A DNA stretch of 63,574 nt, from positions 1-63,574 of IMG/VR virus record IMGVR_UViG_3300048672_000387; one strand, written 5' to 3'. The notes beneath the pieces were generated by a model that worked only from the letters and a program-made list of their open reading frames with translations, did no database searches and had not been told where the DNA came from. The translations under genes and the position numbers were made by a program. This document shows positions 1 to 63,574 of the stretch, piece after piece. Numbering within the stretch: the stretch's first letter is position 1; every line of letters begins with the position of its first letter. This stretch comes from a virus (Duplodnaviria > Caudoviricetes).

Positions 1-1
1 T

Positions 2-337
2 GAAGTAATTGTATATTTAGGATTAGCAATGCAGCCTCCTCCTGGATATATGATTAGATTTAGCCCTAGAAGTTCATTTACTGGATTTGATTGGGTATTG
101 AATAATGCACCAACCCTAGGAGATGCTGATTTTTTAGACGAGTATAGGTTAAGATTTAGAGCTATACCTAATGATATAGATAATTATGATTTAAAATATC
201 CACCATTTCCATATAAAATTGGTGATAGAGTTGCTCAAATGTGGGTTGAACCTATTTTAAAACTTAATTTTATTGAAAAAGAATTAGTTAATAAAACTGA
301 TAGAAAAGGTGGATTTGGTAGTACTAATAAAAAATAA
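2..337 (+). CDS. dut: dUTPase (5'-truncated by window edge)
   Basis: Frame is open from base 2 (EVIVYLGLAMQPP...). dUTPase motifs: PRSS, GDRVAQ, C-terminal RKGGFGST. Confidence 0.9.
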   Translation, partial: EVIVYLGLAMQPPPGYMIRFSPRSSFTGFDWVLNNAPTLGDADFLDEYRLRFRAIPNDIDNYDLKYPPFPYKIGDRVAQMWVEPILKLNFIEKELVNKTDRKGGFGSTNKK

Positions 338-340
338 AAT

Positions 341-607
341 ATGTTTATACATCAAAAATCAAGTGAAGAACAGCTAAAAGATTTAGCTAATTCTATAGAT
401 AAATTTAATAAACAAAAAGATATGACAGATTTAAATAAAAAATTAATTCAAGCTAGAATAGATGAATTAAAAACACAATTAACAGGTAAATTGTTATTAG
501 ATGGTGAATTACAAGATGAGATTTACAAATTAAAATTACAATTAAATCCTGAAATAGCTAATAATCCTAATTTAGATACAGACGAATGTTTATATTGTGG
601 AAGTTAA
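341..607 (+). CDS. Small helical protein with C-terminal ECLYCGS motif (true start possibly ATG 422)
   Basis: Coiled-coil-like body ending DECLYCGS; in-frame ATG at 422. Confidence 0.7.
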   Translation: MFIHQKSSEEQLKDLANSIDKFNKQKDMTDLNKKLIQARIDELKTQLTGKLLLDGELQDEIYKLKLQLNPEIANNPNLDTDECLYCGS

Positions 608-819
608 GAGAATGTTATAAATGTAAATGGAGTTATCCATTATTTATGTTTAAGAAATCTGAAACTCCACCAATAAAACATTTAAAAGGTAGATGTTATG
701 GATGTAAAATTTGTATGTTTAAAAAATCTAAATATAAAGTTATTAGAAGACAAGATAATGGAACTTATAAAGTTTTACAATTAACATTAAAAGAAAGAAT
801 AAAAGAATTATTCAATTAA
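586..819 (+). CDS. Small basic zinc-finger-like protein
   Basis: CYKC and CYGCKIC Cys pairs; overlaps the upstream gene. Confidence 0.6.
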   Translation: MFILWKLRECYKCKWSYPLFMFKKSETPPIKHLKGRCYGCKICMFKKSKYKVIRRQDNGTYKVLQLTLKERIKELFN

Positions 820-918
820 AATATAGTGTTACCATAAAGCACTTTAACATAAATGGTGGAAGGTCTCTATAATGTCAGGGAACACTTGTAAGTTGCAATG
901 ATAAAACTTTCAAAATAT

Positions 919-950
919 AATAGAAGGAGATAACCTCCTTCTATTTTTTT
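919..950 (+). terminator. Intrinsic terminator between convergent operons
   Basis: AATAGAAGGAG-ataac-CTCCTTCTATT followed by a T run. Confidence 0.8.
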
Positions 951-3900
951 TATTTTGTATTATCAAAATTCCAATTAAATTCATCTGTAGAAAATATATT
1001 AAATCCTACATTATTTCCAGATTTTACATTATTTAAAGCTTTATCAACATCGTATATAGTTGAAAAAGGAGGAAGAATTTTTGCTAATTCATTACTTCCT
1101 TTATATCTACCTTGTTTTGTTTTATCTCCCGTTACTACACTAGTTAAAAATTCTCCTAATGCTTTAGATATTTTCATTAATTTAGCAACTGAAACACTTG
1201 AATATTGAAAATTTTCTAACATATCTAATGGATTCATCCCATCTGAAAGATCTTTAAATATTTTAAACCAACTTTGTGCTAAATACTGTTCTTCTTCATC
1301 ATCATCAAAAGCTAAATTAGTTAAAATCATGCCCATTACAGAAATAAATATTGTTACATAAGAAGATATTAAATCTTCTTTTTGTTTAGAAGATAGTTTT
1401 TCAAAATCATATCTACCGGCTCCAATACCAATTACGTTTTTTAAATGCCCAAACATTAATCTCATTTTACCTTCTATTACTTCTGGTTTCCAAGAGTAAA
1501 TAGATATGCCATCTTTATCTTTACCTATTTCTTGAAATTTACCTAAAGAAGTTGATAATTGTTTACTTTGACCTAAATTCATTAATTGTTGAGGTACAAA
1601 TCTTTTAAATTGCATCATCATTCTACCCCAAGCATATAATTCAATAGCTGCTTTTTCATCATCTCTATAATTTCCATGAATTACAGAACTTATTTTTTTA
1701 TATTTATTTAATTCTTCATAAGTAATTCCTTCAATAATAGACCCATCTTCTCTTTTACCTCTTATTCCACCTTTCCATTCTAAATTATTATTTTCTATTT
1801 CATAACTATCGTAAATAGATTTTCCAGTTTTTTCATTTTTTTTATGTAATAAAATAGCTGTAAAAATAGATCCTGTCCCCCAATCTTCAAATACCGAATG
1901 AAAAACATATAACATATCTTTAGAAACTATGCTATTTTTTTGAGATAAAATATCTTGCCTTTTAACTTTAAAATCAAAAGCATCAGGTAAATAATTATAT
2001 TTTTTTAACAAAAGATGTAATTTATTATCTTTTATTTCTTCTCCAGTAGCATAAGATTTAAGAAAAGCGGTTTGATATTCTAACCAAATTTTATTAGCTT
2101 GCATTAAATTTTCTGTTGTATAATCTAAATCTTCTTCTGGAACTCCATATCGTTTAGCAATTGTTTTAATAATTCTATTTTTATTATTTTGCATTAATGT
2201 ATAAACACCATTTTTTAAACCTGCAAAAGGTTTTAACCACATAGTTCCAGCTGTAACAAATCCTTTTATAAAATCAATTACATTATCTACATCTATTTCA
2301 GAAATTTTATTATTTGAAATCGCTCTTAATCCTTTTTTAGTAAAAGAAGTAGATTTTTTCATTTGAGTTATTTCTATAACTAATCTATCATCTAAAAATT
2401 CTGCATTTTTAAATTTACCTTGTTCAGTAAATTGAGAAGATATTCCATTGCCTAACATTTGTATAGAATCTAAATGTTTTTTTCTTAATAAATTTTTAAC
2501 AAATTGTTTATAAGCTATTTCTGCATTAAATGTATGCATTTGAGAACCTATAATAACATCAGAACCCATGTGTTTAAAAGGTAAAACTTCAGTACCATTT
2601 TTAGCATAAAATTCACTTCTTAAAAAATTATTTTTAAATTTATTGTATTCCCATAAAGCTACATTTTTAGAAAGTCCTTCTTTATCTATAAACTCTCCTA
2701 AATCTAAATATACTCTAGGCATGAAATCTTTTGGTAAAGAAATAGGTTGATTGTTAAATGAAGCATTTGTAACAGGTCTTCCATAAACGTCTATTGAAAC
2801 AACACTATTAGCAACTTCTCCATATAATTTTTCTAAACTTTCTGAAAAAAATTTGACGTACTTTTTTTGAGTATCAGTTAAAGTTTTCCATTTTTCTTTA
2901 TCTAATTCTTCGTTTATTCTATAATACCCTTTATTAGAAGTAGTATTTCTTTCTACCCACATAAAATCGTATAATCCAGTTTGATCTTTAGATTTATATT
3001 TTAACCCTATATTTTTATAATTACCATTAAATTCTTTAAGTAATTGTTTTTGTAAATTATCAAATTCTTCAAATAAAACATCTTCTTCTGTTTTCATTGT
3101 AAATTTAGCTTTATCTAATAAAGTTTTAAATGTTGAAAGAATTGGATCTGAAACTGAAGATAAATTACCAAAATGTCTTTTAAACCAACTAATAGGCCCT
3201 TCTTCAGAAATTAAAGAAACCGGTAATGCAGAACTATATTCTAATCTTTTAGAAGTAGCTTCTCTAAGTTTCCATTTTAAAATACCTTTAGTTTTTTCAT
3301 TTTTTTCTACTTTAATTTGATTATTTAAAATCACTATTTCTTCATCTAATTTTTTTAAAGTATTTTCTTTATTTTCAATAATTTTTTCATCTTGTACAAT
3401 TTGTACACCGTATTCAAAATAATCAAATAAATTTCTATCATTTAATTCTTTATATAAAACAGGATCTGTTTTACTAAAATGCTCTTCTAACATTTTTAAA
3501 TAAGAAGGTAAATGAATATCGTAAGTAGTAACAAGAGTATTTTTATTTAAATGTTCAATAGATAATTTTCTAAATTTAACTTCTGGATTTTTAAATTTAA
3601 TCATTAAAGCTCTTAACACTACTTCTAATCTAGCTTTATCTAATTTACTATCTTTAATATCTTCTATTTGATTTCCAAATTCTCCTAATAATGAAGTAGT
3701 TAAAGAATCATTTAATAAATTACCTGTTTTCCAATCTTTAATAGAAATTGTACCGTCAGTATGTTCAACTAACCCATCTATTGTAGTACCAATACCTAAT
3801 TGTTCTAAAACATAAGGTAATTCTGATAAAATTTTATCTTGTTGATCTTTTGTAAAAGTTTTATCTAATACATTAATTCCAACAATATTCATTATTTTTT

Positions 3901-5350
3901 CTATATTATTTTCAATCCAATTTAATTTAACTAAATTAATTGCAGATGATTCTGTATCTCCAGCAGCTAAAGCTTCAATTTTAGCGTTAATGTCAGCAGT
4001 ACTTACACCAAGTTTTATTTTAATTGCTTTTTCTATTAAAGCATGTGCTATTATACCATAATTTTTAGCAGTATTAAAATCTAATTTAATTTCATTTGTT
4101 AATTCTTCTAATGTAATTTTTGTACCATCAGGTTTTAATCCATAAACTATTCCATTTTCAGTTTCTTGAGGTAATTTAGAAAATCTTTTTTCAGCATATT
4201 CTTTTTGCCAATTTTGACTTTTACTTTTACTAAAAGTATTTCTAACCCATTCTGTTAAACGAATATATGTTTTATTATTTTTATCTTGATAAGTGGCTCC
4301 TTCAACTCTCCATTGTCCATCTTTAGCTTGTTGTTCAATATTGTCTATAATACTGTAAGTTGGTTTAAACAAAAACTCTACTGGAAGTATTACATTTTCA
4401 GTATTAATTATTTGAGCTAAAGTATCTAATGACATTTTAGGAGATAAATTTTCAAATTGAATATTATTTTTACTTTGAAATATAGAATTAAAAAATTTAC
4501 TTAGTTCTTTATATAAAGTTTTTAATAAAGAAGTTGTTTCTTCTATATTTTTTTTTGAATTATTAAATTCTTTATTTAAAATTTGAGCTAATTTTTGGGT
4601 TACTAATTCTTTTTCTTTATCTTTTACAGTAAAACCTACATATCTAGTAATAATACTTGTTTTTAATTTTGTATCTAACATAGCTTCAGCTAACAAATTA
4701 TCAAAAAGTTCTTTATTATTAGTAGAAAGATATTGAATAAAAGGGTGTAAAAATTCTTCTATCATTGTTTCAGAATTTACTTTTCCTTTTATAAAATAAA
4801 CAGTATCATTTAATATAAAACTATTTGCATTTTGTCCTTTTTCTCCTACTAACTCTACAGCCTGTTCTACAGAAATTGTTTTGTATTTAATAGATGGAAA
4901 TTTAGATTGTATTTTTTTTAAAATATATTCATCAAATTTTTCTATTTTTAAAGTATCTTTTTTTAATATATCCACTTTAAAAGTATTACTATCAATAGGT
5001 TTTAATTGAGCAATTAAAGTTTTATATTTATTATTAATTGCATTAATTAATTTATATATTTCAGTAGGTTCAATTGATTTATTTATAAAAGGGTATTCTT
5101 TTAACAAATCTTGATATTCTTTGTTAAAAGAAGGTATGTCTTTATTTAAACTAAAAGTAGGTTTAATATAATTTATATTGCCTAATATTTCATTTGCTTC
5201 AATTATTGAAGGTATAGTTGGCTCATTAGTAATTTTATTATTTAAAATATTTTTATTTTTTAAATACCAAGCACTATAAGCACCTGCTTCTCCAAATTGA
5301 GAAACAAGTGCTTTATATTCTTGTGATGATTTATTAGGGCAAAAACTCAT
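950..5350 (-). CDS. Large virion/ejected protein with zincin-like (EEFLH) and PD-(D/E)xK nuclease-like domains
   Basis: 1466 aa, directly downstream of the RNAP gene as in crAss-like phages. Motifs GIIAHALIE..SELP..IDGLV..IKDWKTG. Hydrophobic segment near the C-terminus. Confidence 0.75.
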   Translation of the reverse strand: MSFCPNKSSQEYKALVSQFGEAGAYSAWYLKNKNILNNKITNEPTIPSIIEANEILGNINYIKPTFSLNKDIPSFNKEYQDLLKEYPFINKSIEPTEIYKLINAINNKYKTLIAQLKPIDSNTFKVDILKKDTLKIEKFDEYILKKIQSKFPSIKYKTISVEQAVELVGEKGQNANSFILNDTVYFIKGKVNSETMIEEFLHPFIQYLSTNNKELFDNLLAEAMLDTKLKTSIITRYVGFTVKDKEKELVTQKLAQILNKEFNNSKKNIEETTSLLKTLYKELSKFFNSIFQSKNNIQFENLSPKMSLDTLAQIINTENVILPVEFLFKPTYSIIDNIEQQAKDGQWRVEGATYQDKNNKTYIRLTEWVRNTFSKSKSQNWQKEYAEKRFSKLPQETENGIVYGLKPDGTKITLEELTNEIKLDFNTAKNYGIIAHALIEKAIKIKLGVSTADINAKIEALAAGDTESSAINLVKLNWIENNIEKIMNIVGINVLDKTFTKDQQDKILSELPYVLEQLGIGTTIDGLVEHTDGTISIKDWKTGNLLNDSLTTSLLGEFGNQIEDIKDSKLDKARLEVVLRALMIKFKNPEVKFRKLSIEHLNKNTLVTTYDIHLPSYLKMLEEHFSKTDPVLYKELNDRNLFDYFEYGVQIVQDEKIIENKENTLKKLDEEIVILNNQIKVEKNEKTKGILKWKLREATSKRLEYSSALPVSLISEEGPISWFKRHFGNLSSVSDPILSTFKTLLDKAKFTMKTEEDVLFEEFDNLQKQLLKEFNGNYKNIGLKYKSKDQTGLYDFMWVERNTTSNKGYYRINEELDKEKWKTLTDTQKKYVKFFSESLEKLYGEVANSVVSIDVYGRPVTNASFNNQPISLPKDFMPRVYLDLGEFIDKEGLSKNVALWEYNKFKNNFLRSEFYAKNGTEVLPFKHMGSDVIIGSQMHTFNAEIAYKQFVKNLLRKKHLDSIQMLGNGISSQFTEQGKFKNAEFLDDRLVIEITQMKKSTSFTKKGLRAISNNKISEIDVDNVIDFIKGFVTAGTMWLKPFAGLKNGVYTLMQNNKNRIIKTIAKRYGVPEEDLDYTTENLMQANKIWLEYQTAFLKSYATGEEIKDNKLHLLLKKYNYLPDAFDFKVKRQDILSQKNSIVSKDMLYVFHSVFEDWGTGSIFTAILLHKKNEKTGKSIYDSYEIENNNLEWKGGIRGKREDGSIIEGITYEELNKYKKISSVIHGNYRDDEKAAIELYAWGRMMMQFKRFVPQQLMNLGQSKQLSTSLGKFQEIGKDKDGISIYSWKPEVIEGKMRLMFGHLKNVIGIGAGRYDFEKLSSKQKEDLISSYVTIFISVMGMILTNLAFDDDEEEQYLAQSWFKIFKDLSDGMNPLDMLENFQYSSVSVAKLMKISKALGEFLTSVVTGDKTKQGRYKGSNELAKILPPFSTIYDVDKALNNVKSGNNVGFNIFSTDEFNWNFDNTK

Positions 5351-5351
5351 A

Positions 5352-8300
5352 TTAACAATTATTTTTTATTTTATGTAAAGCTATTTCTGATATAAATCCT
5401 TCAGCTATTAATTTTTTAAATTCTTGTGAATTTACAATTTCTGCTTCAGAAACAATAGTATTTACAAAAGTAGGTGAAGTTAAAGTATAATCAAAAGTTT
5501 TATTTTTATTTTCTTCTACACTTTCTATTTGATATTCTATCATATTCATTCTAGTAATGTCAGAATAATTTAATAATCTAATTTTAGAACCTATTTGATA
5601 TTTATATTCACTTGTAAAAGATTGTTCTTTATTGTTACTAACTTTAACAGTTCTTACATTAGAGTCAAAAGCTATATTAACATTATATTTTCCTATTAAA
5701 TTAATACTACTAAATTGATAGCCTTTAATTTTAGTAAAATCTCCAACATTTGCATATTTCCATTCAGTATTAGTAGAATCTTCTAATTTAACATATAGTG
5801 TATCACCAATAGTATAAAACATTTCAGGTTCTGAAAATTTTTCTTTATTTAATAATATTCCAGAAAAATTAGTAGCTTTTGAATATTGTTCTTTATTTAA
5901 ATATTTTACATATTTTTTAGCGTTATTCATAGCAAATTGTAACACAAAATTAGATTTTACTTGATCTAATAAAGTTTTAAATTCATTTGGAATAGAAGAT
6001 AATTTAATAAAATAACTATTATATTTTTCCATTAAAGGTTCGTACATTTCATTAGGTATTATTAAAGAATAAGAACTATTTCCAAATCTAAGTCCTTGAT
6101 TTATAACAGCATATTTAATAAATTCATATTGTAATTTAGTATATTGTCCATTTTCTTTCAAAGACATAAAATCTAATTGTAATTTTAAAAGATCTGCTTG
6201 ATCTATATTTTTAGCCACATCAAATGAAAAAGTTTTAGTTTTTTTATTTAAATATAAATTATTTAAAAATTTATTGTTAGGATTAGCTTTTCTAAGTGCA
6301 AAAATTTCTTCCGTAAATCTTCTGTTAAAAGCATCTGTTCCTGTATATGTTTTTCCATTAGAACTAACATATTCAGGTTCGTCTAAAGTTGAATTATTAA
6401 TTTCATACCCTTCTTTAGTAGTATAAGACATACCTGAAAGTAAATATTGTAACAAAGATTCTCTCAAATTACTTTCAGCTTCTAATTCTTTATTTCCTAA
6501 TTTAAAAATATTTAAACTATTAATTTCTTTAGAAAATTCTTGCAAAACAGGATTGTGAATATAAAATAATCTTTCCATTTTACTTTTAAGAGTTTTAAGA
6601 ACATTAAAAGCTTTATTTATATGAGGAAGCATTATAGGATCAACATTTTCAAAAACATTTTCAGTTTTATCTACAGTATTTTCATCTATTTTATCAGTTT
6701 TTAATTTAATAGCATCAATTGTTTCTATTACATTTTCTAATTTATCAAAAGTAATATCAAATCCTTTCAAAATAGAATAGGCTGTTTTACCCTTACCTAT
6801 ATTAGAAGCTATCATTTCTCCTTTTCTAATTGTATCTGTTAAAACTTTTAATTGAAGAATTAAATCTTCATAATTCATTTCTTCTAAAGGTTTGTTATAA
6901 ATGTTTTCTAAAAGTTCATTAGTTATTTTTAAATTTTCAATATCTAAATTAATTTTAACTTTATCTTCTTCAGTTACATCTTCTACGTTTTTATTTAAAA
7001 GTTTATAAACATTTTCTATATACATAGTTCTAGCTTTTTTATACCCTCTATTAAAACTGGTTTCAGTATTAAGTAAGTTAATAATAGGCTGTTTCATTAA
7101 CAAAACAATATCATTTAAAGGAATACCCATTGCAATCATAGATACAGCTACATTACCTGTATTGTTAGTAAATCCTATAATAGATAAAATTTGTTCTTTA
7201 ACATTATCAATAGCTGCATTTACTAACGAATCTATACTTTCAGTTATTGTAGGTTTTGATTTAATGGCATTGCCTTTATCATCATAATTAACTATAATAT
7301 CATCTATATTTTCATAATAATCAAATCCTTTATATGTTTTACCGTTTATTTCTATATGGTAAGCTTCTTTTAGTTCTGGATATTTATTATCAACAGTAGA
7401 TTGAAAGTAATAAGCTATAACTTTAGCCATATCAGCAAAAACACCAGTTAAAGCTGTTCCACTAAAATTATCTTTATGCATGAGCATTTGTTCTTCTAAA
7501 TTATATAGATCTCTTTCTTTAAAAATATATTCATTTCTTTTTTTTTCCCATGCTTTAATAGCTTCGTTATAATCTTCTTTTTTGTTAAAATTTTCAAAAA
7601 AAGGTTTAGGAACATTAAATCCTTCTAATCTAGATACTAAATCAAAAGTAGATTCTGTTTCAATTCCAGTACCTTTAAATCTATCCATTGTAATAGGTGA
7701 CACCATTAATTCTTCATTTACTTTATCAGTTATAATTTTTAAAAATGAATCTACTACTACATTTTTATAATAAGATACTTTTAATTCTTTAAGAGCTTTA
7801 TATTTATTTTTATATTCTTTTAAACCTATTATATCTTTATTATTTTTAGCAGTATGTATAGAATTTAAAACATTATACATTTCTTCTTGTACTTCATTTA
7901 ACCATTCTTTACTTAATTTATTATTTTTATACCCAATCATAGAACCTTCTTCTTGAAGAATTGTTCCGTCTTGTTTGTATATAGTTTTAGAATCATGTGA
8001 ACTTCTTCTCATTACATATAATTTATCCACATCATAATCTGAACCGTGAAAAAATGTAATTGCTCCTGGGGCTATAATAACATTTTTATTACTAGGGTAA
8101 TACCCTACAACTTTAAGCGGAATAGCTGAATGGAGTTCTGTAGAGGGAATACGAAATCCTAACATAGTATCAAACATTATAGAATCTCCTATTTTAATTT
8201 TATCTTTCCAAAAATCAGGTAAAACTACTTCTGCATATCCGTCTTTATCTCTCCATTTTAAATCTTCTTTTATTAACTGCCCTTCTTTATTATAGTATTC

Positions 8301-11300
8301 TGTTGTACCAAAAGCAGATTGTAATACTAAACCTCCCCCTGGAATACGAATAGCTACAGTAGCTTTTGAAAAAAAAGAAGATAAATTTATAATCATTTTT
8401 TTAACTAAAAAAGGAGTATTTATTCCTAATTTAGAATTAGCTATAAATTCATTTTGTCTTTGATCTGTTTCAGTATTTTGTTTACTAATAGATTTTTTTC
8501 TTAAAGCATCTTGTTGTTTAATAAGTTCTTCAGTACCAGATTCATTATCTTCAATCCTATTTTGCATTTTTAATTCAGATAATAATTCATTTCTACCCAT
8601 TTCCATTAATTGAGCTTGAGCATCAAATAAATCTGCTGTAACTTCAGTATTTTTACCACTAAAATTAGCAAAATAACCTAATTGTGTAGGAAAAGCAGAT
8701 TCTTCTTTTTCTACATTATGTTCAGGATTAGATTGTATTCTATAATTTTCATTTTGTAAAGTAATTATTGAATTTTCATTAAAAATTAATTCATTGTTTT
8801 CATTAATTTTAGCAATTTGTAAAGGCTTGCCTACTTTAACTGCTGATTCAAAAACCATTTCATCTACATTATTTTCTTCTAAAATTGTTCTTATTTTAGC
8901 TAATTGAGGGAAAATTTTTATTAATTCATCTGTTAATTCAACACAAGAATATTTTACAGCTCTAGGTATTCCATTTTCATCAATTTCAAAATGAACAGGT
9001 TTAATTATACTACCTAAATTAAAAGCTTCTCCAAAACCTAATCTTAATTCTGATGCTCTTTTAGGAGTCATAAATCCTTGAGCATCTGTAATATCATAAT
9101 CTTTACCCCATATTTTTAAAAATTGTACAAAATCATTTCCTAAGACACCTTTTACATCTTCAACAACTAAAGACTTATATTTTTCAGGTAAAGCAAATTC
9201 AGAAACTACCCCTTTATATCCAGTTGCAAAAGCAATAGACATACGTTTAATAACATCAAATGAATTTTTATAAAATGCTTCATCTCCAGCAACTAATTGA
9301 TTTAATTGATGAGAATTAATATAATTATTAGCATAATATAAAGCACCTAAATTTTTTATATTTTCAGCATCCTGTTCTTCAGCAGTATCAAAACTTTTTT
9401 GTTTAAATTTATTAGCTATTGTTTTTAATTGATTAGTGTTTATATAATTTTCTATTTCTAAAATATTATTTACATTTTTATTTTTAAATAAATTTAAAAG
9501 TTCTTTAGAATATTCTTCAATAGATCTTTCTCCTTTAGGTAATAATTTTTCAAAACTGTTAAGATTTTTATATTTAATTTTTTTATAATTTCTTGATTCT
9601 TCTTGTTTTAAAATAGCAGTTATAGCTTTTTCAATTTTATCCCAATTTAAAAAATCAATTTCAGCACTAACAATATTAGGTTTATTAGAAATAGTTAAAA
9701 ATTGTTGAATGTACTTTCCATTAGATGACATTTGAGATAAAAAGAAATATTTAAAATTTCTTCTAAACCAATCTGTTTCAGATTCATTTTTATATCTAAC
9801 TCCACCTTCTTCATTTTCTTTTTTAATACCGTCAAAATTTATATATCTATATATTTTATTAATATTAGCACCATTAAAAATATTTTGTTTAAAAAAATCA
9901 GAATTTAAAAAACTAGGTTTTTTAAATAAATTTTCATCTACAAAACTTTGTAAAGTATTAATAGCTTGAGAAGCTAATGTAAATAAATAAGCAGTTTTAC
10001 CATCTATTCTTCTATAATTAGGGTTTCTTAAATCATTTTCTTCAACTATTTGAGTATCAGCTAATGTATTCATATAACCATTAAAATTTTGTAATATTTG
10101 AGATTCAAATTCTTCTATATCTCCTTCTTTAACTACAAAAGATTCAAATCCTGACATTAATGCTATAATAGCATCTTTTGTAGAAGTATCTGAAGATTTT
10201 AAAGAAACCCCAAACATTTTTTCAAAAGTTTGTTTAATAGTTTTATTTATTTCTTCAATAAAAGCAGTTGATTTTTTATCTTGATTTTTGCTTTTATCTA
10301 ATTTAGAAAGTTTATAATATAAATCTAAAATTTCTTTTTTATTTGAATTTAAATTTTCTATTAAATTGGTTATTAAATTATTTACAATAGTAACTCTTTG
10401 GATTTCTTTAGTTGCGTTTTTAAGAGTATGTCTATAATTAGTTTTTCCTCCTCCATATTCACCATACATTACTTGCTGTCTATACAAAGAAGATACTTGA
10501 GTTAATAATTCAACTAAAGTATTTTGATAACTTTTTTGTAAAAATAAAATAGACAATTGTTGTAAATCTAAATTAGAATTATTTTCTAAATTTATTATAC
10601 GATTAAAAAAAGTAGCATTGTTTTCATTTTTATTTCTTTTAATATAAGATGTTTTACCAGTATCTTCTATTTTAGATATTGTATTTTCATTTATAAATTT
10701 ATATCCTTTTATTACTTTTATTCCTTTAAAATACCCATTTATAGGATATGAATAATCTATTAAAGTATTTATATAATTTTGAATAGCATCAACATCTGAA
10801 TGTCTAGAAGATAATTTTTTAAATTTAGCAAATCTTTTATTTATTTCTTTACTTAAAGAATCAGAATCCATATTAGTATTAAGATTAGACAATGTTTCTA
10901 AACAAGTTAAATAAGCAAATCTAAAAGATACTATTTTATTTTTATTTATAATAGAAGAAAGCCCTCTTTTTACACTTTCAGATATATTAGTTTCATGATT
11001 TGTTTGTTCAGCATCGTTAATATCTTCAGTCCAATCTCCTCCTAAAATTTCAGAACCTTCAGCAGTTTCAGTATATATAACATTACCTTGAAATAAATCT
11101 TTTATCATATTATCATATATTTTTTTATTAGATAATGTAGATAATGATTTAATATTTAAAATATCTTCTTCAGTTTTATCTTTAATTTCTAAAAGTTCTT
11201 TTAAATGGTCTAAAATATCATCGTATATAATTCCATAAACATCTTCGTTTCTTTCCGGAACTTGTTCTTGCTCTAAATTTTCTTTAGAAATATCTAACAT

Positions 11301-14300
11301 TTGTTCTTTTAAAGAATCGTATTTTTTTATTATCCAATTTTGTGAAGTTTCAAAATTATTTATTGTTTCAAAATCTTTTAATATTTCATTATAATATTTA
11401 GTAGTTTCATTTAAATTAATAACTTTTTTAAATTGTTGGTTTTCAATATTTTTAAAAAAAGCATCTATACTAGGAATTAAAGTATAATTCATACCTAACC
11501 ATTTTTTTATTCTGTTAAAAAGAATATTTAAAAATGAAGAAACTTTAAATTTATTTTTCCATTCTTGATACATTTCTGCTAATGCTTCTTCTATTTCTAT
11601 TTCAGAACTATTAAAATTTAATTGCAATTCTTCAACTGCTTTTTTATAAACTAATTTTTTTTGTTCTGGAGTTAGCATCATATCAAATATTTTATGAAAC
11701 AGTTCATGTTTAGCAACATTTAATTTGGAAGTGCCATTTTCATCTAATAAATAAATTATACCGTCTTTAAATAATCCCCAAGATTCAATACCTTCTGCTA
11801 AAATTAACATTTCAGCTTCAGTTACAAATTGAATTTGTTCTTTAGTTAAAGTAGGATCTATTTTCTTTAAATAAGAAACAATATCATTAATATTTTTAGA
11901 TTCTCCTAATTTAGAATTTTTATTTTTTTCTAACCTAGCTAATTTTCTTTTAGCTGTGGGTATAACAGGTGTATTATTAGAATTGTTATTCGGAGGATTT
12001 AAAGTTACAGAAATACTACTAGATTCTATATTTTGTAAAGGATCTTCAAAAAATAAATTATCAGCTGAGGTAGATATATAAGCTTCTGTATAATTAATTT
12101 CTCTATCTTGAAATATGTTTTCTTTAGATGAAACAATAGGTACTGGAACTAATAAATCAGAAATATTTTGTAACCCGTTTATTTGAAATATATTTTCTAA
12201 TTCTTCAATTGTTAAAGTAGGATACATTATAGCTTTTAAATTTTTAAAATCTTCTGGGCTATAATTTTTTAAATCAAAATCAGAACCATATTTTATTTTA
12301 TATTTATTTAACAAACTATGTTGTTTTTTAGAAGGTAATACTCCAAATTCAGCTATAAATTCAGAATTTGTTTTAGTATCTCCTTTAGGTAGTAAATTTT
12401 TACCTTTACTAAAAACATTACCATCACTTTCAAAAGTAGTTCTAATAATAATACCGTTAGAATATTGATTTCCTTTAGCTATTAAATTAAAAGAATGTTG
12501 TGCTTTACCTGGTCTTCTTTTTTCAAATCTTTTTAAATCAGAAACATTAACTTCTAAAACTTCATCTTTAACTTTTACTTTAGCTATTTCATTTGTAATT
12601 TCTATTACTTTACCACTAACTTCTTTTCCTTCTACAATAAACGGATTGTTTATATTTTTAACATTTTTACCTACAATTATTTTTGTATCAGTTTCAGATA
12701 AAGGCTCGTGTAATAAATTATCAATTTCTTTAATTAAATCTAATTCTTTATTAGTTAATTTAACTTCTGTTCCAGTTTTAGTTTTAATTTTATCTAATAC
12801 AAAATTTAAATTTGAAGCTGAAATAATATCATAAATGTCTTTAGTAGATAAATTATATTTTGACACTAAATTTGTAAATTCTTTATATTTAGCTATAAAT
12901 TCATAAATAGGTTCAACTAAAGCTGAATGTTCTTTTTTATTAAGATTTTTACGTTTAAGTTTAATAAAATTAGTATCTCCTATTACCATATAAGGAACTC
13001 CAGGTAAAGGTTTAAATTTAGTATTTAAAGCGTCAATTTCTTTTTTAGTATATATTCTAATTTTATAATCTTTTGAATTTAATTTTTTATTTTTAGAAAA
13101 ATAATTAGCTATTTTATTTCTAATGTTTTCCCAATTAAATTCAGATGTATTTTCATAATCTGTTATAAAATTAGCTTTTTTAAAAGCTGTTATTTTTCCT
13201 TCTGCTAAAATTATTAAAGGAGTAGTTTTAGAAACTTCTAAAAATCCATCTTGTATATTTTTAAGTTTAGCAGGAGTTTTTAAAGAATCTATAAAAGATG
13301 TGTATAAAGATGGATTAATATTTTTTAAATTTTCTATTTCATTACTGTTTAATACACCTACTTCTAATAATCCTTCTGGACGTTTAACATATATTCCTAT
13401 CATAGATACACCTTTTATTAAAACCGGTATATATATAATTTTTTCATTTTCTTCAAATTTTGATATATTAACTCCATGTGGATACTCTAAATCAAAAGAA
13501 TTATTATTTACAATAGGAATTTCTTCTTCAATAACAGGTTCTTCAAATATTTCTTCTTCAACATCTTCTTCTTCTTCATTTTCTATAATTGATTCTTCTT
13601 CTACAGTTGTAACAAGAGAAATAGTTGGTGTTTTAGGCAATATAATTTCTTTATCTAATTGTTCTATTTCTTCTTTTCTATTTTTTTGAAAAGTTTCTCT
13701 GTTTTCTTTAATTTCATTTACATTTTTACTAGTAGAATTATTAATATTGTCATTTAAAGTATTTACTGTTTTTAAACCTTGAATAAATATAAAATTAGTA
13801 GCTCTTGAAGTAGCTGTGTACATTGCTTTATTAAATAAAACAACATCTTGAATTTTAATAGGATCAATAGCTACATATACTTCATCTATTGTTCTGCCTT
13901 GAACATCAACATACGATATTATTTCAACACCTAATTTTTTATTTTTCCAAAAATCAACATCGGACGGATGAACAATAATTGCTCTAGTTTTACCATCATT
14001 TAAATCTTTAGTTTTTAATATTTTTTCTATTCCTGATTTATCTTCAGAACCTTTACTTCCTAAAGTATTATCAGAATTAGAAGTTAAATATAGTGTTTCT
14101 TTTCTTAAATCTCTATTATTTCCTATAAACAAATCTTGAACATCATTTACTTCTGCTACATTACTTCTATACCTTACTGTTAAAGGTGTAATTAATATAT
14201 TATTATCAAAAATAGGATCTGTAGAATCTTCTAAAGCAACAATAGTTCCTCCAAATGCAGAGTTGCTTGTAATTTGATTAGGGTCTCCCATACCAATTAT

Positions 14301-17300
14301 TTTAATATCAGTTTTATTTCTAATATTATAATCTTGAACTCCTTTTAAAATTCTAGTTATTGTAGCAGTAGGAAGAGCATTGATTTCATCAATTACTATT
14401 AATTCAGTATTTTTTAAAATATTTGATTCTAGTTTTATTATTAAATCATCTATTGATGTATTTTGAGTTGTGCCTAATGAATCATTAATAGTTTTTGTAG
14501 AATGTTCGTTATGCCCAACAGCATATACATTTTCTGTTTTTAAACCAGAAACTTTAAATAACCATTTTATTACAATAGTAGTTTTTCCAGTACCGGCATA
14601 ACCTTTCATGTAAGCAAATGTTTTTTTACCTGTTACAAAAGACATTAATTCTTTAATAGCAAATAATTGTTGATTAGAAGGAACTACTGTTTTTTCGTCC
14701 CTACTTAATTCATTTTCAGTTACAATGTCAGTTACAGGATTTGATTTTCCTTCTACAAAATTTAATAAATTATCTAAAGCTAAAACTTTTTTATGTAAGT
14801 TTAAAAAATCTTTTGTTTTAGAAACATCATATTTTATATCTTCATCTATAACAGAATTTATTAATTTTTCAAAATTTAAATCTTCTTTAAAAATATTTCT
14901 AATTCCAGGAGTAAATAAATTTTCAACAGCTGCTCTAAAAGCTAATTTAGGATTGTTTTTATAAACTCTTGTAAAAAACAATAAACTTGTAGAAATAGAA
15001 GGAATACCTATATTATTATATAAATCTATAGCTTCTTGACTTAATTTTTCTTTTAAATTATAAAGTATTTCTTTTTGCTCTTTAGACATTTGATCTTTAA
15101 GAGAAATTAAAATATTTGTAATATAACCTATTTTTTCAAAAGGTGTAAAATCTTTAATGTCTTCTAATACATTTTTACCGGTTATAATTTTTATCAAGTC
15201 AGCTAATTCAGGAATCAATACGATTTTTTTATCAAATCCTAATTCATTTAATTGACTTTCTACTTTATTATCAGTTATTCTATCTTGTTCTAATTTTCTA
15301 TTAGCTTGTCTTTCTTTTACTATTTCAATTTGTTTTTTTATTTCTTCTAGGCTATTTTTATACTCATTTATAGCATCTTTATAATCAGAATCATTTTTTT
15401 CTTCTAAAACTTTAATCATATTAGAAAGTTGTTTTTCAACAGTTTCTAGTTTTTTTAAATCTACAAAGTCTTCAGATTTAGTAGCAAATAATATACTTTT
15501 TACAATATTAGTAAACTCATTAATTAAAAGTTCTTTAATTGTTTTTTTATTAATTTCTTTTTTTTCAAATGTTTGTGTAGAATTTAATTTTTCTAAAGTT
15601 TTATTTAAATTTAATTGTTCTAAATCTATATTATCTTGAATACTAGTATCTCCATTAAGAATATTATCAGCTAATTCTACATCTTCAGGTAAAAAATTTG
15701 ACGTATCTTCATCATTCATTATAGCACCGGCTATTTCATTTATTTCATCTAATTTAGATTGTTTGACATTTATATCATTTTGAATATCATTTAAACCGTT
15801 TTCTAAAATAGATTTAGATTTTGCTGTTATAGGAATATTATCAGAAATAACATCATCTATTATTTCTGTAACGTCTTCACCATTATTTATTCTTTCTTCG
15901 AGAGATTTATTAAAAAAATCATTTTCTATATTATTACTTTTTTGTTCTAATTCTTTACTATATAAATTAGATTTTTCAAAATCATTAAATTCTTTTAAAG
16001 TAGTAGTTTCTGGATTAAATTTATTTACTTTATTAACAATAGATTTTTTCCAATCCTTATCAAAATATTTTTGACCATTTTTTACATCAGCTATTTTAGT
16101 AAATTCATCATTAAATTTAGTATTAACTTGTTCTAATTCAGATAGTTTTAAATTTAAATATTCTATTCTTTTAGATGCTAATAAAGCTGTATTAGGATCA
16201 GATTCTAATTCTGCTTTTTCTATACCAAGCCTTAAAATTTCAGATTTTACATTTGATAATGTGGTTCCAATATTATATAATTCAGATTTTCTTTTATTAT
16301 ACTTTTCAATATCTTCTTTTTTATTAGAAGAAGGTAATACATGAGCATCAATTGTTTTAGCTAATTTTAAAAACTCTTGTTTTTTAGCTTTCATTTCAGC
16401 AATCATTCGGTCTTTATTAGAAACATCTAATCCTAATTTTTCAAATTCTTCATTTGAAGTTTTAGATAAAAAATCTATTTTATCATCTAAAAGATTTTCA
16501 GTAGCTGTATCATAATGTACTTTAACCCATTCAGCTAAAGCTGCTTTTTTAGCTAAATTTGCTAGTATTTCATTTTTATTTTCCTCTCCTAAAGTAGAAA
16601 TATCATCTAAATATTCTAGTTGATTTCTTTTCATTAAAAGATTTTCAAGTTTTTCATTACTAATTGTTAAATTACCGTTAGCATCTTTTTTACGTTGTTT
16701 AACTTTAACAGTTTTACCATCTATTTCTTGATCAACTTCTTCATCTTCGTAAATATCATTAGTGTCTAACATTTTATGTAAAGAACCTAATGAAGCTAAT
16801 TTAGCGTTTCTTTTCTTTTTTTCATTATTACCATAATCAATAAATCCACTTTTAGTGCCTCCTAATCCTCCAATCAATCCTCCTAATAATATTGATTTTT
16901 GACCTTCTTCATTTGAAAAATTATTAACCCCTCTACTTCCAATACCTTTTAAAGTATTCCAATCAAATAATTCTGAATCTGGATTATTTTGAAACATGTT
17001 TTGAATAGAAGTTTGTAAATTTTCTTCTACAAATCCTTCCATAGCAATTCCTTCTAATCCTTTTAAAATAGTAGAACCTGCTTTAGTAGAAGCAAATTTA
17101 TTAAAACTTTTAATTCCGGCGCCTAAACCAGGTATTTTACTTGTTGCTAATTTACCAATATTACCAGTAATTTCAGCATCTACGGTATTTAATCCTTTTG
17201 CAGCTAATCCTTTAACAGTATTACTACTTCTTCCTACATTTTTCATCAAATTTTTCATCTGTAAAAAATTAGTACCTGATAATAATATTGCATTTGCAGC

Positions 17301-18149
17301 AAATGTTCTAGCGGCTAATGGTGCTACTTCAACATTTAATTGATGTTGTTGTTCTGGTGTAAGAGCATCAAAAGACATTCCAAATTGAGTTTGTGCTTTA
17401 TTTTCTCTTACAGTATCTCTAATATCTTTAGCTTCAAACATAGCTTCAGAAGCTGTTTGTAAAGCAGTAGCTGTAGCAATATCTATATTTCCAGCAACTT
17501 TAGCTGCTTTATTTATTATACCCATTGCAGCTAATTTAGGAGCAATTTTAGTTCCTATTTTTAAAGCACTTACACCAATTCCAGTTCCGTAAGCTGATAA
17601 TAAAAAAGAAGTAGCATCAACAGCATCACTAGCCCAAAAATCTCCATCAAAAAGATTATTAAAAACATTAACTTTATTAGCTTGTTTATCTTCTATACTA
17701 TTATATAAAGGAGTAGCATTTTCTAATTGTTTTTCTATATCAGTTGATATTTTAGCTAATCCGTTATCAGCCGCTCCAGCAATCCAAGCTGCTATATTTT
17801 GACCTATATTAGAATTTTCATTTTTATAATTTTCATTAGCATTATCAATTCCTAACAACCCTCCCAATAATCCTATTCCAGCTGTAGTTTTTAAAACAGT
17901 TTTTCCTATTAATCTTTCAGTAGCTATTCCTAAAGCATCCATTCCATTTTGATTTCTACTTCTTCTTTCTTCTACATTTTCAGTTAAAAAAGTACCTTTA
18001 TCATAATTTGAATATTCTTCTCCTAAAGAAGCAAATGATAAATCTGTTGGAGCAATGTCAGAACCTGTATTTTGTCTTTGTACTATATCATTACTTTTTG
18101 TTAAATCAAAAAGATAATTATCTAATTCGTTATTTAATTTTTTTGCCAT
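5352..18149 (-). CDS. Virion-packaged DNA-dependent RNA polymerase polyprotein (crAss-type) with SF1 helicase and zincin domains
   Basis: 4265 aa. Catalytic GSDYDVDK (~8020-8045) plus TDAQG, RIP and DNVKE motifs. Walker A GYAGTGKT (~14581-14604). HELFH (~11693-11708). N-terminal Gly/Ala-rich hydrophobic segments. Confidence 0.9.
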   Translation of the reverse strand: MAKKLNNELDNYLFDLTKSNDIVQRQNTGSDIAPTDLSFASLGEEYSNYDKGTFLTENVEERRSRNQNGMDALGIATERLIGKTVLKTTAGIGLLGGLLGIDNANENYKNENSNIGQNIAAWIAGAADNGLAKISTDIEKQLENATPLYNSIEDKQANKVNVFNNLFDGDFWASDAVDATSFLLSAYGTGIGVSALKIGTKIAPKLAAMGIINKAAKVAGNIDIATATALQTASEAMFEAKDIRDTVRENKAQTQFGMSFDALTPEQQHQLNVEVAPLAARTFAANAILLSGTNFLQMKNLMKNVGRSSNTVKGLAAKGLNTVDAEITGNIGKLATSKIPGLGAGIKSFNKFASTKAGSTILKGLEGIAMEGFVEENLQTSIQNMFQNNPDSELFDWNTLKGIGSRGVNNFSNEEGQKSILLGGLIGGLGGTKSGFIDYGNNEKKKRNAKLASLGSLHKMLDTNDIYEDEEVDQEIDGKTVKVKQRKKDANGNLTISNEKLENLLMKRNQLEYLDDISTLGEENKNEILANLAKKAALAEWVKVHYDTATENLLDDKIDFLSKTSNEEFEKLGLDVSNKDRMIAEMKAKKQEFLKLAKTIDAHVLPSSNKKEDIEKYNKRKSELYNIGTTLSNVKSEILRLGIEKAELESDPNTALLASKRIEYLNLKLSELEQVNTKFNDEFTKIADVKNGQKYFDKDWKKSIVNKVNKFNPETTTLKEFNDFEKSNLYSKELEQKSNNIENDFFNKSLEERINNGEDVTEIIDDVISDNIPITAKSKSILENGLNDIQNDINVKQSKLDEINEIAGAIMNDEDTSNFLPEDVELADNILNGDTSIQDNIDLEQLNLNKTLEKLNSTQTFEKKEINKKTIKELLINEFTNIVKSILFATKSEDFVDLKKLETVEKQLSNMIKVLEEKNDSDYKDAINEYKNSLEEIKKQIEIVKERQANRKLEQDRITDNKVESQLNELGFDKKIVLIPELADLIKIITGKNVLEDIKDFTPFEKIGYITNILISLKDQMSKEQKEILYNLKEKLSQEAIDLYNNIGIPSISTSLLFFTRVYKNNPKLAFRAAVENLFTPGIRNIFKEDLNFEKLINSVIDEDIKYDVSKTKDFLNLHKKVLALDNLLNFVEGKSNPVTDIVTENELSRDEKTVVPSNQQLFAIKELMSFVTGKKTFAYMKGYAGTGKTTIVIKWLFKVSGLKTENVYAVGHNEHSTKTINDSLGTTQNTSIDDLIIKLESNILKNTELIVIDEINALPTATITRILKGVQDYNIRNKTDIKIIGMGDPNQITSNSAFGGTIVALEDSTDPIFDNNILITPLTVRYRSNVAEVNDVQDLFIGNNRDLRKETLYLTSNSDNTLGSKGSEDKSGIEKILKTKDLNDGKTRAIIVHPSDVDFWKNKKLGVEIISYVDVQGRTIDEVYVAIDPIKIQDVVLFNKAMYTATSRATNFIFIQGLKTVNTLNDNINNSTSKNVNEIKENRETFQKNRKEEIEQLDKEIILPKTPTISLVTTVEEESIIENEEEEDVEEEIFEEPVIEEEIPIVNNNSFDLEYPHGVNISKFEENEKIIYIPVLIKGVSMIGIYVKRPEGLLEVGVLNSNEIENLKNINPSLYTSFIDSLKTPAKLKNIQDGFLEVSKTTPLIILAEGKITAFKKANFITDYENTSEFNWENIRNKIANYFSKNKKLNSKDYKIRIYTKKEIDALNTKFKPLPGVPYMVIGDTNFIKLKRKNLNKKEHSALVEPIYEFIAKYKEFTNLVSKYNLSTKDIYDIISASNLNFVLDKIKTKTGTEVKLTNKELDLIKEIDNLLHEPLSETDTKIIVGKNVKNINNPFIVEGKEVSGKVIEITNEIAKVKVKDEVLEVNVSDLKRFEKRRPGKAQHSFNLIAKGNQYSNGIIIRTTFESDGNVFSKGKNLLPKGDTKTNSEFIAEFGVLPSKKQHSLLNKYKIKYGSDFDLKNYSPEDFKNLKAIMYPTLTIEELENIFQINGLQNISDLLVPVPIVSSKENIFQDREINYTEAYISTSADNLFFEDPLQNIESSSISVTLNPPNNNSNNTPVIPTAKRKLARLEKNKNSKLGESKNINDIVSYLKKIDPTLTKEQIQFVTEAEMLILAEGIESWGLFKDGIIYLLDENGTSKLNVAKHELFHKIFDMMLTPEQKKLVYKKAVEELQLNFNSSEIEIEEALAEMYQEWKNKFKVSSFLNILFNRIKKWLGMNYTLIPSIDAFFKNIENQQFKKVINLNETTKYYNEILKDFETINNFETSQNWIIKKYDSLKEQMLDISKENLEQEQVPERNEDVYGIIYDDILDHLKELLEIKDKTEEDILNIKSLSTLSNKKIYDNMIKDLFQGNVIYTETAEGSEILGGDWTEDINDAEQTNHETNISESVKRGLSSIINKNKIVSFRFAYLTCLETLSNLNTNMDSDSLSKEINKRFAKFKKLSSRHSDVDAIQNYINTLIDYSYPINGYFKGIKVIKGYKFINENTISKIEDTGKTSYIKRNKNENNATFFNRIINLENNSNLDLQQLSILFLQKSYQNTLVELLTQVSSLYRQQVMYGEYGGGKTNYRHTLKNATKEIQRVTIVNNLITNLIENLNSNKKEILDLYYKLSKLDKSKNQDKKSTAFIEEINKTIKQTFEKMFGVSLKSSDTSTKDAIIALMSGFESFVVKEGDIEEFESQILQNFNGYMNTLADTQIVEENDLRNPNYRRIDGKTAYLFTLASQAINTLQSFVDENLFKKPSFLNSDFFKQNIFNGANINKIYRYINFDGIKKENEEGGVRYKNESETDWFRRNFKYFFLSQMSSNGKYIQQFLTISNKPNIVSAEIDFLNWDKIEKAITAILKQEESRNYKKIKYKNLNSFEKLLPKGERSIEEYSKELLNLFKNKNVNNILEIENYINTNQLKTIANKFKQKSFDTAEEQDAENIKNLGALYYANNYINSHQLNQLVAGDEAFYKNSFDVIKRMSIAFATGYKGVVSEFALPEKYKSLVVEDVKGVLGNDFVQFLKIWGKDYDITDAQGFMTPKRASELRLGFGEAFNLGSIIKPVHFEIDENGIPRAVKYSCVELTDELIKIFPQLAKIRTILEENNVDEMVFESAVKVGKPLQIAKINENNELIFNENSIITLQNENYRIQSNPEHNVEKEESAFPTQLGYFANFSGKNTEVTADLFDAQAQLMEMGRNELLSELKMQNRIEDNESGTEELIKQQDALRKKSISKQNTETDQRQNEFIANSKLGINTPFLVKKMIINLSSFFSKATVAIRIPGGGLVLQSAFGTTEYYNKEGQLIKEDLKWRDKDGYAEVVLPDFWKDKIKIGDSIMFDTMLGFRIPSTELHSAIPLKVVGYYPSNKNVIIAPGAITFFHGSDYDVDKLYVMRRSSHDSKTIYKQDGTILQEEGSMIGYKNNKLSKEWLNEVQEEMYNVLNSIHTAKNNKDIIGLKEYKNKYKALKELKVSYYKNVVVDSFLKIITDKVNEELMVSPITMDRFKGTGIETESTFDLVSRLEGFNVPKPFFENFNKKEDYNEAIKAWEKKRNEYIFKERDLYNLEEQMLMHKDNFSGTALTGVFADMAKVIAYYFQSTVDNKYPELKEAYHIEINGKTYKGFDYYENIDDIIVNYDDKGNAIKSKPTITESIDSLVNAAIDNVKEQILSIIGFTNNTGNVAVSMIAMGIPLNDIVLLMKQPIINLLNTETSFNRGYKKARTMYIENVYKLLNKNVEDVTEEDKVKINLDIENLKITNELLENIYNKPLEEMNYEDLILQLKVLTDTIRKGEMIASNIGKGKTAYSILKGFDITFDKLENVIETIDAIKLKTDKIDENTVDKTENVFENVDPIMLPHINKAFNVLKTLKSKMERLFYIHNPVLQEFSKEINSLNIFKLGNKELEAESNLRESLLQYLLSGMSYTTKEGYEINNSTLDEPEYVSSNGKTYTGTDAFNRRFTEEIFALRKANPNNKFLNNLYLNKKTKTFSFDVAKNIDQADLLKLQLDFMSLKENGQYTKLQYEFIKYAVINQGLRFGNSSYSLIIPNEMYEPLMEKYNSYFIKLSSIPNEFKTLLDQVKSNFVLQFAMNNAKKYVKYLNKEQYSKATNFSGILLNKEKFSEPEMFYTIGDTLYVKLEDSTNTEWKYANVGDFTKIKGYQFSSINLIGKYNVNIAFDSNVRTVKVSNNKEQSFTSEYKYQIGSKIRLLNYSDITRMNMIEYQIESVEENKNKTFDYTLTSPTFVNTIVSEAEIVNSQEFKKLIAEGFISEIALHKIKNNC

Positions 18150-18150
18150 T

Positions 18151-20181
18151 TTATTTAATTTTATTAATCCAATTTTTAAATTGTTCGTTATTCATTGTTA
18201 TTTGTTGACCGTTTTTAAAAAACAAATCTACAGTTCTACCATCAGATTGAAATTCCATTTCTGTTGGTTGTCTTCCATTTAAGTGTAAAGTTACTTTTTC
18301 TTTAGGATAAACACCGTAACTAAATTTAGATAATTCAGATTTAGTAGCGTTAGTTGTTTCAGCATCTAAAGGGTTAAATACAATTATTTCATTACCTCCA
18401 ACATCTAATGTATAAGCATTACCAGCAGCTTTAGCTATATTTCTATTAGAATTATAAGGATTACTACTATTTGCTGTCATTATTGAACCAGGTTCAACTT
18501 TACCACTTGTTTTAATTATAGTACCGTCAGGAATATTTAAATCTTTTAAATCTTCTTTTAAATAATCTGAAAGAGGTTTTATTTTACCGCTAATAGGATC
18601 AATTGTCATAAGTCCTTTAGCAGCATGAGTAGAAATAGTTGTTTGATCTGAACCCCCAATCAATCCTTTTACTTTTTTAAGTTCTAAACCATTTTTATTT
18701 CCAAATAATTTAAAGTTAAGTTGTTCATCAGCTTTAAGTGCGTCATATTCACCTTTAGAATTTTTAGCATTTTCTCCAAAATTTTCTATCATTTCTTGTG
18801 CGTATGATTGATCGTCTGTATTTCTTACTTTATATGCAGAACCTAATTGAATGTTTTGATCTTTCATTAACTCTGTAACAAATATTAATTCATCTGAATT
18901 TAATTTTTTATTAGAATTTAATTTATTTTGGATGCCGTATATATTAAACCCTTTTTCTCCATTAGAATTTCCATCATTTGTTCTACTCATTTCAGGAGTA
19001 GTTATTTTTTTATAAGTTTCTGGATTAATTTGTTGTAATTCTTTTAAATAAGGAATAGATAATCCTCTAACAAATAGTTTTAAAATATTATAATTTTCTT
19101 TATTGTCTTGAAATTTAGGAGTATCAGTTTTATAATCAGCAACATTTTTATTAAATCTATCTATAAATGAAGATATTGCTTTATTTTGAGGAGCTGGTAC
19201 ATTAGTACTTTCTCTTACAGATCTAACTGGTGAAGATTCATCTAAAGGTGTAAAATTAGGATCATTATAAGCTCCTAATATTTGAAAATTACCTTTATCT
19301 CCTACATTATTAACATCAAACATTGTTGACATTGAGTTAGCAGCAGCATCAACTTTTTGATGAAACATTTGTTCTCCTATTATTTTTCTTTGAATAGGAT
19401 CTTGAATACCTGCTCTATTTAAATCTCTTTCTATCATAGCTTGTATTCCTGTATGAGCTTTTCCATATTTTAACATTTCTTGTTTAAGTTCTGAAGAACT
19501 TAATTTTTCAGTTTTTCCTGAAGCATCTATTTTAGCTAAATAATCTCCTTGTTCTGGTTTAGTAGTAGGAAATCCTGTTTTTGCACTAATATATCCTAAA
19601 TGAGCAGCTTGGCCGGCTCTAGTTGTAGTTCTTACATGAGGAGCTACTTTTAAAAGTTCATTTGCTACATCAATATCTGGAGCTTCACTAAAAGAATCTA
19701 CATTTAAATTTTCTAAAGTATTATTTTCAGGATTAAATTGAGCGCTTTTTAATTGTTGATTATACATTCTTACAGCTTCTTTTCTTGAAAAATCTGATTT
19801 ATAATCTGGACTAACGGCTATTTTTTCTAAACCTTGTTGTATTTGTTTATTCCTATTACTTAGCCCTTCAAACATTCCAGCTGCATCTAAAGCATCTTGT
19901 TGTGTTTGCCAAACTATATCTTGATAATTACCAGATTTAGCTCTTTCAGTTAATCTTTTGTTATTATAATCCATTATTTGTTTAGCTGTTTCATGATCTA
20001 CTGGATTACTAGAAGCTAATAATTTTTTAGTTATTGCTCCCATTTTAGCATCATTATCCATTGAAGTATCATATCTACCTTGAATTACATTAGATGTTTT
20101 TTCTAATTGTTCTAAAGGTATTTCTTCTCCTTTTATCTGTACGTTAGGATTAACGTATGTGTCTTGAAAATTAAATGGCAT
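18151..20181 (-). CDS. Putative ejected/cargo virion protein (likely start MPFNFQ at 20181, not 20280)
   Basis: Lies immediately upstream of the RNAP gene. A TATATTTG promoter at 20197-20204 falls inside the longer ORF call. Confidence 0.65.
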   Translation of the reverse strand: MPFNFQDTYVNPNVQIKGEEIPLEQLEKTSNVIQGRYDTSMDNDAKMGAITKKLLASSNPVDHETAKQIMDYNNKRLTERAKSGNYQDIVWQTQQDALDAAGMFEGLSNRNKQIQQGLEKIAVSPDYKSDFSRKEAVRMYNQQLKSAQFNPENNTLENLNVDSFSEAPDIDVANELLKVAPHVRTTTRAGQAAHLGYISAKTGFPTTKPEQGDYLAKIDASGKTEKLSSSELKQEMLKYGKAHTGIQAMIERDLNRAGIQDPIQRKIIGEQMFHQKVDAAANSMSTMFDVNNVGDKGNFQILGAYNDPNFTPLDESSPVRSVRESTNVPAPQNKAISSFIDRFNKNVADYKTDTPKFQDNKENYNILKLFVRGLSIPYLKELQQINPETYKKITTPEMSRTNDGNSNGEKGFNIYGIQNKLNSNKKLNSDELIFVTELMKDQNIQLGSAYKVRNTDDQSYAQEMIENFGENAKNSKGEYDALKADEQLNFKLFGNKNGLELKKVKGLIGGSDQTTISTHAAKGLMTIDPISGKIKPLSDYLKEDLKDLNIPDGTIIKTSGKVEPGSIMTANSSNPYNSNRNIAKAAGNAYTLDVGGNEIIVFNPLDAETTNATKSELSKFSYGVYPKEKVTLHLNGRQPTEMEFQSDGRTVDLFFKNGQQITMNNEQFKNWINKIK

Positions 20182-20196
20182 ATTATATCTTTTGTG

Positions 20197-20204
20197 CAAA
20201 TATA
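20197..20204 (-). promoter_or_regulatory. Bacteroidetes housekeeping-sigma -7 element
   Basis: TATATTTG (TAnnTTTG consensus) just upstream of ATG 20181. Confidence 0.7.
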
Positions 20205-20409
20205 CAACTTTATTAAATAAAAAAGATAATATCCTTCCCTCCCTCCATATTATGTTCCCCGACCTCAGAACAGTCGTCATTTTCCCTATCCATTTAAAGT
20301 TTGGATAAACTATTTAAAATTAATTTTTTATTTTAATGTTGTGAATAATCACAACAAAAGCCTCCATACATTAATTGGTATTGCTCTTTCTAAAGGACAA
20401 TTTCTAATA

Positions 20410-20520
20410 AAAGAAAACCCTAACTGTTCCGAGCAATTAGGGTTTGATTATAGAATACTATTCTATAAGTAGTTATAATGGTTTTAAATATTATACAAAT
20501 CTAAATAATTGCTCGGAACA
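20410..20520 (-). ncRNA. Structured leader/small RNA with mutually exclusive terminator and anti-terminator pairings
   Basis: 15-bp inverted repeat 20425-20439/20506-20520 overlaps terminator hairpin 20415-20445. Promoter at 20529-20536. Confidence 0.6.
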
Positions 20521-20528
20521 ATCAAATG

Positions 20529-20536
20529 CAAATATA
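20529..20536 (-). promoter_or_regulatory. Bacteroidetes -7 promoter element
   Basis: TATATTTG(CA) on the minus strand in an intergenic region. Confidence 0.65.
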
Positions 20537-20557
20537 ATATAATTTTATTAATTTATA

Positions 20558-21958
20558 TTATCTTTTTATTTTTGTTTTTATCATTCCACCGTTTCTAAAC
20601 TCTAAAGGCTGTAATCCTTTTTGTTGTCTTCTAGCATTATGTTGTGCTTTTTGAGTTGGATTTAATTGATTATAATATTGTTTTTCAAAATTAGTATTAA
20701 ATGAAGCATCATTAAATACAGTTCCATCTTTAGAATTAGCCATAATCTTAGCTTGTTCCATTTGATTATTATAACCAGTTCTATTGTTAAATATATTAGT
20801 TCCTATTTGAGTAGCATTAGCAATAGCTTCATTATTATTTTTAGCTCTCCATTGGTCATATCCTAATCTATTATATTCATTTTCTTTACCAATTTCAAAA
20901 TTCATTAATTGAGATTTATTTGCATTTTCAGCTACTCTATTTTTATACTCATTCATTAATTGAGTATTAGCATTTTCCTGACCTTGCATTACTTTACCTC
21001 TAGCATTTAATTGATCAGCTCTCATTTTACCTAAATTACCTACTTGAGTTGAATATGAACCAGAACCTAATCTCAATCCTTGTTTAGCAGAATTAAATTC
21101 ATTATTTATTCCATTTAATTCAGCAGAATAATCTACCATATCAGGTCTAGGACCATTTCCTAAATAAACATTATTAAAAGCATTTGGAGCTTTAATATTA
21201 TTGTTATTTCTAATTTGACCATACATTCCAGCTAATCCAGTTAATCCAGCTCCAATTTCAGAATAATTATTAAAAGAAGTTGATTTAGGATTTATAGCAC
21301 TTTCAGCGTCTAAACTACGTTGTTTTTCATATTCGTCACCATAACCTGTACCATTACCGTTAGGTACATTATTATTCATATAAAACTTACCTTGTGGAGT
21401 TTTAGTTAATGCTTGATAAATAGCTTGATTATTATTTGATGGTACATATTGAGGGTTTTCTATAGGTAATCTATTATCTAAACTTTCTTGAGGTGTAAAT
21501 TTAATACCTCCTTTAGCAAATATATTTTTTTTCATATTTTGTTCTTGTTTTAAAGTTTCTTGTTCATTAAAAACATTATCTAATTGTTTGTTAAACAACA
21601 TTTTAGTATTTTCTAAAGCTTTAGAAGTTGGTTTATTGTCTAATTTAGATATTTTACTTTGAATAGGTTTAGCTATTTGAGCAAATGTTTTACCATTAAA
21701 TTTTAATCTATCAGAAAATATTCTAGTATTAGGCTCTAAATTTGTTTTAATTCCTCCATTTTCATGTTTTGGTCCAATTGCTTGATAATTAGTACCATCT
21801 GGAGTTTGTACAGTTTCACCACCTTCAATTTCTTCTTGAACTTTATTTCCACTAAAAGTGTTAGGTGTTATTTTAGCCATCCCTCCGTTTCCATATTTAT
21901 TAGAATATGGCACAAATTCATATTCTGGGCTATTTTGGTATTGTTTATATTTTTCCAT
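20558..21958 (-). CDS. crAss-like virion cargo protein with repeated [YF]xxGG motifs
   Basis: EEIEGGE..GPKHENGGI motif, N/Q-rich, located between the tail genes and the RNAP cluster. Confidence 0.7.
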   Translation of the reverse strand: MEKYKQYQNSPEYEFVPYSNKYGNGGMAKITPNTFSGNKVQEEIEGGETVQTPDGTNYQAIGPKHENGGIKTNLEPNTRIFSDRLKFNGKTFAQIAKPIQSKISKLDNKPTSKALENTKMLFNKQLDNVFNEQETLKQEQNMKKNIFAKGGIKFTPQESLDNRLPIENPQYVPSNNNQAIYQALTKTPQGKFYMNNNVPNGNGTGYGDEYEKQRSLDAESAINPKSTSFNNYSEIGAGLTGLAGMYGQIRNNNNIKAPNAFNNVYLGNGPRPDMVDYSAELNGINNEFNSAKQGLRLGSGSYSTQVGNLGKMRADQLNARGKVMQGQENANTQLMNEYKNRVAENANKSQLMNFEIGKENEYNRLGYDQWRAKNNNEAIANATQIGTNIFNNRTGYNNQMEQAKIMANSKDGTVFNDASFNTNFEKQYYNQLNPTQKAQHNARRQQKGLQPLEFRNGGMIKTKIKR

Positions 21959-22741
21959 TTAATAATTTATTAATAAATTTTTTACTTTTTTATTTGTTAA
22001 ATTAGCTTTAGTTAATAAATATTTAGATATTTTTAATTTTTTACTTGCTTCTTTTAAAGAATCAAAAATATAAACTAAAATATCATTTTCGTACACATAA
22101 ATATTTTTTGTTTTATTATTTTTATAAGGTTTAATATTTTCTAATTTATTTGAAAACATATAATTGTTAGTCATGTTTCTTTTTTTATTTAAAACTAAAG
22201 ACACTAACCCCATATTTAATTTTAATTCTAGGCAGCATTCAGTTAAACTTTTAAAATTTTTAATATATTCTCCTTTTAAATTATAAACAAATATTTCTTT
22301 ACTTACTAAAGACAACTCTCCTTTTTTACCATAAAAATAATTTTTTATTCCGTATTTAATTGAATTTACTCTATTTGGATATGTTTTAATATTGTATCCT
22401 CCTTTTTTTAAAATTGTTTCTTTTATCTTATCAGGATTTGATATAATATGTAATAAAGGATATGCTTTTTCACGTATATTATACCCTATAAAAGAGTTGT
22501 AACATTTAGTTTTATCTAACCAAAACTGTTCAATATTTTTTAAATCTTCTTTATTACATTCTTCTAAAACTTCAAATTTAAAATTTTCTTTACCATATTT
22601 ATTTATTGCATTTTGTAAATATTTATTACTTTTAGTTGTAGAATTAACTAAATGTTCTTTATATCTTTTGTCAATATTTACTGAGCTACCAATATAAATT
22701 TTACTATCTACTAAATTAGTTATTTTATATATTCCAATCAT
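21959..22741 (-). CDS. GIY-YIG homing endonuclease with C-terminal NUMOD1-like repeats
   Basis: MIGIYKITN..KIYIGSS..R..EH; two FxSLxE(A/C) helix-turn-helix repeats. Confidence 0.9.
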   Translation of the reverse strand: MIGIYKITNLVDSKIYIGSSVNIDKRYKEHLVNSTTKSNKYLQNAINKYGKENFKFEVLEECNKEDLKNIEQFWLDKTKCYNSFIGYNIREKAYPLLHIISNPDKIKETILKKGGYNIKTYPNRVNSIKYGIKNYFYGKKGELSLVSKEIFVYNLKGEYIKNFKSLTECCLELKLNMGLVSLVLNKKRNMTNNYMFSNKLENIKPYKNNKTKNIYVYENDILVYIFDSLKEASKKLKISKYLLTKANLTNKKVKNLLINY

Positions 22742-22743
22742 AT

Positions 22744-23310
22744 TTATTTTCTTTTTCTAAAATAACCATTTAATTCAGGAGCATCTATATAATCTTCTGT
22801 TGGATTAAAATGGTCATTATTAATAATTTTCATTCCTCCATTAGCATACATAGATTGATTATTAGTTTTAATTCCTAAAGTAGAATTATCCCCTTTACCA
22901 AATATATTTTTATAATTACCAAATTGTATTTTAGCTTGTCTAGCTTTTTCTTCAGCTATTTCTCCTTGTGATTTACCAAACATAGCATCCATAGCACCAG
23001 TACTTTCTAAAATTCCTCCTGCTAAAGGACCAGTTAATGTTCCTACAATTCCTCTACCTACATCTCCATTAGCTATTCTATCAAAATTAGCAGCAGGATT
23101 TAAATAGGATAAATTCTTATCAAATTGAGTTTTATAATTACCGTATTCATTCATTACTGAATCATTATACATTCCACCAATATTTAAACCAGCAGATATA
23201 GCAGTACCATAACCAGGTATCATTGAAGCTCCTGTAGAACCTACTTGAGCACCCATTCCATATTTAGGAATTTTACCTCCTAATTTATATTTATTTATTT
23301 TATTTTTCAT
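22744..23310 (-). CDS. Gly-rich virion cargo protein with [YF]xxGG motifs
   Basis: YKLGG and YANGG motifs; Gly-rich hydrophobic segments. Confidence 0.6.
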   Translation of the reverse strand: MKNKINKYKLGGKIPKYGMGAQVGSTGASMIPGYGTAISAGLNIGGMYNDSVMNEYGNYKTQFDKNLSYLNPAANFDRIANGDVGRGIVGTLTGPLAGGILESTGAMDAMFGKSQGEIAEEKARQAKIQFGNYKNIFGKGDNSTLGIKTNNQSMYANGGMKIINNDHFNPTEDYIDAPELNGYFRKRK

Positions 23311-23693
23311 TTTAAATTCCTCAATTTATACAAAGTACTAAATATTAATGTTTTAACTTCATCTAATTGATTTTGTAAATCAGAATAAGGTGCAGCTAAT
23401 CTACTTTGTTCTACAAAAGTAGCTAATTTAATTAAATAATTTACTGGTGTAGAATCATTTAATGTTGGAGCCGGTATTTCTATACTATTATTTTCCCAAG
23501 CAAATGTTTCAAATATTGTATCAGCTAAATCTCCTATTGAATTATAAAACTTTTCAAGAGCTTTATGTTCAGCATAAGATTTAGATTTTAAATGAAATTT
23601 ATGTATAATAGTTACAGACTCAAGTAATTCTGAAACTACTTGAGGTATTGTGTATTTAGGTATTGATGGTTTTATTTTATCTTTTAAATTCAT
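23307..23693 (-). CDS. Ferritin/Dps-like four-helix protein (DUF5856-like)
   Basis: HKFHLKSKSYAEHKALEKFY..LAD..E motif; C-terminal LQNQLDE..TLYKL. Confidence 0.8.
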   Translation of the reverse strand: MNLKDKIKPSIPKYTIPQVVSELLESVTIIHKFHLKSKSYAEHKALEKFYNSIGDLADTIFETFAWENNSIEIPAPTLNDSTPVNYLIKLATFVEQSRLAAPYSDLQNQLDEVKTLIFSTLYKLRNLK

Positions 23694-26600
23694 TATCTGT
23701 TATTTTTTATAAATGTTGATGTTACTTCTAATAAAGAAAGTTTAATTCTTTTAAATCTATCTATTGTAGTAAGTTCTACTCCTCCTTCTATTGTTACTTT
23801 ATTAATTAATTTAATATAATAATAATTATCGTCTTCTTTATACACAATTCCTCTAGAATTAAAATCAATAGATATAATATATAAATTAAGAATATCGTTA
23901 ATATTTAAAGTATTTAATTTAGTTATTTTAATATAATAATCAAAAGGAGCATTTACATTAACTTGAGAAACTAAAGTTCCTCCTTGTACTGGTAAAGTTT
24001 CTAATTTATAATTATTATAATTAAATCTTACTGTTAACCAATTATCTACCATTCTTTTAAGTTTAGAAAAATGTTTATTTGGATTTACAGAATTTAAAAA
24101 TAAATAAATAGCATCTGTAAATATATTAGTTCCGTTATTAAACCAATCTCTAAAATTATTAATTGACCAATATCCTTCTATATTTCTAGCATTTGTTTTA
24201 TTAACAATATTAATTTGTTTAGATAGTTGATAACTATTATAAGTTTGGTAATTATCAAATGTTTCTAAATATTCTTGAGATGATAAATTATCTTTAAATA
24301 AACTAGCTTTAGTTTTAAATTGAATAGATTTCCATTCTTTTACGTCATCAGGAGCTTCATTAAATACAGCTTCAATAGTTGAACCATTTACAGACCATTC
24401 ATAGAATATAGGAATAGTTATTTCATTATGTTTATATAATTTATTTATTATTCCTCCAGTAGCTTCATCTCTAGCTACAGAATATACTGAATCATTTGAA
24501 TTAAATAAAATAGATGGATTATAAGTTAATAAAGAACCCCAAGCTTTGTATTCAGGATAATAAGATATAGTCCAATAAATAGGATTAAAATAAGTTCTAT
24601 TACTGTAAGATATAGGTTCATAATAATCTCCAGTCCATTTTTTAAGTTGATTATCTACAAAATAAATTTTATTAATTGTAGGTTCAACAGGTATTCCATC
24701 AAAAAGAGTAAATAAATCATTTGTAAAAATTAAATCTGTTTTATTTAATATAACTCTTTTATATTGAGCATCATATACAGATTTTAATCCTAAAAATAAA
24801 GAATCTAATCCTTCAATTGGTATTGATTCTTCATCAAATAATTTAATCCAATAGTTAATATCAGTAGGTATATGTTCACTTGTAGTGTTTATACATTTAT
24901 AATAAGCATTAGAATATTTAACTATATCTCCAATATTATTAACATTACCGTAAACAAAAGGTAAATAATAATCATTAAATAATTTTTTTAACTGTTCATA
25001 AAATTTAAATTTTAATTCATCTCTAAAAAAATAAAACATATCAGCAGCTGATATTTCTTCTAAATCTCCTTGTTTATCATTTACTCTTAAAAATATTTTA
25101 CCTCTATTTATATCAGCATAAAATATTCCATAAGGGGTAACTGTAATAGCTTTTTGAGATACAGATCCTGCATACCCTCCATCAACAGTTAATATATCTT
25201 TAGGATAAACAGCAAATATATCTCCAGCTCCTACATAAGATTCAGCAGATTCTGTTAATATTCTTTCCCTACCTAAAGTTTCTTTATAAGTATTTTCAAA
25301 AAATATAGATAATTTATTAAAAGCTCCTTTTAATGACCATATATCACCTTTATCTTTAGATAAATCTAAATAGTCATTAGGTAAAACAACTCTATAATTA
25401 TCATAAATAGATTCATTATTATCTTTACCTGTTCTAATTATCCTGGTAGGAAATTCACTATTTTCTGTTTTAGGAATCATTTCAGCTATTATAGGCTGAT
25501 GTAAATCATTAACAGATGAATAAGCTTTATTATAATTATAATAATTAGCTTCTCCATTGGGAACAAGTGGATTTAAAGATAAATCGTAAGCACTAGTAAA
25601 TGGAAAATAAGTATCATAAGTTGATGTTCCATTATTTCTATAATTAATATTAGAAACAGATTGACATATAAAATAATGAAGAAACTTTAATTCAAAAGTT
25701 AACCATTTCCATTCATAAGTCATTTTTTCATTCCAAACACCGGCAATATCTGAAGCAGATACATACCCATAATAATTACTAAAAGTATCTCCTCCCCATA
25801 TATCATTAGTTTGATTAGTTATTATTTCTGAATTACCAGCAAATACTAATTCTTGAGAATCAAAATTACTATAAATATCTGATTTAAAGACACATAAATT
25901 AACAAGGTATATTTCAGAAGGAGTTGTTTCTAAATTATTATTAGTTAAATCAGCTAATCTACCTTCAGTTATATCTTGATTATATTCAAAAGTAACTTGA
26001 GGAGAAGAAGGATCATCTAATTTATTTTCTAATTCCATCAATACTACTTTATCAGCTCTATAATGATAAATACTTTTAGAAGTTCTATATTGAGCTGAAT
26101 TATTTAAAACATAAGGATATTGGGCATTAGTTGTTAAATCTTCAGCAGTAGTAGGGTAACTAGGTACAGATTCTATATAATTAGAAACTTTAATTTTTCT
26201 ATTAAATATATTTAAATTAACAGGATTAATATCTACTCCAGCCGGAGCATTGTCTAACACCCATTTATGCCTACAAGAAACAGATGGATTTGTAACTCTA
26301 CCAGGATTTGAATTTCCTGTATCAGATACAAATTCATAAGTATTAGATATATTGTATAATACATTAATATAATCTGGTTGTCTATAAGTATCAGTTGAAA
26401 CTATATCAAATGGAGAGCTTCTAATAAATTTTTTATTAGGTTTAATTTGCAATATGTCCCCTGGGCCTCCTGCAACTTGACTATTTTGATTGTATATATT
26501 TATATTACCTCCTAAATGAGTTGTAATATTAGATATTTCTTGACTTGTATTTTGATTCCATAAATAACCATCATGTAAAGCTATAGATTGCCCAAGTATA

Positions 26601-28384
26601 GTTTTATTATTTTGAGTTCTTTTAGCGTAATAAATATTAATAGATTTAATTTTACCTACAAATTGAGTAGGTATAACTATATTAGATAGATTTAAATATA
26701 AAATATTAGTTTCAGCATAATCATTTGATGTTATTCCTCCTAATTTATTATGAAAAAATTCAGGAGTACCTGTTACATTTGGTGACTTAGATGCATGAGG
26801 AAATTTATGGTGTCTAACATTTTCCGATTGTATGTTATTTGTTGTTGTACCATTTTCATCTTTAACAAGCCAATTACTAGTATTTGTGTATGTTTCGTTT
26901 TCATTTTCCCAATAACCCATTTTATTATTAGAAGGATTTCCTTTATCTACAATATAACCAGTAGGGAAAGCATGAAATAATTTAGCATTATTATTTACTC
27001 TATACATTTCTCCACCTGGAGTTACATCATTTATTCCTCCTCCTGTAACAATATTACCATTGCCATCAGTTCCCCAAAGCCAATCATTAGATCCTCCAAA
27101 TGTTGTACCAATACAAGGTGCGTTTTCCATTCTAGTTAGTCCACTTCCTCCTTTAGTAGCCATAGTAAATTCTTCAGCTCTTCTCCCAGGTATATGATAA
27201 GCTTTAGTTTCATAAGAACCAAATTCATCTTCTATATTAAATGAAGCATACATAGCATATACTTCACCATACATAAATCCTTTTTTATTATAAATCTGTA
27301 TTTCATTTCTATAATCAGTTCCCCAAAAAGATTGTGTATCCATTTTTTCAGAACCTGGATTTACTCTAATATTATTTATATAAGGTTGAAAATCAAATAC
27401 TTCTCTATCTTTTAAATTACCCCAATACATTACTGAATCTAATTGAGTAACTGTTTTAGCTGTTTTATAATTAGGAGAAGGTATAAGAATAGCATCTAAA
27501 GGTACAGTAGATAAATTATCTAAATTATTAATAGTTATTGTAGTTGGAGTTGATATTATTTTATATCCACAATCATATACTACATAAACTGATTCAGCTT
27601 TATAAACTAAATATAAATGAATATAAGAATATCTAGGATCTGGATTTTCTATTTTTAATTGAATAGATTTACCGCTAATTGTATTAGGTGCAGCTCCATC
27701 ATATTGATTTCCTAAAGCACTACCATCACCTATTGAAATAACAGATGAATTAAATATTACATTAGTATCATTATAATTATTATCTGCATATTTATAAACA
27801 GGAATGTACACACCAGTAGGTAAAGAACCTCCAGATAATACTTGGTTTAATAATACAGGTTTAGATTCTGTTGGTGGAAAATATAATAATTTATCTATTT
27901 CAGATGTTAAAAGAGTAGGTAAAACTGTTACTTGAGGATTGGTTAAATTTAACCATCTTTGACCATTTTTAAAATCAGTCCAGTAAATAATAGTTTCTCC
28001 TTTATTGTTTATTTTAGAAGTTCCTTCAATTGGAAATTTTTCATCACAATTAAATAAACCTCTAAGAACAGGTTTGTATATTTTGTTATTTAATATTCCT
28101 ATTTCAGTAAATCCTGGAGTAGGTCCTTCATCTGTATAATTACTAAATAAACAAATAGAATTATCCGGAAGTAATATAGAGCCTATACAAGTTTTATCTA
28201 CTTCATACAATACACCAGTTTCTCCAACTATAGAAGGATATTCTACTAATACATCAAAACCATCTTCAGTAGTATTACTACCAAATTCATAATTAATATT
28301 CATGTTAATTATTAATCTTGAACTAGAAGGTGGTTGATTCTTAGGGTCAGAATTTCTATGTAATTTTAATATTTTCATTACCAA
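23693..28384 (-). CDS. Tail stabilisation/muzzle protein (P22 gp10-like, crAss)
   Basis: 1563 aa, beta-rich, with IYWTD, GGDTF and YAGSVS..TPYGIFYAD segments. Follows the tail tubular gene in crAss synteny. Confidence 0.8.
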   Translation of the reverse strand: MVMKILKLHRNSDPKNQPPSSSRLIINMNINYEFGSNTTEDGFDVLVEYPSIVGETGVLYEVDKTCIGSILLPDNSICLFSNYTDEGPTPGFTEIGILNNKIYKPVLRGLFNCDEKFPIEGTSKINNKGETIIYWTDFKNGQRWLNLTNPQVTVLPTLLTSEIDKLLYFPPTESKPVLLNQVLSGGSLPTGVYIPVYKYADNNYNDTNVIFNSSVISIGDGSALGNQYDGAAPNTISGKSIQLKIENPDPRYSYIHLYLVYKAESVYVVYDCGYKIISTPTTITINNLDNLSTVPLDAILIPSPNYKTAKTVTQLDSVMYWGNLKDREVFDFQPYINNIRVNPGSEKMDTQSFWGTDYRNEIQIYNKKGFMYGEVYAMYASFNIEDEFGSYETKAYHIPGRRAEEFTMATKGGSGLTRMENAPCIGTTFGGSNDWLWGTDGNGNIVTGGGINDVTPGGEMYRVNNNAKLFHAFPTGYIVDKGNPSNNKMGYWENENETYTNTSNWLVKDENGTTTNNIQSENVRHHKFPHASKSPNVTGTPEFFHNKLGGITSNDYAETNILYLNLSNIVIPTQFVGKIKSINIYYAKRTQNNKTILGQSIALHDGYLWNQNTSQEISNITTHLGGNINIYNQNSQVAGGPGDILQIKPNKKFIRSSPFDIVSTDTYRQPDYINVLYNISNTYEFVSDTGNSNPGRVTNPSVSCRHKWVLDNAPAGVDINPVNLNIFNRKIKVSNYIESVPSYPTTAEDLTTNAQYPYVLNNSAQYRTSKSIYHYRADKVVLMELENKLDDPSSPQVTFEYNQDITEGRLADLTNNNLETTPSEIYLVNLCVFKSDIYSNFDSQELVFAGNSEIITNQTNDIWGGDTFSNYYGYVSASDIAGVWNEKMTYEWKWLTFELKFLHYFICQSVSNINYRNNGTSTYDTYFPFTSAYDLSLNPLVPNGEANYYNYNKAYSSVNDLHQPIIAEMIPKTENSEFPTRIIRTGKDNNESIYDNYRVVLPNDYLDLSKDKGDIWSLKGAFNKLSIFFENTYKETLGRERILTESAESYVGAGDIFAVYPKDILTVDGGYAGSVSQKAITVTPYGIFYADINRGKIFLRVNDKQGDLEEISAADMFYFFRDELKFKFYEQLKKLFNDYYLPFVYGNVNNIGDIVKYSNAYYKCINTTSEHIPTDINYWIKLFDEESIPIEGLDSLFLGLKSVYDAQYKRVILNKTDLIFTNDLFTLFDGIPVEPTINKIYFVDNQLKKWTGDYYEPISYSNRTYFNPIYWTISYYPEYKAWGSLLTYNPSILFNSNDSVYSVARDEATGGIINKLYKHNEITIPIFYEWSVNGSTIEAVFNEAPDDVKEWKSIQFKTKASLFKDNLSSQEYLETFDNYQTYNSYQLSKQINIVNKTNARNIEGYWSINNFRDWFNNGTNIFTDAIYLFLNSVNPNKHFSKLKRMVDNWLTVRFNYNNYKLETLPVQGGTLVSQVNVNAPFDYYIKITKLNTLNINDILNLYIISIDFNSRGIVYKEDDNYYYIKLINKVTIEGGVELTTIDRFKRIKLSLLEVTSTFIKNNR

Positions 28385-29094
28385 ATAAAGTTGTTTTTAG
28401 GGTAGTTAATATCTTCAGGGTTGTTATCTACATTAAAGTTTTCAAGAGGATGAATGTTTGGAACCAATCTTCTCCATCTATTCATAAATTCTTCAGTTTT
28501 AGGTAAATCCATTAATTTAGATTCAGCTTCTGCTTGTGAACAATATTTTAACCATTGTGAATATACAAATTGAAAATTAATTTGTTTGTTAGGATGTTCA
28601 AATCCTCTCATTTCCATTTTATAAAGTATATACCAAAACAATGCTTCTTTAAAAGAATAAACATCAGGTATTTTAGGATAACCATTTTCGTCAGTTGGAA
28701 ATCCTTTATAATGAAAATAAATACATTCTCCAGTTGGAACATTAGTTTTTAACCAGCCTCCACTTATGTGATAACTGTATAAACCATTAACTTCTAATTT
28801 ATCATCAAAAGCTTGATTGCCATAATCGTATGTTTGTGAAGAAGTTGGAAGTAATTGACCATTGTAAGTTACCATGTTTAAAAAAAATAAATCATTAGGT
28901 AAACATACTCTATTGTCTTTTACAGTTCCTTTGTGTGTTTTTATTTCTAATTCGGATGAACCTATTCCTTCAAGAGCTTCACCAATCCATTCAACCATAT
29001 CAGTTAAATAATCAGTTTCTTGAGCTATAGTAAATCCTAAATCTCTAAAGACTTTATTTAATATTACGTTGCAGCTTACTAAGTTGTATATCAT
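28378..29094 (-). CDS. Tail tubular/ring protein (likely start MIYNLVS at 29094)
   Basis: ILNKVFRDLG, EWIGEAL and DENGYPKIPD..EALFWYI motifs; crAss synteny. Confidence 0.8.
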   Translation of the reverse strand: MIYNLVSCNVILNKVFRDLGFTIAQETDYLTDMVEWIGEALEGIGSSELEIKTHKGTVKDNRVCLPNDLFFLNMVTYNGQLLPTSSQTYDYGNQAFDDKLEVNGLYSYHISGGWLKTNVPTGECIYFHYKGFPTDENGYPKIPDVYSFKEALFWYILYKMEMRGFEHPNKQINFQFVYSQWLKYCSQAEAESKLMDLPKTEEFMNRWRRLVPNIHPLENFNVDNNPEDINYPKNNFIW

Positions 29095-29587
29095 ATTCTG
29101 GAAAATTAAGATAATATAATTCATTATCTTTCAGCAAAGATACTATTTTATTTTTATTTCCAGACTTACATTTTGTACCATTTGTACGAGAAGCTTCAAA
29201 TTTTAAGAATTTTAACCATTTAGCTCTTTTATTAGCAGGTGGTCTTAACCATTTAACTCCAACATTCCATGTATTAAGGTAATACACAAAGTTTTTATTT
29301 TTAGTAGTTGGATCATCTTCCCACAATTTTCTAGTTTCTTTCCAATTAACAGCATATAAAATTTTACCTTTATCATTAACTGCTTGTTTTTTCATTCTAA
29401 AATATTGCATTTGACCAAATCCAGGAATTAACTCTATTCTATTTCCATTACCTAATTGCATATAATCAAACATTTTTTGATTAGTTTGAAAACATACTTT
29501 TCTAAAAACAGTAAGTGAAACAGGATTTTCTACAGTTAATTTATAACTATCGTAAATTTCCGTTAGGTTGAGAGTTGTTATTTTCAT
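29054..29587 (-). CDS. IHF/HU-like protein of the crAss tail module
   Basis: ELIPGFGQM and VNWKETRKLW motifs; position directly upstream of the tail tubular gene. Confidence 0.65.
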   Translation of the reverse strand: MKITTLNLTEIYDSYKLTVENPVSLTVFRKVCFQTNQKMFDYMQLGNGNRIELIPGFGQMQYFRMKKQAVNDKGKILYAVNWKETRKLWEDDPTTKNKNFVYYLNTWNVGVKWLRPPANKRAKWLKFLKFEASRTNGTKCKSGNKNKIVSLLKDNELYYLNFPEYDIQLSKLQRNIK

Positions 29588-30215
29588 CTGGAGCTGTTTT
29601 TAACATATAATTCATTTCTTTACTAAGAATTAATTCTGTAAGTGGTTGAACCATATCTGCCGGTAATGGATAATTACTATCAGCAGTATAACAAGCTTCA
29701 CCATCACATAAAAAACTATTAGCTTCTTCTGGATTTTCTATAATAGCTCTAACATTTAAATTTGTAAGTTCAAGAGTATTAGGTACATATATGTAACCAT
29801 TTAAATAATATACTCTAGGAATTGCAGCTGTATATTTACTATATTTAATATAAGGACTTCTTTGAGGAAGAATAACATCTAAAGTAGTTTGTTTATCAAC
29901 AGCATTAACTATTATAGCTACTTTTGTTTTTAATCTTATAGGTTTAGGTAATTTAATTTCAGTTCTAAGAATATCACAATCTAAATCTATTTCACAACAT
30001 TCTGCTTTATCAACTTTAATTAATTTAATACAACCAAGATCTTGATAATAATCTGGATTAATATCCCAATTTTCATTAGCATCTCTACGAATAAGCATAG
30101 CTCTAACATACTTTACCATAAAAGCTACTTGATTGTAACTTGGTATAAAGTCATCAGATAATCTCCCCCCAGAATGTGTGTTGAGAATATTGTAAACTAT
30201 TTCTTTTTCAGTCAT
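29547..30215 (-). CDS. Tail ring/neck protein (conserved crAss structural gene)
   Basis: RAMLIRRD, QDLGCIKL, YLNGYIY and YPLPADMV motifs; synteny. Confidence 0.7.
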   Translation of the reverse strand: MTEKEIVYNILNTHSGGRLSDDFIPSYNQVAFMVKYVRAMLIRRDANENWDINPDYYQDLGCIKLIKVDKAECCEIDLDCDILRTEIKLPKPIRLKTKVAIIVNAVDKQTTLDVILPQRSPYIKYSKYTAAIPRVYYLNGYIYVPNTLELTNLNVRAIIENPEEANSFLCDGEACYTADSNYPLPADMVQPLTELILSKEMNYMLKTAPDENNNSQPNGNLR

Positions 30216-30376
30216 TATTGTTTTAATTTAATACCTGCTATTGCAGCACCAGCACCTATAACTGCTAAAAAAGCAGTACTATCAATTTTTGTTTGATAAA
30301 ACATTACACTACCTATTACAATTACACCTAATCCCATTAAGGTAGTTTCCCAGTTTTTTATAAATCTATTGTACAT
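30215..30376 (-). CDS. Putative holin (53 aa, two TM segments; absent from the ORF track)
   Basis: MYNRFIKNWETTLMGLGVIVIGSVMFYQTKIDSTAFLAVIGAGAAIAGIKLKQ; overlaps both neighbours; inside the lysis cassette. Confidence 0.65.
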   Translation of the reverse strand: MYNRFIKNWETTLMGLGVIVIGSVMFYQTKIDSTAFLAVIGAGAAIAGIKLKQ

Positions 30377-30611
30377 TTTTTATTTTAGTTTCTTCTGGTT
30401 TAACAAATAACATAGTTTCATGCTTTGATAACATTGCATCTTGTTCTATGTTTTTAATTTTAATATATTCAATATCTTTTTTAGAATCACCTGTAACTTC
30501 TATAAGTTTAGTCATTTGATTACTAATATTAAATTGGATTGCTATACAAATAGAAGCTAAAGCTCCTAAAGCCCATTTAAATAAAGTGTCTTTGTCTTGT
30601 GTGTATGCCAT
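30366..30611 (-). CDS. Single-TM coiled-coil membrane protein (lysis-associated)
   Basis: N-terminal TM (LFKWALGALASICIAI) followed by a coiled coil. Confidence 0.55.
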   Translation of the reverse strand: MAYTQDKDTLFKWALGALASICIAIQFNISNQMTKLIEVTGDSKKDIEYIKIKNIEQDAMLSKHETMLFVKPEETKIKNVQ

Positions 30612-31072
30612 TATTTTTTAATTAATTTTATAATTAGGAATGACAAAAATAATATAATAGCTATAATAATCAAAGTCTTATTGTATTCTGGCTCAACAAT
30701 TTCATTAATAAATTGAGGAGGACAGTTACAAGGTACACTATCTTTAATATGTACAGGTACTTCAACTTTATATGGTTTTTTAATAACTTTAGTTTTTAAA
30801 TTACCCAAAGAATCAAGTTGTTGTGTTATATTTAATAAACTATCTTCATACACATTAGCAGTTGAATCTTTAGCTTGTTGATACCATTTATTATATTTAA
30901 TAATTTGATCAAATGTATCTCCTATGATATTAATCACAATATTTGTATCTTTATAATAAGGTACATATTTAGTTGTTGAATCTAAAAGCTTAGGATTTTT
31001 CTTTATTGCCTGTTTTAAATGCCAAGAAGCTGAACAACTTGTTAATAGTAAAAGTAATATTAAATATCTCAT
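30611..31072 (-). CDS. Putative unimolecular spanin
   Basis: Lipoprotein signal (LLLLLTSC) plus C-terminal TM helix; adjacent to the endolysin candidate. Confidence 0.65.
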   Translation of the reverse strand: MRYLILLLLLTSCSASWHLKQAIKKNPKLLDSTTKYVPYYKDTNIVINIIGDTFDQIIKYNKWYQQAKDSTANVYEDSLLNITQQLDSLGNLKTKVIKKPYKVEVPVHIKDSVPCNCPPQFINEIVEPEYNKTLIIIAIILFLSFLIIKLIKK

Positions 31073-31491
31073 TTTATTTCTATTGTTATTTTTTCTTTAG
31101 TTTTACTAAGAATATCCATTAATTTAGCAAATGCCATTTTAGATCCTCCAATAAAATCTTTACCTTTAGATTCTCCTACAAGAACACAGCCATGTGTATC
31201 TTCTGAAGTATTTCCATTATGGATACGAATGCCTTCAAAACCAGGTACATTATTTAATAAAGGCATTACAATTTTAAATCTATTAGACATTGTAAGTGTA
31301 ACAGGATATACTCCTTTAGGAATAGCTGTTTTACCATAAACTTTTTGTTCACCGGCATCATTTAAATCTCCATCCTTGTTTTTATCTCTATCAACATCTT
31401 CAAGAGTATAGCAAAAAAATCTACCTCCTATGTACATTTTACCAATAGTACTTTTATCAGTAAATGTTTCTCTAATTACTTGTATATTCAT
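31069..31491 (-). CDS. DUF5675-family putative endolysin (L,D-transpeptidase-like fold)
   Basis: STIG..CYTLED, TAIPKG and GIRIHNGN..DTHGCVLVG motifs. Confidence 0.8.
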   Translation of the reverse strand: MNIQVIRETFTDKSTIGKMYIGGRFFCYTLEDVDRDKNKDGDLNDAGEQKVYGKTAIPKGVYPVTLTMSNRFKIVMPLLNNVPGFEGIRIHNGNTSEDTHGCVLVGESKGKDFIGGSKMAFAKLMDILSKTKEKITIEIK

Positions 31492-31492
31492 A

Positions 31493-33904
31493 TTATGTGT
31501 TATTAATTGTTGTATTCCAAAAAGCTGCTTGTGTTAAAGACCCTGTTTTATTAGGGTGCAATCCATCACTTGTGTCAGTAACGGGATTAAATCCTGGCAT
31601 TGTACTTTGATTAACTAAAGTAAATCCATATTGAGCAACCATTTCTTGTATGGCTTGATTGTTTAAAGCGTATTGAGCAGTAGTAAAATCAGTTCTAGGT
31701 AAAACATTACCAACAAATACCTTAGCATTAGGGTAAGTATTTTGAATAGTCCAAAAACACCACCTAATAGCTTCATAATAAACTGTTTTATCTAAACTAG
31801 CTAAAGTTGGTTTAGCCATAGCACTAGCAAAAGTTCCTAAAGTATCTCCCGCAGTAATAGCACCATCGTTTGTTCCCGCATTTATAAAAATAACGTCTGC
31901 TGTTAGGTTATTAGCAATTGCTGTTGTTATCTGAAAGTCTATTTTTTGAACATCATTTATGCCACCAACATTTCTGTATCTAGCACCACTAGAAGCATAG
32001 TTTCTACTTGACCTATTTAGTTTTTGAAGACCTGTAATATATGTAGTCCAATTTAATCTATCGTCACCTATACTTTGAGGTAAATCAGGGGCAGTCCAAA
32101 AATCTGTTTCAGTAATTGAGTCGCCAAAAGCTAAAAACTTTTTATTCCAAAGTTTAGTGTCGTGTAAAGGGTAATCAGAATATTTGACAAGCGTTTCGGC
32201 ATAATTACTGTAAGATGTTTCGCTATAAAATTCTATTTGGGTACTTGTAGTGTCTATTGTTCCTGACGTTCTATATTCATATAATGATACTGTTACAAAT
32301 ACTGCATTTGAAGGGATAACCACTTGTTCATAAGTATCATCTTTTGAAAAACTATAATGTGAAATATATGTTTTACTTGCATCTAAAAAAGTAACTCTTC
32401 GACTAGCAGTTCCAGCATACACACTAAATCCACTTAAATAAATAAAAGCAGCATCTATTGGAATTTTTATATAATCTGTTACAGAGCTATTTGCTTGCGC
32501 TTGAAATCCTGTTCCATCATCGTATCTAAAACCTAATTTATAATTATATTTATCAAAATAGTTTTTAGTTGGTAATAACCCATATTTTTTAGTAGTAGCG
32601 TCAATCCAATAAGCATCTGTTTTAACATTATCAAATAATAATATTTTTCTAATATTAAAAGGTCTTCCTGCTGGATTACTATTACCTTGTCTTAAAAACG
32701 GTAAATTTCCTGTTACAAAACTTGTAGCAGATACAACTTTAATTCCATCTACAAAAACATCAGCTGTTGTTCCATTCCATACGATAGCTACTGTTGCGTT
32801 ATCAGTTAAAAATGTGTAAATTAAAGTACCTACGCCTCCTACATATTTATACAAACTAGCTCTTTGAGAACCCCCTCCTTGTCTAAACAAAAAAGAATTT
32901 CCACTAGTTCCACTAGAAGCACTTGTTCCTAAATAAGGAGCAGATAAATTATTGGCTGACATTGAAGCAATGTTATTAACTAATTCAATAACCATAGCAC
33001 CTTGACCTGTAGCTCCTGTATTATTACCAGTAAAAAAATCTCCGGCTTTATTTACTGCAACTGTTGTGGTCGGAATGTAGCTTACTAAATAAGAACCGTC
33101 AGTAATTTGTAGTGCTGTAACTTCTATTGTTCCTGACCTATTAGAACTCCATCTCAAAAAGCCCGTTGAGGCTACAGAAGCGCCACAAACTCCACTTGCT
33201 GAAACTCTAAAAATTCCATTAGCTATGTATTTAACAGTATAGCTTGAACTTGAACTTATCGCAGTTCCTCCTATATTAAAATATCCTTGTGCCGTAGAAG
33301 CTGTTCCAAACATAGGTAGTAAAGTTTCTCCATCAGTTATTTTTACAAAACAGCTAATATTATAAGTTTGTGTTGGAACTAAACCTGTAACATTTGTTGT
33401 GTAAATTAATGCTCCCGAAACTCCATTTACACTTGTTAAAGTACATTTATTAGTAAAGCCTAAATTCCAATCATTTGCAGCGAAAGTAGTATTGATACCA
33501 CCGCTACTAGGGTCACTAGGTGTAAAGTAGTTTGTAGCAGCGGGTTCAAATAAAGTAGTAGGTTCTTGTCCTACATAATCTATTCTACCAACATTTGCAG
33601 CCATTAGCTGAAATTGATTATTGGCATTAAATCTCATTGCGGGGTCGGTTCTACTAAAACCAAAATCTTGGCTTCCATCAGTAGGAACTTCGCAATACAA
33701 TTTATTGACTTTATAACTTGAAGAAAGATATACCAATATTGCGTCATTGGTATTTGTAAGGTCTTGCGTTAATAGATAGTTTTCTGCTTCAAACGTACCC
33801 CCGTCAGCAAGTACTCTTGCTTTAAAACTAGCAACCAAAGCTGCAACAGCAGATCTAATATACTGAAAATTAACTAATTTAAATCCTAATCCTAATTGTG
33901 GCAT
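31493..33904 (-). CDS. Tail fibre/spike with lectin-like region and C-terminal SGNH/GDSL esterase
   Basis: FGDSIT, AGTND and DGLHPN SGNH blocks; Ser/Thr/Gly-rich beta regions; visibly higher GC than flanks. Confidence 0.75.
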   Translation of the reverse strand: MPQLGLGFKLVNFQYIRSAVAALVASFKARVLADGGTFEAENYLLTQDLTNTNDAILVYLSSSYKVNKLYCEVPTDGSQDFGFSRTDPAMRFNANNQFQLMAANVGRIDYVGQEPTTLFEPAATNYFTPSDPSSGGINTTFAANDWNLGFTNKCTLTSVNGVSGALIYTTNVTGLVPTQTYNISCFVKITDGETLLPMFGTASTAQGYFNIGGTAISSSSSYTVKYIANGIFRVSASGVCGASVASTGFLRWSSNRSGTIEVTALQITDGSYLVSYIPTTTVAVNKAGDFFTGNNTGATGQGAMVIELVNNIASMSANNLSAPYLGTSASSGTSGNSFLFRQGGGSQRASLYKYVGGVGTLIYTFLTDNATVAIVWNGTTADVFVDGIKVVSATSFVTGNLPFLRQGNSNPAGRPFNIRKILLFDNVKTDAYWIDATTKKYGLLPTKNYFDKYNYKLGFRYDDGTGFQAQANSSVTDYIKIPIDAAFIYLSGFSVYAGTASRRVTFLDASKTYISHYSFSKDDTYEQVVIPSNAVFVTVSLYEYRTSGTIDTTSTQIEFYSETSYSNYAETLVKYSDYPLHDTKLWNKKFLAFGDSITETDFWTAPDLPQSIGDDRLNWTTYITGLQKLNRSSRNYASSGARYRNVGGINDVQKIDFQITTAIANNLTADVIFINAGTNDGAITAGDTLGTFASAMAKPTLASLDKTVYYEAIRWCFWTIQNTYPNAKVFVGNVLPRTDFTTAQYALNNQAIQEMVAQYGFTLVNQSTMPGFNPVTDTSDGLHPNKTGSLTQAAFWNTTINNT

Positions 33905-34200
33905 TATACTTTTTGAGTTATATTTCCATACATTCTAACATTACCTGATGTTAAAGTAATAGAAGTGATTTTACCATAAATAATTTTACCTTCAGCTTGA
34001 GTTAATGCCGACCAGCCAGTATCTACTGCTCCATCAATTGTTATTGATGCTATTACAGTATTACTAATCATTTGAACTGCCATCCAATCTCCATCTGTTT
34101 TAGTAGTATTATTAATATTAATATTTTTATTAGTGTTTCCACTAACTAATAAATAGTAATTTGATAATATTGTTTTTATTACGTTTAATATATATTCCAT
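33904..34200 (-). CDS. Small virion protein preceding the fibre gene
   Basis: IYGKITSITLTSG beta motif; coupled to the fibre gene. Confidence 0.55.
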   Translation of the reverse strand: MEYILNVIKTILSNYYLLVSGNTNKNININNTTKTDGDWMAVQMISNTVIASITIDGAVDTGWSALTQAEGKIIYGKITSITLTSGNVRMYGNITQKV

Positions 34201-34219
34201 TTTTTTTTTTTAATTTTTA

Positions 34220-34227
34220 CAAAGTTA
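34220..34227 (-). promoter_or_regulatory. Bacteroidetes -7 promoter element
   Basis: TAACTTTG upstream of ATG 34200. Confidence 0.55.
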
Positions 34228-34231
34228 ATTT

Positions 34232-34513
34232 TTATTTACAATAATTCAATGTTGTAGCAAGCAATGTATCAAATTGTTCTCTAGTAATTGAATTATATAT
34301 TCCATCATTAGATCCATCATCATTTTGATGCCAATCTTGAATTACTCTTTTAAATAAATACATTTTATAATACATACATAAATCAGTACAATTAATACCT
34401 AATCCATATTTATTATAAATTCTATTAGAGTATTTTAAACTTGCTTGGTCTAATTTATCTAATATATTATTTAATTGTTCAGTTGTATAGTTAGCATCCA
34501 CAATTATGTCCAC
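34232..34513 (-). CDS. Hypothetical structural protein (tail-hub position)
   Basis: ORF in the structural operon. Confidence 0.5.
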   Translation of the reverse strand: MDIIVDANYTTEQLNNILDKLDQASLKYSNRIYNKYGLGINCTDLCMYYKMYLFKRVIQDWHQNDDGSNDGIYNSITREQFDTLLATTLNYCK

Positions 34514-35276
34514 AATAAGTTGTTAATAAATCAAAAATTTGTTGAGCTTTAGTTGCATTACCTTCTTTACAATTAACAAACATTGCATCATAAAGTAAAT
34601 ATTTATTAACTAATTCACAATCAACATCTTCACATTCACAATTAGTAATATCAGCTACTTTATTGTCTAAACATTCTTTAATTTTTTTAGCAAAAACTGT
34701 ATAATTTGTTACTCCTATTCCTTGCCATACTCTATCTATACTTCCTATTTCAGTTAAATCATCTCCTGTAAAAGTAATAACACCTGTAGTAAAATTTATA
34801 TTAATAATTAAAACGTTAAATGATATAGCAAATTCATCAACTAATAATAATCTAGTGTTATTTTTAAAATATAATTTATCTGCTACATCAAATACTAAAG
34901 TATTATCTGCAAGATTATACGTTAAATTAGTTGGATTAGGATAATTAAAATAAGGTATATATTCTACTTTCCAAATTCCATCAGTAATAGTTTCATCTGT
35001 TAATAATCCTAAATCAGTATTTAAAATTGTTTTAGGAGTAGATAACATATTAAAAGCAGCAGTAGCATTTAATTCAAATAAAGTTTCAACAGCATCTGGA
35101 GATGTAACATAAATATTAGTTTGTTTAATATCTTTATTAATTGCACTAGCTTGTCTTTCACCTACAGGATCTTGATTAGCTCCATAACCAGTAATACCAG
35201 TTCCAGATATATCTTCTAATAAAATTGATTTCCAATTATAATTAGGAGTAAGTTTTGTTTTAGCTTTAAATGACAT
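34491..35276 (-). CDS. Putative tail hub/fibre-attachment protein (likely start MSFKAK at 35276)
   Basis: DGIWKVEY motif, Cys-rich C-terminus; synteny. Confidence 0.55.
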   Translation of the reverse strand: MSFKAKTKLTPNYNWKSILLEDISGTGITGYGANQDPVGERQASAINKDIKQTNIYVTSPDAVETLFELNATAAFNMLSTPKTILNTDLGLLTDETITDGIWKVEYIPYFNYPNPTNLTYNLADNTLVFDVADKLYFKNNTRLLLVDEFAISFNVLIININFTTGVITFTGDDLTEIGSIDRVWQGIGVTNYTVFAKKIKECLDNKVADITNCECEDVDCELVNKYLLYDAMFVNCKEGNATKAQQIFDLLTTYCGHNCGC

Positions 35277-35278
35277 AA

Positions 35279-35551
35279 TTACATTGTTGTGTGTGAAACT
35301 TTTCTCCAACCTGAACCATCGTAAAAACAAAGTACTTTTAAAGTAGTGTTCCAAACAGTTAAACTTTCTTGAGGATTTACAATAGCATTTATTTCAGTAG
35401 TAGTTAAACTAAGAAATGTAATATTATTTACAACTATTGTTGCAAACAAATCTGATAATTTAACATCAAATGAAGCTCCGTCTTTAAATATAGTAACAAA
35501 AGATTTATTTTTATCTTCTGTAGATAAAGTTGATAATATTGTATTATTCAT
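35279..35551 (-). CDS. Small virion protein with fibre-like C-terminal motif
   Basis: LTTTEINAIVNP..VWNTTLKVLCFYDGSGW motif. Confidence 0.55.
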   Translation of the reverse strand: MNNTILSTLSTEDKNKSFVTIFKDGASFDVKLSDLFATIVVNNITFLSLTTTEINAIVNPQESLTVWNTTLKVLCFYDGSGWRKVSHTTM

Positions 35552-35556
35552 GTGTA

Positions 35557-35564
35557 CAAAAGTA
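35557..35564 (-). promoter_or_regulatory. Bacteroidetes -7 promoter element
   Basis: TACTTTTG immediately upstream of ATG 35551, downstream of a terminator. Confidence 0.55.
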
Positions 35565-35580
35565 GTTAATATTATTAAAT

Positions 35581-35610
35581 AAAAAAAGAGGATATTTCTA
35601 TCCTCTTTTT
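35581..35610 (-). terminator. Intrinsic terminator
   Basis: Minus strand AAAAAGAGGATA-GAAA-TATCCTCTTTTTTT. Confidence 0.85.
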
Positions 35611-35634
35611 AAAAATTAAAATATAAATTAAAAA

Positions 35635-37029
35635 TTACCAGTTAGGGTAAGTAACTGATGGGAATGAACCACTAACAGTTCCTGAAGGCAATCCAGTTAA
35701 ACTGGCCAACATTGCAACTAAATTAGTCATTGTTTGAGCAGTAGTACCAGATTGATAATTGTTAATACAAATATCTACTGAACCAGCTTCTACTCTACCT
35801 TGACCTTGAGCAGATTTATCGGATACAGGATTTTCGTAATTTAAAGTTATAATAGTATAACCATTTACAGGTGAACTAGCACCAGTTCCTAAATTAGAAG
35901 CTGCATAAGTATCATTAGGTAAAGGCATCCAAATACGATTTTCTACACCTAAATCTCCTAAAGCTTGCATTTCTTTTTTAACTACTTCACTTACAGTTCC
36001 AGAACCATAAACCATTTGAGTTCCAGTTGTAATAGGAGTACCAGCTAAAGTATCCATTAAAGGAATGTTGATATAGTTATTTAATTTACCAGCAGCATAA
36101 GCATTAGTAGTAAAGTAAGAACCTATAACTTGTACATATAAACCTGATAAAGAACTTGAAGTTGGTAATACAGAAGCAGAAGCTCCTACTTTTAAATTAG
36201 CAATTGCTACACCAGTTGCAGTAGTTCCAACAAAAGGTCTAGTTAAAGTAATTGTTGCAACAGTACTATCATTAGTTACACTTGCAATTTGATAAATTGG
36301 ATTTGTAGCAGCAGAACCACCAACTCTAACCCAACATCCAGCAGCAGTACCAGCATTTAAAGCTAAATCAGCAGCACCAGCTGTAATTGTTAAAACAGGA
36401 CTTCCATTAGTAACAGCATAAGTTGGAGTTGTTCCAGCAGAATGAGGAGCAGTTGCTAAAGTAATATCACTTAATACATCAACAGTTGCAAATGTACCAC
36501 CATCAATTTGAGGAAATACAGTCAATTGTTGGTTTAAATCTTTAGCTAATTGATCAGCTACATAAACTGGATTGTTATTAACAGTTCCAATAGAAGATCT
36601 TAAAGTAAATTGAGAATAAGCTTTAGGATATGGAGGAGTTGTAGTCACCATATTTTCCAGCTTAATACCATAAGGTACATTAGATGTTCCTGAAGCAGCT
36701 AAAAAATTAATAGTGTTAACACCTGAACCTGTATAACCTACAAAAAACTTAGGTTGTACTGGAGCTACAAATGATTTAAACTCAATGTTTTTTACTGCAC
36801 CGGCTTTAATTACTGGAGTAATTCTAGGATTACGACCTGACGGTACACCCATTCCAATATAAAATGGAATAAGTCCTGGAGTTGCTGTGTCAATAATTGC
36901 AGCGTTAGTATTTGCATTATAGAAAGCCAATTGACCATCTGTTAACAAACTAGGGTTTGCTACGTTTGCTAATACTTGGGTAGACGAAACAGCAGCGGAC
37001 TGTTTGTTAATTAATACATGTTTTGCCAT
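35635..37029 (-). CDS. Putative auxiliary capsid/decoration protein
   Basis: 464 aa, Ala/Thr/Gly-rich, followed by its own terminator; position matches the crAss auxiliary capsid gene. Confidence 0.55.
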   Translation of the reverse strand: MAKHVLINKQSAAVSSTQVLANVANPSLLTDGQLAFYNANTNAAIIDTATPGLIPFYIGMGVPSGRNPRITPVIKAGAVKNIEFKSFVAPVQPKFFVGYTGSGVNTINFLAASGTSNVPYGIKLENMVTTTPPYPKAYSQFTLRSSIGTVNNNPVYVADQLAKDLNQQLTVFPQIDGGTFATVDVLSDITLATAPHSAGTTPTYAVTNGSPVLTITAGAADLALNAGTAAGCWVRVGGSAATNPIYQIASVTNDSTVATITLTRPFVGTTATGVAIANLKVGASASVLPTSSSLSGLYVQVIGSYFTTNAYAAGKLNNYINIPLMDTLAGTPITTGTQMVYGSGTVSEVVKKEMQALGDLGVENRIWMPLPNDTYAASNLGTGASSPVNGYTIITLNYENPVSDKSAQGQGRVEAGSVDICINNYQSGTTAQTMTNLVAMLASLTGLPSGTVSGSFPSVTYPNW

Positions 37030-37071
37030 GATTTTTTTTTGTTTTATTTATTGTTATTAAAAATTAAAAAT

Positions 37072-38169
37072 TTACTCTGTTGTTAAAACTGTTGTTTGAT
37101 GGGTTTGTTGCCTTTGAGCTTCAAATTCTTCTAAAAAATATTGAGCTGTCATACTAATAATTTCTTGATGAGTATGATCTGGTAAATCACAACTAACTTC
37201 TGCATAATAAGATACAGTTTTAGGTTTGCGAATATAAGTCATTTCTATTTCATTTACAACAAATTTATTTTTGTCGTAAAGTACATAGTAATAATTGTTT
37301 TCAAAAAATGCTAAAGGAAAATCCATAACAGTTTTATTAAATGGATCTGCTTGCATAGCATATACTGAATCATGTGTTACCATTTTATCTGAAGTTACAA
37401 TTTGTGTAAATTGTAATGGATAATAATCTTCTTCAATACCAACTAAATTTTCAAATGTTACCCATGTACTTCCATTAAAATATTCTAATAGTTTAGTATT
37501 TTGACCTTCTGGATCTGCATTATATATTACTAATAAATAATTATTATTAGTATAAATATAAAAATTTTCAAAATAAACAGGTTTAGGTATTCCAGTTAAA
37601 TTTAATATTTTATCATTTATTTCTTGAATTACTAATTCTTTAAATGTATCAAAATCTTCAGCAGTTAAAACATCTAATCCTGGTTTAGGACTAAATAAAA
37701 CATTTGTGTTAGGATTTTTAACTCTAATACTAAAAGTATCAAAATTAGTTACATTAGATAAATCCATTCCATATACATAATAAGTTAAAGTAGATTGTTG
37801 AGGAGCTATTGTTTTATCACAAGAATCTGCTGATGTTAAAACTCTAGTAGCTACTTTAAATCTATAATCTTCAGGAAGTACTAACAAAGCTCTTTTATCG
37901 TAATCAAATGAGTTTTGAAAATTAGTTCCTAATATAGCTTTATTTTTATATACAGTTACAAGAGATTTTAAATCATCAGTTCTTTTTTGTGATTGTTCAA
38001 AACCTTCTTGTTTTTTATTAGATTTATTAGCATACCTCTGGTTAATAAACATTTCAATGTTTTTATTAAAAGCCATGTCTATTTCTTGAGGTAACAAAAC
38101 ATCATAAAGAGCTGAATTTATTTTATTCAGCTCTTGTTGAAGTTGTATGTGCCATTCTTTAATTAGCAT
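37072..38169 (-). CDS. Conserved crAss structural (ring/neck) protein
   Basis: EIDMAFN, GFEQSQKRTDDL and YIRKP..CDLPDHTHQEII motifs. Confidence 0.75.
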   Translation of the reverse strand: MLIKEWHIQLQQELNKINSALYDVLLPQEIDMAFNKNIEMFINQRYANKSNKKQEGFEQSQKRTDDLKSLVTVYKNKAILGTNFQNSFDYDKRALLVLPEDYRFKVATRVLTSADSCDKTIAPQQSTLTYYVYGMDLSNVTNFDTFSIRVKNPNTNVLFSPKPGLDVLTAEDFDTFKELVIQEINDKILNLTGIPKPVYFENFYIYTNNNYLLVIYNADPEGQNTKLLEYFNGSTWVTFENLVGIEEDYYPLQFTQIVTSDKMVTHDSVYAMQADPFNKTVMDFPLAFFENNYYYVLYDKNKFVVNEIEMTYIRKPKTVSYYAEVSCDLPDHTHQEIISMTAQYFLEEFEAQRQQTHQTTVLTTE

Positions 38170-39028
38170 CTTTTACTTTTTTAGTTTTATTTACTTTATA
38201 ACCAAGATTTTCCATCTTAGATTTTAATTTAATATATTCGGTTTGATTTTTAGCAGATTTGAAAAAAGCAAGTGTTTCTTCTATTGAATCTCCTATTGGT
38301 TCAGTACCGTTTATAAATTTATTTCCTACTCTTGTTAATACTTGATAATCAACCATAGCTAATATTTCAGCTCTAAGTTCTAAATCTTTATCCATAGCCA
38401 TTTCTAAAAACAATTTAGGCATAGAAGTTAACATTCTATCTAGCACTAAAGTTTTTTCTTCAACAGGCAATGAAGTATATTTTGTAGTTTTATTACCTTC
38501 TCTTTGAGCAAATACTTGAAGTAAAGCATCAGTTAATATTTCTGAATCTTTAACTTTAAAATATTCTCTTTGAGCATTTTCTTTTTCTTTTAATGTTGCT
38601 AATTTTTTACTTAGCTCTTCATTTTCATCGTTAATGTAAAATGAATATCTTTGATCTTGCATCATTTCAGTTTTAGATTTTGCTACTAATCTATCAGCCA
38701 AAGCTCTTTTATAAATTAAAAAATCAATAGGAGCTTCAGGCATACCTGTTGTTGCACTTAATGAAATATTTAATTTAATACCATTTTTATCTACTGGTTT
38801 TGATAAATTATTATACCAAGTATTTACTTTATTAGCAAATTCTACATGTGATGCTGGTACACCTACTATTGAAGGAAGCCATTTTTCTTCTTCTTCAATT
38901 GAAATACCTTTTAATGGAATACCTGATGAAGTAATTCCAGCACTTAATTTTTTAATAGCTGCGTCTTTAATTTCTTGTGGAAGTTTAGCTGCTGATTCTC
39001 TTCTGTATATTGTTACAAATTTTGTCAT
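38159..39028 (-). CDS. Conserved crAss protein downstream of the major capsid gene
   Basis: Synteny; helical 289-aa ORF. Confidence 0.65.
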   Translation of the reverse strand: MTKFVTIYRRESAAKLPQEIKDAAIKKLSAGITSSGIPLKGISIEEEEKWLPSIVGVPASHVEFANKVNTWYNNLSKPVDKNGIKLNISLSATTGMPEAPIDFLIYKRALADRLVAKSKTEMMQDQRYSFYINDENEELSKKLATLKEKENAQREYFKVKDSEILTDALLQVFAQREGNKTTKYTSLPVEEKTLVLDRMLTSMPKLFLEMAMDKDLELRAEILAMVDYQVLTRVGNKFINGTEPIGDSIEETLAFFKSAKNQTEYIKLKSKMENLGYKVNKTKKVKDAN

Positions 39029-39055
39029 TTTATTTTTCTTTATTTCGTTTATTTT

Positions 39056-39088
39056 AAAAAAAGTAGAGGATTTTACTCCTCTACTTTT
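39056..39088 (-). terminator. Intrinsic terminator after the major capsid gene
   Basis: AAAAGTAGAGGA / TCCTCTACTTTT inverted repeat with a U tract. Confidence 0.8.
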
Positions 39089-39099
39089 ATATTATTTAA

Positions 39100-40533
39100 T
39101 TAGCTTAAATTACATTGTAAATCAATTGAAGTATTAAACCTTCTAAGTACAATACCAGAAGCTTTTAATAAGTGGATGCTTGAAGCATCTTTATCCGAAG
39201 CTCTAAAATCGTTACCTTTAAAATCAGATGGTAATTCATTGATACCAGCTACAACTCTACGAATCATTGCTCTGCCTTTTTTGTTAACCATAATTAAATT
39301 AGGTTTACCATTATAGGTTGAAGTATCTACAAACACCATACGATATGATTCTAATGGTAATCCTGAAATAGGATGTTTAGGGCTATTTAAAGCTTTAGGA
39401 CCATCATCAAACAAATTGATTTTTTTAATGGTAATTGTATGACCATCTATATGTTGATAAGTTGTGAAGAAACCACTTAACTCTAAGTTACGACCAGTTC
39501 CGTAAACAAATTTACCAGCATCTAATTTGATATAACCTCTACTAGAAACATCATCTTTCATAGCGTTATCAAATTCTTCACATCCACCTACACCTGTAAA
39601 TAAAGTAATAGATTTTTTAGAAGCATCTGACATACCATATAAAGCATCACGAACTACTTGTTTAATTTTTTGAGTAGTTAAAATACCATAAGTATCTTTA
39701 TTAGTAATTTGTTCTAACAAACCATCACCGATAGGAATAGCTACACCGTTTTTATCTTTAAGTGTTACAATACCTCTATCATCACGGTTATCTTTACCAT
39801 ACCAATAAAGCATTTCACATTCTAATTTAAATGCAATCATGTGCTGATACTCTTCAAAATCCCACCAATAATTAGTAGTACCTTTATCAGTTTGTACTTG
39901 CATTGTCATAGTACGTTCTACTGCATTACCTTCCCATGCGTAAGATTTACGAATAGTAGTAATTTGACCTCTCACCATACCTGGAGCAGCTGCAAAACTT
40001 TCATTACCTGTTGAACCATAAGAAGCAACTGGAGCAAAAGCTTGGCTAAATAATTGACCTGCAACTAATTCACTTAAAGGTACAAATTCAGAAGCATTAG
40101 TAGCTGCTAACATGAATGTGTATTCCCAGTTAGTACCACGTTGCACAGGTTCTTCACTTACACGAATTTGATAACCGTTTGGAGTAAAGATAATATAATC
40201 TTTAGCAAAACGTCTTTCAGAAAATACTAATTTAAAAGGAGTAAATCCAATACCAGGTTGTGTTGAAGCTGAATAAGTTTCAGCTAACATTACAGGTGAA
40301 TATAAACGACCTATAATATTGTACTCGTATTCATTACCTTCAATTTCCATAGTATTTTGCATACCTTCAGTTAAAAAAGATAATGGAAAACGCTCATCTT
40401 CCTGACCCATTAAGTATGTTAATACTGGAGTCAATTTTTCAGGTTTAAGTAACAACTGTCTTTGTAATGAGTTGTCGTTAGTTTTACCCTGTTCATTCCA
40501 GATTACATCTGGGGTTAGTTTAAAAACTGCCAT
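39100..40533 (-). CDS. Major capsid protein (crAss-type HK97 fold)
   Basis: 477 aa; GDGLLEQI, LFTGVGG..FDNA and HPISGLPLESYRMVF motifs; follows portal and scaffold. Confidence 0.9.
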   Translation of the reverse strand: MAVFKLTPDVIWNEQGKTNDNSLQRQLLLKPEKLTPVLTYLMGQEDERFPLSFLTEGMQNTMEIEGNEYEYNIIGRLYSPVMLAETYSASTQPGIGFTPFKLVFSERRFAKDYIIFTPNGYQIRVSEEPVQRGTNWEYTFMLAATNASEFVPLSELVAGQLFSQAFAPVASYGSTGNESFAAAPGMVRGQITTIRKSYAWEGNAVERTMTMQVQTDKGTTNYWWDFEEYQHMIAFKLECEMLYWYGKDNRDDRGIVTLKDKNGVAIPIGDGLLEQITNKDTYGILTTQKIKQVVRDALYGMSDASKKSITLFTGVGGCEEFDNAMKDDVSSRGYIKLDAGKFVYGTGRNLELSGFFTTYQHIDGHTITIKKINLFDDGPKALNSPKHPISGLPLESYRMVFVDTSTYNGKPNLIMVNKKGRAMIRRVVAGINELPSDFKGNDFRASDKDASSIHLLKASGIVLRRFNTSIDLQCNLS

Positions 40534-40562
40534 GTTTATTTATTATTTGTTTTAAAATTTAT

Positions 40563-41654
40563 TTATTTTTTAGCAAAAGTAATTTCTTCTTCATCCCAAC
40601 TATCATTATTAGAATTAGATCTTGGATCAGAAGATTTTAATTTTGATTTACCTGCTTCAAGTTTTTGTTTTAAACTTGATACAGTTTGTGTTTTAGCTGC
40701 TTGATTAATATACTTATCTAATTTAAAATCATTTTTTAACATAATTGCTAATTGGATTCTACCTTCAGGAGAACTCCACATTTCATTTAATTTATTAAGT
40801 GCTTCACCTTTAGCTATATAATCAAATGTTGCTTTTCTTTCATTTACAGGTATAGTAAAATTATTTATTTTACCTGATTCAATTGTGTTTTGCAATGTTT
40901 GATAATATTTTTTAGTTTGTTCTTTTCTAGCATCAGCATCAGCTTTTTCTTTTGCTATTATTTTTTTAGTTTCTTCTTTTTGAATTTTAACTAAATGTTC
41001 AATAGCATCTTCAGCTTCGTCTTTTAACATACCAGCAATTTCAAACTTATCTAATTTCTTAGCAATTTGTTCATCACTAAATCCATTCTTTTTATAAAAT
41101 GTTTTAAGAACTGATTTTTGTGTTGATTCTTCTTCTAAATTAACAGATTCAAAATCTATTTCAGGACTTTTACCTTTATAAAAATCATCTAATATTTTAT
41201 CCTGTTCTTCAATTGGTAGATCAGAAATCATATTTACTAAATCAAACATTTCTGCTGCTTTAGGATGTACACTTTGAAAATAGTTTTCAACCATTTGTTG
41301 AGCACCAATTTCTTGTTGCTTCTGAATGAAAGATACTAATCCTTCTTCAGTTTCTTCATACGACTCATCTTCACCAAATTCATAACCTAATTTAGCAGCT
41401 AATCCTGTTATTAATCCTTCTTCATCACCTTCTGGTTCTGGTTCTGGATCTTTAACTGGTTCTTTTGCCGGTTCAGGTTCTGGTTCTTTATCTTTTGGTT
41501 TAGGACCTCTTTTTTTAGGTTCTGGTTTGTCTGGTTCAGGATCCGGTGTTGGATTATCTAAATCAGGCGGTGTTTGAGGATCCAAAGTGTCTTCTACAAT
41601 TGGTGTTCCTCCTTCTAGGAAATCATCTCCTAAGTCTGTTCCATCTATTTTCAT
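40563..41654 (-). CDS. Putative scaffolding protein
   Basis: Acidic Pro/Glu-rich N-terminus and coiled coil; between portal and major capsid genes. Confidence 0.7.
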   Translation of the reverse strand: MKIDGTDLGDDFLEGGTPIVEDTLDPQTPPDLDNPTPDPEPDKPEPKKRGPKPKDKEPEPEPAKEPVKDPEPEPEGDEEGLITGLAAKLGYEFGEDESYEETEEGLVSFIQKQQEIGAQQMVENYFQSVHPKAAEMFDLVNMISDLPIEEQDKILDDFYKGKSPEIDFESVNLEEESTQKSVLKTFYKKNGFSDEQIAKKLDKFEIAGMLKDEAEDAIEHLVKIQKEETKKIIAKEKADADARKEQTKKYYQTLQNTIESGKINNFTIPVNERKATFDYIAKGEALNKLNEMWSSPEGRIQLAIMLKNDFKLDKYINQAAKTQTVSSLKQKLEAGKSKLKSSDPRSNSNNDSWDEEEITFAKK

Positions 41655-41662
41655 ATTCTATT

Positions 41663-41670
41663 CAAAATTA
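41663..41670 (-). promoter_or_regulatory. Bacteroidetes -7 promoter element
   Basis: TAATTTTG upstream of ATG 41654. Confidence 0.55.
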
Positions 41671-41732
41671 AATTTTATTTTTCTTATTTATTTTACTTTT
41701 TGATTGCTTAATTATATAGCACTTGACTTTTA

Positions 41733-44072
41733 TCAACTTTTAGGTTTTGGTTTTGTTTTGGCAATTGCTAGTTTATTTTGCATTTCTTTTTCTTTTATTT
41801 TAATATCTTCTTGTTTCATTTTAGATTCATGAGCCATTCTTAAATTATCGTTAGTTTGATTAGCAGCAATTTCTTGTTGTTTTAATCCTATTTCTTGTTG
41901 TTTTAAACCAGCTTCAACCATTACTTTTTGAATATCAGCATTATCATCTCCTTCATCTATAGCATAAGCAGTCATTTCAGCTTTACGAAGATCCCATTCA
42001 CCTTTACGGTCTATAAGTTCTAAATCATAAGCATGTTTTTTATCTTGCATTTGATCTTGCATTTGAAGAGCTTGTTGCTGTTGTTGAGCTTTCATTTCTT
42101 CCATGTGCTTTTCAAATTCTTGAGTTTTTAATTCAGCTTTTCTAAGTGCATCTTTAATTTGTACAAAAGATTCTTGTTCTATTATTTCAACTACAGTAGA
42201 AGCAGGAGTACCGTTTTGTACCATAGCTTGAGTAAGCTGTTCCAACTTTTGCATTTTTTGCATATCTTTAGTAGAATTAGACATAAATATACCTAATTCA
42301 GCTTCAGAATATTCTGATGGATCAATATCTAAATAAATAGTATTGCCATATTCAGGATGTACAAATGAAGTTTTTTTACCGTTAATCCAAGCAAGTCTAG
42401 AATAATCTAAAATAGCTTGATATTCTCTTTCTTTAAACTGATCAAATAATCTAAAATACATTTCTGTAATTAAAGAAGATTGAACTACAGCTCTTTCTAC
42501 TCCTCCTACAGTTTCAGATGAAGATATTTGACCTTCTCTTTGACGACTAATTCCACATACATCATCCCACTCCATTTTAATTTGAGCAAGTAATTGAATA
42601 TATGCTTGTATTGTATCTGATGCTAATTTAATAGCTGTTTGATGTTGAGCATTAAACCTAACACCTTCTTTATTATAATCTACAAATCCTATACCGGTAA
42701 GGTCTAGGTAGTTCATCCATTTTTCAGTATCCCAACCTTTAGGTATTATGTTAATATCCATAATAGCCATTTGATCTTTCATTTTAGAAATAGCTAATTC
42801 CATTCTATAATGAATACCATTATAAAGAACTTGGAAAGGAACTCCTAAAGATACAAGTGATATATTTTTAGAATTTCTATTAGACATTACTCTACCATTA
42901 TAAGGAGATTTACATTTAGAACCATTATCTAAAGAACCTCTTTGTACAGGACAAGGTCTAATTTTTTTATAATATTTATTGTTAATTCTATAACCTTCCC
43001 AAAATTCATTTTCCCAATGCCATTCTATTTCTTCTCCTTGAGCAGGTTTATAATCTTCAGTTACATCTAACATTTGTTCTTGACCATATTCATCCATGAA
43101 TTTTACAATTCCTACTTTTTTACGAGATTTCCAAACAACATGAATTACTTCTAATAATCTACCATAAGATTTAAATGGTTGTTGCCTATCTTGTATTTGA
43201 GCAAATGGTATAAACCATTCAGAATTTATAGGAGCAGATTTTTCTAAGTCAGCTATTTCCTCTTTAGTAAATGGATCATCTCCTTGAAAATAATCTACTA
43301 TACCTGAAACAGTCATGTATTTTCTTCTACAAACCCAATCAGCATCTTCAACAAATTGAATATCAGGATCTTTATCAAAATCCATATCTAATGGATTAAC
43401 ACATTCATATACATTTTCATTTGAAATAACATCTCTAAATGAATATGTTTCTCCTGCTACTAAAAAATCTAAAAACTCTAAATCAAAATGTTCTTCTAAC
43501 TTTAAATATTTTTTTAAAAAACTAAGTGCATGTTGTCCTGATATAGCTCTTTTATCTCTATAAGTAGATTCAAATTCTTTAGCTATGTATTCTGGTGTTT
43601 GTGTTTCTTGACTAGGAACTCCAGTATCTACACCTTGTTCATTAAGAGTATTTATAAATAACTGTTCAATAGATTGATTTAATTTTTGATTAAGTTCTTC
43701 TGTTTTTCTATTTATAACATCTCCGTTAGTAACTACAACTGTAAAATTATCAGGTCTTTTAGCAAATTCTCCTCTAAGTAAATCTATTTTAGGTTTAATA
43801 ATAGGATAATTTTTAACTTGGTTAGGTGAACCTGTTCTTGTTTGTCCGTAAGGAGCTATAAAAGATTCATAATCTTTAGGATCTACAACACCATTATAAT
43901 AATCATATAGTTTTTTCATATATACCTTATATGAAGAATTACTAAATGAAGCTAAACTAATAAATGCTTTTATATTAGTTTTTCCCCATTGATTATCTTT
44001 AGCTATTTTTTCACTATAACTAATTGTTTGTATTGGTATATTAAAAAATCCTGTTGATTTAACTTCTTCCAT
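41733..44072 (-). CDS. Portal protein (likely start MEEVK at 44072)
   Basis: YPIIKPKIDLLRGE, VIHVVWKS and GISRQREGQI..ETVGGVERAV motifs; directly after terL. Confidence 0.9.
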   Translation of the reverse strand: MEEVKSTGFFNIPIQTISYSEKIAKDNQWGKTNIKAFISLASFSNSSYKVYMKKLYDYYNGVVDPKDYESFIAPYGQTRTGSPNQVKNYPIIKPKIDLLRGEFAKRPDNFTVVVTNGDVINRKTEELNQKLNQSIEQLFINTLNEQGVDTGVPSQETQTPEYIAKEFESTYRDKRAISGQHALSFLKKYLKLEEHFDLEFLDFLVAGETYSFRDVISNENVYECVNPLDMDFDKDPDIQFVEDADWVCRRKYMTVSGIVDYFQGDDPFTKEEIADLEKSAPINSEWFIPFAQIQDRQQPFKSYGRLLEVIHVVWKSRKKVGIVKFMDEYGQEQMLDVTEDYKPAQGEEIEWHWENEFWEGYRINNKYYKKIRPCPVQRGSLDNGSKCKSPYNGRVMSNRNSKNISLVSLGVPFQVLYNGIHYRMELAISKMKDQMAIMDINIIPKGWDTEKWMNYLDLTGIGFVDYNKEGVRFNAQHQTAIKLASDTIQAYIQLLAQIKMEWDDVCGISRQREGQISSSETVGGVERAVVQSSLITEMYFRLFDQFKEREYQAILDYSRLAWINGKKTSFVHPEYGNTIYLDIDPSEYSEAELGIFMSNSTKDMQKMQKLEQLTQAMVQNGTPASTVVEIIEQESFVQIKDALRKAELKTQEFEKHMEEMKAQQQQQALQMQDQMQDKKHAYDLELIDRKGEWDLRKAEMTAYAIDEGDDNADIQKVMVEAGLKQQEIGLKQQEIAANQTNDNLRMAHESKMKQEDIKIKEKEMQNKLAIAKTKPKPKS

Positions 44073-44078
44073 TTTGTG

Positions 44079-44086
44079 CAAATTTA
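44079..44086 (-). promoter_or_regulatory. Bacteroidetes -7 promoter element
   Basis: TAAATTTG upstream of ATG 44072. Confidence 0.5.
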
Positions 44087-47000
44087 ATAATTAGAATTGA
44101 AATTACCTAATGAATCAAATTTTGTAAAAAAAGGGTCTGTATTATAAACATATTGAGGTCTATCAATAGATTTACTTTCAATTTGTTTTTGATAATACAT
44201 AGCAATTATACAAGCAGAAACCCTATCAAAATTTCCATCGTATTCAAATTTAATTAATTCTTCCAACAAAGGTACAGAATAAATCATATTTAAATTTAAT
44301 TTAATTTTACCAGATGGATCTACTCCTCTTCTACATAATAACCAATCTCTTAAATATAAACATCCTTGTTGTTTCTTTTTTAAATTAGACATAGACATTC
44401 CATATCCTCTACTTAATGAATTAGAAACTTTTTCTCCTTTATCGTAAATATCAGCTTCTTCTTGTAACCAACTTAATACTTTATTAGTTCTACAATATTG
44501 AATAACATTTCCCCTATCATTTTCAAATCCTATTTTAGCATTATAATATTTGGCAATCATTATCATAATCCTATTATATTCATCTTGACCAGCTGAAGGT
44601 CTAGCTGTATATTCAGCTACAATTAAATCGTCAGGTTGTGATATATTATTTACTTGTTTAAATACAAATAATGAACCTAAAGATTCTCCTTTTTCTGAAT
44701 CTACTCCATAAGGGTCATGTCCTATATAATATAAATTATTAGGTACTCTATTTTCTTCTTTATATGGAGCTTGATATTGAACAAAACATCCTTCTCTATC
44801 AGAATCTTTTTTAAGTGGAAAAGAATCTATTGGTTTAGCTTTATCTGAAGGATTAAATATTATTTCTCCATCTTTATCTACAAGTTCTCCACATACACCT
44901 AACGATTCATCTATTCTACTAGATTTAATATAATTAATTTGAGCTTGAAGTTCTGCTTTAGGAAATATGTTACTAGATGCTTTAATAAAGGCCTCTTTCG
45001 GCGTCCTGGGAAATTCGGCCAGCATTACATCTACTGCATTAGGATCTTTAGAAGTTCTTTTTTTATTTTCTATTTCTCCTTCAATATATATTTTAGCTTC
45101 TTCAATTTGAGATTCACCTTTTTCAGATATAAATCCACCTTTAGAATAATAATCTGGTAAAAAATAACCTATTTGAGTTAACTCCATTCCTTCTTCAAAT
45201 ACATTTTTATATGCTCTAAAGTTATAAGGTTCAGGATTATAAAACATTTCATCAAAATCTACTATACCGGCAGAGAAATCTCCACCTGTTCCAAAAGCAA
45301 AAATTTGACCTGATACTCCTAAACCTTCTTCTACTGTTGGTCTTGTTGCTGCATAGGTAGCTTTAAGGTTAGTAAAAGACCCACAATTATGCACAATTGT
45401 AAAATCAGATAATAAAAATAAATTATCTTTATCTACTGTAATTCCATAATATTCTCCTTTTCCAAAATCTTCTATTTTTATTCTAGTATTTAATGGGTTA
45501 GAGGTAGGTTCCCAGTTTACAACTTTTTTTCTTTTTATTTTAACAGGTATTTTTCTGTAATCTCCTTTTATATGTAATCTAAAATAAACTCCATTTTTTC
45601 TATATCCTTCTTTTGATTCTTTTAAAGCTAATGTAGTAGCAAAACCACAAGAGTTAGCTAAAAACTCTAAATCTTTTATAAGTCTATAATTTGCTTGAAT
45701 AATTTCGTATGAAAAAGAATGGCTGGTTCCTTTATGTAAAAATCCATCACTATCAATAAACCCAGCTAAAAGTTCTAATCTTTGTTCTAAAGAAGAAAAT
45801 TTATAAATATTAGGAATATGCTTATTACAATGTATATTTAAATCTTTAAGTAAAGTAGTAAATTTATTTTTTATTTGCGGCTTTTCTCGTAAAGTAAATG
45901 TTTTACATTTAGGTGTTTTATTACATTTATTAATTCTTAATTCTGCGTTTAATCTAGTAGCATATTCTTTTATATAGTTTTCTATTTCACAATCTGCTTC
46001 AACATTAATTACAATATTTGCTTCAGTTTTATCTCCATCACCTAACCACAACCCTAACCAATAAGGCTCAAAAGGTAATTTTTTTTCTTCAAAATGTAAC
46101 CCTGAACTTTTTATTCCGTAACTAGTTTGCTGCTTATATTTAATTAATTTTCTAAATTCACCTACTGTATATTCTTTAATACCATCATTTGTGTAACATT
46201 TATTGTTACATTTTTGTTCTAAAACAAGTTTGTGTTTACTGTTTACAACATAGTTAATTCCTTTTTGTTGTTTAACTAAATATAAATCATCTGTTCCAGT
46301 TGTAGTATTCAAAACAGTTCTTTTAGAACCATCTTTACCCATAACAAAATCTCCAATTTTAATATTTTGAATATTTTTAATAGAACCATCATACATTAAA
46401 ACTGGAGTGTCTTTTCCAAAACATTCTTCAAATAAAATAACATTAGCATCTTTACCCCTGGCAACTGAAGCATTATTTTTAGCTGTCATTGCTAACAATC
46501 TACTAAAACTTCCACTTCTTGTTTTGGTTCCATCAGCTAATACTTCTTCATAACCTGCTAATATTTCATCTTTAGGTTTATTAATTAATCTATTTTTACC
46601 AAAATCAGTATATTTCATTAAGAAATCTAAATAGCTTACAGCCATTCCCATAGTTTCTTCTGAATAATCGGATGATTCTGCTATAATAAGTGATGTAGAT
46701 TTTCTAAGAAATGTATAATTATATGCACATTTAGCTGCATTTTTATATGAATACCCTCTACGTCTAGGTTTAAGAATAATCATGTGTTGTCCAGCTTCTC
46801 TAGCTAATTCACATTCAGTAAAATAAAACCAATCACTATCCCAAAAATCTGGAAAAGTTACTAATTTTTCTACTTTCTTTTTACCTTTTAATACTTCTGA
46901 TCCAAATCCTGTTTTTAATTGTATTTGACAAAAGTTTAAATAAAAATAATGTTCTCCTGTAATACGCACTCCACCAACAGAATAACCATTTTTACAATAG

Positions 47001-47155
47001 TATTCTTGTTCATCCCAATATTTAATCCATTCATAAGAATGTTTAGGAGCATCTATATAAAATCCAACACCTGTATTTTTAAAATTTTTAAGCCATTCAT
47101 TTGCTGGCAACCTAAAATTTTCTATATTAATGTGGCTAAGATCTAACGTAAACAT
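44084..47155 (-). CDS. terL: Terminase large subunit with intein
   Basis: ITGEHYFYLN, KPRRRGYSY, Walker B ILFEE, FGTGG, nuclease GHDPY and NFDRVSA motifs. Confidence 0.92.
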   Translation of the reverse strand: MFTLDLSHINIENFRLPANEWLKNFKNTGVGFYIDAPKHSYEWIKYWDEQEYYCKNGYSVGGVRITGEHYFYLNFCQIQLKTGFGSEVLKGKKKVEKLVTFPDFWDSDWFYFTECELAREAGQHMIILKPRRRGYSYKNAAKCAYNYTFLRKSTSLIIAESSDYSEETMGMAVSYLDFLMKYTDFGKNRLINKPKDEILAGYEEVLADGTKTRSGSFSRLLAMTAKNNASVARGKDANVILFEECFGKDTPVLMYDGSIKNIQNIKIGDFVMGKDGSKRTVLNTTTGTDDLYLVKQQKGINYVVNSKHKLVLEQKCNNKCYTNDGIKEYTVGEFRKLIKYKQQTSYGIKSSGLHFEEKKLPFEPYWLGLWLGDGDKTEANIVINVEADCEIENYIKEYATRLNAELRINKCNKTPKCKTFTLREKPQIKNKFTTLLKDLNIHCNKHIPNIYKFSSLEQRLELLAGFIDSDGFLHKGTSHSFSYEIIQANYRLIKDLEFLANSCGFATTLALKESKEGYRKNGVYFRLHIKGDYRKIPVKIKRKKVVNWEPTSNPLNTRIKIEDFGKGEYYGITVDKDNLFLLSDFTIVHNCGSFTNLKATYAATRPTVEEGLGVSGQIFAFGTGGDFSAGIVDFDEMFYNPEPYNFRAYKNVFEEGMELTQIGYFLPDYYSKGGFISEKGESQIEEAKIYIEGEIENKKRTSKDPNAVDVMLAEFPRTPKEAFIKASSNIFPKAELQAQINYIKSSRIDESLGVCGELVDKDGEIIFNPSDKAKPIDSFPLKKDSDREGCFVQYQAPYKEENRVPNNLYYIGHDPYGVDSEKGESLGSLFVFKQVNNISQPDDLIVAEYTARPSAGQDEYNRIMIMIAKYYNAKIGFENDRGNVIQYCRTNKVLSWLQEEADIYDKGEKVSNSLSRGYGMSMSNLKKKQQGCLYLRDWLLCRRGVDPSGKIKLNLNMIYSVPLLEELIKFEYDGNFDRVSACIIAMYYQKQIESKSIDRPQYVYNTDPFFTKFDSLGNFNSNY
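45386..46423 (-). mobile_element. Intein (346 aa) with LAGLIDADG homing endonuclease
   Basis: Starts CFGKDTPVLMYDG and ends FTIVHN|C; internal LGLWLGDG and LAGFIDSDG blocks. Confidence 0.93.
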
Positions 47156-47156
47156 A

Positions 47157-47759
47157 TTATCTTTCTCTATTACTTATTTCTGTATTTCCTCTAGCTTTAG
47201 TATTAAGCTGTTTTTCATTTTTAATTCTTTGTTCTAAAGATTCGAGTTCTTTAAGAATTGCAGGTACTCTTTTACCTACATCCATAAGAGCATTTATATC
47301 ATCAACAGTTACTTGAACACCTGTTTTAACTGCATTACCCATTTTAATAATTGCTTGTTTATGAGTTTCATTAGTTAAATTTTCTTCAAGTTGTTCAATA
47401 AGTGCTTTAATAATTTTATCTGTTTTATGTAATGTTTCATTAAGTGTTACTACTAATTTTTCAGATGGAGTAACATTTAATTTTTGATACAATTCTATAC
47501 AATCTAATATTTCTTTATCGGCTTTCCAATTTTTATCTTGAAATATATCATTAGCTAAATGAGAATGTCTTTCTTTTTCCGGAAAATTAGAATAGTTAGA
47601 CATATTGTCTGACATGTGATAAACATAACATAATTCTTTTTTACAATTTTTTTTATATCTATCTTTATCTCTAACAATTACTTTTCTAAAACATTCTATA
47701 TCTCTAACTTCTGGAGCTGGTTCAGCTTCTAAATTTTGATTAAGTATTAGCAGTTTCAT
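47157..47759 (-). CDS. Conserved crAss protein upstream of terL (possible small terminase)
   Basis: Adjacent to terL; RDKDRYK..KELCYVY motif; C-terminal KARG. Confidence 0.55.
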   Translation of the reverse strand: MKLLILNQNLEAEPAPEVRDIECFRKVIVRDKDRYKKNCKKELCYVYHMSDNMSNYSNFPEKERHSHLANDIFQDKNWKADKEILDCIELYQKLNVTPSEKLVVTLNETLHKTDKIIKALIEQLEENLTNETHKQAIIKMGNAVKTGVQVTVDDINALMDVGKRVPAILKELESLEQRIKNEKQLNTKARGNTEISNRER

Positions 47760-48021
47760 TTAATTTCTTTTTTAATTCTTCTACAGTCATGTTTACTACA
47801 ATTGAATTACTACCATAAAAAGATATAACTGATTGATCTTCATGGTCTTTTCTAGATTCTATCATTAACACTTTATCTTTTAAAGGGTCATAATTTAAAA
47901 ATATTGTTTTCCAATAATATTCTCTATCTCTTTCAATATTTAATTCTTCTAATAAATCAGAATAACCTGGATGAGAGGTTTCTGTTTTTTCACATAATAC
48001 TTCTAAATCTATAAATTTCAT
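47740..48021 (-). CDS. Hypothetical protein
   Basis: ORF overlapping both neighbours in the operon. Confidence 0.6.
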   Translation of the reverse strand: MKFIDLEVLCEKTETSHPGYSDLLEELNIERDREYYWKTIFLNYDPLKDKVLMIESRKDHEDQSVISFYGSNSIVVNMTVEELKKKLNETANT

Positions 48022-48296
48022 AATACTTTTTCGTAAGTTTTTTCAAAAATATCTGGTTTACATGGATAGAATTCTCCTTGTACTCCTTTTATGATGAAAT
48101 CACCAACTGAAGCTTTCATATTACCTTCAAGAGTTTGTATTGTAAGAGTATTTGGTTCTTCAAAAAACAATACCTTATTTCCAAACTCACTAACCAACCA
48201 TTCTGGTCTGTCTGATAACATTACTTGACCTGTCTCTTCATCAAATCCATTAAATTGAACTGCTTCAATTACTACTGGTTTTTTTCTAAATTTCAT
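48018..48296 (-). CDS. Common phage protein (RKKPVVIEAVQF / GEFYPCKPDIF family)
   Basis: Recognisable widespread phage family motifs. Confidence 0.8.
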   Translation of the reverse strand: MKFRKKPVVIEAVQFNGFDEETGQVMLSDRPEWLVSEFGNKVLFFEEPNTLTIQTLEGNMKASVGDFIIKGVQGEFYPCKPDIFEKTYEKVL

Positions 48297-49066
48297 ATTT
48301 TATCCTTTCTATTTCTATTATTCATTTCTTTAACATAAGTAGTTGCTGCTACTAAATACCATTTACCACAATCTTGACATTGGCATTTATTTTTTTTAAC
48401 GCCAACAGCAGATATTGTATAACCTCTTGAATGTGTGTTAGTTGAACTACATTCTGGACAATCTATTTTAGTAAATCCATTTAATACAGCTGCATGAGTT
48501 CTATGTTTAGTATAAGGTATCATTTCTTGATGAACTTTTTCTAATAATAAAACATCTTTCATAGCATAATCAACCATTTTACTCATTGCTTTAGAATCAT
48601 TTTCTAAAACTATTTTAGTCCATAAATTATATTCAGTATGTATTTTATTACCATGTCCTAAAAAAGATGACATATAATCTAACTTATTAGAGTTAAATCT
48701 AAAATATTTTTTAGCTAATTTATAAGTATCTACTTGATTATATTCAGGTAACATACCTATTTTATGTTTTAAACATCTAGTTCTTAACCATTTAACATCA
48801 AAATTATCAGAATTTTGTCCTACTATTTCATCAGCTTCATTTAATATTTTTAAAAAATCTTTAAGTAATTGTTTATCTTCTCCTCTATTCCACTCCAAAC
48901 AATGAACTTTGTTTTCATGCGCCCATTTGTATGCTATACAAATTACAGCTCTTTCTTTAATAATATTAGTATGAGGTATATTTAATTTATACCCTGCTTG
49001 CCAAAAAAATCCTATGTTTGGCGAAGTTTCGATATCGAAGTACAATCTTTTAAAGATATTTTCCAT
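48293..49066 (-). CDS. RNase H-fold 3'-5' exonuclease with C-terminal Zn ribbon
   Basis: FDIETS, GQNSDNFD, YAMKDV; CPEC..CQDC. Confidence 0.85.
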   Translation of the reverse strand: MENIFKRLYFDIETSPNIGFFWQAGYKLNIPHTNIIKERAVICIAYKWAHENKVHCLEWNRGEDKQLLKDFLKILNEADEIVGQNSDNFDVKWLRTRCLKHKIGMLPEYNQVDTYKLAKKYFRFNSNKLDYMSSFLGHGNKIHTEYNLWTKIVLENDSKAMSKMVDYAMKDVLLLEKVHQEMIPYTKHRTHAAVLNGFTKIDCPECSSTNTHSRGYTISAVGVKKNKCQCQDCGKWYLVAATTYVKEMNNRNRKDKI

Positions 49067-49284
49067 TACATTTCTACTATATGTTCTCCAGACGTTATCA
49101 TATCTAATTTTCCTGAATATCTTCCTAGTATATTATTACAAGCTGTAATAATACCAGGTTCATGAGGAACTCCTAAATGCTGTGCATCTAATTGAGTTTT
49201 AAGAATTTCATTAATTACAGTAAGTAACTGAATTTCAATGTTTATTCTAGGTAGTTCCGGTAATTTTGCTTTCTCTGCTATCAT
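49066..49284 (-). CDS. Hypothetical protein
   Basis: ORF in operon. Confidence 0.5.
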   Translation of the reverse strand: MIAEKAKLPELPRINIEIQLLTVINEILKTQLDAQHLGVPHEPGIITACNNILGRYSGKLDMITSGEHIVEM

Positions 49285-49495
49285 AATTTTTCTTTATTTC
49301 TTTATATTTAAGTATTTGATTTACATTAGGTTTAAATGTACCAAATCCTTCTAATTTTACTTTTGGAGCTGTTTCATCATAAATGTTTTTTTTAGCTAAA
49401 TCCATTATAAATTGAAATTGATACTCCCACATTTTTCTAACATCATTTGGTGAAAGTTTAAAATCTTTAGCAATTTCTTTAAAAATTTCTTTCAT
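49247..49495 (-). CDS. HU/IHF-like DNA-binding protein
   Basis: EIAKDFKLS..V and VKLEGFGTF motifs. Confidence 0.75.
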   Translation of the reverse strand: MKEIFKEIAKDFKLSPNDVRKMWEYQFQFIMDLAKKNIYDETAPKVKLEGFGTFKPNVNQILKYKEIKKNYDSRESKITGTT

Positions 49496-49730
49496 TAAGT
49501 TTTTTTGTTTTAACTTTCCACATAGCTACAGTAGTAATATAACTACACATTATTAATTTATTATCTTTAAATAATTCTATTTCTAAAGGAAACATATTTC
49601 TTCTAGTTCTAATTTTATATTTACCTTTAGTATAAAATCTATACATGCCTTCTCTAACAGGTTGATCATCAATCTGTTCTTCAACCCAACCTCTAAGTAA
49701 TAAATAATCTACTGTAAACTGTTCTCTCAT
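49479..49730 (-). CDS. Hypothetical protein
   Basis: ORF in operon. Confidence 0.55.
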   Translation of the reverse strand: MREQFTVDYLLLRGWVEEQIDDQPVREGMYRFYTKGKYKIRTRRNMFPLEIELFKDNKLIMCSYITTVAMWKVKTKKLNERNF

Positions 49731-49900
49731 TGTTTATATTTAAAATCAATTCCTAATCTTTTTCTATCTTTAATTTGTTGTTTTACAAAATGTTTTCTCA
49801 TTTTATATTCCTGTTGAGTTTCTCCTGGTTGTCTTGTATCAGATATTGTTTTATACAACTTTAATTCTGTACCGTCTATTTTAACTATGTGATATTCCAT
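49727..49900 (-). CDS. Hypothetical 57-aa protein (absent from the ORF track)
   Basis: MEYHIVKIDGTELKLYK...DFKYKQ; stop overlaps the next ATG (ATGA). Confidence 0.55.
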   Translation of the reverse strand: MEYHIVKIDGTELKLYKTISDTRQPGETQQEYKMRKHFVKQQIKDRKRLGIDFKYKQ

Positions 49901-49955
49901 AAACATTTAAATAGCTTGTATAATAAATACACAAGCTATTTTTAATTAATTAAAA

Positions 49956-50174
49956 TTATTTTTTAAAAGAAAATTTAGAATTTAAAATTTCTAATCTTTG
50001 TCCTAAAATTTGCAAATATTCATTCATAATTCTTGATTGTTTATAAAGCAAATCTTTATTTTGACGATCTAAATCAACAAAAGCTTGTGTACGCATAAAA
50101 TCGTTTAAAGCGTTTGTTTTAATTGCTAATTCTTGAGCTTCTATTAAAAGCCTGTCTAAAAATGATTGTTCCAT
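49956..50174 (-). CDS. crAss001_48-like small helical protein (likely start MEQSFLDRL)
   Basis: RLLIEAQEL..L..F...LLYKQ..IMNEYLQILGQRL pattern. Confidence 0.65.
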   Translation of the reverse strand: MEQSFLDRLLIEAQELAIKTNALNDFMRTQAFVDLDRQNKDLLYKQSRIMNEYLQILGQRLEILNSKFSFKK

Positions 50175-50182
50175 TATTTTTT

Positions 50183-50548
50183 TTAAATTAAAGTTTCTGC
50201 ATAAATCCAACTAATTGTAGAAGGATAGATAATTGATACTGGTGTTCCTTCAATAAATTGAAGTGGTATTTGACCATGAGTAAATTGTAAAGCTACAATA
50301 TCTCCTCTTTTAACATCTGTTACATTTTCAGCAACTGCTACTACTGCAAATTTAGGTTCACCTGATCCAGGTAACACAATACCTGAAGGAAGAGTTACTT
50401 CTTTATCAGTTAATTTAGTTACTACAATAGTACCTGTTAATGCTCTACCTTTTAATTCAGGTAATTTTTCTACTCCTTCAAAAGTAGTTACTTCTTCCAT
50501 TTGACCATTAGGTCCAACTGTTAGTTTCTTTTTTACTCCGTTATTCAT
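50183..50548 (-). CDS. GroES-like co-chaperonin
   Basis: TLPSGIVLP mobile-loop motif and VVAVAENVTDVKRGDIV. Confidence 0.65.
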   Translation of the reverse strand: MNNGVKKKLTVGPNGQMEEVTTFEGVEKLPELKGRALTGTIVVTKLTDKEVTLPSGIVLPGSGEPKFAVVAVAENVTDVKRGDIVALQFTHGQIPLQFIEGTPVSIIYPSTISWIYAETLI

Positions 50549-50571
50549 TTTTCTATTTATTTATTCAATTA

Positions 50572-50579
50572 CAAAAATA
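50572..50579 (-). promoter_or_regulatory. Bacteroidetes -7 promoter element
   Basis: TATTTTTG upstream of ATG 50548. Confidence 0.5.
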
Positions 50580-50693
50580 CTATAATATTCATTATTACCA
50601 ACAAACATTTTATATTTTACTTTTAAACCTGTTGCTAATATTTGAGTTTTATAATAATCTAATTTATCTAACATTAATTCTAATGTGTTAAAG

Positions 50694-50942
50694 TTATATT
50701 TTATTGTCATTTTCTAAAGGTGCTGGTATATAAGGTGTTAAACCTAATGATTTTAATTCTTCTTTCATAATTTTATCAAATTGAATCATTCCTTCTTTAG
50801 TAAAATATACTGTCATTGGTTGTTGAACGTATTCTTTCATAAATTTATTAAATTCTTCTAAAGTTATTGGTTTACAATTATTTATATTAGACTGTTCTAT
50901 TTCTTTTAATAGTTCATCTCCTTTTTTATTTTCATTTATCAT
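50694..50942 (-). CDS. Hypothetical protein
   Basis: ORF in operon. Confidence 0.5.
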   Translation of the reverse strand: MINENKKGDELLKEIEQSNINNCKPITLEEFNKFMKEYVQQPMTVYFTKEGMIQFDKIMKEELKSLGLTPYIPAPLENDNKI

Positions 50943-51313
50943 ATTCTATATTTTTTAAATGTTGTTTCAAATGAATAACTATATACTAAAAAAGCATATA
51001 TAGTATAAATAATTAATTGCCAAATATTTAAATTTATAAATCCTATTCCAGATATAATTAAACATATTATTTCTACTATTTTAACTCTATGTCCTCCATC
51101 ATTAGGAAAAGCATTTTCAATAGTACTTACTTTACCATCATTATTTCTATCTTTATTAGAATAAAATAAATCTCTTGAAAAATAATTACCTAAATATTTT
51201 TTAACTGAATCAAAAAATATAATACATTCAAATATTGCTCTACACCAACCGGCTGTAATTAATAAAGCAGTACATAATAATATTTGAAGTGTGTATAAAT
51301 CAATGTTTTTCAT
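50939..51313 (-). CDS. Membrane protein
   Basis: About three hydrophobic segments; DRNNDGKV loop. Confidence 0.55.
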   Translation of the reverse strand: MKNIDLYTLQILLCTALLITAGWCRAIFECIIFFDSVKKYLGNYFSRDLFYSNKDRNNDGKVSTIENAFPNDGGHRVKIVEIICLIISGIGFINLNIWQLIIYTIYAFLVYSYSFETTFKKYRI

Positions 51314-51360
51314 ATTATTTTATTTTAAAAGGTGGAAATATGATTGATTCTGTTGTTATT

Positions 51361-51573
51361 TTAATTGATGCCATATTTTTCTTTATATAATTCTTTTATT
51401 TTATCACTACATTTAAACTGATCAAATGCAAATTCTAATGCTTTTTCTTTATTCATTTTACCTACAATAGTTATTTGATGATAAACATCTTTAACTAACC
51501 ATAATATAAAATTAGGATTATGGTTTTGAGGTATATTTAAATAAGCCGGTAATATATAATCTTTATTGTTCAT
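51361..51573 (-). CDS. Hypothetical protein
   Basis: ORF. Confidence 0.5.
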   Translation of the reverse strand: MNNKDYILPAYLNIPQNHNPNFILWLVKDVYHQITIVGKMNKEKALEFAFDQFKCSDKIKELYKEKYGIN

Positions 51574-51762
51574 TTAATTTGTTATTTTTAAACCTAGTAA
51601 TTTTTCTGTTACTAACATTTGAATTTGAGATTTAGTTAAATCTTTACCTAATATTTTTATTTCTTTAAATTTAGGATTTGTAATACTTTTATTCCATTTA
51701 CGATAAATAAATTCTGTATTTGGTTGATTTTCAATATCTTGTTTTATTTCTTTTCCAGTCAT
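51574..51762 (-). CDS. Hypothetical protein
   Basis: ORF. Confidence 0.5.
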   Translation of the reverse strand: MTGKEIKQDIENQPNTEFIYRKWNKSITNPKFKEIKILGKDLTKSQIQMLVTEKLLGLKITN

Positions 51763-51774
51763 TATTATTTATTT

Positions 51775-52233
51775 TTATATTCTTTTTCCATTATAAAAAG
51801 TATTTACGTTTATAAAGTAATTACTTGAGCCTACTTTTCTATAAAGTATTTTTTTATTTAGCAATTCTATTATACCATTATAAACATTTACTTTACTTTT
51901 ATACCCGGTAAATTCTAAACAATCTGATAATACAATTGTTATATCATCTTTTTTAACTCCAATATTTTTAAGTACATAACATAATACTTTAAGTCCAGAA
52001 GTAGATAAATCTTTAATTGTATCTAATTCATCTACATATAATTTTCTATATTCTTTAGAATCTATAACATTAACTATTTCATCACCAATTTTTTGCCATT
52101 TAGTTAATTCACCATCTTTAGTAATAAATTCATTTACTTCACCTTTTTTTACAAAGTGAAGTTTTTTTAAATCTTTATCTAAAACTTTAGACGGATTGGT
52201 ATAATAAGACTCAAAGTCATTTATCTTTTTCAT
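51775..52233 (-). CDS. RepL-like winged-helix protein
   Basis: LSTSGLKVLCYVL..TGYKSKVNVYNGIIELL..YFINVNTFYNG pattern. Confidence 0.7.
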   Translation of the reverse strand: MKKINDFESYYTNPSKVLDKDLKKLHFVKKGEVNEFITKDGELTKWQKIGDEIVNVIDSKEYRKLYVDELDTIKDLSTSGLKVLCYVLKNIGVKKDDITIVLSDCLEFTGYKSKVNVYNGIIELLNKKILYRKVGSSNYFINVNTFYNGKRI

Positions 52234-52241
52234 TACAGGTA

Positions 52242-52249
52242 CAAAGATA
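52242..52249 (-). promoter_or_regulatory. Bacteroidetes -7 promoter element
   Basis: TATCTTTG upstream of ATG 52233. Confidence 0.6.
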
Positions 52250-52736
52250 TGTTACTATAGTAATTAAAACAAGTACTTGTTCAATATAATGAACTAATTT
52301 TACACTATTTTAGCTAATGTATTGATAATCAATAAAAATATTTTTAAAAGTAATTGAATTATGAACTTTTAGTATTTAAATCAATTACTAACCTATCAAT
52401 GTTTATTGGGCTTGGCAGCATTTGCTTCTTAGATATATTAGAAAAAAGAATAACAATTTATAATTTAATAATTTTTTTTTGAAATTTTTTTAAATACCTA
52501 TTTTATTTTAACAGATGAAAATTTTAAAATTAGCCCCTTATTCATTTTTTAATTTTAAATTTTATAGCGTAAATGTCTGAGAATGAGTTTTTTGGAAAAT
52601 TTTTTATATGATAAATGTATATGCTTGAGTCACCCCAAATAAAACCCCTCTAGGTTCTGCTCCGCAGCTTGGTACCGTATGGTCTTGCTGTGTTAAATTT
52701 AATTATTCACACACTTAAAAACAAAAACTTAAAAAA
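52250..52736. other. Divergent non-coding strand-switch region (candidate genome end/origin)
   Basis: About 490 bp without ORFs; coding strand flips; GC-rich patch at ~52626-52692. Confidence 0.5.
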
Positions 52737-53033
52737 ATGTTAGTAGAAAATAACAAAAAAGAAGGCGTAAAAAGTTTATTTATTAATTCACCTTCAAAGG
52801 GTATTGAAAATGGCAATTATTCAGCCAAAATTGTAGGTAGTTCAATAGACTATATACAAATTAAGGTAGATTTACAAATTGCACAAATTAAAGTGCAAAT
52901 TGATAATTTCCCTGCTTTTATGGCTTCAATTGTCAATACTTCAATTGATGAAATTAAACAGCTAGAAACTGGAGGGTTTGTAAAATTAACAATTAGTGAA
53001 AATACTAAAGGTTACAAACAAGCAAGTATTTAA
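52737..53033 (+). CDS. Hypothetical protein (first gene of the + strand region)
   Basis: A-rich start region; followed by a terminator. Confidence 0.65.
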   Translation: MLVENNKKEGVKSLFINSPSKGIENGNYSAKIVGSSIDYIQIKVDLQIAQIKVQIDNFPAFMASIVNTSIDEIKQLETGGFVKLTISENTKGYKQASI

Positions 53034-53035
53034 TT

Positions 53036-53060
53036 AATAGGGAGAAATCCCTATTTTTTT
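53036..53060 (+). terminator. Intrinsic terminator (GAAA loop)
   Basis: AATAGGGA-GAAA-TCCCTATT followed by a T run. Confidence 0.85.
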
Positions 53061-53362
53061 AATCTATTTTATGTGACTTGGAATTAAAACAAAAATAATG
53101 TGAAGTGGATGTCCGATTAATAATTATACCTAATTAATTTTAATTAGGTATTTTATTAATTTTTATCTACAATTTTACTTTACATTTTATATCGTAAGTT
53201 GTTGATAATGAACGTGTGGGAGGGACTGGAATCAGTCAAACGTATTAACAGTCAGTTAGAAATAGCTGACTTTAATACTAGTTTTTATATCACACTCTCT
53301 CAATTAACTCATTCAATTTAACACATCATTTTAACCAATTAAAAATACTAATAAATACAATT

Positions 53363-53527
53363 ATGAAAACAGTTATTTATAACATTCAAACTAATGAAAT
53401 TATTAACATTACAGAAGATAATGTTGATTTTTCTAAATTACCAAACAATCAAGATGGTTGTCCTATATCATTTTTTGAACAAACTGATGATGGTAAAAAA
53501 CATTTAGCTAATTATTATAATAATTAA
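53363..53527 (+). CDS. Hypothetical 54-aa protein (absent from the ORF track)
   Basis: MKTVIYNIQTNEIINITEDNVDFSKLP...; A-rich start region. Confidence 0.55.
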   Translation: MKTVIYNIQTNEIINITEDNVDFSKLPNNQDGCPISFFEQTDDGKKHLANYYNN

Positions 53528-53543
53528 ATAAAACATTAATCAT

Positions 53544-53831
53544 ATTAACTGTACAGTTGTAATAGTGACGGATTATGATAGGGAAATTAATGCACACCGA
53601 ATTACTGTGCAGCTATTACAATTTGTACAGTTAATTTAAAATATTAAACTTTATCCAATTTATTGGTGTGATTGTAAAGTTTAATTAAATGTAGTGTTAT
53701 TGTTTGCAATAAAAGAGCAACAGCCTACATTTTAACAAATCTATGTATAACAGGTTGGCATAGCAACAAAACAAAAGTAATATGTTTAGTGGTCACATTA
53801 GTGTAAGATAATTTCACAAACTAAAAAACAC
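53544..53831 (+). ncRNA. Tandem array of stem-loops (putative structured RNAs)
   Basis: Stems at 53544-53635 (~22 bp), 53643-53685, 53687-53732, 53741-53763 and 53785-53825. Confidence 0.55.
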
Positions 53832-53839
53832 TTTTAAAT

Positions 53840-53926
53840 GGAGAAATGAGTTATAAATGGCGTAATGGTTATGTCAACCAAGTTAAAACTGGTTACTAAG
53901 TATAGGTTCGAATCCTGTTTTCTCCA
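53840..53926 (+). tRNA. Atypical tRNA-like element (possible TAA/Leu anticodon)
   Basis: Acceptor GGAGAAA/TTTCTCC and T-arm ATAGG-TTCGAAT-CCTGT are intact. About 10 extra nt precede the D-arm and the anticodon arm is irregular. Confidence 0.6.
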
Positions 53927-53960
53927 CAAACAATTAAATTAACAATTAAACAATAATATT

Positions 53961-54089
53961 ATGAAACCTAACTTATTAGAAAAATCTTTATTTATAGCTT
54001 TAACAGTAGGAGGAATATTAATATTATTTATAATATTTGATATTTTATCATTAACTGTAGCTTATTTATTAACTGAATTATTTAAATAA
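53961..54089 (+). CDS. Small membrane protein, 42 aa (absent from the ORF track)
   Basis: MKPNLLEKSLFIALTVGGILILFIIFDILSLTVAYLLTELFK. Confidence 0.5.
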   Translation: MKPNLLEKSLFIALTVGGILILFIIFDILSLTVAYLLTELFK

Positions 54090-54097
54090 AAACACAC

Positions 54098-54325
54098 ATG
54101 AAATACATTTTTAAAATAGCTGAAATAGCTACTGAACCAGAAAAAGCAATTGAATTAGTAAATGAAATTAATACAATTTGTAATTCTAATTCTAAATTAA
54201 GAAATACTGTTTATAAATCTAATGATGAATTTTTATTTGTTGCAGATGCTTGTTTAAAAGCTATTGAAAAACATAAAGAAATAAACAATCCTAATTTATC
54301 AATTATTATTGAACCAATAATTTAA
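54098..54325 (+). CDS. Hypothetical protein
   Basis: AAAACACAC-ATG start context. Confidence 0.65.
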   Translation: MKYIFKIAEIATEPEKAIELVNEINTICNSNSKLRNTVYKSNDEFLFVADACLKAIEKHKEINNPNLSIIIEPII

Positions 54326-54332
54326 AACACAC

Positions 54333-54500
54333 ATGAAAACAATCACATTAACACCAGCAGAATACATAGAATTTTGCTTGTACTACAACAATTTACCTTG
54401 GAAAAATGCTAACATGCAAGTTCAAACTACATTTCTTAAAGGTAAAGTAGAAATTACAGGTAATGAAGAATTTTTAACTAGAATGGGGTACATTGAATGA
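54333..54500 (+). CDS. Hypothetical 55-aa protein (absent from the ORF track)
   Basis: MKTITLTPAEYIEFCLYY...; same AAAACACAC-ATG context; stop overlaps the HNH start. Confidence 0.6.
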   Translation: MKTITLTPAEYIEFCLYYNNLPWKNANMQVQTTFLKGKVEITGNEEFLTRMGYIE

Positions 54501-55018
54501 GCTATTTAAATTTAAATATTGAAAATATTGAGGGTGAAATATGGAAACAATTACAAAACCCTCAATATTTTATTAGTAATAAAGGAAGACTTAAAAGTCA
54601 TTTTTTAACAAAAGATAAAATTTTAAAACAATTTATTAATAAAAAAGGATATTGTACTTATGTAATTAAAAATGTAAATACTATATTAATTCATAGATTA
54701 GTTGCTTTATATTTTATTTCTAATCCTAATAATTATCCTCAAGTAAATCATATTGATGGAAATAAAGATAATAATAAATGGAATAATTTAGAATGGTGTA
54801 CTAATCAAGAAAACCAAAATCATTCTAAATATATTTTAAAATCTATAAAAAAAGGAAAATCAATATTACAATTTACAAAAAATAACATTTTAATAAAAAA
54901 ATATATAAGTATTAGTCAAGCAAGTAAAGAAACAAAAATTAATACAAGTAATATTAACAGTTGTTGTAAAGGTAAACTTAAAACTGCTGGAAAATTTAAA
55001 TGGAAATATGAAAATTAA
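54497..55018 (+). CDS. NUMOD4-HNH-NUMOD1 homing endonuclease
   Basis: EIWK..YFISNKGR, IHRLVA, VNHIDGNKDNN..NLEWCT..EN, SISQASK..CCKGK..TAGKFKW. Confidence 0.92.
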   Translation: MSYLNLNIENIEGEIWKQLQNPQYFISNKGRLKSHFLTKDKILKQFINKKGYCTYVIKNVNTILIHRLVALYFISNPNNYPQVNHIDGNKDNNKWNNLEWCTNQENQNHSKYILKSIKKGKSILQFTKNNILIKKYISISQASKETKINTSNINSCCKGKLKTAGKFKWKYEN

Positions 55019-55032
55019 TTATAAATAAAAAC

Positions 55033-55314
55033 ATGGCTCAAATATCATTATTTGGTATTAAAACAGTGAATTTAAATGGATTTAAAGTTTATACTTTAAA
55101 AGTTAGAGTTAAACAAAATCCATTTAATTCACAATTAATTACTAAACATTCTAAATCATTATCAGTCAAATACTTACCTAATAGTATAGAATTAACATAC
55201 ACAACAATGGATAAATTAATATTTAAACAAGCTGTTGATGTAACTAATTTTATATTAAAAGAAATAGCATTAAATAATGTTAATGATAAATATCAAAAGA
55301 TTATTTTTTATTAA
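55033..55314 (+). CDS. Hypothetical protein
   Basis: ORF with A-rich start region. Confidence 0.6.
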   Translation: MAQISLFGIKTVNLNGFKVYTLKVRVKQNPFNSQLITKHSKSLSVKYLPNSIELTYTTMDKLIFKQAVDVTNFILKEIALNNVNDKYQKIIFY

Positions 55315-55351
55315 CTTATGGAATTTAAACATTTAAAAACAAAATAAAATT

Positions 55352-55615
55352 ATGCAATCAACAATTAAAACAACTTACACAGCTCAAGAAAAAGCTACTG
55401 CTGCTATTAGAAATGAAGCAATGCACAAAGAAATTAACTTAAATAAAGTTAATATTGATCATTCAGTATTTATTAAATCTGTTGCTGAAAAAATAGCAAT
55501 TAAAAAAGCTAAAATATCAGCTAAAATTCAAAATACAGTATTAAGAAATGAATTTATTAGAGAATTAATTAATTCAAGTCCTAATTTTGGCTCACTTAAA
55601 TTTACCGTAAACTAA
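55352..55615 (+). CDS. Hypothetical protein
   Basis: ORF with A-rich start region. Confidence 0.6.
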   Translation: MQSTIKTTYTAQEKATAAIRNEAMHKEINLNKVNIDHSVFIKSVAEKIAIKKAKISAKIQNTVLRNEFIRELINSSPNFGSLKFTVN

Positions 55616-55876
55616 ATGACAAAACTAAGTAAAATATTAACTATTTGGTATGTATTATCAATGTTATTGTTTTTGTTTTTACAATCAAGAACTGGTGTAG
55701 ATTATGATTATATATTAAATCAAAATATTTATTACATAGAATTTTATTATGTAAAAATATGGATGATGTTTATGTATATTATATCAGCTATATATTTATT
55801 ACATTGGTTATTGTTATTAGCTGGTAAAACACTAAAAAAACAAACAACTTTTGAAAATCATTTATCAAAATATTGA
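55616..55876 (+). CDS. Two-TM membrane protein
   Basis: Two hydrophobic segments. Confidence 0.55.
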   Translation: MTKLSKILTIWYVLSMLLFLFLQSRTGVDYDYILNQNIYYIEFYYVKIWMMFMYIISAIYLLHWLLLLAGKTLKKQTTFENHLSKY

Positions 55877-56075
55877 ACCTTGAACCTATTATACTTTAAG
55901 TTTATTAATTATCCGTAATTATTAAATTGTATGATAGACGCGGAAAGAGTACATCAGATACATTCTAGAACGTAATTCTGATTAGCTGTATTAAATGATG
56001 AATGTTATTACAAATACACTAAGCTAAAGTCGTGTGTAGTCTTTGTTACCTAGACTTAAATATAATGGTAAGGTT
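55876..56075 (+). ncRNA. ~200-nt structured RNA closed by a ~25-bp bulged stem
   Basis: AACCTT(GA)ACC(T)ATTATA(C)TTTAAGTTTA pairs with TAGACTTAAATATAATGGTAAGGTT; internal stems present. Confidence 0.6.
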
Positions 56076-56144
56076 TCGGGAATAGCTTAACGGTAAAGCA
56101 GCAAGGGCTAACTTGCAGATTAGGGTTCAAATCCCGTTGTCGAA
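56076..56144 (+). tRNA. Degenerate tRNA-like element with a 6-nt anticodon loop (GGCTAA)
   Basis: D-arm GCTT-AACGGTA-AAGC, anticodon stem GCAAG/CTTGC, T-loop TTCAAAT; mismatches in the acceptor and T stems. Confidence 0.6.
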
Positions 56145-56212
56145 CAACTTCGACATCTAAAAGAAGTAAAAAAGTTATACTAATCAAATTCTTTAAAAAT
56201 TAGATTATTTAT

Positions 56213-56648
56213 GGGGCATAACGGTATTGATTCGAGAGTTCAGCCTTATTACAATCAACACAAGGAAGATGCTATACTTGTAAATGTGTATCAAACAACA
56301 AACGACAAAATCTCTAATGAAAGCAGAGCTTTCGCAGAAGGTGTAGAAGCTAGAATTATCTCATTGTTTAACAATGAAGTAGAATTAGCAGCGTAGTAAG
56401 TTTAAAAGAAATAATAGAAAAGTAGGTTGGGAAGTAACCATCTTCTAAGGAGTAGCTGAAATAGTGCTTTTAGTGTAACAACACATCTGTTATTTTAAAA
56501 TCAACGAATCCTAACGTTAATAATTGGAGGTGGTAAATGACCGTAACTGGTCAATCCCTACTACTCAGTAGTAATACAGAGTGAATTGTTGTAGAGAATT
56601 TGTAATATAGCATCTAGGAAGACATGGGTTCGACTCCCATATGCTCCA
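56213..56648 (+). ncRNA. ssrA: tmRNA (phage-encoded)
   Basis: 5' GGGGCAT pairs with 3' ATGCTCC-A, giving the G3.U70 Ala determinant. T-arm ATGGG-TTCGACT-CCCAT. Internal tag ORF ends ELAA-stop. Confidence 0.92.
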
Positions 56649-56753
56649 CAATTGATTGATAATCAATGAACTGTCCTTTATCAGTATAAAAGATGAAAGA
56701 GAAAGTGCCATCTAAAAGAGCACGTTTAAAAAAACATAAATAACATAAATAAC

Positions 56754-57182
56754 ATGACAAATTTAAAATTAGTATCAATTACAGAACCTAAAACAGAAAA
56801 AGAAAGATCAGATTCAAAAGTAAGCAGAATGTATTATACAGCTACTTTTAGTAATCCATTAAATCCATTTAGTAAAACAGTATCAAGAACATTTTGGCAA
56901 CAACATAATGCTGATGGTACACAAGCTACTTGGAAAGGTGCTGATCCTGTACAAGTTAGACCTTTTGTTGGTAAATTAATACCAGGTCAAATTGTTGCTG
57001 CAAATGTTGAACCTTATGAAATTGATGGTAGCACAGGTAGAATGGCTACAACATTTACATCAGTTGTATTAGATGGTGAAATTGCTGAACAAGTATTTAA
57101 AGCATCAGGTAAAATCATTGTTAAAGCTGCTAATTTAGCTATTGCTGAACAACCGGCTGTAGCTGAAAATGTACCATTTTAA
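56754..57182 (+). CDS. Putative ssDNA-binding/OB-fold protein
   Basis: Beta-rich body with a flexible tail ending ENVPF, like SSB C-tails. Confidence 0.45.
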   Translation: MTNLKLVSITEPKTEKERSDSKVSRMYYTATFSNPLNPFSKTVSRTFWQQHNADGTQATWKGADPVQVRPFVGKLIPGQIVAANVEPYEIDGSTGRMATTFTSVVLDGEIAEQVFKASGKIIVKAANLAIAEQPAVAENVPF

Positions 57183-57197
57183 TTAATTTAATTTTAG

Positions 57198-57227
57198 AGA
57201 GTAGGTAGAAATATCTACTCTTTTTTT
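57198..57227 (+). terminator. Intrinsic terminator (GAAA loop)
   Basis: AGAGTAGGTA-GAAA-TATCTACTCT followed by a T run. Confidence 0.85.
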
Positions 57228-57252
57228 ACACACTAAACACAAACAAAATATT

Positions 57253-57495
57253 ATGATAAATCAACCAATTAGAAAATCATTAGATGAAAATGGAAATAAA
57301 GTTTATACAGGCGATGTTACATCTCAATTTCCTAATAGAGCATTAAGAAGAAATATTCTTCAAAAAAGTACAAGAAATTTAATGTTTGGAAAAGATCCAC
57401 ATATTTGGCATATACAAAAAGTTTTTAATAAAAAACAACAAAAAACAATTCAAATATTACATTTAACAAAACCTATTTTAGGTATTAATTATTAA
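57253..57495 (+). CDS. Hypothetical basic protein
   Basis: ORF containing an NRALRR motif. Confidence 0.6.
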   Translation: MINQPIRKSLDENGNKVYTGDVTSQFPNRALRRNILQKSTRNLMFGKDPHIWHIQKVFNKKQQKTIQILHLTKPILGINY

Positions 57496-57522
57496 TTTTA
57501 AATAGGTAGAAATACCTATTAT

Positions 57523-57598
57523 GGATAAGAGGGATGAATGATTTTAACGCTTTCTAACATCTGGTGGTACTACGGCAGTTCGAATCTGTCCTTATCCA
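57523..57598 (+). tRNA. tRNA-like element lacking canonical D and anticodon arms
   Basis: Acceptor GGATAAG/CTTATCC-A and T-arm GGCAG-TTCGAAT-CTGTC are intact; 76 nt; the middle folds as GGATG/CATCT with a large loop. Confidence 0.55.
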
Positions 57599-57644
57599 CA
57601 TTATCTAACTGTATTTAGGTCGTGTAATGTGTGTGTTTTGTTCA

Positions 57645-57674
57645 TATAAAAGAGAGATACAGCTCTCTTTTATA
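57645..57674 (+). terminator. Terminator-like hairpin
   Basis: TATAAAAGAGAG-atacag-CTCTCTTTTATA. Confidence 0.7.
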
Positions 57675-57685
57675 ATAATAAAAAA

Positions 57686-57835
57686 ATGAATATATTAAAT
57701 AGAAATCAAACAATAAAAAAAATTAAAAATAAAAAATGGTGGTATAACTATTTTAAAACTCGAAAATTTGGAATATCAGTTAGACCAGAAAATTATTATT
57801 TTGGTATATTTTCAAAAAAATTAAATAAAAAATAA
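57686..57835 (+). CDS. Hypothetical basic 49-aa protein (absent from the ORF track)
   Basis: MNILNRNQTIKKIKNKKWWYNYFK...; fills the gap before 57840. Confidence 0.4.
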   Translation: MNILNRNQTIKKIKNKKWWYNYFKTRKFGISVRPENYYFGIFSKKLNKK

Positions 57836-57839
57836 ACTT

Positions 57840-58235
57840 ATGAAAACATATAAAGATGTTTATCAATTTCCATTACATTTAACAAATACTTGGATTTTTG
57901 ATAATAAAAATCAATTTGTAGCTCAATTTGAAAGACAATATGATAATAAAGGAAATTATGATAATTTATGGATGGAATTTGAATTTAAAATATTAAATTG
58001 TTTAAATGGAGTTGGAAAACATCCGTATTTAATTGATTCTGTATTTGAATATGATGTAAATAATCAACATATATATTTAAACGATGGAGAAACTAAAACT
58101 CTTATTATAACAATTAGAGGATTTGGTAATTTAGCTGGACAAAGAGGACATAATCTTTCAAATAAAGAAGCAGCTAATATTCAAGATACATTTGCTGAAT
58201 TTATAGTTAATAAATTAAATAATAAAAAAACATGA
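57840..58235 (+). CDS. Hypothetical phage protein
   Basis: IRGFGNLAG..EAANIQDTFAEFIV pattern. Confidence 0.65.
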   Translation: MKTYKDVYQFPLHLTNTWIFDNKNQFVAQFERQYDNKGNYDNLWMEFEFKILNCLNGVGKHPYLIDSVFEYDVNNQHIYLNDGETKTLIITIRGFGNLAGQRGHNLSNKEAANIQDTFAEFIVNKLNNKKT

Positions 58236-59662
58236 CAGAATTTAAACCAATAGCAATGCGTTGCAATCAACAGCAATATGCTGAAATAAAACAAATATTA
58301 ATAGATAATGGATTTAAATGTAGTTTAGACGGTACTTTTACAGAATACCCTTATTTAACTAATAATTATGATGGTAGTAAAAACAATATATGTAATTGTT
58401 TTTCTGAAAATAAAACAAATTTTAATAGAACAGTATTTGAAACATGGAATAAAGATATATTTTTAGAATATTGTGGTATTACAAATAAAAAACCAGAATT
58501 AATAGAATTACCTAATACATGGTATGTACAATTAACAGAAGATAATTTTGATATTGTTAAAAATTGGCATGAATCATTAAAACAAGGTATAATGTATCAT
58601 ATTGGAAGTTATTATGGTATGTGTAATAATAAACCAGATGCTTGGGGAAAAGAATATTTACCTAATAATACTAATGTAATTACAACTGAACAATTTAAAA
58701 AATGGGTATTAAAAGAATCTAAACCTGAATTTATTGTTGGTAAATGGTATAAATATAATGGTTGTTATATTAAACTTAAATGTATAAAAAATGGTTCATT
58801 TTTAGCTTCTGACGATATTGTTTACTCAAGATATGATGGTAAAGGAGGATATTATGGTCAAATAGATGGTTTTAAAAAAGAATATATATTATTAACAGAT
58901 TTATCAGAAATTCAACAATATTTACCTGATGGACATGTTGATAAGCAAAATAATACTTTAAATATGTATAAAATATTAGAAGAAGCTAAATTAAAATATC
59001 CTATAGGTACAAAATTTAAACCTATTAGAAGTACTGGTGAAATTTCTGATAATATTATATTACAAGAAAAAGAATGTTATTTATATAAAGATAATGAAAA
59101 TTATGAATGGGTTATAGGTTCTGATAATATTTATAATCCTGTAATAAATAAATGGGCTGAAATAATAGAATCACCTAAAACAAATACTAAATGGAAACCA
59201 CAAATAGGAGATTATGTAATTACTAAAGGTTATACAAAAGATTATGATGGTAGAATTTTAAAAATTACTAGAATAGATGGTGAATTTTATTGGTTTGATA
59301 TAACTGATAATGGCTATCATCAACCTAATGCTAATTTTGGAAAATACCATATTTTAAGAAAAGCTGAAGCACATGAAATTCCTAAAACTGAATCTTTATT
59401 AGAAAAAGTATTACATTTTACACCTGATCCTTTTCTTAGTTTACAAGGAATAGGTTATGAAACATCATTTTTTGATTCATTACCTAATAAATCATCAAAA
59501 TTAGAACAAAAAAGACAAGAAGTTTTAAATAAATTTATGTCAACATCTACAGGATTACAATTTTTAGATGAATTTGATGATAAATACCCTATAGAAACAA
59601 ATCAACCAACAACAAATAATAAACAATCAATTAATCAATTATTAAAAGTCAAATTAAATTAA
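58232..59662 (+). CDS. Multi-module protein built from ~5 small domains
   Basis: Internal modules resemble the stand-alone ORFs at 60165 and 61009. Confidence 0.7.
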   Translation: MTEFKPIAMRCNQQQYAEIKQILIDNGFKCSLDGTFTEYPYLTNNYDGSKNNICNCFSENKTNFNRTVFETWNKDIFLEYCGITNKKPELIELPNTWYVQLTEDNFDIVKNWHESLKQGIMYHIGSYYGMCNNKPDAWGKEYLPNNTNVITTEQFKKWVLKESKPEFIVGKWYKYNGCYIKLKCIKNGSFLASDDIVYSRYDGKGGYYGQIDGFKKEYILLTDLSEIQQYLPDGHVDKQNNTLNMYKILEEAKLKYPIGTKFKPIRSTGEISDNIILQEKECYLYKDNENYEWVIGSDNIYNPVINKWAEIIESPKTNTKWKPQIGDYVITKGYTKDYDGRILKITRIDGEFYWFDITDNGYHQPNANFGKYHILRKAEAHEIPKTESLLEKVLHFTPDPFLSLQGIGYETSFFDSLPNKSSKLEQKRQEVLNKFMSTSTGLQFLDEFDDKYPIETNQPTTNNKQSINQLLKVKLN

Positions 59663-59669
59663 AAACAAA

Positions 59670-60101
59670 ATGGAAACAACAAAAAAATCATTAAAAGACA
59701 GAATTTTAGCTATTTTAAAATTAGATGAAGCAGGAAAAGTAGGATCATTTTTAGAAAAACAAGTTAAATTAATTAACAAATCAATTGTAGTTCATCAAAA
59801 AAACTTAGAAAAATTTATTTCTAATGTTAAAGAAGAAATTGAACAGTTTGAAGAAAAATTAGAAGATGCTAAAGAAGCATTGGAGGAAGCTTATACTGCT
59901 ATTACATTAGAAGATGTACATAACAATGAAGCAATGAATTCATTTAGTAGTTATTATTGGGATAACATTGTTGCAAAAGAAGAAGTAATTGAAAAATTAA
60001 ATGATAAAATTGCAAAATGTAAAGAAACAATTGAAAAAGAAACAGAACGTGTTAATAAATCAATTGCTACAATGAAAACTCATTTAGAAAAAATATCTTA
60101 A
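59670..60101 (+). CDS. Coiled-coil protein
   Basis: E/K-rich heptads. Confidence 0.65.
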   Translation: METTKKSLKDRILAILKLDEAGKVGSFLEKQVKLINKSIVVHQKNLEKFISNVKEEIEQFEEKLEDAKEALEEAYTAITLEDVHNNEAMNSFSSYYWDNIVAKEEVIEKLNDKIAKCKETIEKETERVNKSIATMKTHLEKIS

Positions 60102-60120
60102 TATTTAGTTGGTTTGTTAT

Positions 60121-60152
60121 AACTCCTATTGCAGAAATGTAATAGGAGTTTT
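60121..60152 (+). terminator. Intrinsic terminator (GAAA loop)
   Basis: AACTCCTATTGCA-GAAA-TGTAATAGGAGTT followed by TT. Confidence 0.8.
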
Positions 60153-60164
60153 AAATAAAATAAT

Positions 60165-60434
60165 ATGGAACAATTAATTAAAGGACAATGGTATAAAAGA
60201 ACAGATGTAATACTTGAAAATTATTTAAAATATATTAAACCTATAAAATTAGATTTACAAAATAATGAATTTAAATATATTTATTCTATATATGAAACAA
60301 AAGGATATTTAAATAATAATAAAATAAAAATTTGTACAGCTAATAATTTTATACCAATAGATATATCAGAAATAGCTCATTTATTACCTAAAAATCATTC
60401 AGATTTATTAAACAAAATATATGAATTATGGTAA
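60165..60434 (+). CDS. Small protein of the YELW-tail family
   Basis: Ends KIYELW*. Confidence 0.7.
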   Translation: MEQLIKGQWYKRTDVILENYLKYIKPIKLDLQNNEFKYIYSIYETKGYLNNNKIKICTANNFIPIDISEIAHLLPKNHSDLLNKIYELW

Positions 60435-60481
60435 TTCGTTAAATAAATTAAAACAAAACAATTAAAAATAAAATAAAAATC

Positions 60482-60958
60482 ATGGCAAAAAAAGAAACAA
60501 CAGCAGTAGCAACAGTAGGTTCAGGAATTGAATTAACACCAGCAAATGTAACATCAACTATTAATGATTTAAAAGCTAAATTACAATCATTAAGAAGTTC
60601 AGCACCAGAAGCAGTATCATTAGATATTGATTATAATGGTACAACAATTAAAAATGTAACTAAAGTATCAGAATTATTAGAAATTTCTGCATCAATTCAT
60701 GCTAGATCAGCAGCTTATGATGCTGAAATTGAAAGATTTAACCTTAAAGGTAAAGTAAAAGCTTTTAGTCATTCAGAAAAAACAGTAGCTCAATGGGAAG
60801 AAATTATTGAAAAAGCTATATTTGAGCTTGTTAATAAAAAACAAATTGAGCAAATTGAAAGTGCTATTAAGAAACTTTCTAAATTTGAAGATGAAAAAAC
60901 TCAACTTCAAAGAGAATTTGATAGCATTGTAGGTAATGCTTCAGAATTATTATCATAA
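60482..60958 (+). CDS. Coiled-coil protein
   Basis: Helical 158-aa ORF with A-rich start region. Confidence 0.7.
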   Translation: MAKKETTAVATVGSGIELTPANVTSTINDLKAKLQSLRSSAPEAVSLDIDYNGTTIKNVTKVSELLEISASIHARSAAYDAEIERFNLKGKVKAFSHSEKTVAQWEEIIEKAIFELVNKKQIEQIESAIKKLSKFEDEKTQLQREFDSIVGNASELLS

Positions 60959-60964
60959 TTAACT

Positions 60965-61002
60965 AAGTCCTGTCTATTAATTTAGGCAGGACTTTAATTT
61001 TT
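60965..61002 (+). terminator. Intrinsic terminator
   Basis: AAGTCCTGTCTA-ttaatt-TAGGCAGGACTT followed by a T-rich tail. Confidence 0.75.
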
Positions 61003-61008
61003 AAAAAT

Positions 61009-61236
61009 ATGAATAAAAAAGAAATTTTAAAAATTGCTAAACAAAAATATCCTATTGGATGTGTAATTGATAGTTTAGGAGGTTGTTATAATTATAAACT
61101 TGATGAAAAAATGTATATTGAACATCCTATAAAATGGTCAAATCAAGATATTTGTGGATATGGAGTTACTTTATACAATAACGGTAAATGGGCAAAAATA
61201 ATAAGTACACCAATTAAATGTTATGAATTATGGTAA
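61009..61236 (+). CDS. Small protein of the YELW-tail family
   Basis: Ends KCYELW*; AKQKYPIG module. Confidence 0.7.
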   Translation: MNKKEILKIAKQKYPIGCVIDSLGGCYNYKLDEKMYIEHPIKWSNQDICGYGVTLYNNGKWAKIISTPIKCYELW

Positions 61237-61439
61237 CAGAAAAAGATTTATATACTGGATTACAATTTAAACATATAAAAGATAAAAATACTATATATTC
61301 TTTAGATTTAACTAAACAAGAAAATATTATTTGGTATAATGGAGATGTAAGATTTTCTATACAAGCTATATGTGATAATATTAATAGTGGTGTTTGGAAA
61401 TTAGTTAAACCTATTAATAAAATATATGAAACATGGTAA
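61230..61439 (+). CDS. Small protein of the YELW-tail family
   Basis: Ends KIYETW*. Confidence 0.7.
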   Translation: MVTEKDLYTGLQFKHIKDKNTIYSLDLTKQENIIWYNGDVRFSIQAICDNINSGVWKLVKPINKIYETW

Positions 61440-61690
61440 ATAACTTTCCAACAGTAGGGTATACAGAATTTAATAAAATTGTATATGATAAACTAAAATA
61501 TTTATATAAATTAAAAAATTTAGATTTAAAAGATTTTGATTATTATAATAAAATACCTAAAAAATATATTGCTTGGAATATGAGCCAAAATACCGGATTT
61601 GTTGATTTATATTTTTGTAATAAAAGCGCTAAAACGTATTATACTTTAGAACAATTAATGTTAACAGAAAGGATTTACGAATTATGGTAG
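61433..61690 (+). CDS. Small protein of the YELW-tail family
   Basis: Ends RIYELW*. Confidence 0.7.
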   Translation: MVNNFPTVGYTEFNKIVYDKLKYLYKLKNLDLKDFDYYNKIPKKYIAWNMSQNTGFVDLYFCNKSAKTYYTLEQLMLTERIYELW

Positions 61691-62946
61691 ATCAAAATAG
61701 TCCAAGAACTTTATGGCAAAAACAAGTTATAAATAAATGGATAAATAATTGTAAAGCAAGAGGTTACACTGAAATTTGTACTGGAGCTGGTAAAAGTTAT
61801 ATTGGTATTTTAGCTATTAAATTGTGTAATGAAAGACATTCAACTAAACAAATAAATGTAATTGTTCCGACCACTGTATTAAAAGAAGCCTGGACTGATG
61901 AAAAAAAAGGACATATTAAATTACATAATTTAAAAAATGTAAATGTTTATGTAGTAAATACTTATGTAAAAACTAAACATGAATGTGCTTTGTTATTGTT
62001 AGATGAATGTCAACATTATACTAATGAAAACTCTAAAACTTTTAATAAAGTAATTGCTAATACTACATTTAATTGGATATTATGTTTAACTGCTACTTTA
62101 GAAAAAGAACATAAAGATTTTCTTAATGCTAGAAATATTACATTAATTGAAAAGTTTACAGCTCAACAAGGTGTAGATGCAGGTTGGTTAAGTCCTTATA
62201 AAGTTTTATGTGTACCTATTGAATTAGATGAATCTGATAGAGAAAGGTATGAAACTTTAAACAAAAATTATTACAAATACGGAAGTCCTTTTAGTAATGG
62301 TTATTCTATTGATTTTAAAGTAGCAATGGCGTGTATGAAAAAAGGAGAAACTTTAACTAATTATGCAAATTCTTTAAAATGGGAAGAACAAAAACTTAAA
62401 ATCATGGCTATTCAATGGAATTTAGCTATGCAACAAAGAAAACAATTTCTTTACCATATAGAATCTAAAATAAATGCTGCTATTGAAATTACTAAAAAAC
62501 TTCAAATGCAATCTATACTTTTTGGTCAATCTATTGTTGGTGCAGATAAAATATCTGAAGCATTAGGTGATGAATGTGTTAAATATCATTCTAAAATGAC
62601 TAAAAAACAAGCTAAAGAAAATCTAAAAAAGTTAAAAGATGGTAGAACTAAAGTAAAATATATATCTTCAGCTAAAGGATTAGAAGAAGGTTTTGATTTA
62701 CCAAATCTTCAATTAGGTATAACTTGGAGTCGTACTTCTAAAGCTCTTAGAGCTACTCAAATTACAGGAAGGTTACTTAGATATTACCCAGGTAAAATAG
62801 CTTATATGATAGAGCTTTATGTGCCAGCTACACAAGATTTGAAATGGCTTCAAACTTCACTTAAAGGACAAAAGAATGTTTTTTGGTTATCTAACATAGA
62901 CCAAGTATATCAAATAATTAACCAAGATAAAGAAAAACTAATATGA
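61684..62946 (+). CDS. Superfamily 2 DExH helicase (ResIII/XPB-like)
   Basis: CTGAGKS, LLLDECQH, LTATL, EEGFDLP and QITGRLLR motifs. Confidence 0.9.
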   Translation: MVDQNSPRTLWQKQVINKWINNCKARGYTEICTGAGKSYIGILAIKLCNERHSTKQINVIVPTTVLKEAWTDEKKGHIKLHNLKNVNVYVVNTYVKTKHECALLLLDECQHYTNENSKTFNKVIANTTFNWILCLTATLEKEHKDFLNARNITLIEKFTAQQGVDAGWLSPYKVLCVPIELDESDRERYETLNKNYYKYGSPFSNGYSIDFKVAMACMKKGETLTNYANSLKWEEQKLKIMAIQWNLAMQQRKQFLYHIESKINAAIEITKKLQMQSILFGQSIVGADKISEALGDECVKYHSKMTKKQAKENLKKLKDGRTKVKYISSAKGLEEGFDLPNLQLGITWSRTSKALRATQITGRLLRYYPGKIAYMIELYVPATQDLKWLQTSLKGQKNVFWLSNIDQVYQIINQDKEKLI

Positions 62947-63209
62947 TAGAAATAAATAAATATTATTTAACTAAAAGATCTACTCAAGATTTAATTAAAA
63001 TTGTAAGCATTGAAAAAGAAAATTTAAAAGTTATTTATATAGGCTATGAACATATAGGAATATGTAATTTAAATAAAGATTTTGTAATTGTTAAGTCAAT
63101 AGAAGGAATAGATTTATTAAATGAATATTTAAATTTTAAAATAAAAAGTTTTAATTTATTGTTATTAAGTCAATTAAAAGAATTAAAAATAAAACAATGC
63201 AAGAATTAA
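62943..63209 (+). CDS. Hypothetical protein
   Basis: ORF overlapping the helicase stop. Confidence 0.55.
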   Translation: MIEINKYYLTKRSTQDLIKIVSIEKENLKVIYIGYEHIGICNLNKDFVIVKSIEGIDLLNEYLNFKIKSFNLLLLSQLKELKIKQCKN

Positions 63210-63574
63210 TAGCTTACAACAAATGGTTAATTGATAATAATGAAAGGTTTTTTCAAGAATATTTAAATAGTTTACCTAAAAATGCAGAAATATTTAAAAC
63301 TAAATTAGATTTAAATCTACAAAATATTATTAATTATGCTTATGATTTATATGAAATACCTTTACAATTAAGAAATATTGTATTAGAAAATAGAATGAGA
63401 GAAAGTAATGAACTTTCTAACGCTAAATCAATGGTTGTCAATTATATTTTGAACAACAACATTAAGCCTTATGATTATAAAACTATTTATGATAAATTAT
63501 TTGGTTATAAAACTAATAGAACTACTTCTTTAAAAGCTAAAAGTAAAAAATTTGAAATAGAAGAACCTGTTAAA
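63197..63574 (+). CDS. Hypothetical protein, 3'-truncated by window edge
   Basis: MQELIAYNKWLIDNNERFFQ... is open to the end of the window. Confidence 0.55.
   Translation, partial: MQELIAYNKWLIDNNERFFQEYLNSLPKNAEIFKTKLDLNLQNIINYAYDLYEIPLQLRNIVLENRMRESNELSNAKSMVVNYILNNNIKPYDYKTIYDKLFGYKTNRTTSLKAKSKKFEIEEPVK

Follow-up and report, generated by a model that had tools for sequence, protein, structure and literature searches.

Dissimilar mini-proteins of a crAss-like phage end in the same short peptide, and within the DNA that encodes this peptide lie both the start of the following gene and the boundaries at which relatives gain, lose or exchange gene cassettes. In the window (the whole 63,574-nt stretch of phage DNA analysed), four ORFs, 60165-60434, 61009-61236, 61230-61439 and 61433-61690, close in K/R-I/C-Y-E-L/T-W (NKIYELW, IKCYELW, NKIYETW and ERIYELW, respectively). 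Conservation among relatives argues that the tail is under selection as a peptide. We consider that there is about an even chance that it is a free C-terminal recognition tag, reused as a coupling start and as a recombination joint.

The tail module of the window

The features of the module, all on the + strand, are:

58232..59662, +, 476-aa multi-module protein, with an ORF1-type module at about 58736-58975 and an ORF3-type module at about 58952-59230
60165..60434, +, ORF1, 89 aa, a GxWYK...LPxxH module plus the tail NKIYELW (tail codons 60414-60434)
60428..60442, +, mini-ORF ATG GTA ATT CGT TAA, opened by the ATG of the ORF1 tail
60482..60958, +, 158-aa protein of unknown function, the sole non-tail gene of the module kept in all relatives found (51-73% identity)
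60965..60994, +, terminator-like hairpin of 12 pairs, then a T-run
61009..61236, +, ORF3, 75 aa, an N-terminal helix and small beta-barrel (KYPIG...GKWAKII), then the appended tail TPIKCYELW
61230..61439, +, ORF4, 69 aa, GxQFK...TIY family, tail NKIYETW; starts at the ATG in the ORF3 tail
61433..61690, +, ORF5, 85 aa, tail ERIYELW; starts at the ATG in the ORF4 tail
61684..62946, +, SF2 helicase (ResIII and Helicase_C; PF00271, PF04851, phrog_16); its start, ATGGTAG, lies within the ORF5 tail

The shared YE[LT]W-type end, which the earlier note had pointed out, is plain on all four small ORFs and exceeds chance. The 15-nt tail pattern TAYGAANNNTGGTAR occurred four times on the + strand of the 63.5-kb record, not once on the − strand and nowhere beyond the four tails; the chance level was a mean of 0.03 copies, and 0/100 dinucleotide-preserving shuffles reached four. 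The copies vary synonymously, as had been claimed: TAT is used three times and TAC once, ATA alternates with ATT, and the stop is TAA three times and TAG once. The tail ATG (ATGGTAA or ATGGTAG) also proved to be the first ATG of the next ORF at 61230, 61433 and 61684, and the one at 60428 opens the four-codon mini-ORF only.

No real gene overlaps the 3' end of ORF1, and the mini-ORF is probably the scar left by a lost downstream cassette. The ATGGTAATTCGTTAA of its region is also kept in a related contig, L026, that is without ORF1, and a contig from run X2 has about 0.93 kb between 60433 and 60485, versus 51 nt in the window. The hairpin at 60965..60994 lies between two units, ORF1/158-aa and the ORF3-ORF4-ORF5-helicase chain. 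Within the chain, a terminator-like site was looked for and not found; in the relative L015, a terminator-like hairpin directly follows the 172-aa homolog.

Searches of Pfam and PHROGs matched neither the tail proteins of the window nor the 158-aa protein, and Pfam matched none of ten tail proteins of the relative L027. The look-alikes of the 158-aa protein in the Atlas were viral hypothetical proteins only. A complex prediction pairing this protein with the ORF3 family scored 0.00, with control pairs not folded, and speaks neither for nor against a complex. The ORF1-type and ORF3-type modules of the 476-aa protein are both without an E-x-W tail, and the same protein contains an internal VFETW (residues 68-72).

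Several other readings of these letters were rejected. A frameshift fusion of the chain would have to occur at TTA TGG TAA, which has no slippery site, and reassignment of the stop codon does not fit the long ORFs, which are intact under table 11. T4 prohead-protease sites, (L/I)xE, lie at the wrong protein end and in the wrong genome region. An outer-membrane beta-signal or PDZ ligand was set aside on the spacing of Y and W, which stand three residues apart and do not alternate, and no signal peptide was obvious by eye. A RegA-like operator or a promoter does not fit the position of the motif, which is in frame at a C-terminus every time. ARAGORN found no tRNA genes near 56.6 kb.

Conservation of the tail and its place beside the fold

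The relatives compared were five contigs together with database proteins, the latter at the protein level; genes on the contigs were called crudely, as longest non-overlapping ORFs. Of the 181 crude genes on these five contigs, 21 ended in E-[LIVT]-W versus 0.045 expected, and inside these 181 proteins the motif occurred 11 times versus 8.95 expected. The six contigs together gave 22 tails in 207 crude genes, with as many as nine or more copies of the tail in 20 kb. The equally AT-rich crAss-like control, Flavobacterium phage Fpv1, had it in 0 of 103 genes. The phages carrying the array are a divergent, little-known clade of crAss-like phages, and the tail appears specific to this one lineage, where it sits on at least five unrelated small-protein families of the early/accessory region.

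One scan of IMG/VR for the tail DNA returned 18 loci, just two of which were real ORF ends. A second returned at least 118 matches; among the matches listed, 14 were real ORF ends, including a terminase and a structural family with one tail per locus, and multi-tail arrays outside this lineage were not found among the IMG/VR matches listed. The helicase, the ORF5 family and the 158-aa family led to no confirmed IMG/VR relative of the locus, and L015 was the only match to a back-translated ISASIxARSAAY pattern. Genome contigs yielded no relatives. Among GenBank phages, neither the 158-aa protein nor the 5.6-kb DNA had a match, and an ORF3-type protein had a single weak one. None of the 19 RNA runs listed carried the locus, and the literature searched (supplements aside) held no description of a phage C-terminal tail of this kind.

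The earlier note would have given up its reading had the orthologs lacked the tail. They keep it in all four families, down to 25-40% identity: NKIYELW closes 4/4 stand-alone homologs of ORF1, and the tail is present in 9/9 stand-alone members of the ORF3 family, in 4/4 of the ORF4 family (whose relatives end KIYELW, VIEIW and IKEVW) and in 6/6 of the ORF5 family, at 40-81% identity and beginning at an aligned Met. Across the 22 tails the consensus is N-K-I-[Y/H]-E-[L/I/V]-W-COOH, with variants that do not sort by protein family. The note had also asked whether Y and E vary freely. Glu does not (22/22, encoded by GAA 19 times and GAG three times, never Asp), but the Tyr position is conserved only in part (Y 11, H 4, I 2, T 2, K 2, R 1). 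Leu is TTA, CTA or CTT, and the tail alignment shows no conservation outside the K...stop codons. Seven of the 22 tails are without an ATGGTAR-coupled gene, and in five of these seven the codon before Trp ends in C or T, so that they contain no ATG, yet E-x-W is kept. One such case is the ORF1 ortholog in L025, where Leu is CTT and the tail ATG is therefore absent. Thus, retention in orthologs, synonymous codon change and persistence without the overlapping ATG bear out selection on the peptide. Two orthologs, at operon ends before terminators, end in KEIWF, one residue past the Trp, which sits uneasily with a strict requirement for the carboxylate of a terminal Trp.

The bodies that carry the tail are dissimilar, as first described, also at the profile level: hhalign comparisons among the family alignments of ORF3, ORF4 and ORF5 matched up no more than the last 6-11 columns, at a probability of 12-16%. 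Predicted secondary structures differ as well, a helix then six strands in ORF3 and strand-helix-helix-strand-strand in ORF5. In the AlphaFold2 (AF2) model of ORF3 (pLDDT 78), the last strand ends at residue 66 and residues 67-75 form a lower-confidence coil; in that of ORF5, residues 78-85 fall below pLDDT 50. Both models come from shallow alignments (5-6 rows) and therefore give only weak evidence that the low-confidence tail is disordered. In 120 long proteins with ORF3-type modules, E-x-W was found at the projected position in 0/146 internal and 0/2 C-terminal modules, and linker-like sequence stood there instead. These comparisons place the tail outside the fold, for the ORF3-type family at least. 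In the ORF3-type module inside the 476-aa protein a Trp (TKW) aligns with the tail Trp, so this residue may play a structural part in that family. Foldseek searches with the ORF3 model gave nothing in the PDB at E <= 0.001; the best BFVD matches were uncharacterised Cellulophaga and Nonlabens phage proteins (E 0.019-0.064), and the Atlas gave no usable match.

Gene starts, cassette boundaries and rival readings

In most cases the last tail codons and stop (nnA TGG TAR) contain the start codon of the following cistron, giving chains of up to five mini-genes, head to tail. The tail overlaps the next ORF, which starts MV, by 7 nt at 15 of the 22 tails in the six contigs and at three of the four in the window, so the overlapping start first noticed in the window recurs among relatives. 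Among the seven uncoupled tails, three use a TAATG overlap and the remainder are followed by spacers of 16-119 nt. As RNA, the junctions lack structure (z −0.73 to +0.81), and the tail alignment contains no purine run of Shine-Dalgarno type ahead of the overlapping ATG. The other coupled genes of the window have plain 4-nt overlaps, which sets the tail junction apart as a distinct class. A same-strand gene or cassette remnant lies downstream of all 22 tail genes; a role in downstream translation and one in the finished protein are thus not separable by this arrangement.

The same short DNA marks where relatives differ, as had been proposed: in several independent events, gain, loss or replacement of cassettes ends inside the tail/ATGGTAR joint. 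In L026, which has no ORF1, the junction reads ...CAGAAATG followed directly by GTAATTCG. L015 and L027 share 94.8% identity as far as the start codon of a cassette, are unrelated across its body and are alike again from ATGAACTATGGTAG. L027 carries an additional ORF3-type cassette between two joints, and L015 a decayed cassette with both flanking joints still present. In a contig from run X2, 61439 is joined to 61688 and the ORF5 cassette is missing, and other contigs part from the window at 60433, at 61234/61235 and just before 61684. The similarity endpoints fall at 60428-60434, 61234-61236, 61421-61439 and 61674-61690, in addition to the L015/L027 joints. A 17-nt junction is identical between L026 and the ORF5/helicase joint of the window.

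Much of this could be expected if the tail were a cis-acting translational device, in which the nascent end and/or GAA-nnA-UGG-UAR slows or shapes termination and re-initiation in a host that ignores Shine-Dalgarno sequences, and the finished protein needs no tail. The frequent 7-nt overlap, the unstructured junctions, the constant presence of a downstream gene or remnant and the difference from the 4-nt couplings of the window all agree with such a device, which we nevertheless regard as unlikely. GAA supplies an A at −3 and −4 of the next start, and in a study of Flavobacterium johnsoniae (PMC6847099) A at −3 is reported to promote initiation. However, Lys, Gln and other nnA codons would serve equally well for A at −3, yet Glu is found every time, at times as GAG. 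The tails that keep E-x-W without an ATG, the TAATG and spaced junctions and the KEIWF variants before terminators are also hard to place on this account, and most other genes of these phages are coupled without a tail.

Inheritance by descent of a recombination joint, with cassettes sharing a functionless end through duplication and exchange, would account for the at least five indel or replacement events that break in tail/ATGGTAR, for the tandem ORF3-type copies and the decayed copy still flanked by joints, and for the shared 17-nt junction. We give this reading a low probability. Variation in the tail is biased to synonymous change (GAA/GAG, TTA/CTA/CTT, TAT/TAC, ATA/ATT/ATC), and Glu and Trp are fixed within each family at 25-50% body identity, a divergence at which they would have been lost under neutral descent. 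Outside GAA-nTn-TGG-TAR the joints share only modest DNA identity, a poor substrate for homology, and selection for intact genes after random recombination would also leave breakpoints at gene ends. Alternatively, the tail could be an integral structural element, the last strand or a capping Trp, of one ancient small fold whose paralogs have diverged greatly. The tail proteins are all small and beta-rich or alpha/beta, and the Trp of the 476-aa protein aligns as noted, but we judge this very improbable: hhalign similarity is confined to the tail, the orders of predicted elements in ORF3 and ORF5 differ and the tail lies past the last of them in both models. Moreover, ORF3-type modules of long proteins do without it (0/148), as does the ORF1-type module of the 476-aa protein, and tail variants are independent of family.

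A candidate recognition tag among known systems

Taken together, these results uphold the parts of the earlier interpretation that concern peptide selection, an overlapping start and a cassette boundary, while docking or degradation, translational coupling and guided recombination remain what we infer. A recognition tag, as we picture it, would be appended after the folded domain of unrelated mini-proteins and recognised, as a peptide with a free C-terminus, by a single partner common to all, encoded by the phage or by a Bacteroidota-type host. The partner might offer a docking site, or might be a proteolytic or other quality-control machine. The cassettes would be translated by termination-reinitiation, and the 11-15 nt they share would allow their in-frame exchange. 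A more elaborate form, possible but doubtful, is a plug-and-play address label: NKIYELW-COOH would deliver any small effector domain that bears it to one hub, either the conserved 158-aa protein or a machine of the host, and 15-21 nt would act as both re-initiation start and in-frame homologous joint for shuffling between co-infecting phages. Such an address-label system would parallel the integron at the protein level, and would let a multi-domain protein be run as separately evolvable pieces.

Should the tail be a recognition tag, it would offer a one-step handle on otherwise uninterpretable ORFans of crAss-like phages, and a single peptide pull-down could name the common hub. The tail could also serve to spot further members in metagenomes. 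The array is a natural case of one short sequence selected as peptide, start codon and cassette boundary, and modules that are fused in long repeat proteins elsewhere appear in it as separately exchangeable genes. It thus bears on the rapid diversification of accessory regions in hosts without Shine-Dalgarno-based initiation.

Hub-binding C-termini are found in bacterial SSB (SSB-Ct, ...D-I-P-F), in T7 gp2.5 and gp4, whose acidic tails end in Phe, and in the clamp-binding T4 proteins gp43, gp33 and gp55. Like these, the array tail places an aromatic residue at the extreme C-terminus after an acidic one, outside the folded domain and common to unrelated proteins of one system. Its C-terminal excess (21 versus 0.045) and hhalign similarity confined to the tail agree with this likeness, and so does its position outside the fold in the ORF3 type, the ORF5 model being weak. 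SSB-Ct is marked by an acidic run plus I/L-P-F and the bacterial clamp motif by Q-L-[SD]-L-F, whereas the array tail has no Pro, no acidic run and no first-position Gln (Gln is at −5 in 2 of 22 tails). In further contrast to the SSB, T7 and T4 tails, the carriers in the window are ORFan mini-proteins and not replication enzymes. As a separate observation, a 142-aa protein of the window (56754-57182) ends in ENVPF and is closer in look to an SSB-type tail. Among degrons, ssrA-like ones have terminal L-A-A-type ends and RRKKAI is another class; the tail consensus resembles neither.

As in genes coupled by ATGA or TAATG, stop and start overlap on the same strand, genes form chains and the junction RNA is unstructured; stop and next start overlap by 7 nt at 15 of 22 tails and as TAATG at three more. 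Unlike in those couplings, the 7-nt overlap (ATGGTAR) is dictated by the conserved terminal Trp, and six residues of the upstream peptide are conserved, also where there is no overlap. Lambdoid phages have mosaic boundary or linker sequences at gene junctions. In the relatives, too, similarity starts and stops at a short conserved gene-boundary sequence, the tail joint, but this boundary is coding, in frame, peptide-selected and repeated. The pattern of a single paralog family, with homologous bodies and the motif wherever the domain occurs, was not found. A cellular parallel is offered by the McdB carboxysome-positioning proteins, for which two studies (PMC8359340, PMC7182216) report an invariant C-terminal Trp. 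As described there, McdB differs from the phage array in being a single protein family without gene overlap or cassettes, and resembles it in keeping an invariant terminal Trp on otherwise divergent proteins.

Four tail genes in a crAss-like phage

The window is a linear, whole virus record (IMG/VR) with an estimated completeness of 71% and a G+C content of 25.6%. In PHROG, its major head protein, portal, and large terminase match the head, portal, and large-terminase families, and crAss-like phages of Bacteroides and Flavobacterium have head and portal proteins with ∼25–36% identity to those of the window. These matches identify the phage as a divergent member of the crAss-like group. Its large terminase (44084–47155) is unusually long (1022 aa), with its best PHROG match in two separate stretches, and the structural block holds a 4265-aa ORF (5352–18149). 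The early region encodes an HNH endonuclease with NUMOD domains (54497–55018). A 142-aa protein (56754–57182), without a match in Pfam or PHROG, ends in ...AEQPAVAENVPF, which we take to be reminiscent of SSB-type tails.

The tail genes lie in the early/accessory block, on the opposite strand, and lead into the helicase:

60165–60434, + strand: ORF1, 89 aa, ends NKIYELW
61009–61236, + strand: ORF3, 75 aa, ends IKCYELW
61230–61439, + strand: ORF4, 69 aa, ends NKIYETW
61433–61690, + strand: ORF5, 85 aa, ends ERIYELW

The earlier note had described these endings and proposed that the tail DNA supplies the next start codon, and the window sequence agrees on both points. Three ORFs, at 61230, 61433, and 61684 (the last an SF2 helicase: ResIII, Helicase_C, phrog_16), have their first ATG in an ATGGTAA/ATGGTAG heptamer within the preceding tail; the heptamer at 60428 starts only a 4-codon mini-ORF (ATG GTA ATT CGT TAA). 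TAYGAANNNTGGTAR occurs four times, always on the + strand, inside 1.3 kb, versus 0.03 copies expected from dinucleotide-preserving shuffles.

A C-terminal tag appended to unrelated mini-proteins

The four proteins are dissimilar, as had been claimed. Neither Pfam nor PHROG holds a family for any of them, and profile–profile comparison of family alignments built for ORF3 (A4), ORF4 (A5), and ORF5 (A2) aligned only the last 6–11 columns (probability 12–16%). AF2 models from shallow alignments differ in secondary-structure order, with a helix and six short strands for ORF3 (pLDDT 78) and strand-helix-helix-strand-strand for ORF5 (pLDDT 64.5); in both, the tail lies beyond the last element and has lower confidence.

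A DNA scan for the tail retrieved L015, a syntenic contig of IMG/VR that belongs to G001, and L014, a fragment of an unrelated phage that has just one tail; a metagenome scan with a conserved 158-aa neighbour retrieved L025, L026, and L027. The ending is NKIYELW in 4/4 members of the ORF1 family, E-[LIV]-W in 9/9 stand-alone members of the ORF3 family (whose middle is highly variable), E-[LIVT]-W in 4/4 of the ORF4 family, and [YFI]-E-[LIV]-W in 6/6 of the ORF5 family (40–81% identity). A crude gene call on the six contigs found E-[LIVT]-W at 22 of 207 gene ends (window 4, G001 5, L025 2, L026 1, L027 9, L014 1) and KEIWF at two more; five tail genes of L027 form an unbroken chain (18967–20324). 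The consensus is N-K-I-[Y/H]-E-[L/I/V]-W (K 15/22, I 16/22, Y 11/22, E 22/22, L 13/22, W 22/22). Orthologs keep the tail and the Glu is invariant, Tyr being only semi-conserved, so the two outcomes that the earlier note had set against its reading, tailless orthologs and free variation at Y and E, are contradicted.

The motif is specific to the C-terminus. Across the proteomes of the five related contigs, where a search had been proposed, 21 C-terminal E-[LIVT]-W were observed versus 0.045 expected; internally, there were 11 versus 8.95. The tail ends 0/103 genes of the control crAss-like phage Fpv1, which has a similar G+C content (27%). A broader IMG/VR scan yielded at least 14 real ORF ends among the 118 matches listed, and none of these loci had a second tail among those matches.

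ORF3-type domains (KYPIGT...G-W-A-x-I-I) are also widespread as repeated modules of long proteins (120 proteins in a profile search). An HMM built from six stand-alone members found 198 modules, 148 of which extended to the model end; E-x-W stood at the projected position in 0/146 internal and 0/2 C-terminal modules, and the stretch after ...IIS-x-P is linker-like. The ORF1-type module in the window's 476-aa protein likewise lacks the tail. As a caveat, the internal ORF3-type module of that protein has TKW aligned to ELW.

That protein (58232–59662) thus combines ORF1-type and ORF3-type modules also found as stand-alone tail genes, and its internal VFETW (residues 68–72) is possibly a former tail, now fused. 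Long proteins built from ORF3-type modules (P0017, P0046, and P0032) sometimes carry MIB_HERC2 or DUF3310 domains as well, and the predicted viral structures closest to the ORF3 type are from Cellulophaga and Nonlabens phages. In ORF3-type genes (61009–61236 and relatives), the 5' and 3' ends are conserved and the middle is hypervariable, in close relatives' DNA and among database homologs, which is the pattern of a fast-evolving binding surface. In L014, the lone tail gene (9369–9635, − strand, 88 aa) ends DKIYELW, and its ATGGTAA couples to the next gene; it may be a transferred cassette. By eye, the largest ORFs of this unrelated fragment resemble a family-A DNA polymerase and a DnaB-type helicase. 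Directly upstream of the L027 chain lie NAD salvage genes, a cytidylyltransferase-like and NUDIX protein (16010–16864) and a NAMPT-type phosphoribosyltransferase (17573–18970), whose end the first chain gene overlaps by 4 nt.

Cassettes break at the joint

Comparing cassettes between relatives, another check suggested earlier, showed that their number and kind differ, with breakpoints at the tail/start joint. From 60428 on, L026 matches the window at 82% identity, and it has no ORF1; at its junction, ...CTCCTATCAGAAATG|GTAATTCGTTAA, the window's hairpin loop from upstream of ORF1 is fused to the sequence right after ORF1's ...TTATG. L015 and L027 are 94.8% identical as far as the cassette start codon, and likeness returns at ATGAACTATGGTAG; the swapped bodies are unrelated (71-aa ORF4-type versus 86-aa alpha/beta type). 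In L027, one more ORF3-type cassette sits precisely between two joints. What follows the ORF3-type gene also varies: an ORF4-type gene in the window, an alpha/beta-type gene in L025 and L015, an ORF1-type gene in L026, and an ORF3-type gene in L027.

We also compared contigs from public sequencing runs to the window at ≥80% likeness. In one X2 contig, 61439 runs directly into 61688 (side 219), so that ORF5 is missing; X3 has a weaker joint between 61421 and 61674 (side 27). A second X2 contig carries ∼0.93 kb between 60433 and 60485, versus 51 nt in the window, and its match ends at 61235. Loose contig ends fall at 61234 in X1 and immediately upstream of 61684 in X2. In view of the L026 junction and the ∼0.93-kb contig, the mini-ORF at 60428 looks like a remnant left when a cassette was lost. 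The shared 11–15 nt may either guide recombination or merely mark sites where recombinants stay viable.

In L015, both joints survive on either side of a decayed ORF3-type cassette (9368–9500; MVEITREEIIQKIKKNYPIGY-stop ... GKFVSIINQNKVYKLW-stop), whose tail has Lys instead of Glu. The 88-aa ORF after the helicase (62943–63209) has no Trp tail; in contigs of 4/4 runs compared, 62934 is followed directly by 63196, so that 261 nt (62935–63195) are skipped, and this ORF is thus a presence/absence cassette too.

Selection on the tail and its possible reading

Is the tail kept as a peptide or as a cis-acting device for re-initiation on the next cistron? Fifteen of the 22 tails overlap a downstream ORF starting MV (7-nt stop/start overlap), and the host type lends the translational explanation some weight: as PMC6847099 reports, Bacteroidetes ribosomes do not use the Shine-Dalgarno sequence, and initiation benefits from an A at −3, which the tail's GAA provides. 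However, this leaves tails without an ATG unexplained. Among the seven uncoupled tails, five keep E-x-W although the codon before Trp ends in C or T, so that no ATG is formed; three of the seven have a TAATG overlap instead, and one (L015 9368) leads into the decayed cassette. Synonymous codons vary (Leu TTA/CTA/CTT; Ile ATA/ATT/ATC; stop TAA/TAG), and Glu is GAA 19 times and GAG three times, never Asp. The tail DNA alignment revealed no conservation outside the K...stop codons, and no structure was found in the junction RNA. Two further readings of the tail, as an element of the fold and as a ribosome-binding site, found no support when tested. These observations point to selection on the tail peptide, as the earlier note had argued from synonymous codons, the start codon probably being an opportunistic by-product of nnA-TGG-TAR.

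A peptide-selected tag of this kind would be read by one common partner, for docking or turnover; downstream cistrons would be translated by re-initiation, and the joint would ease in-frame exchange of cassettes. A candidate partner is the 158-aa protein, for which no known family was found and which lies beside the tail genes in 5/5 related contigs (51–73% identity).

A literature search found no description of such a tail, and its sequence does not fit SSB-Ct, clamp-motif, or ssrA-type degron signatures. Among known systems, it comes closest to hub-binding tails at protein C-termini, to coupled genes that overlap, and to mosaic boundary sequences of phages.
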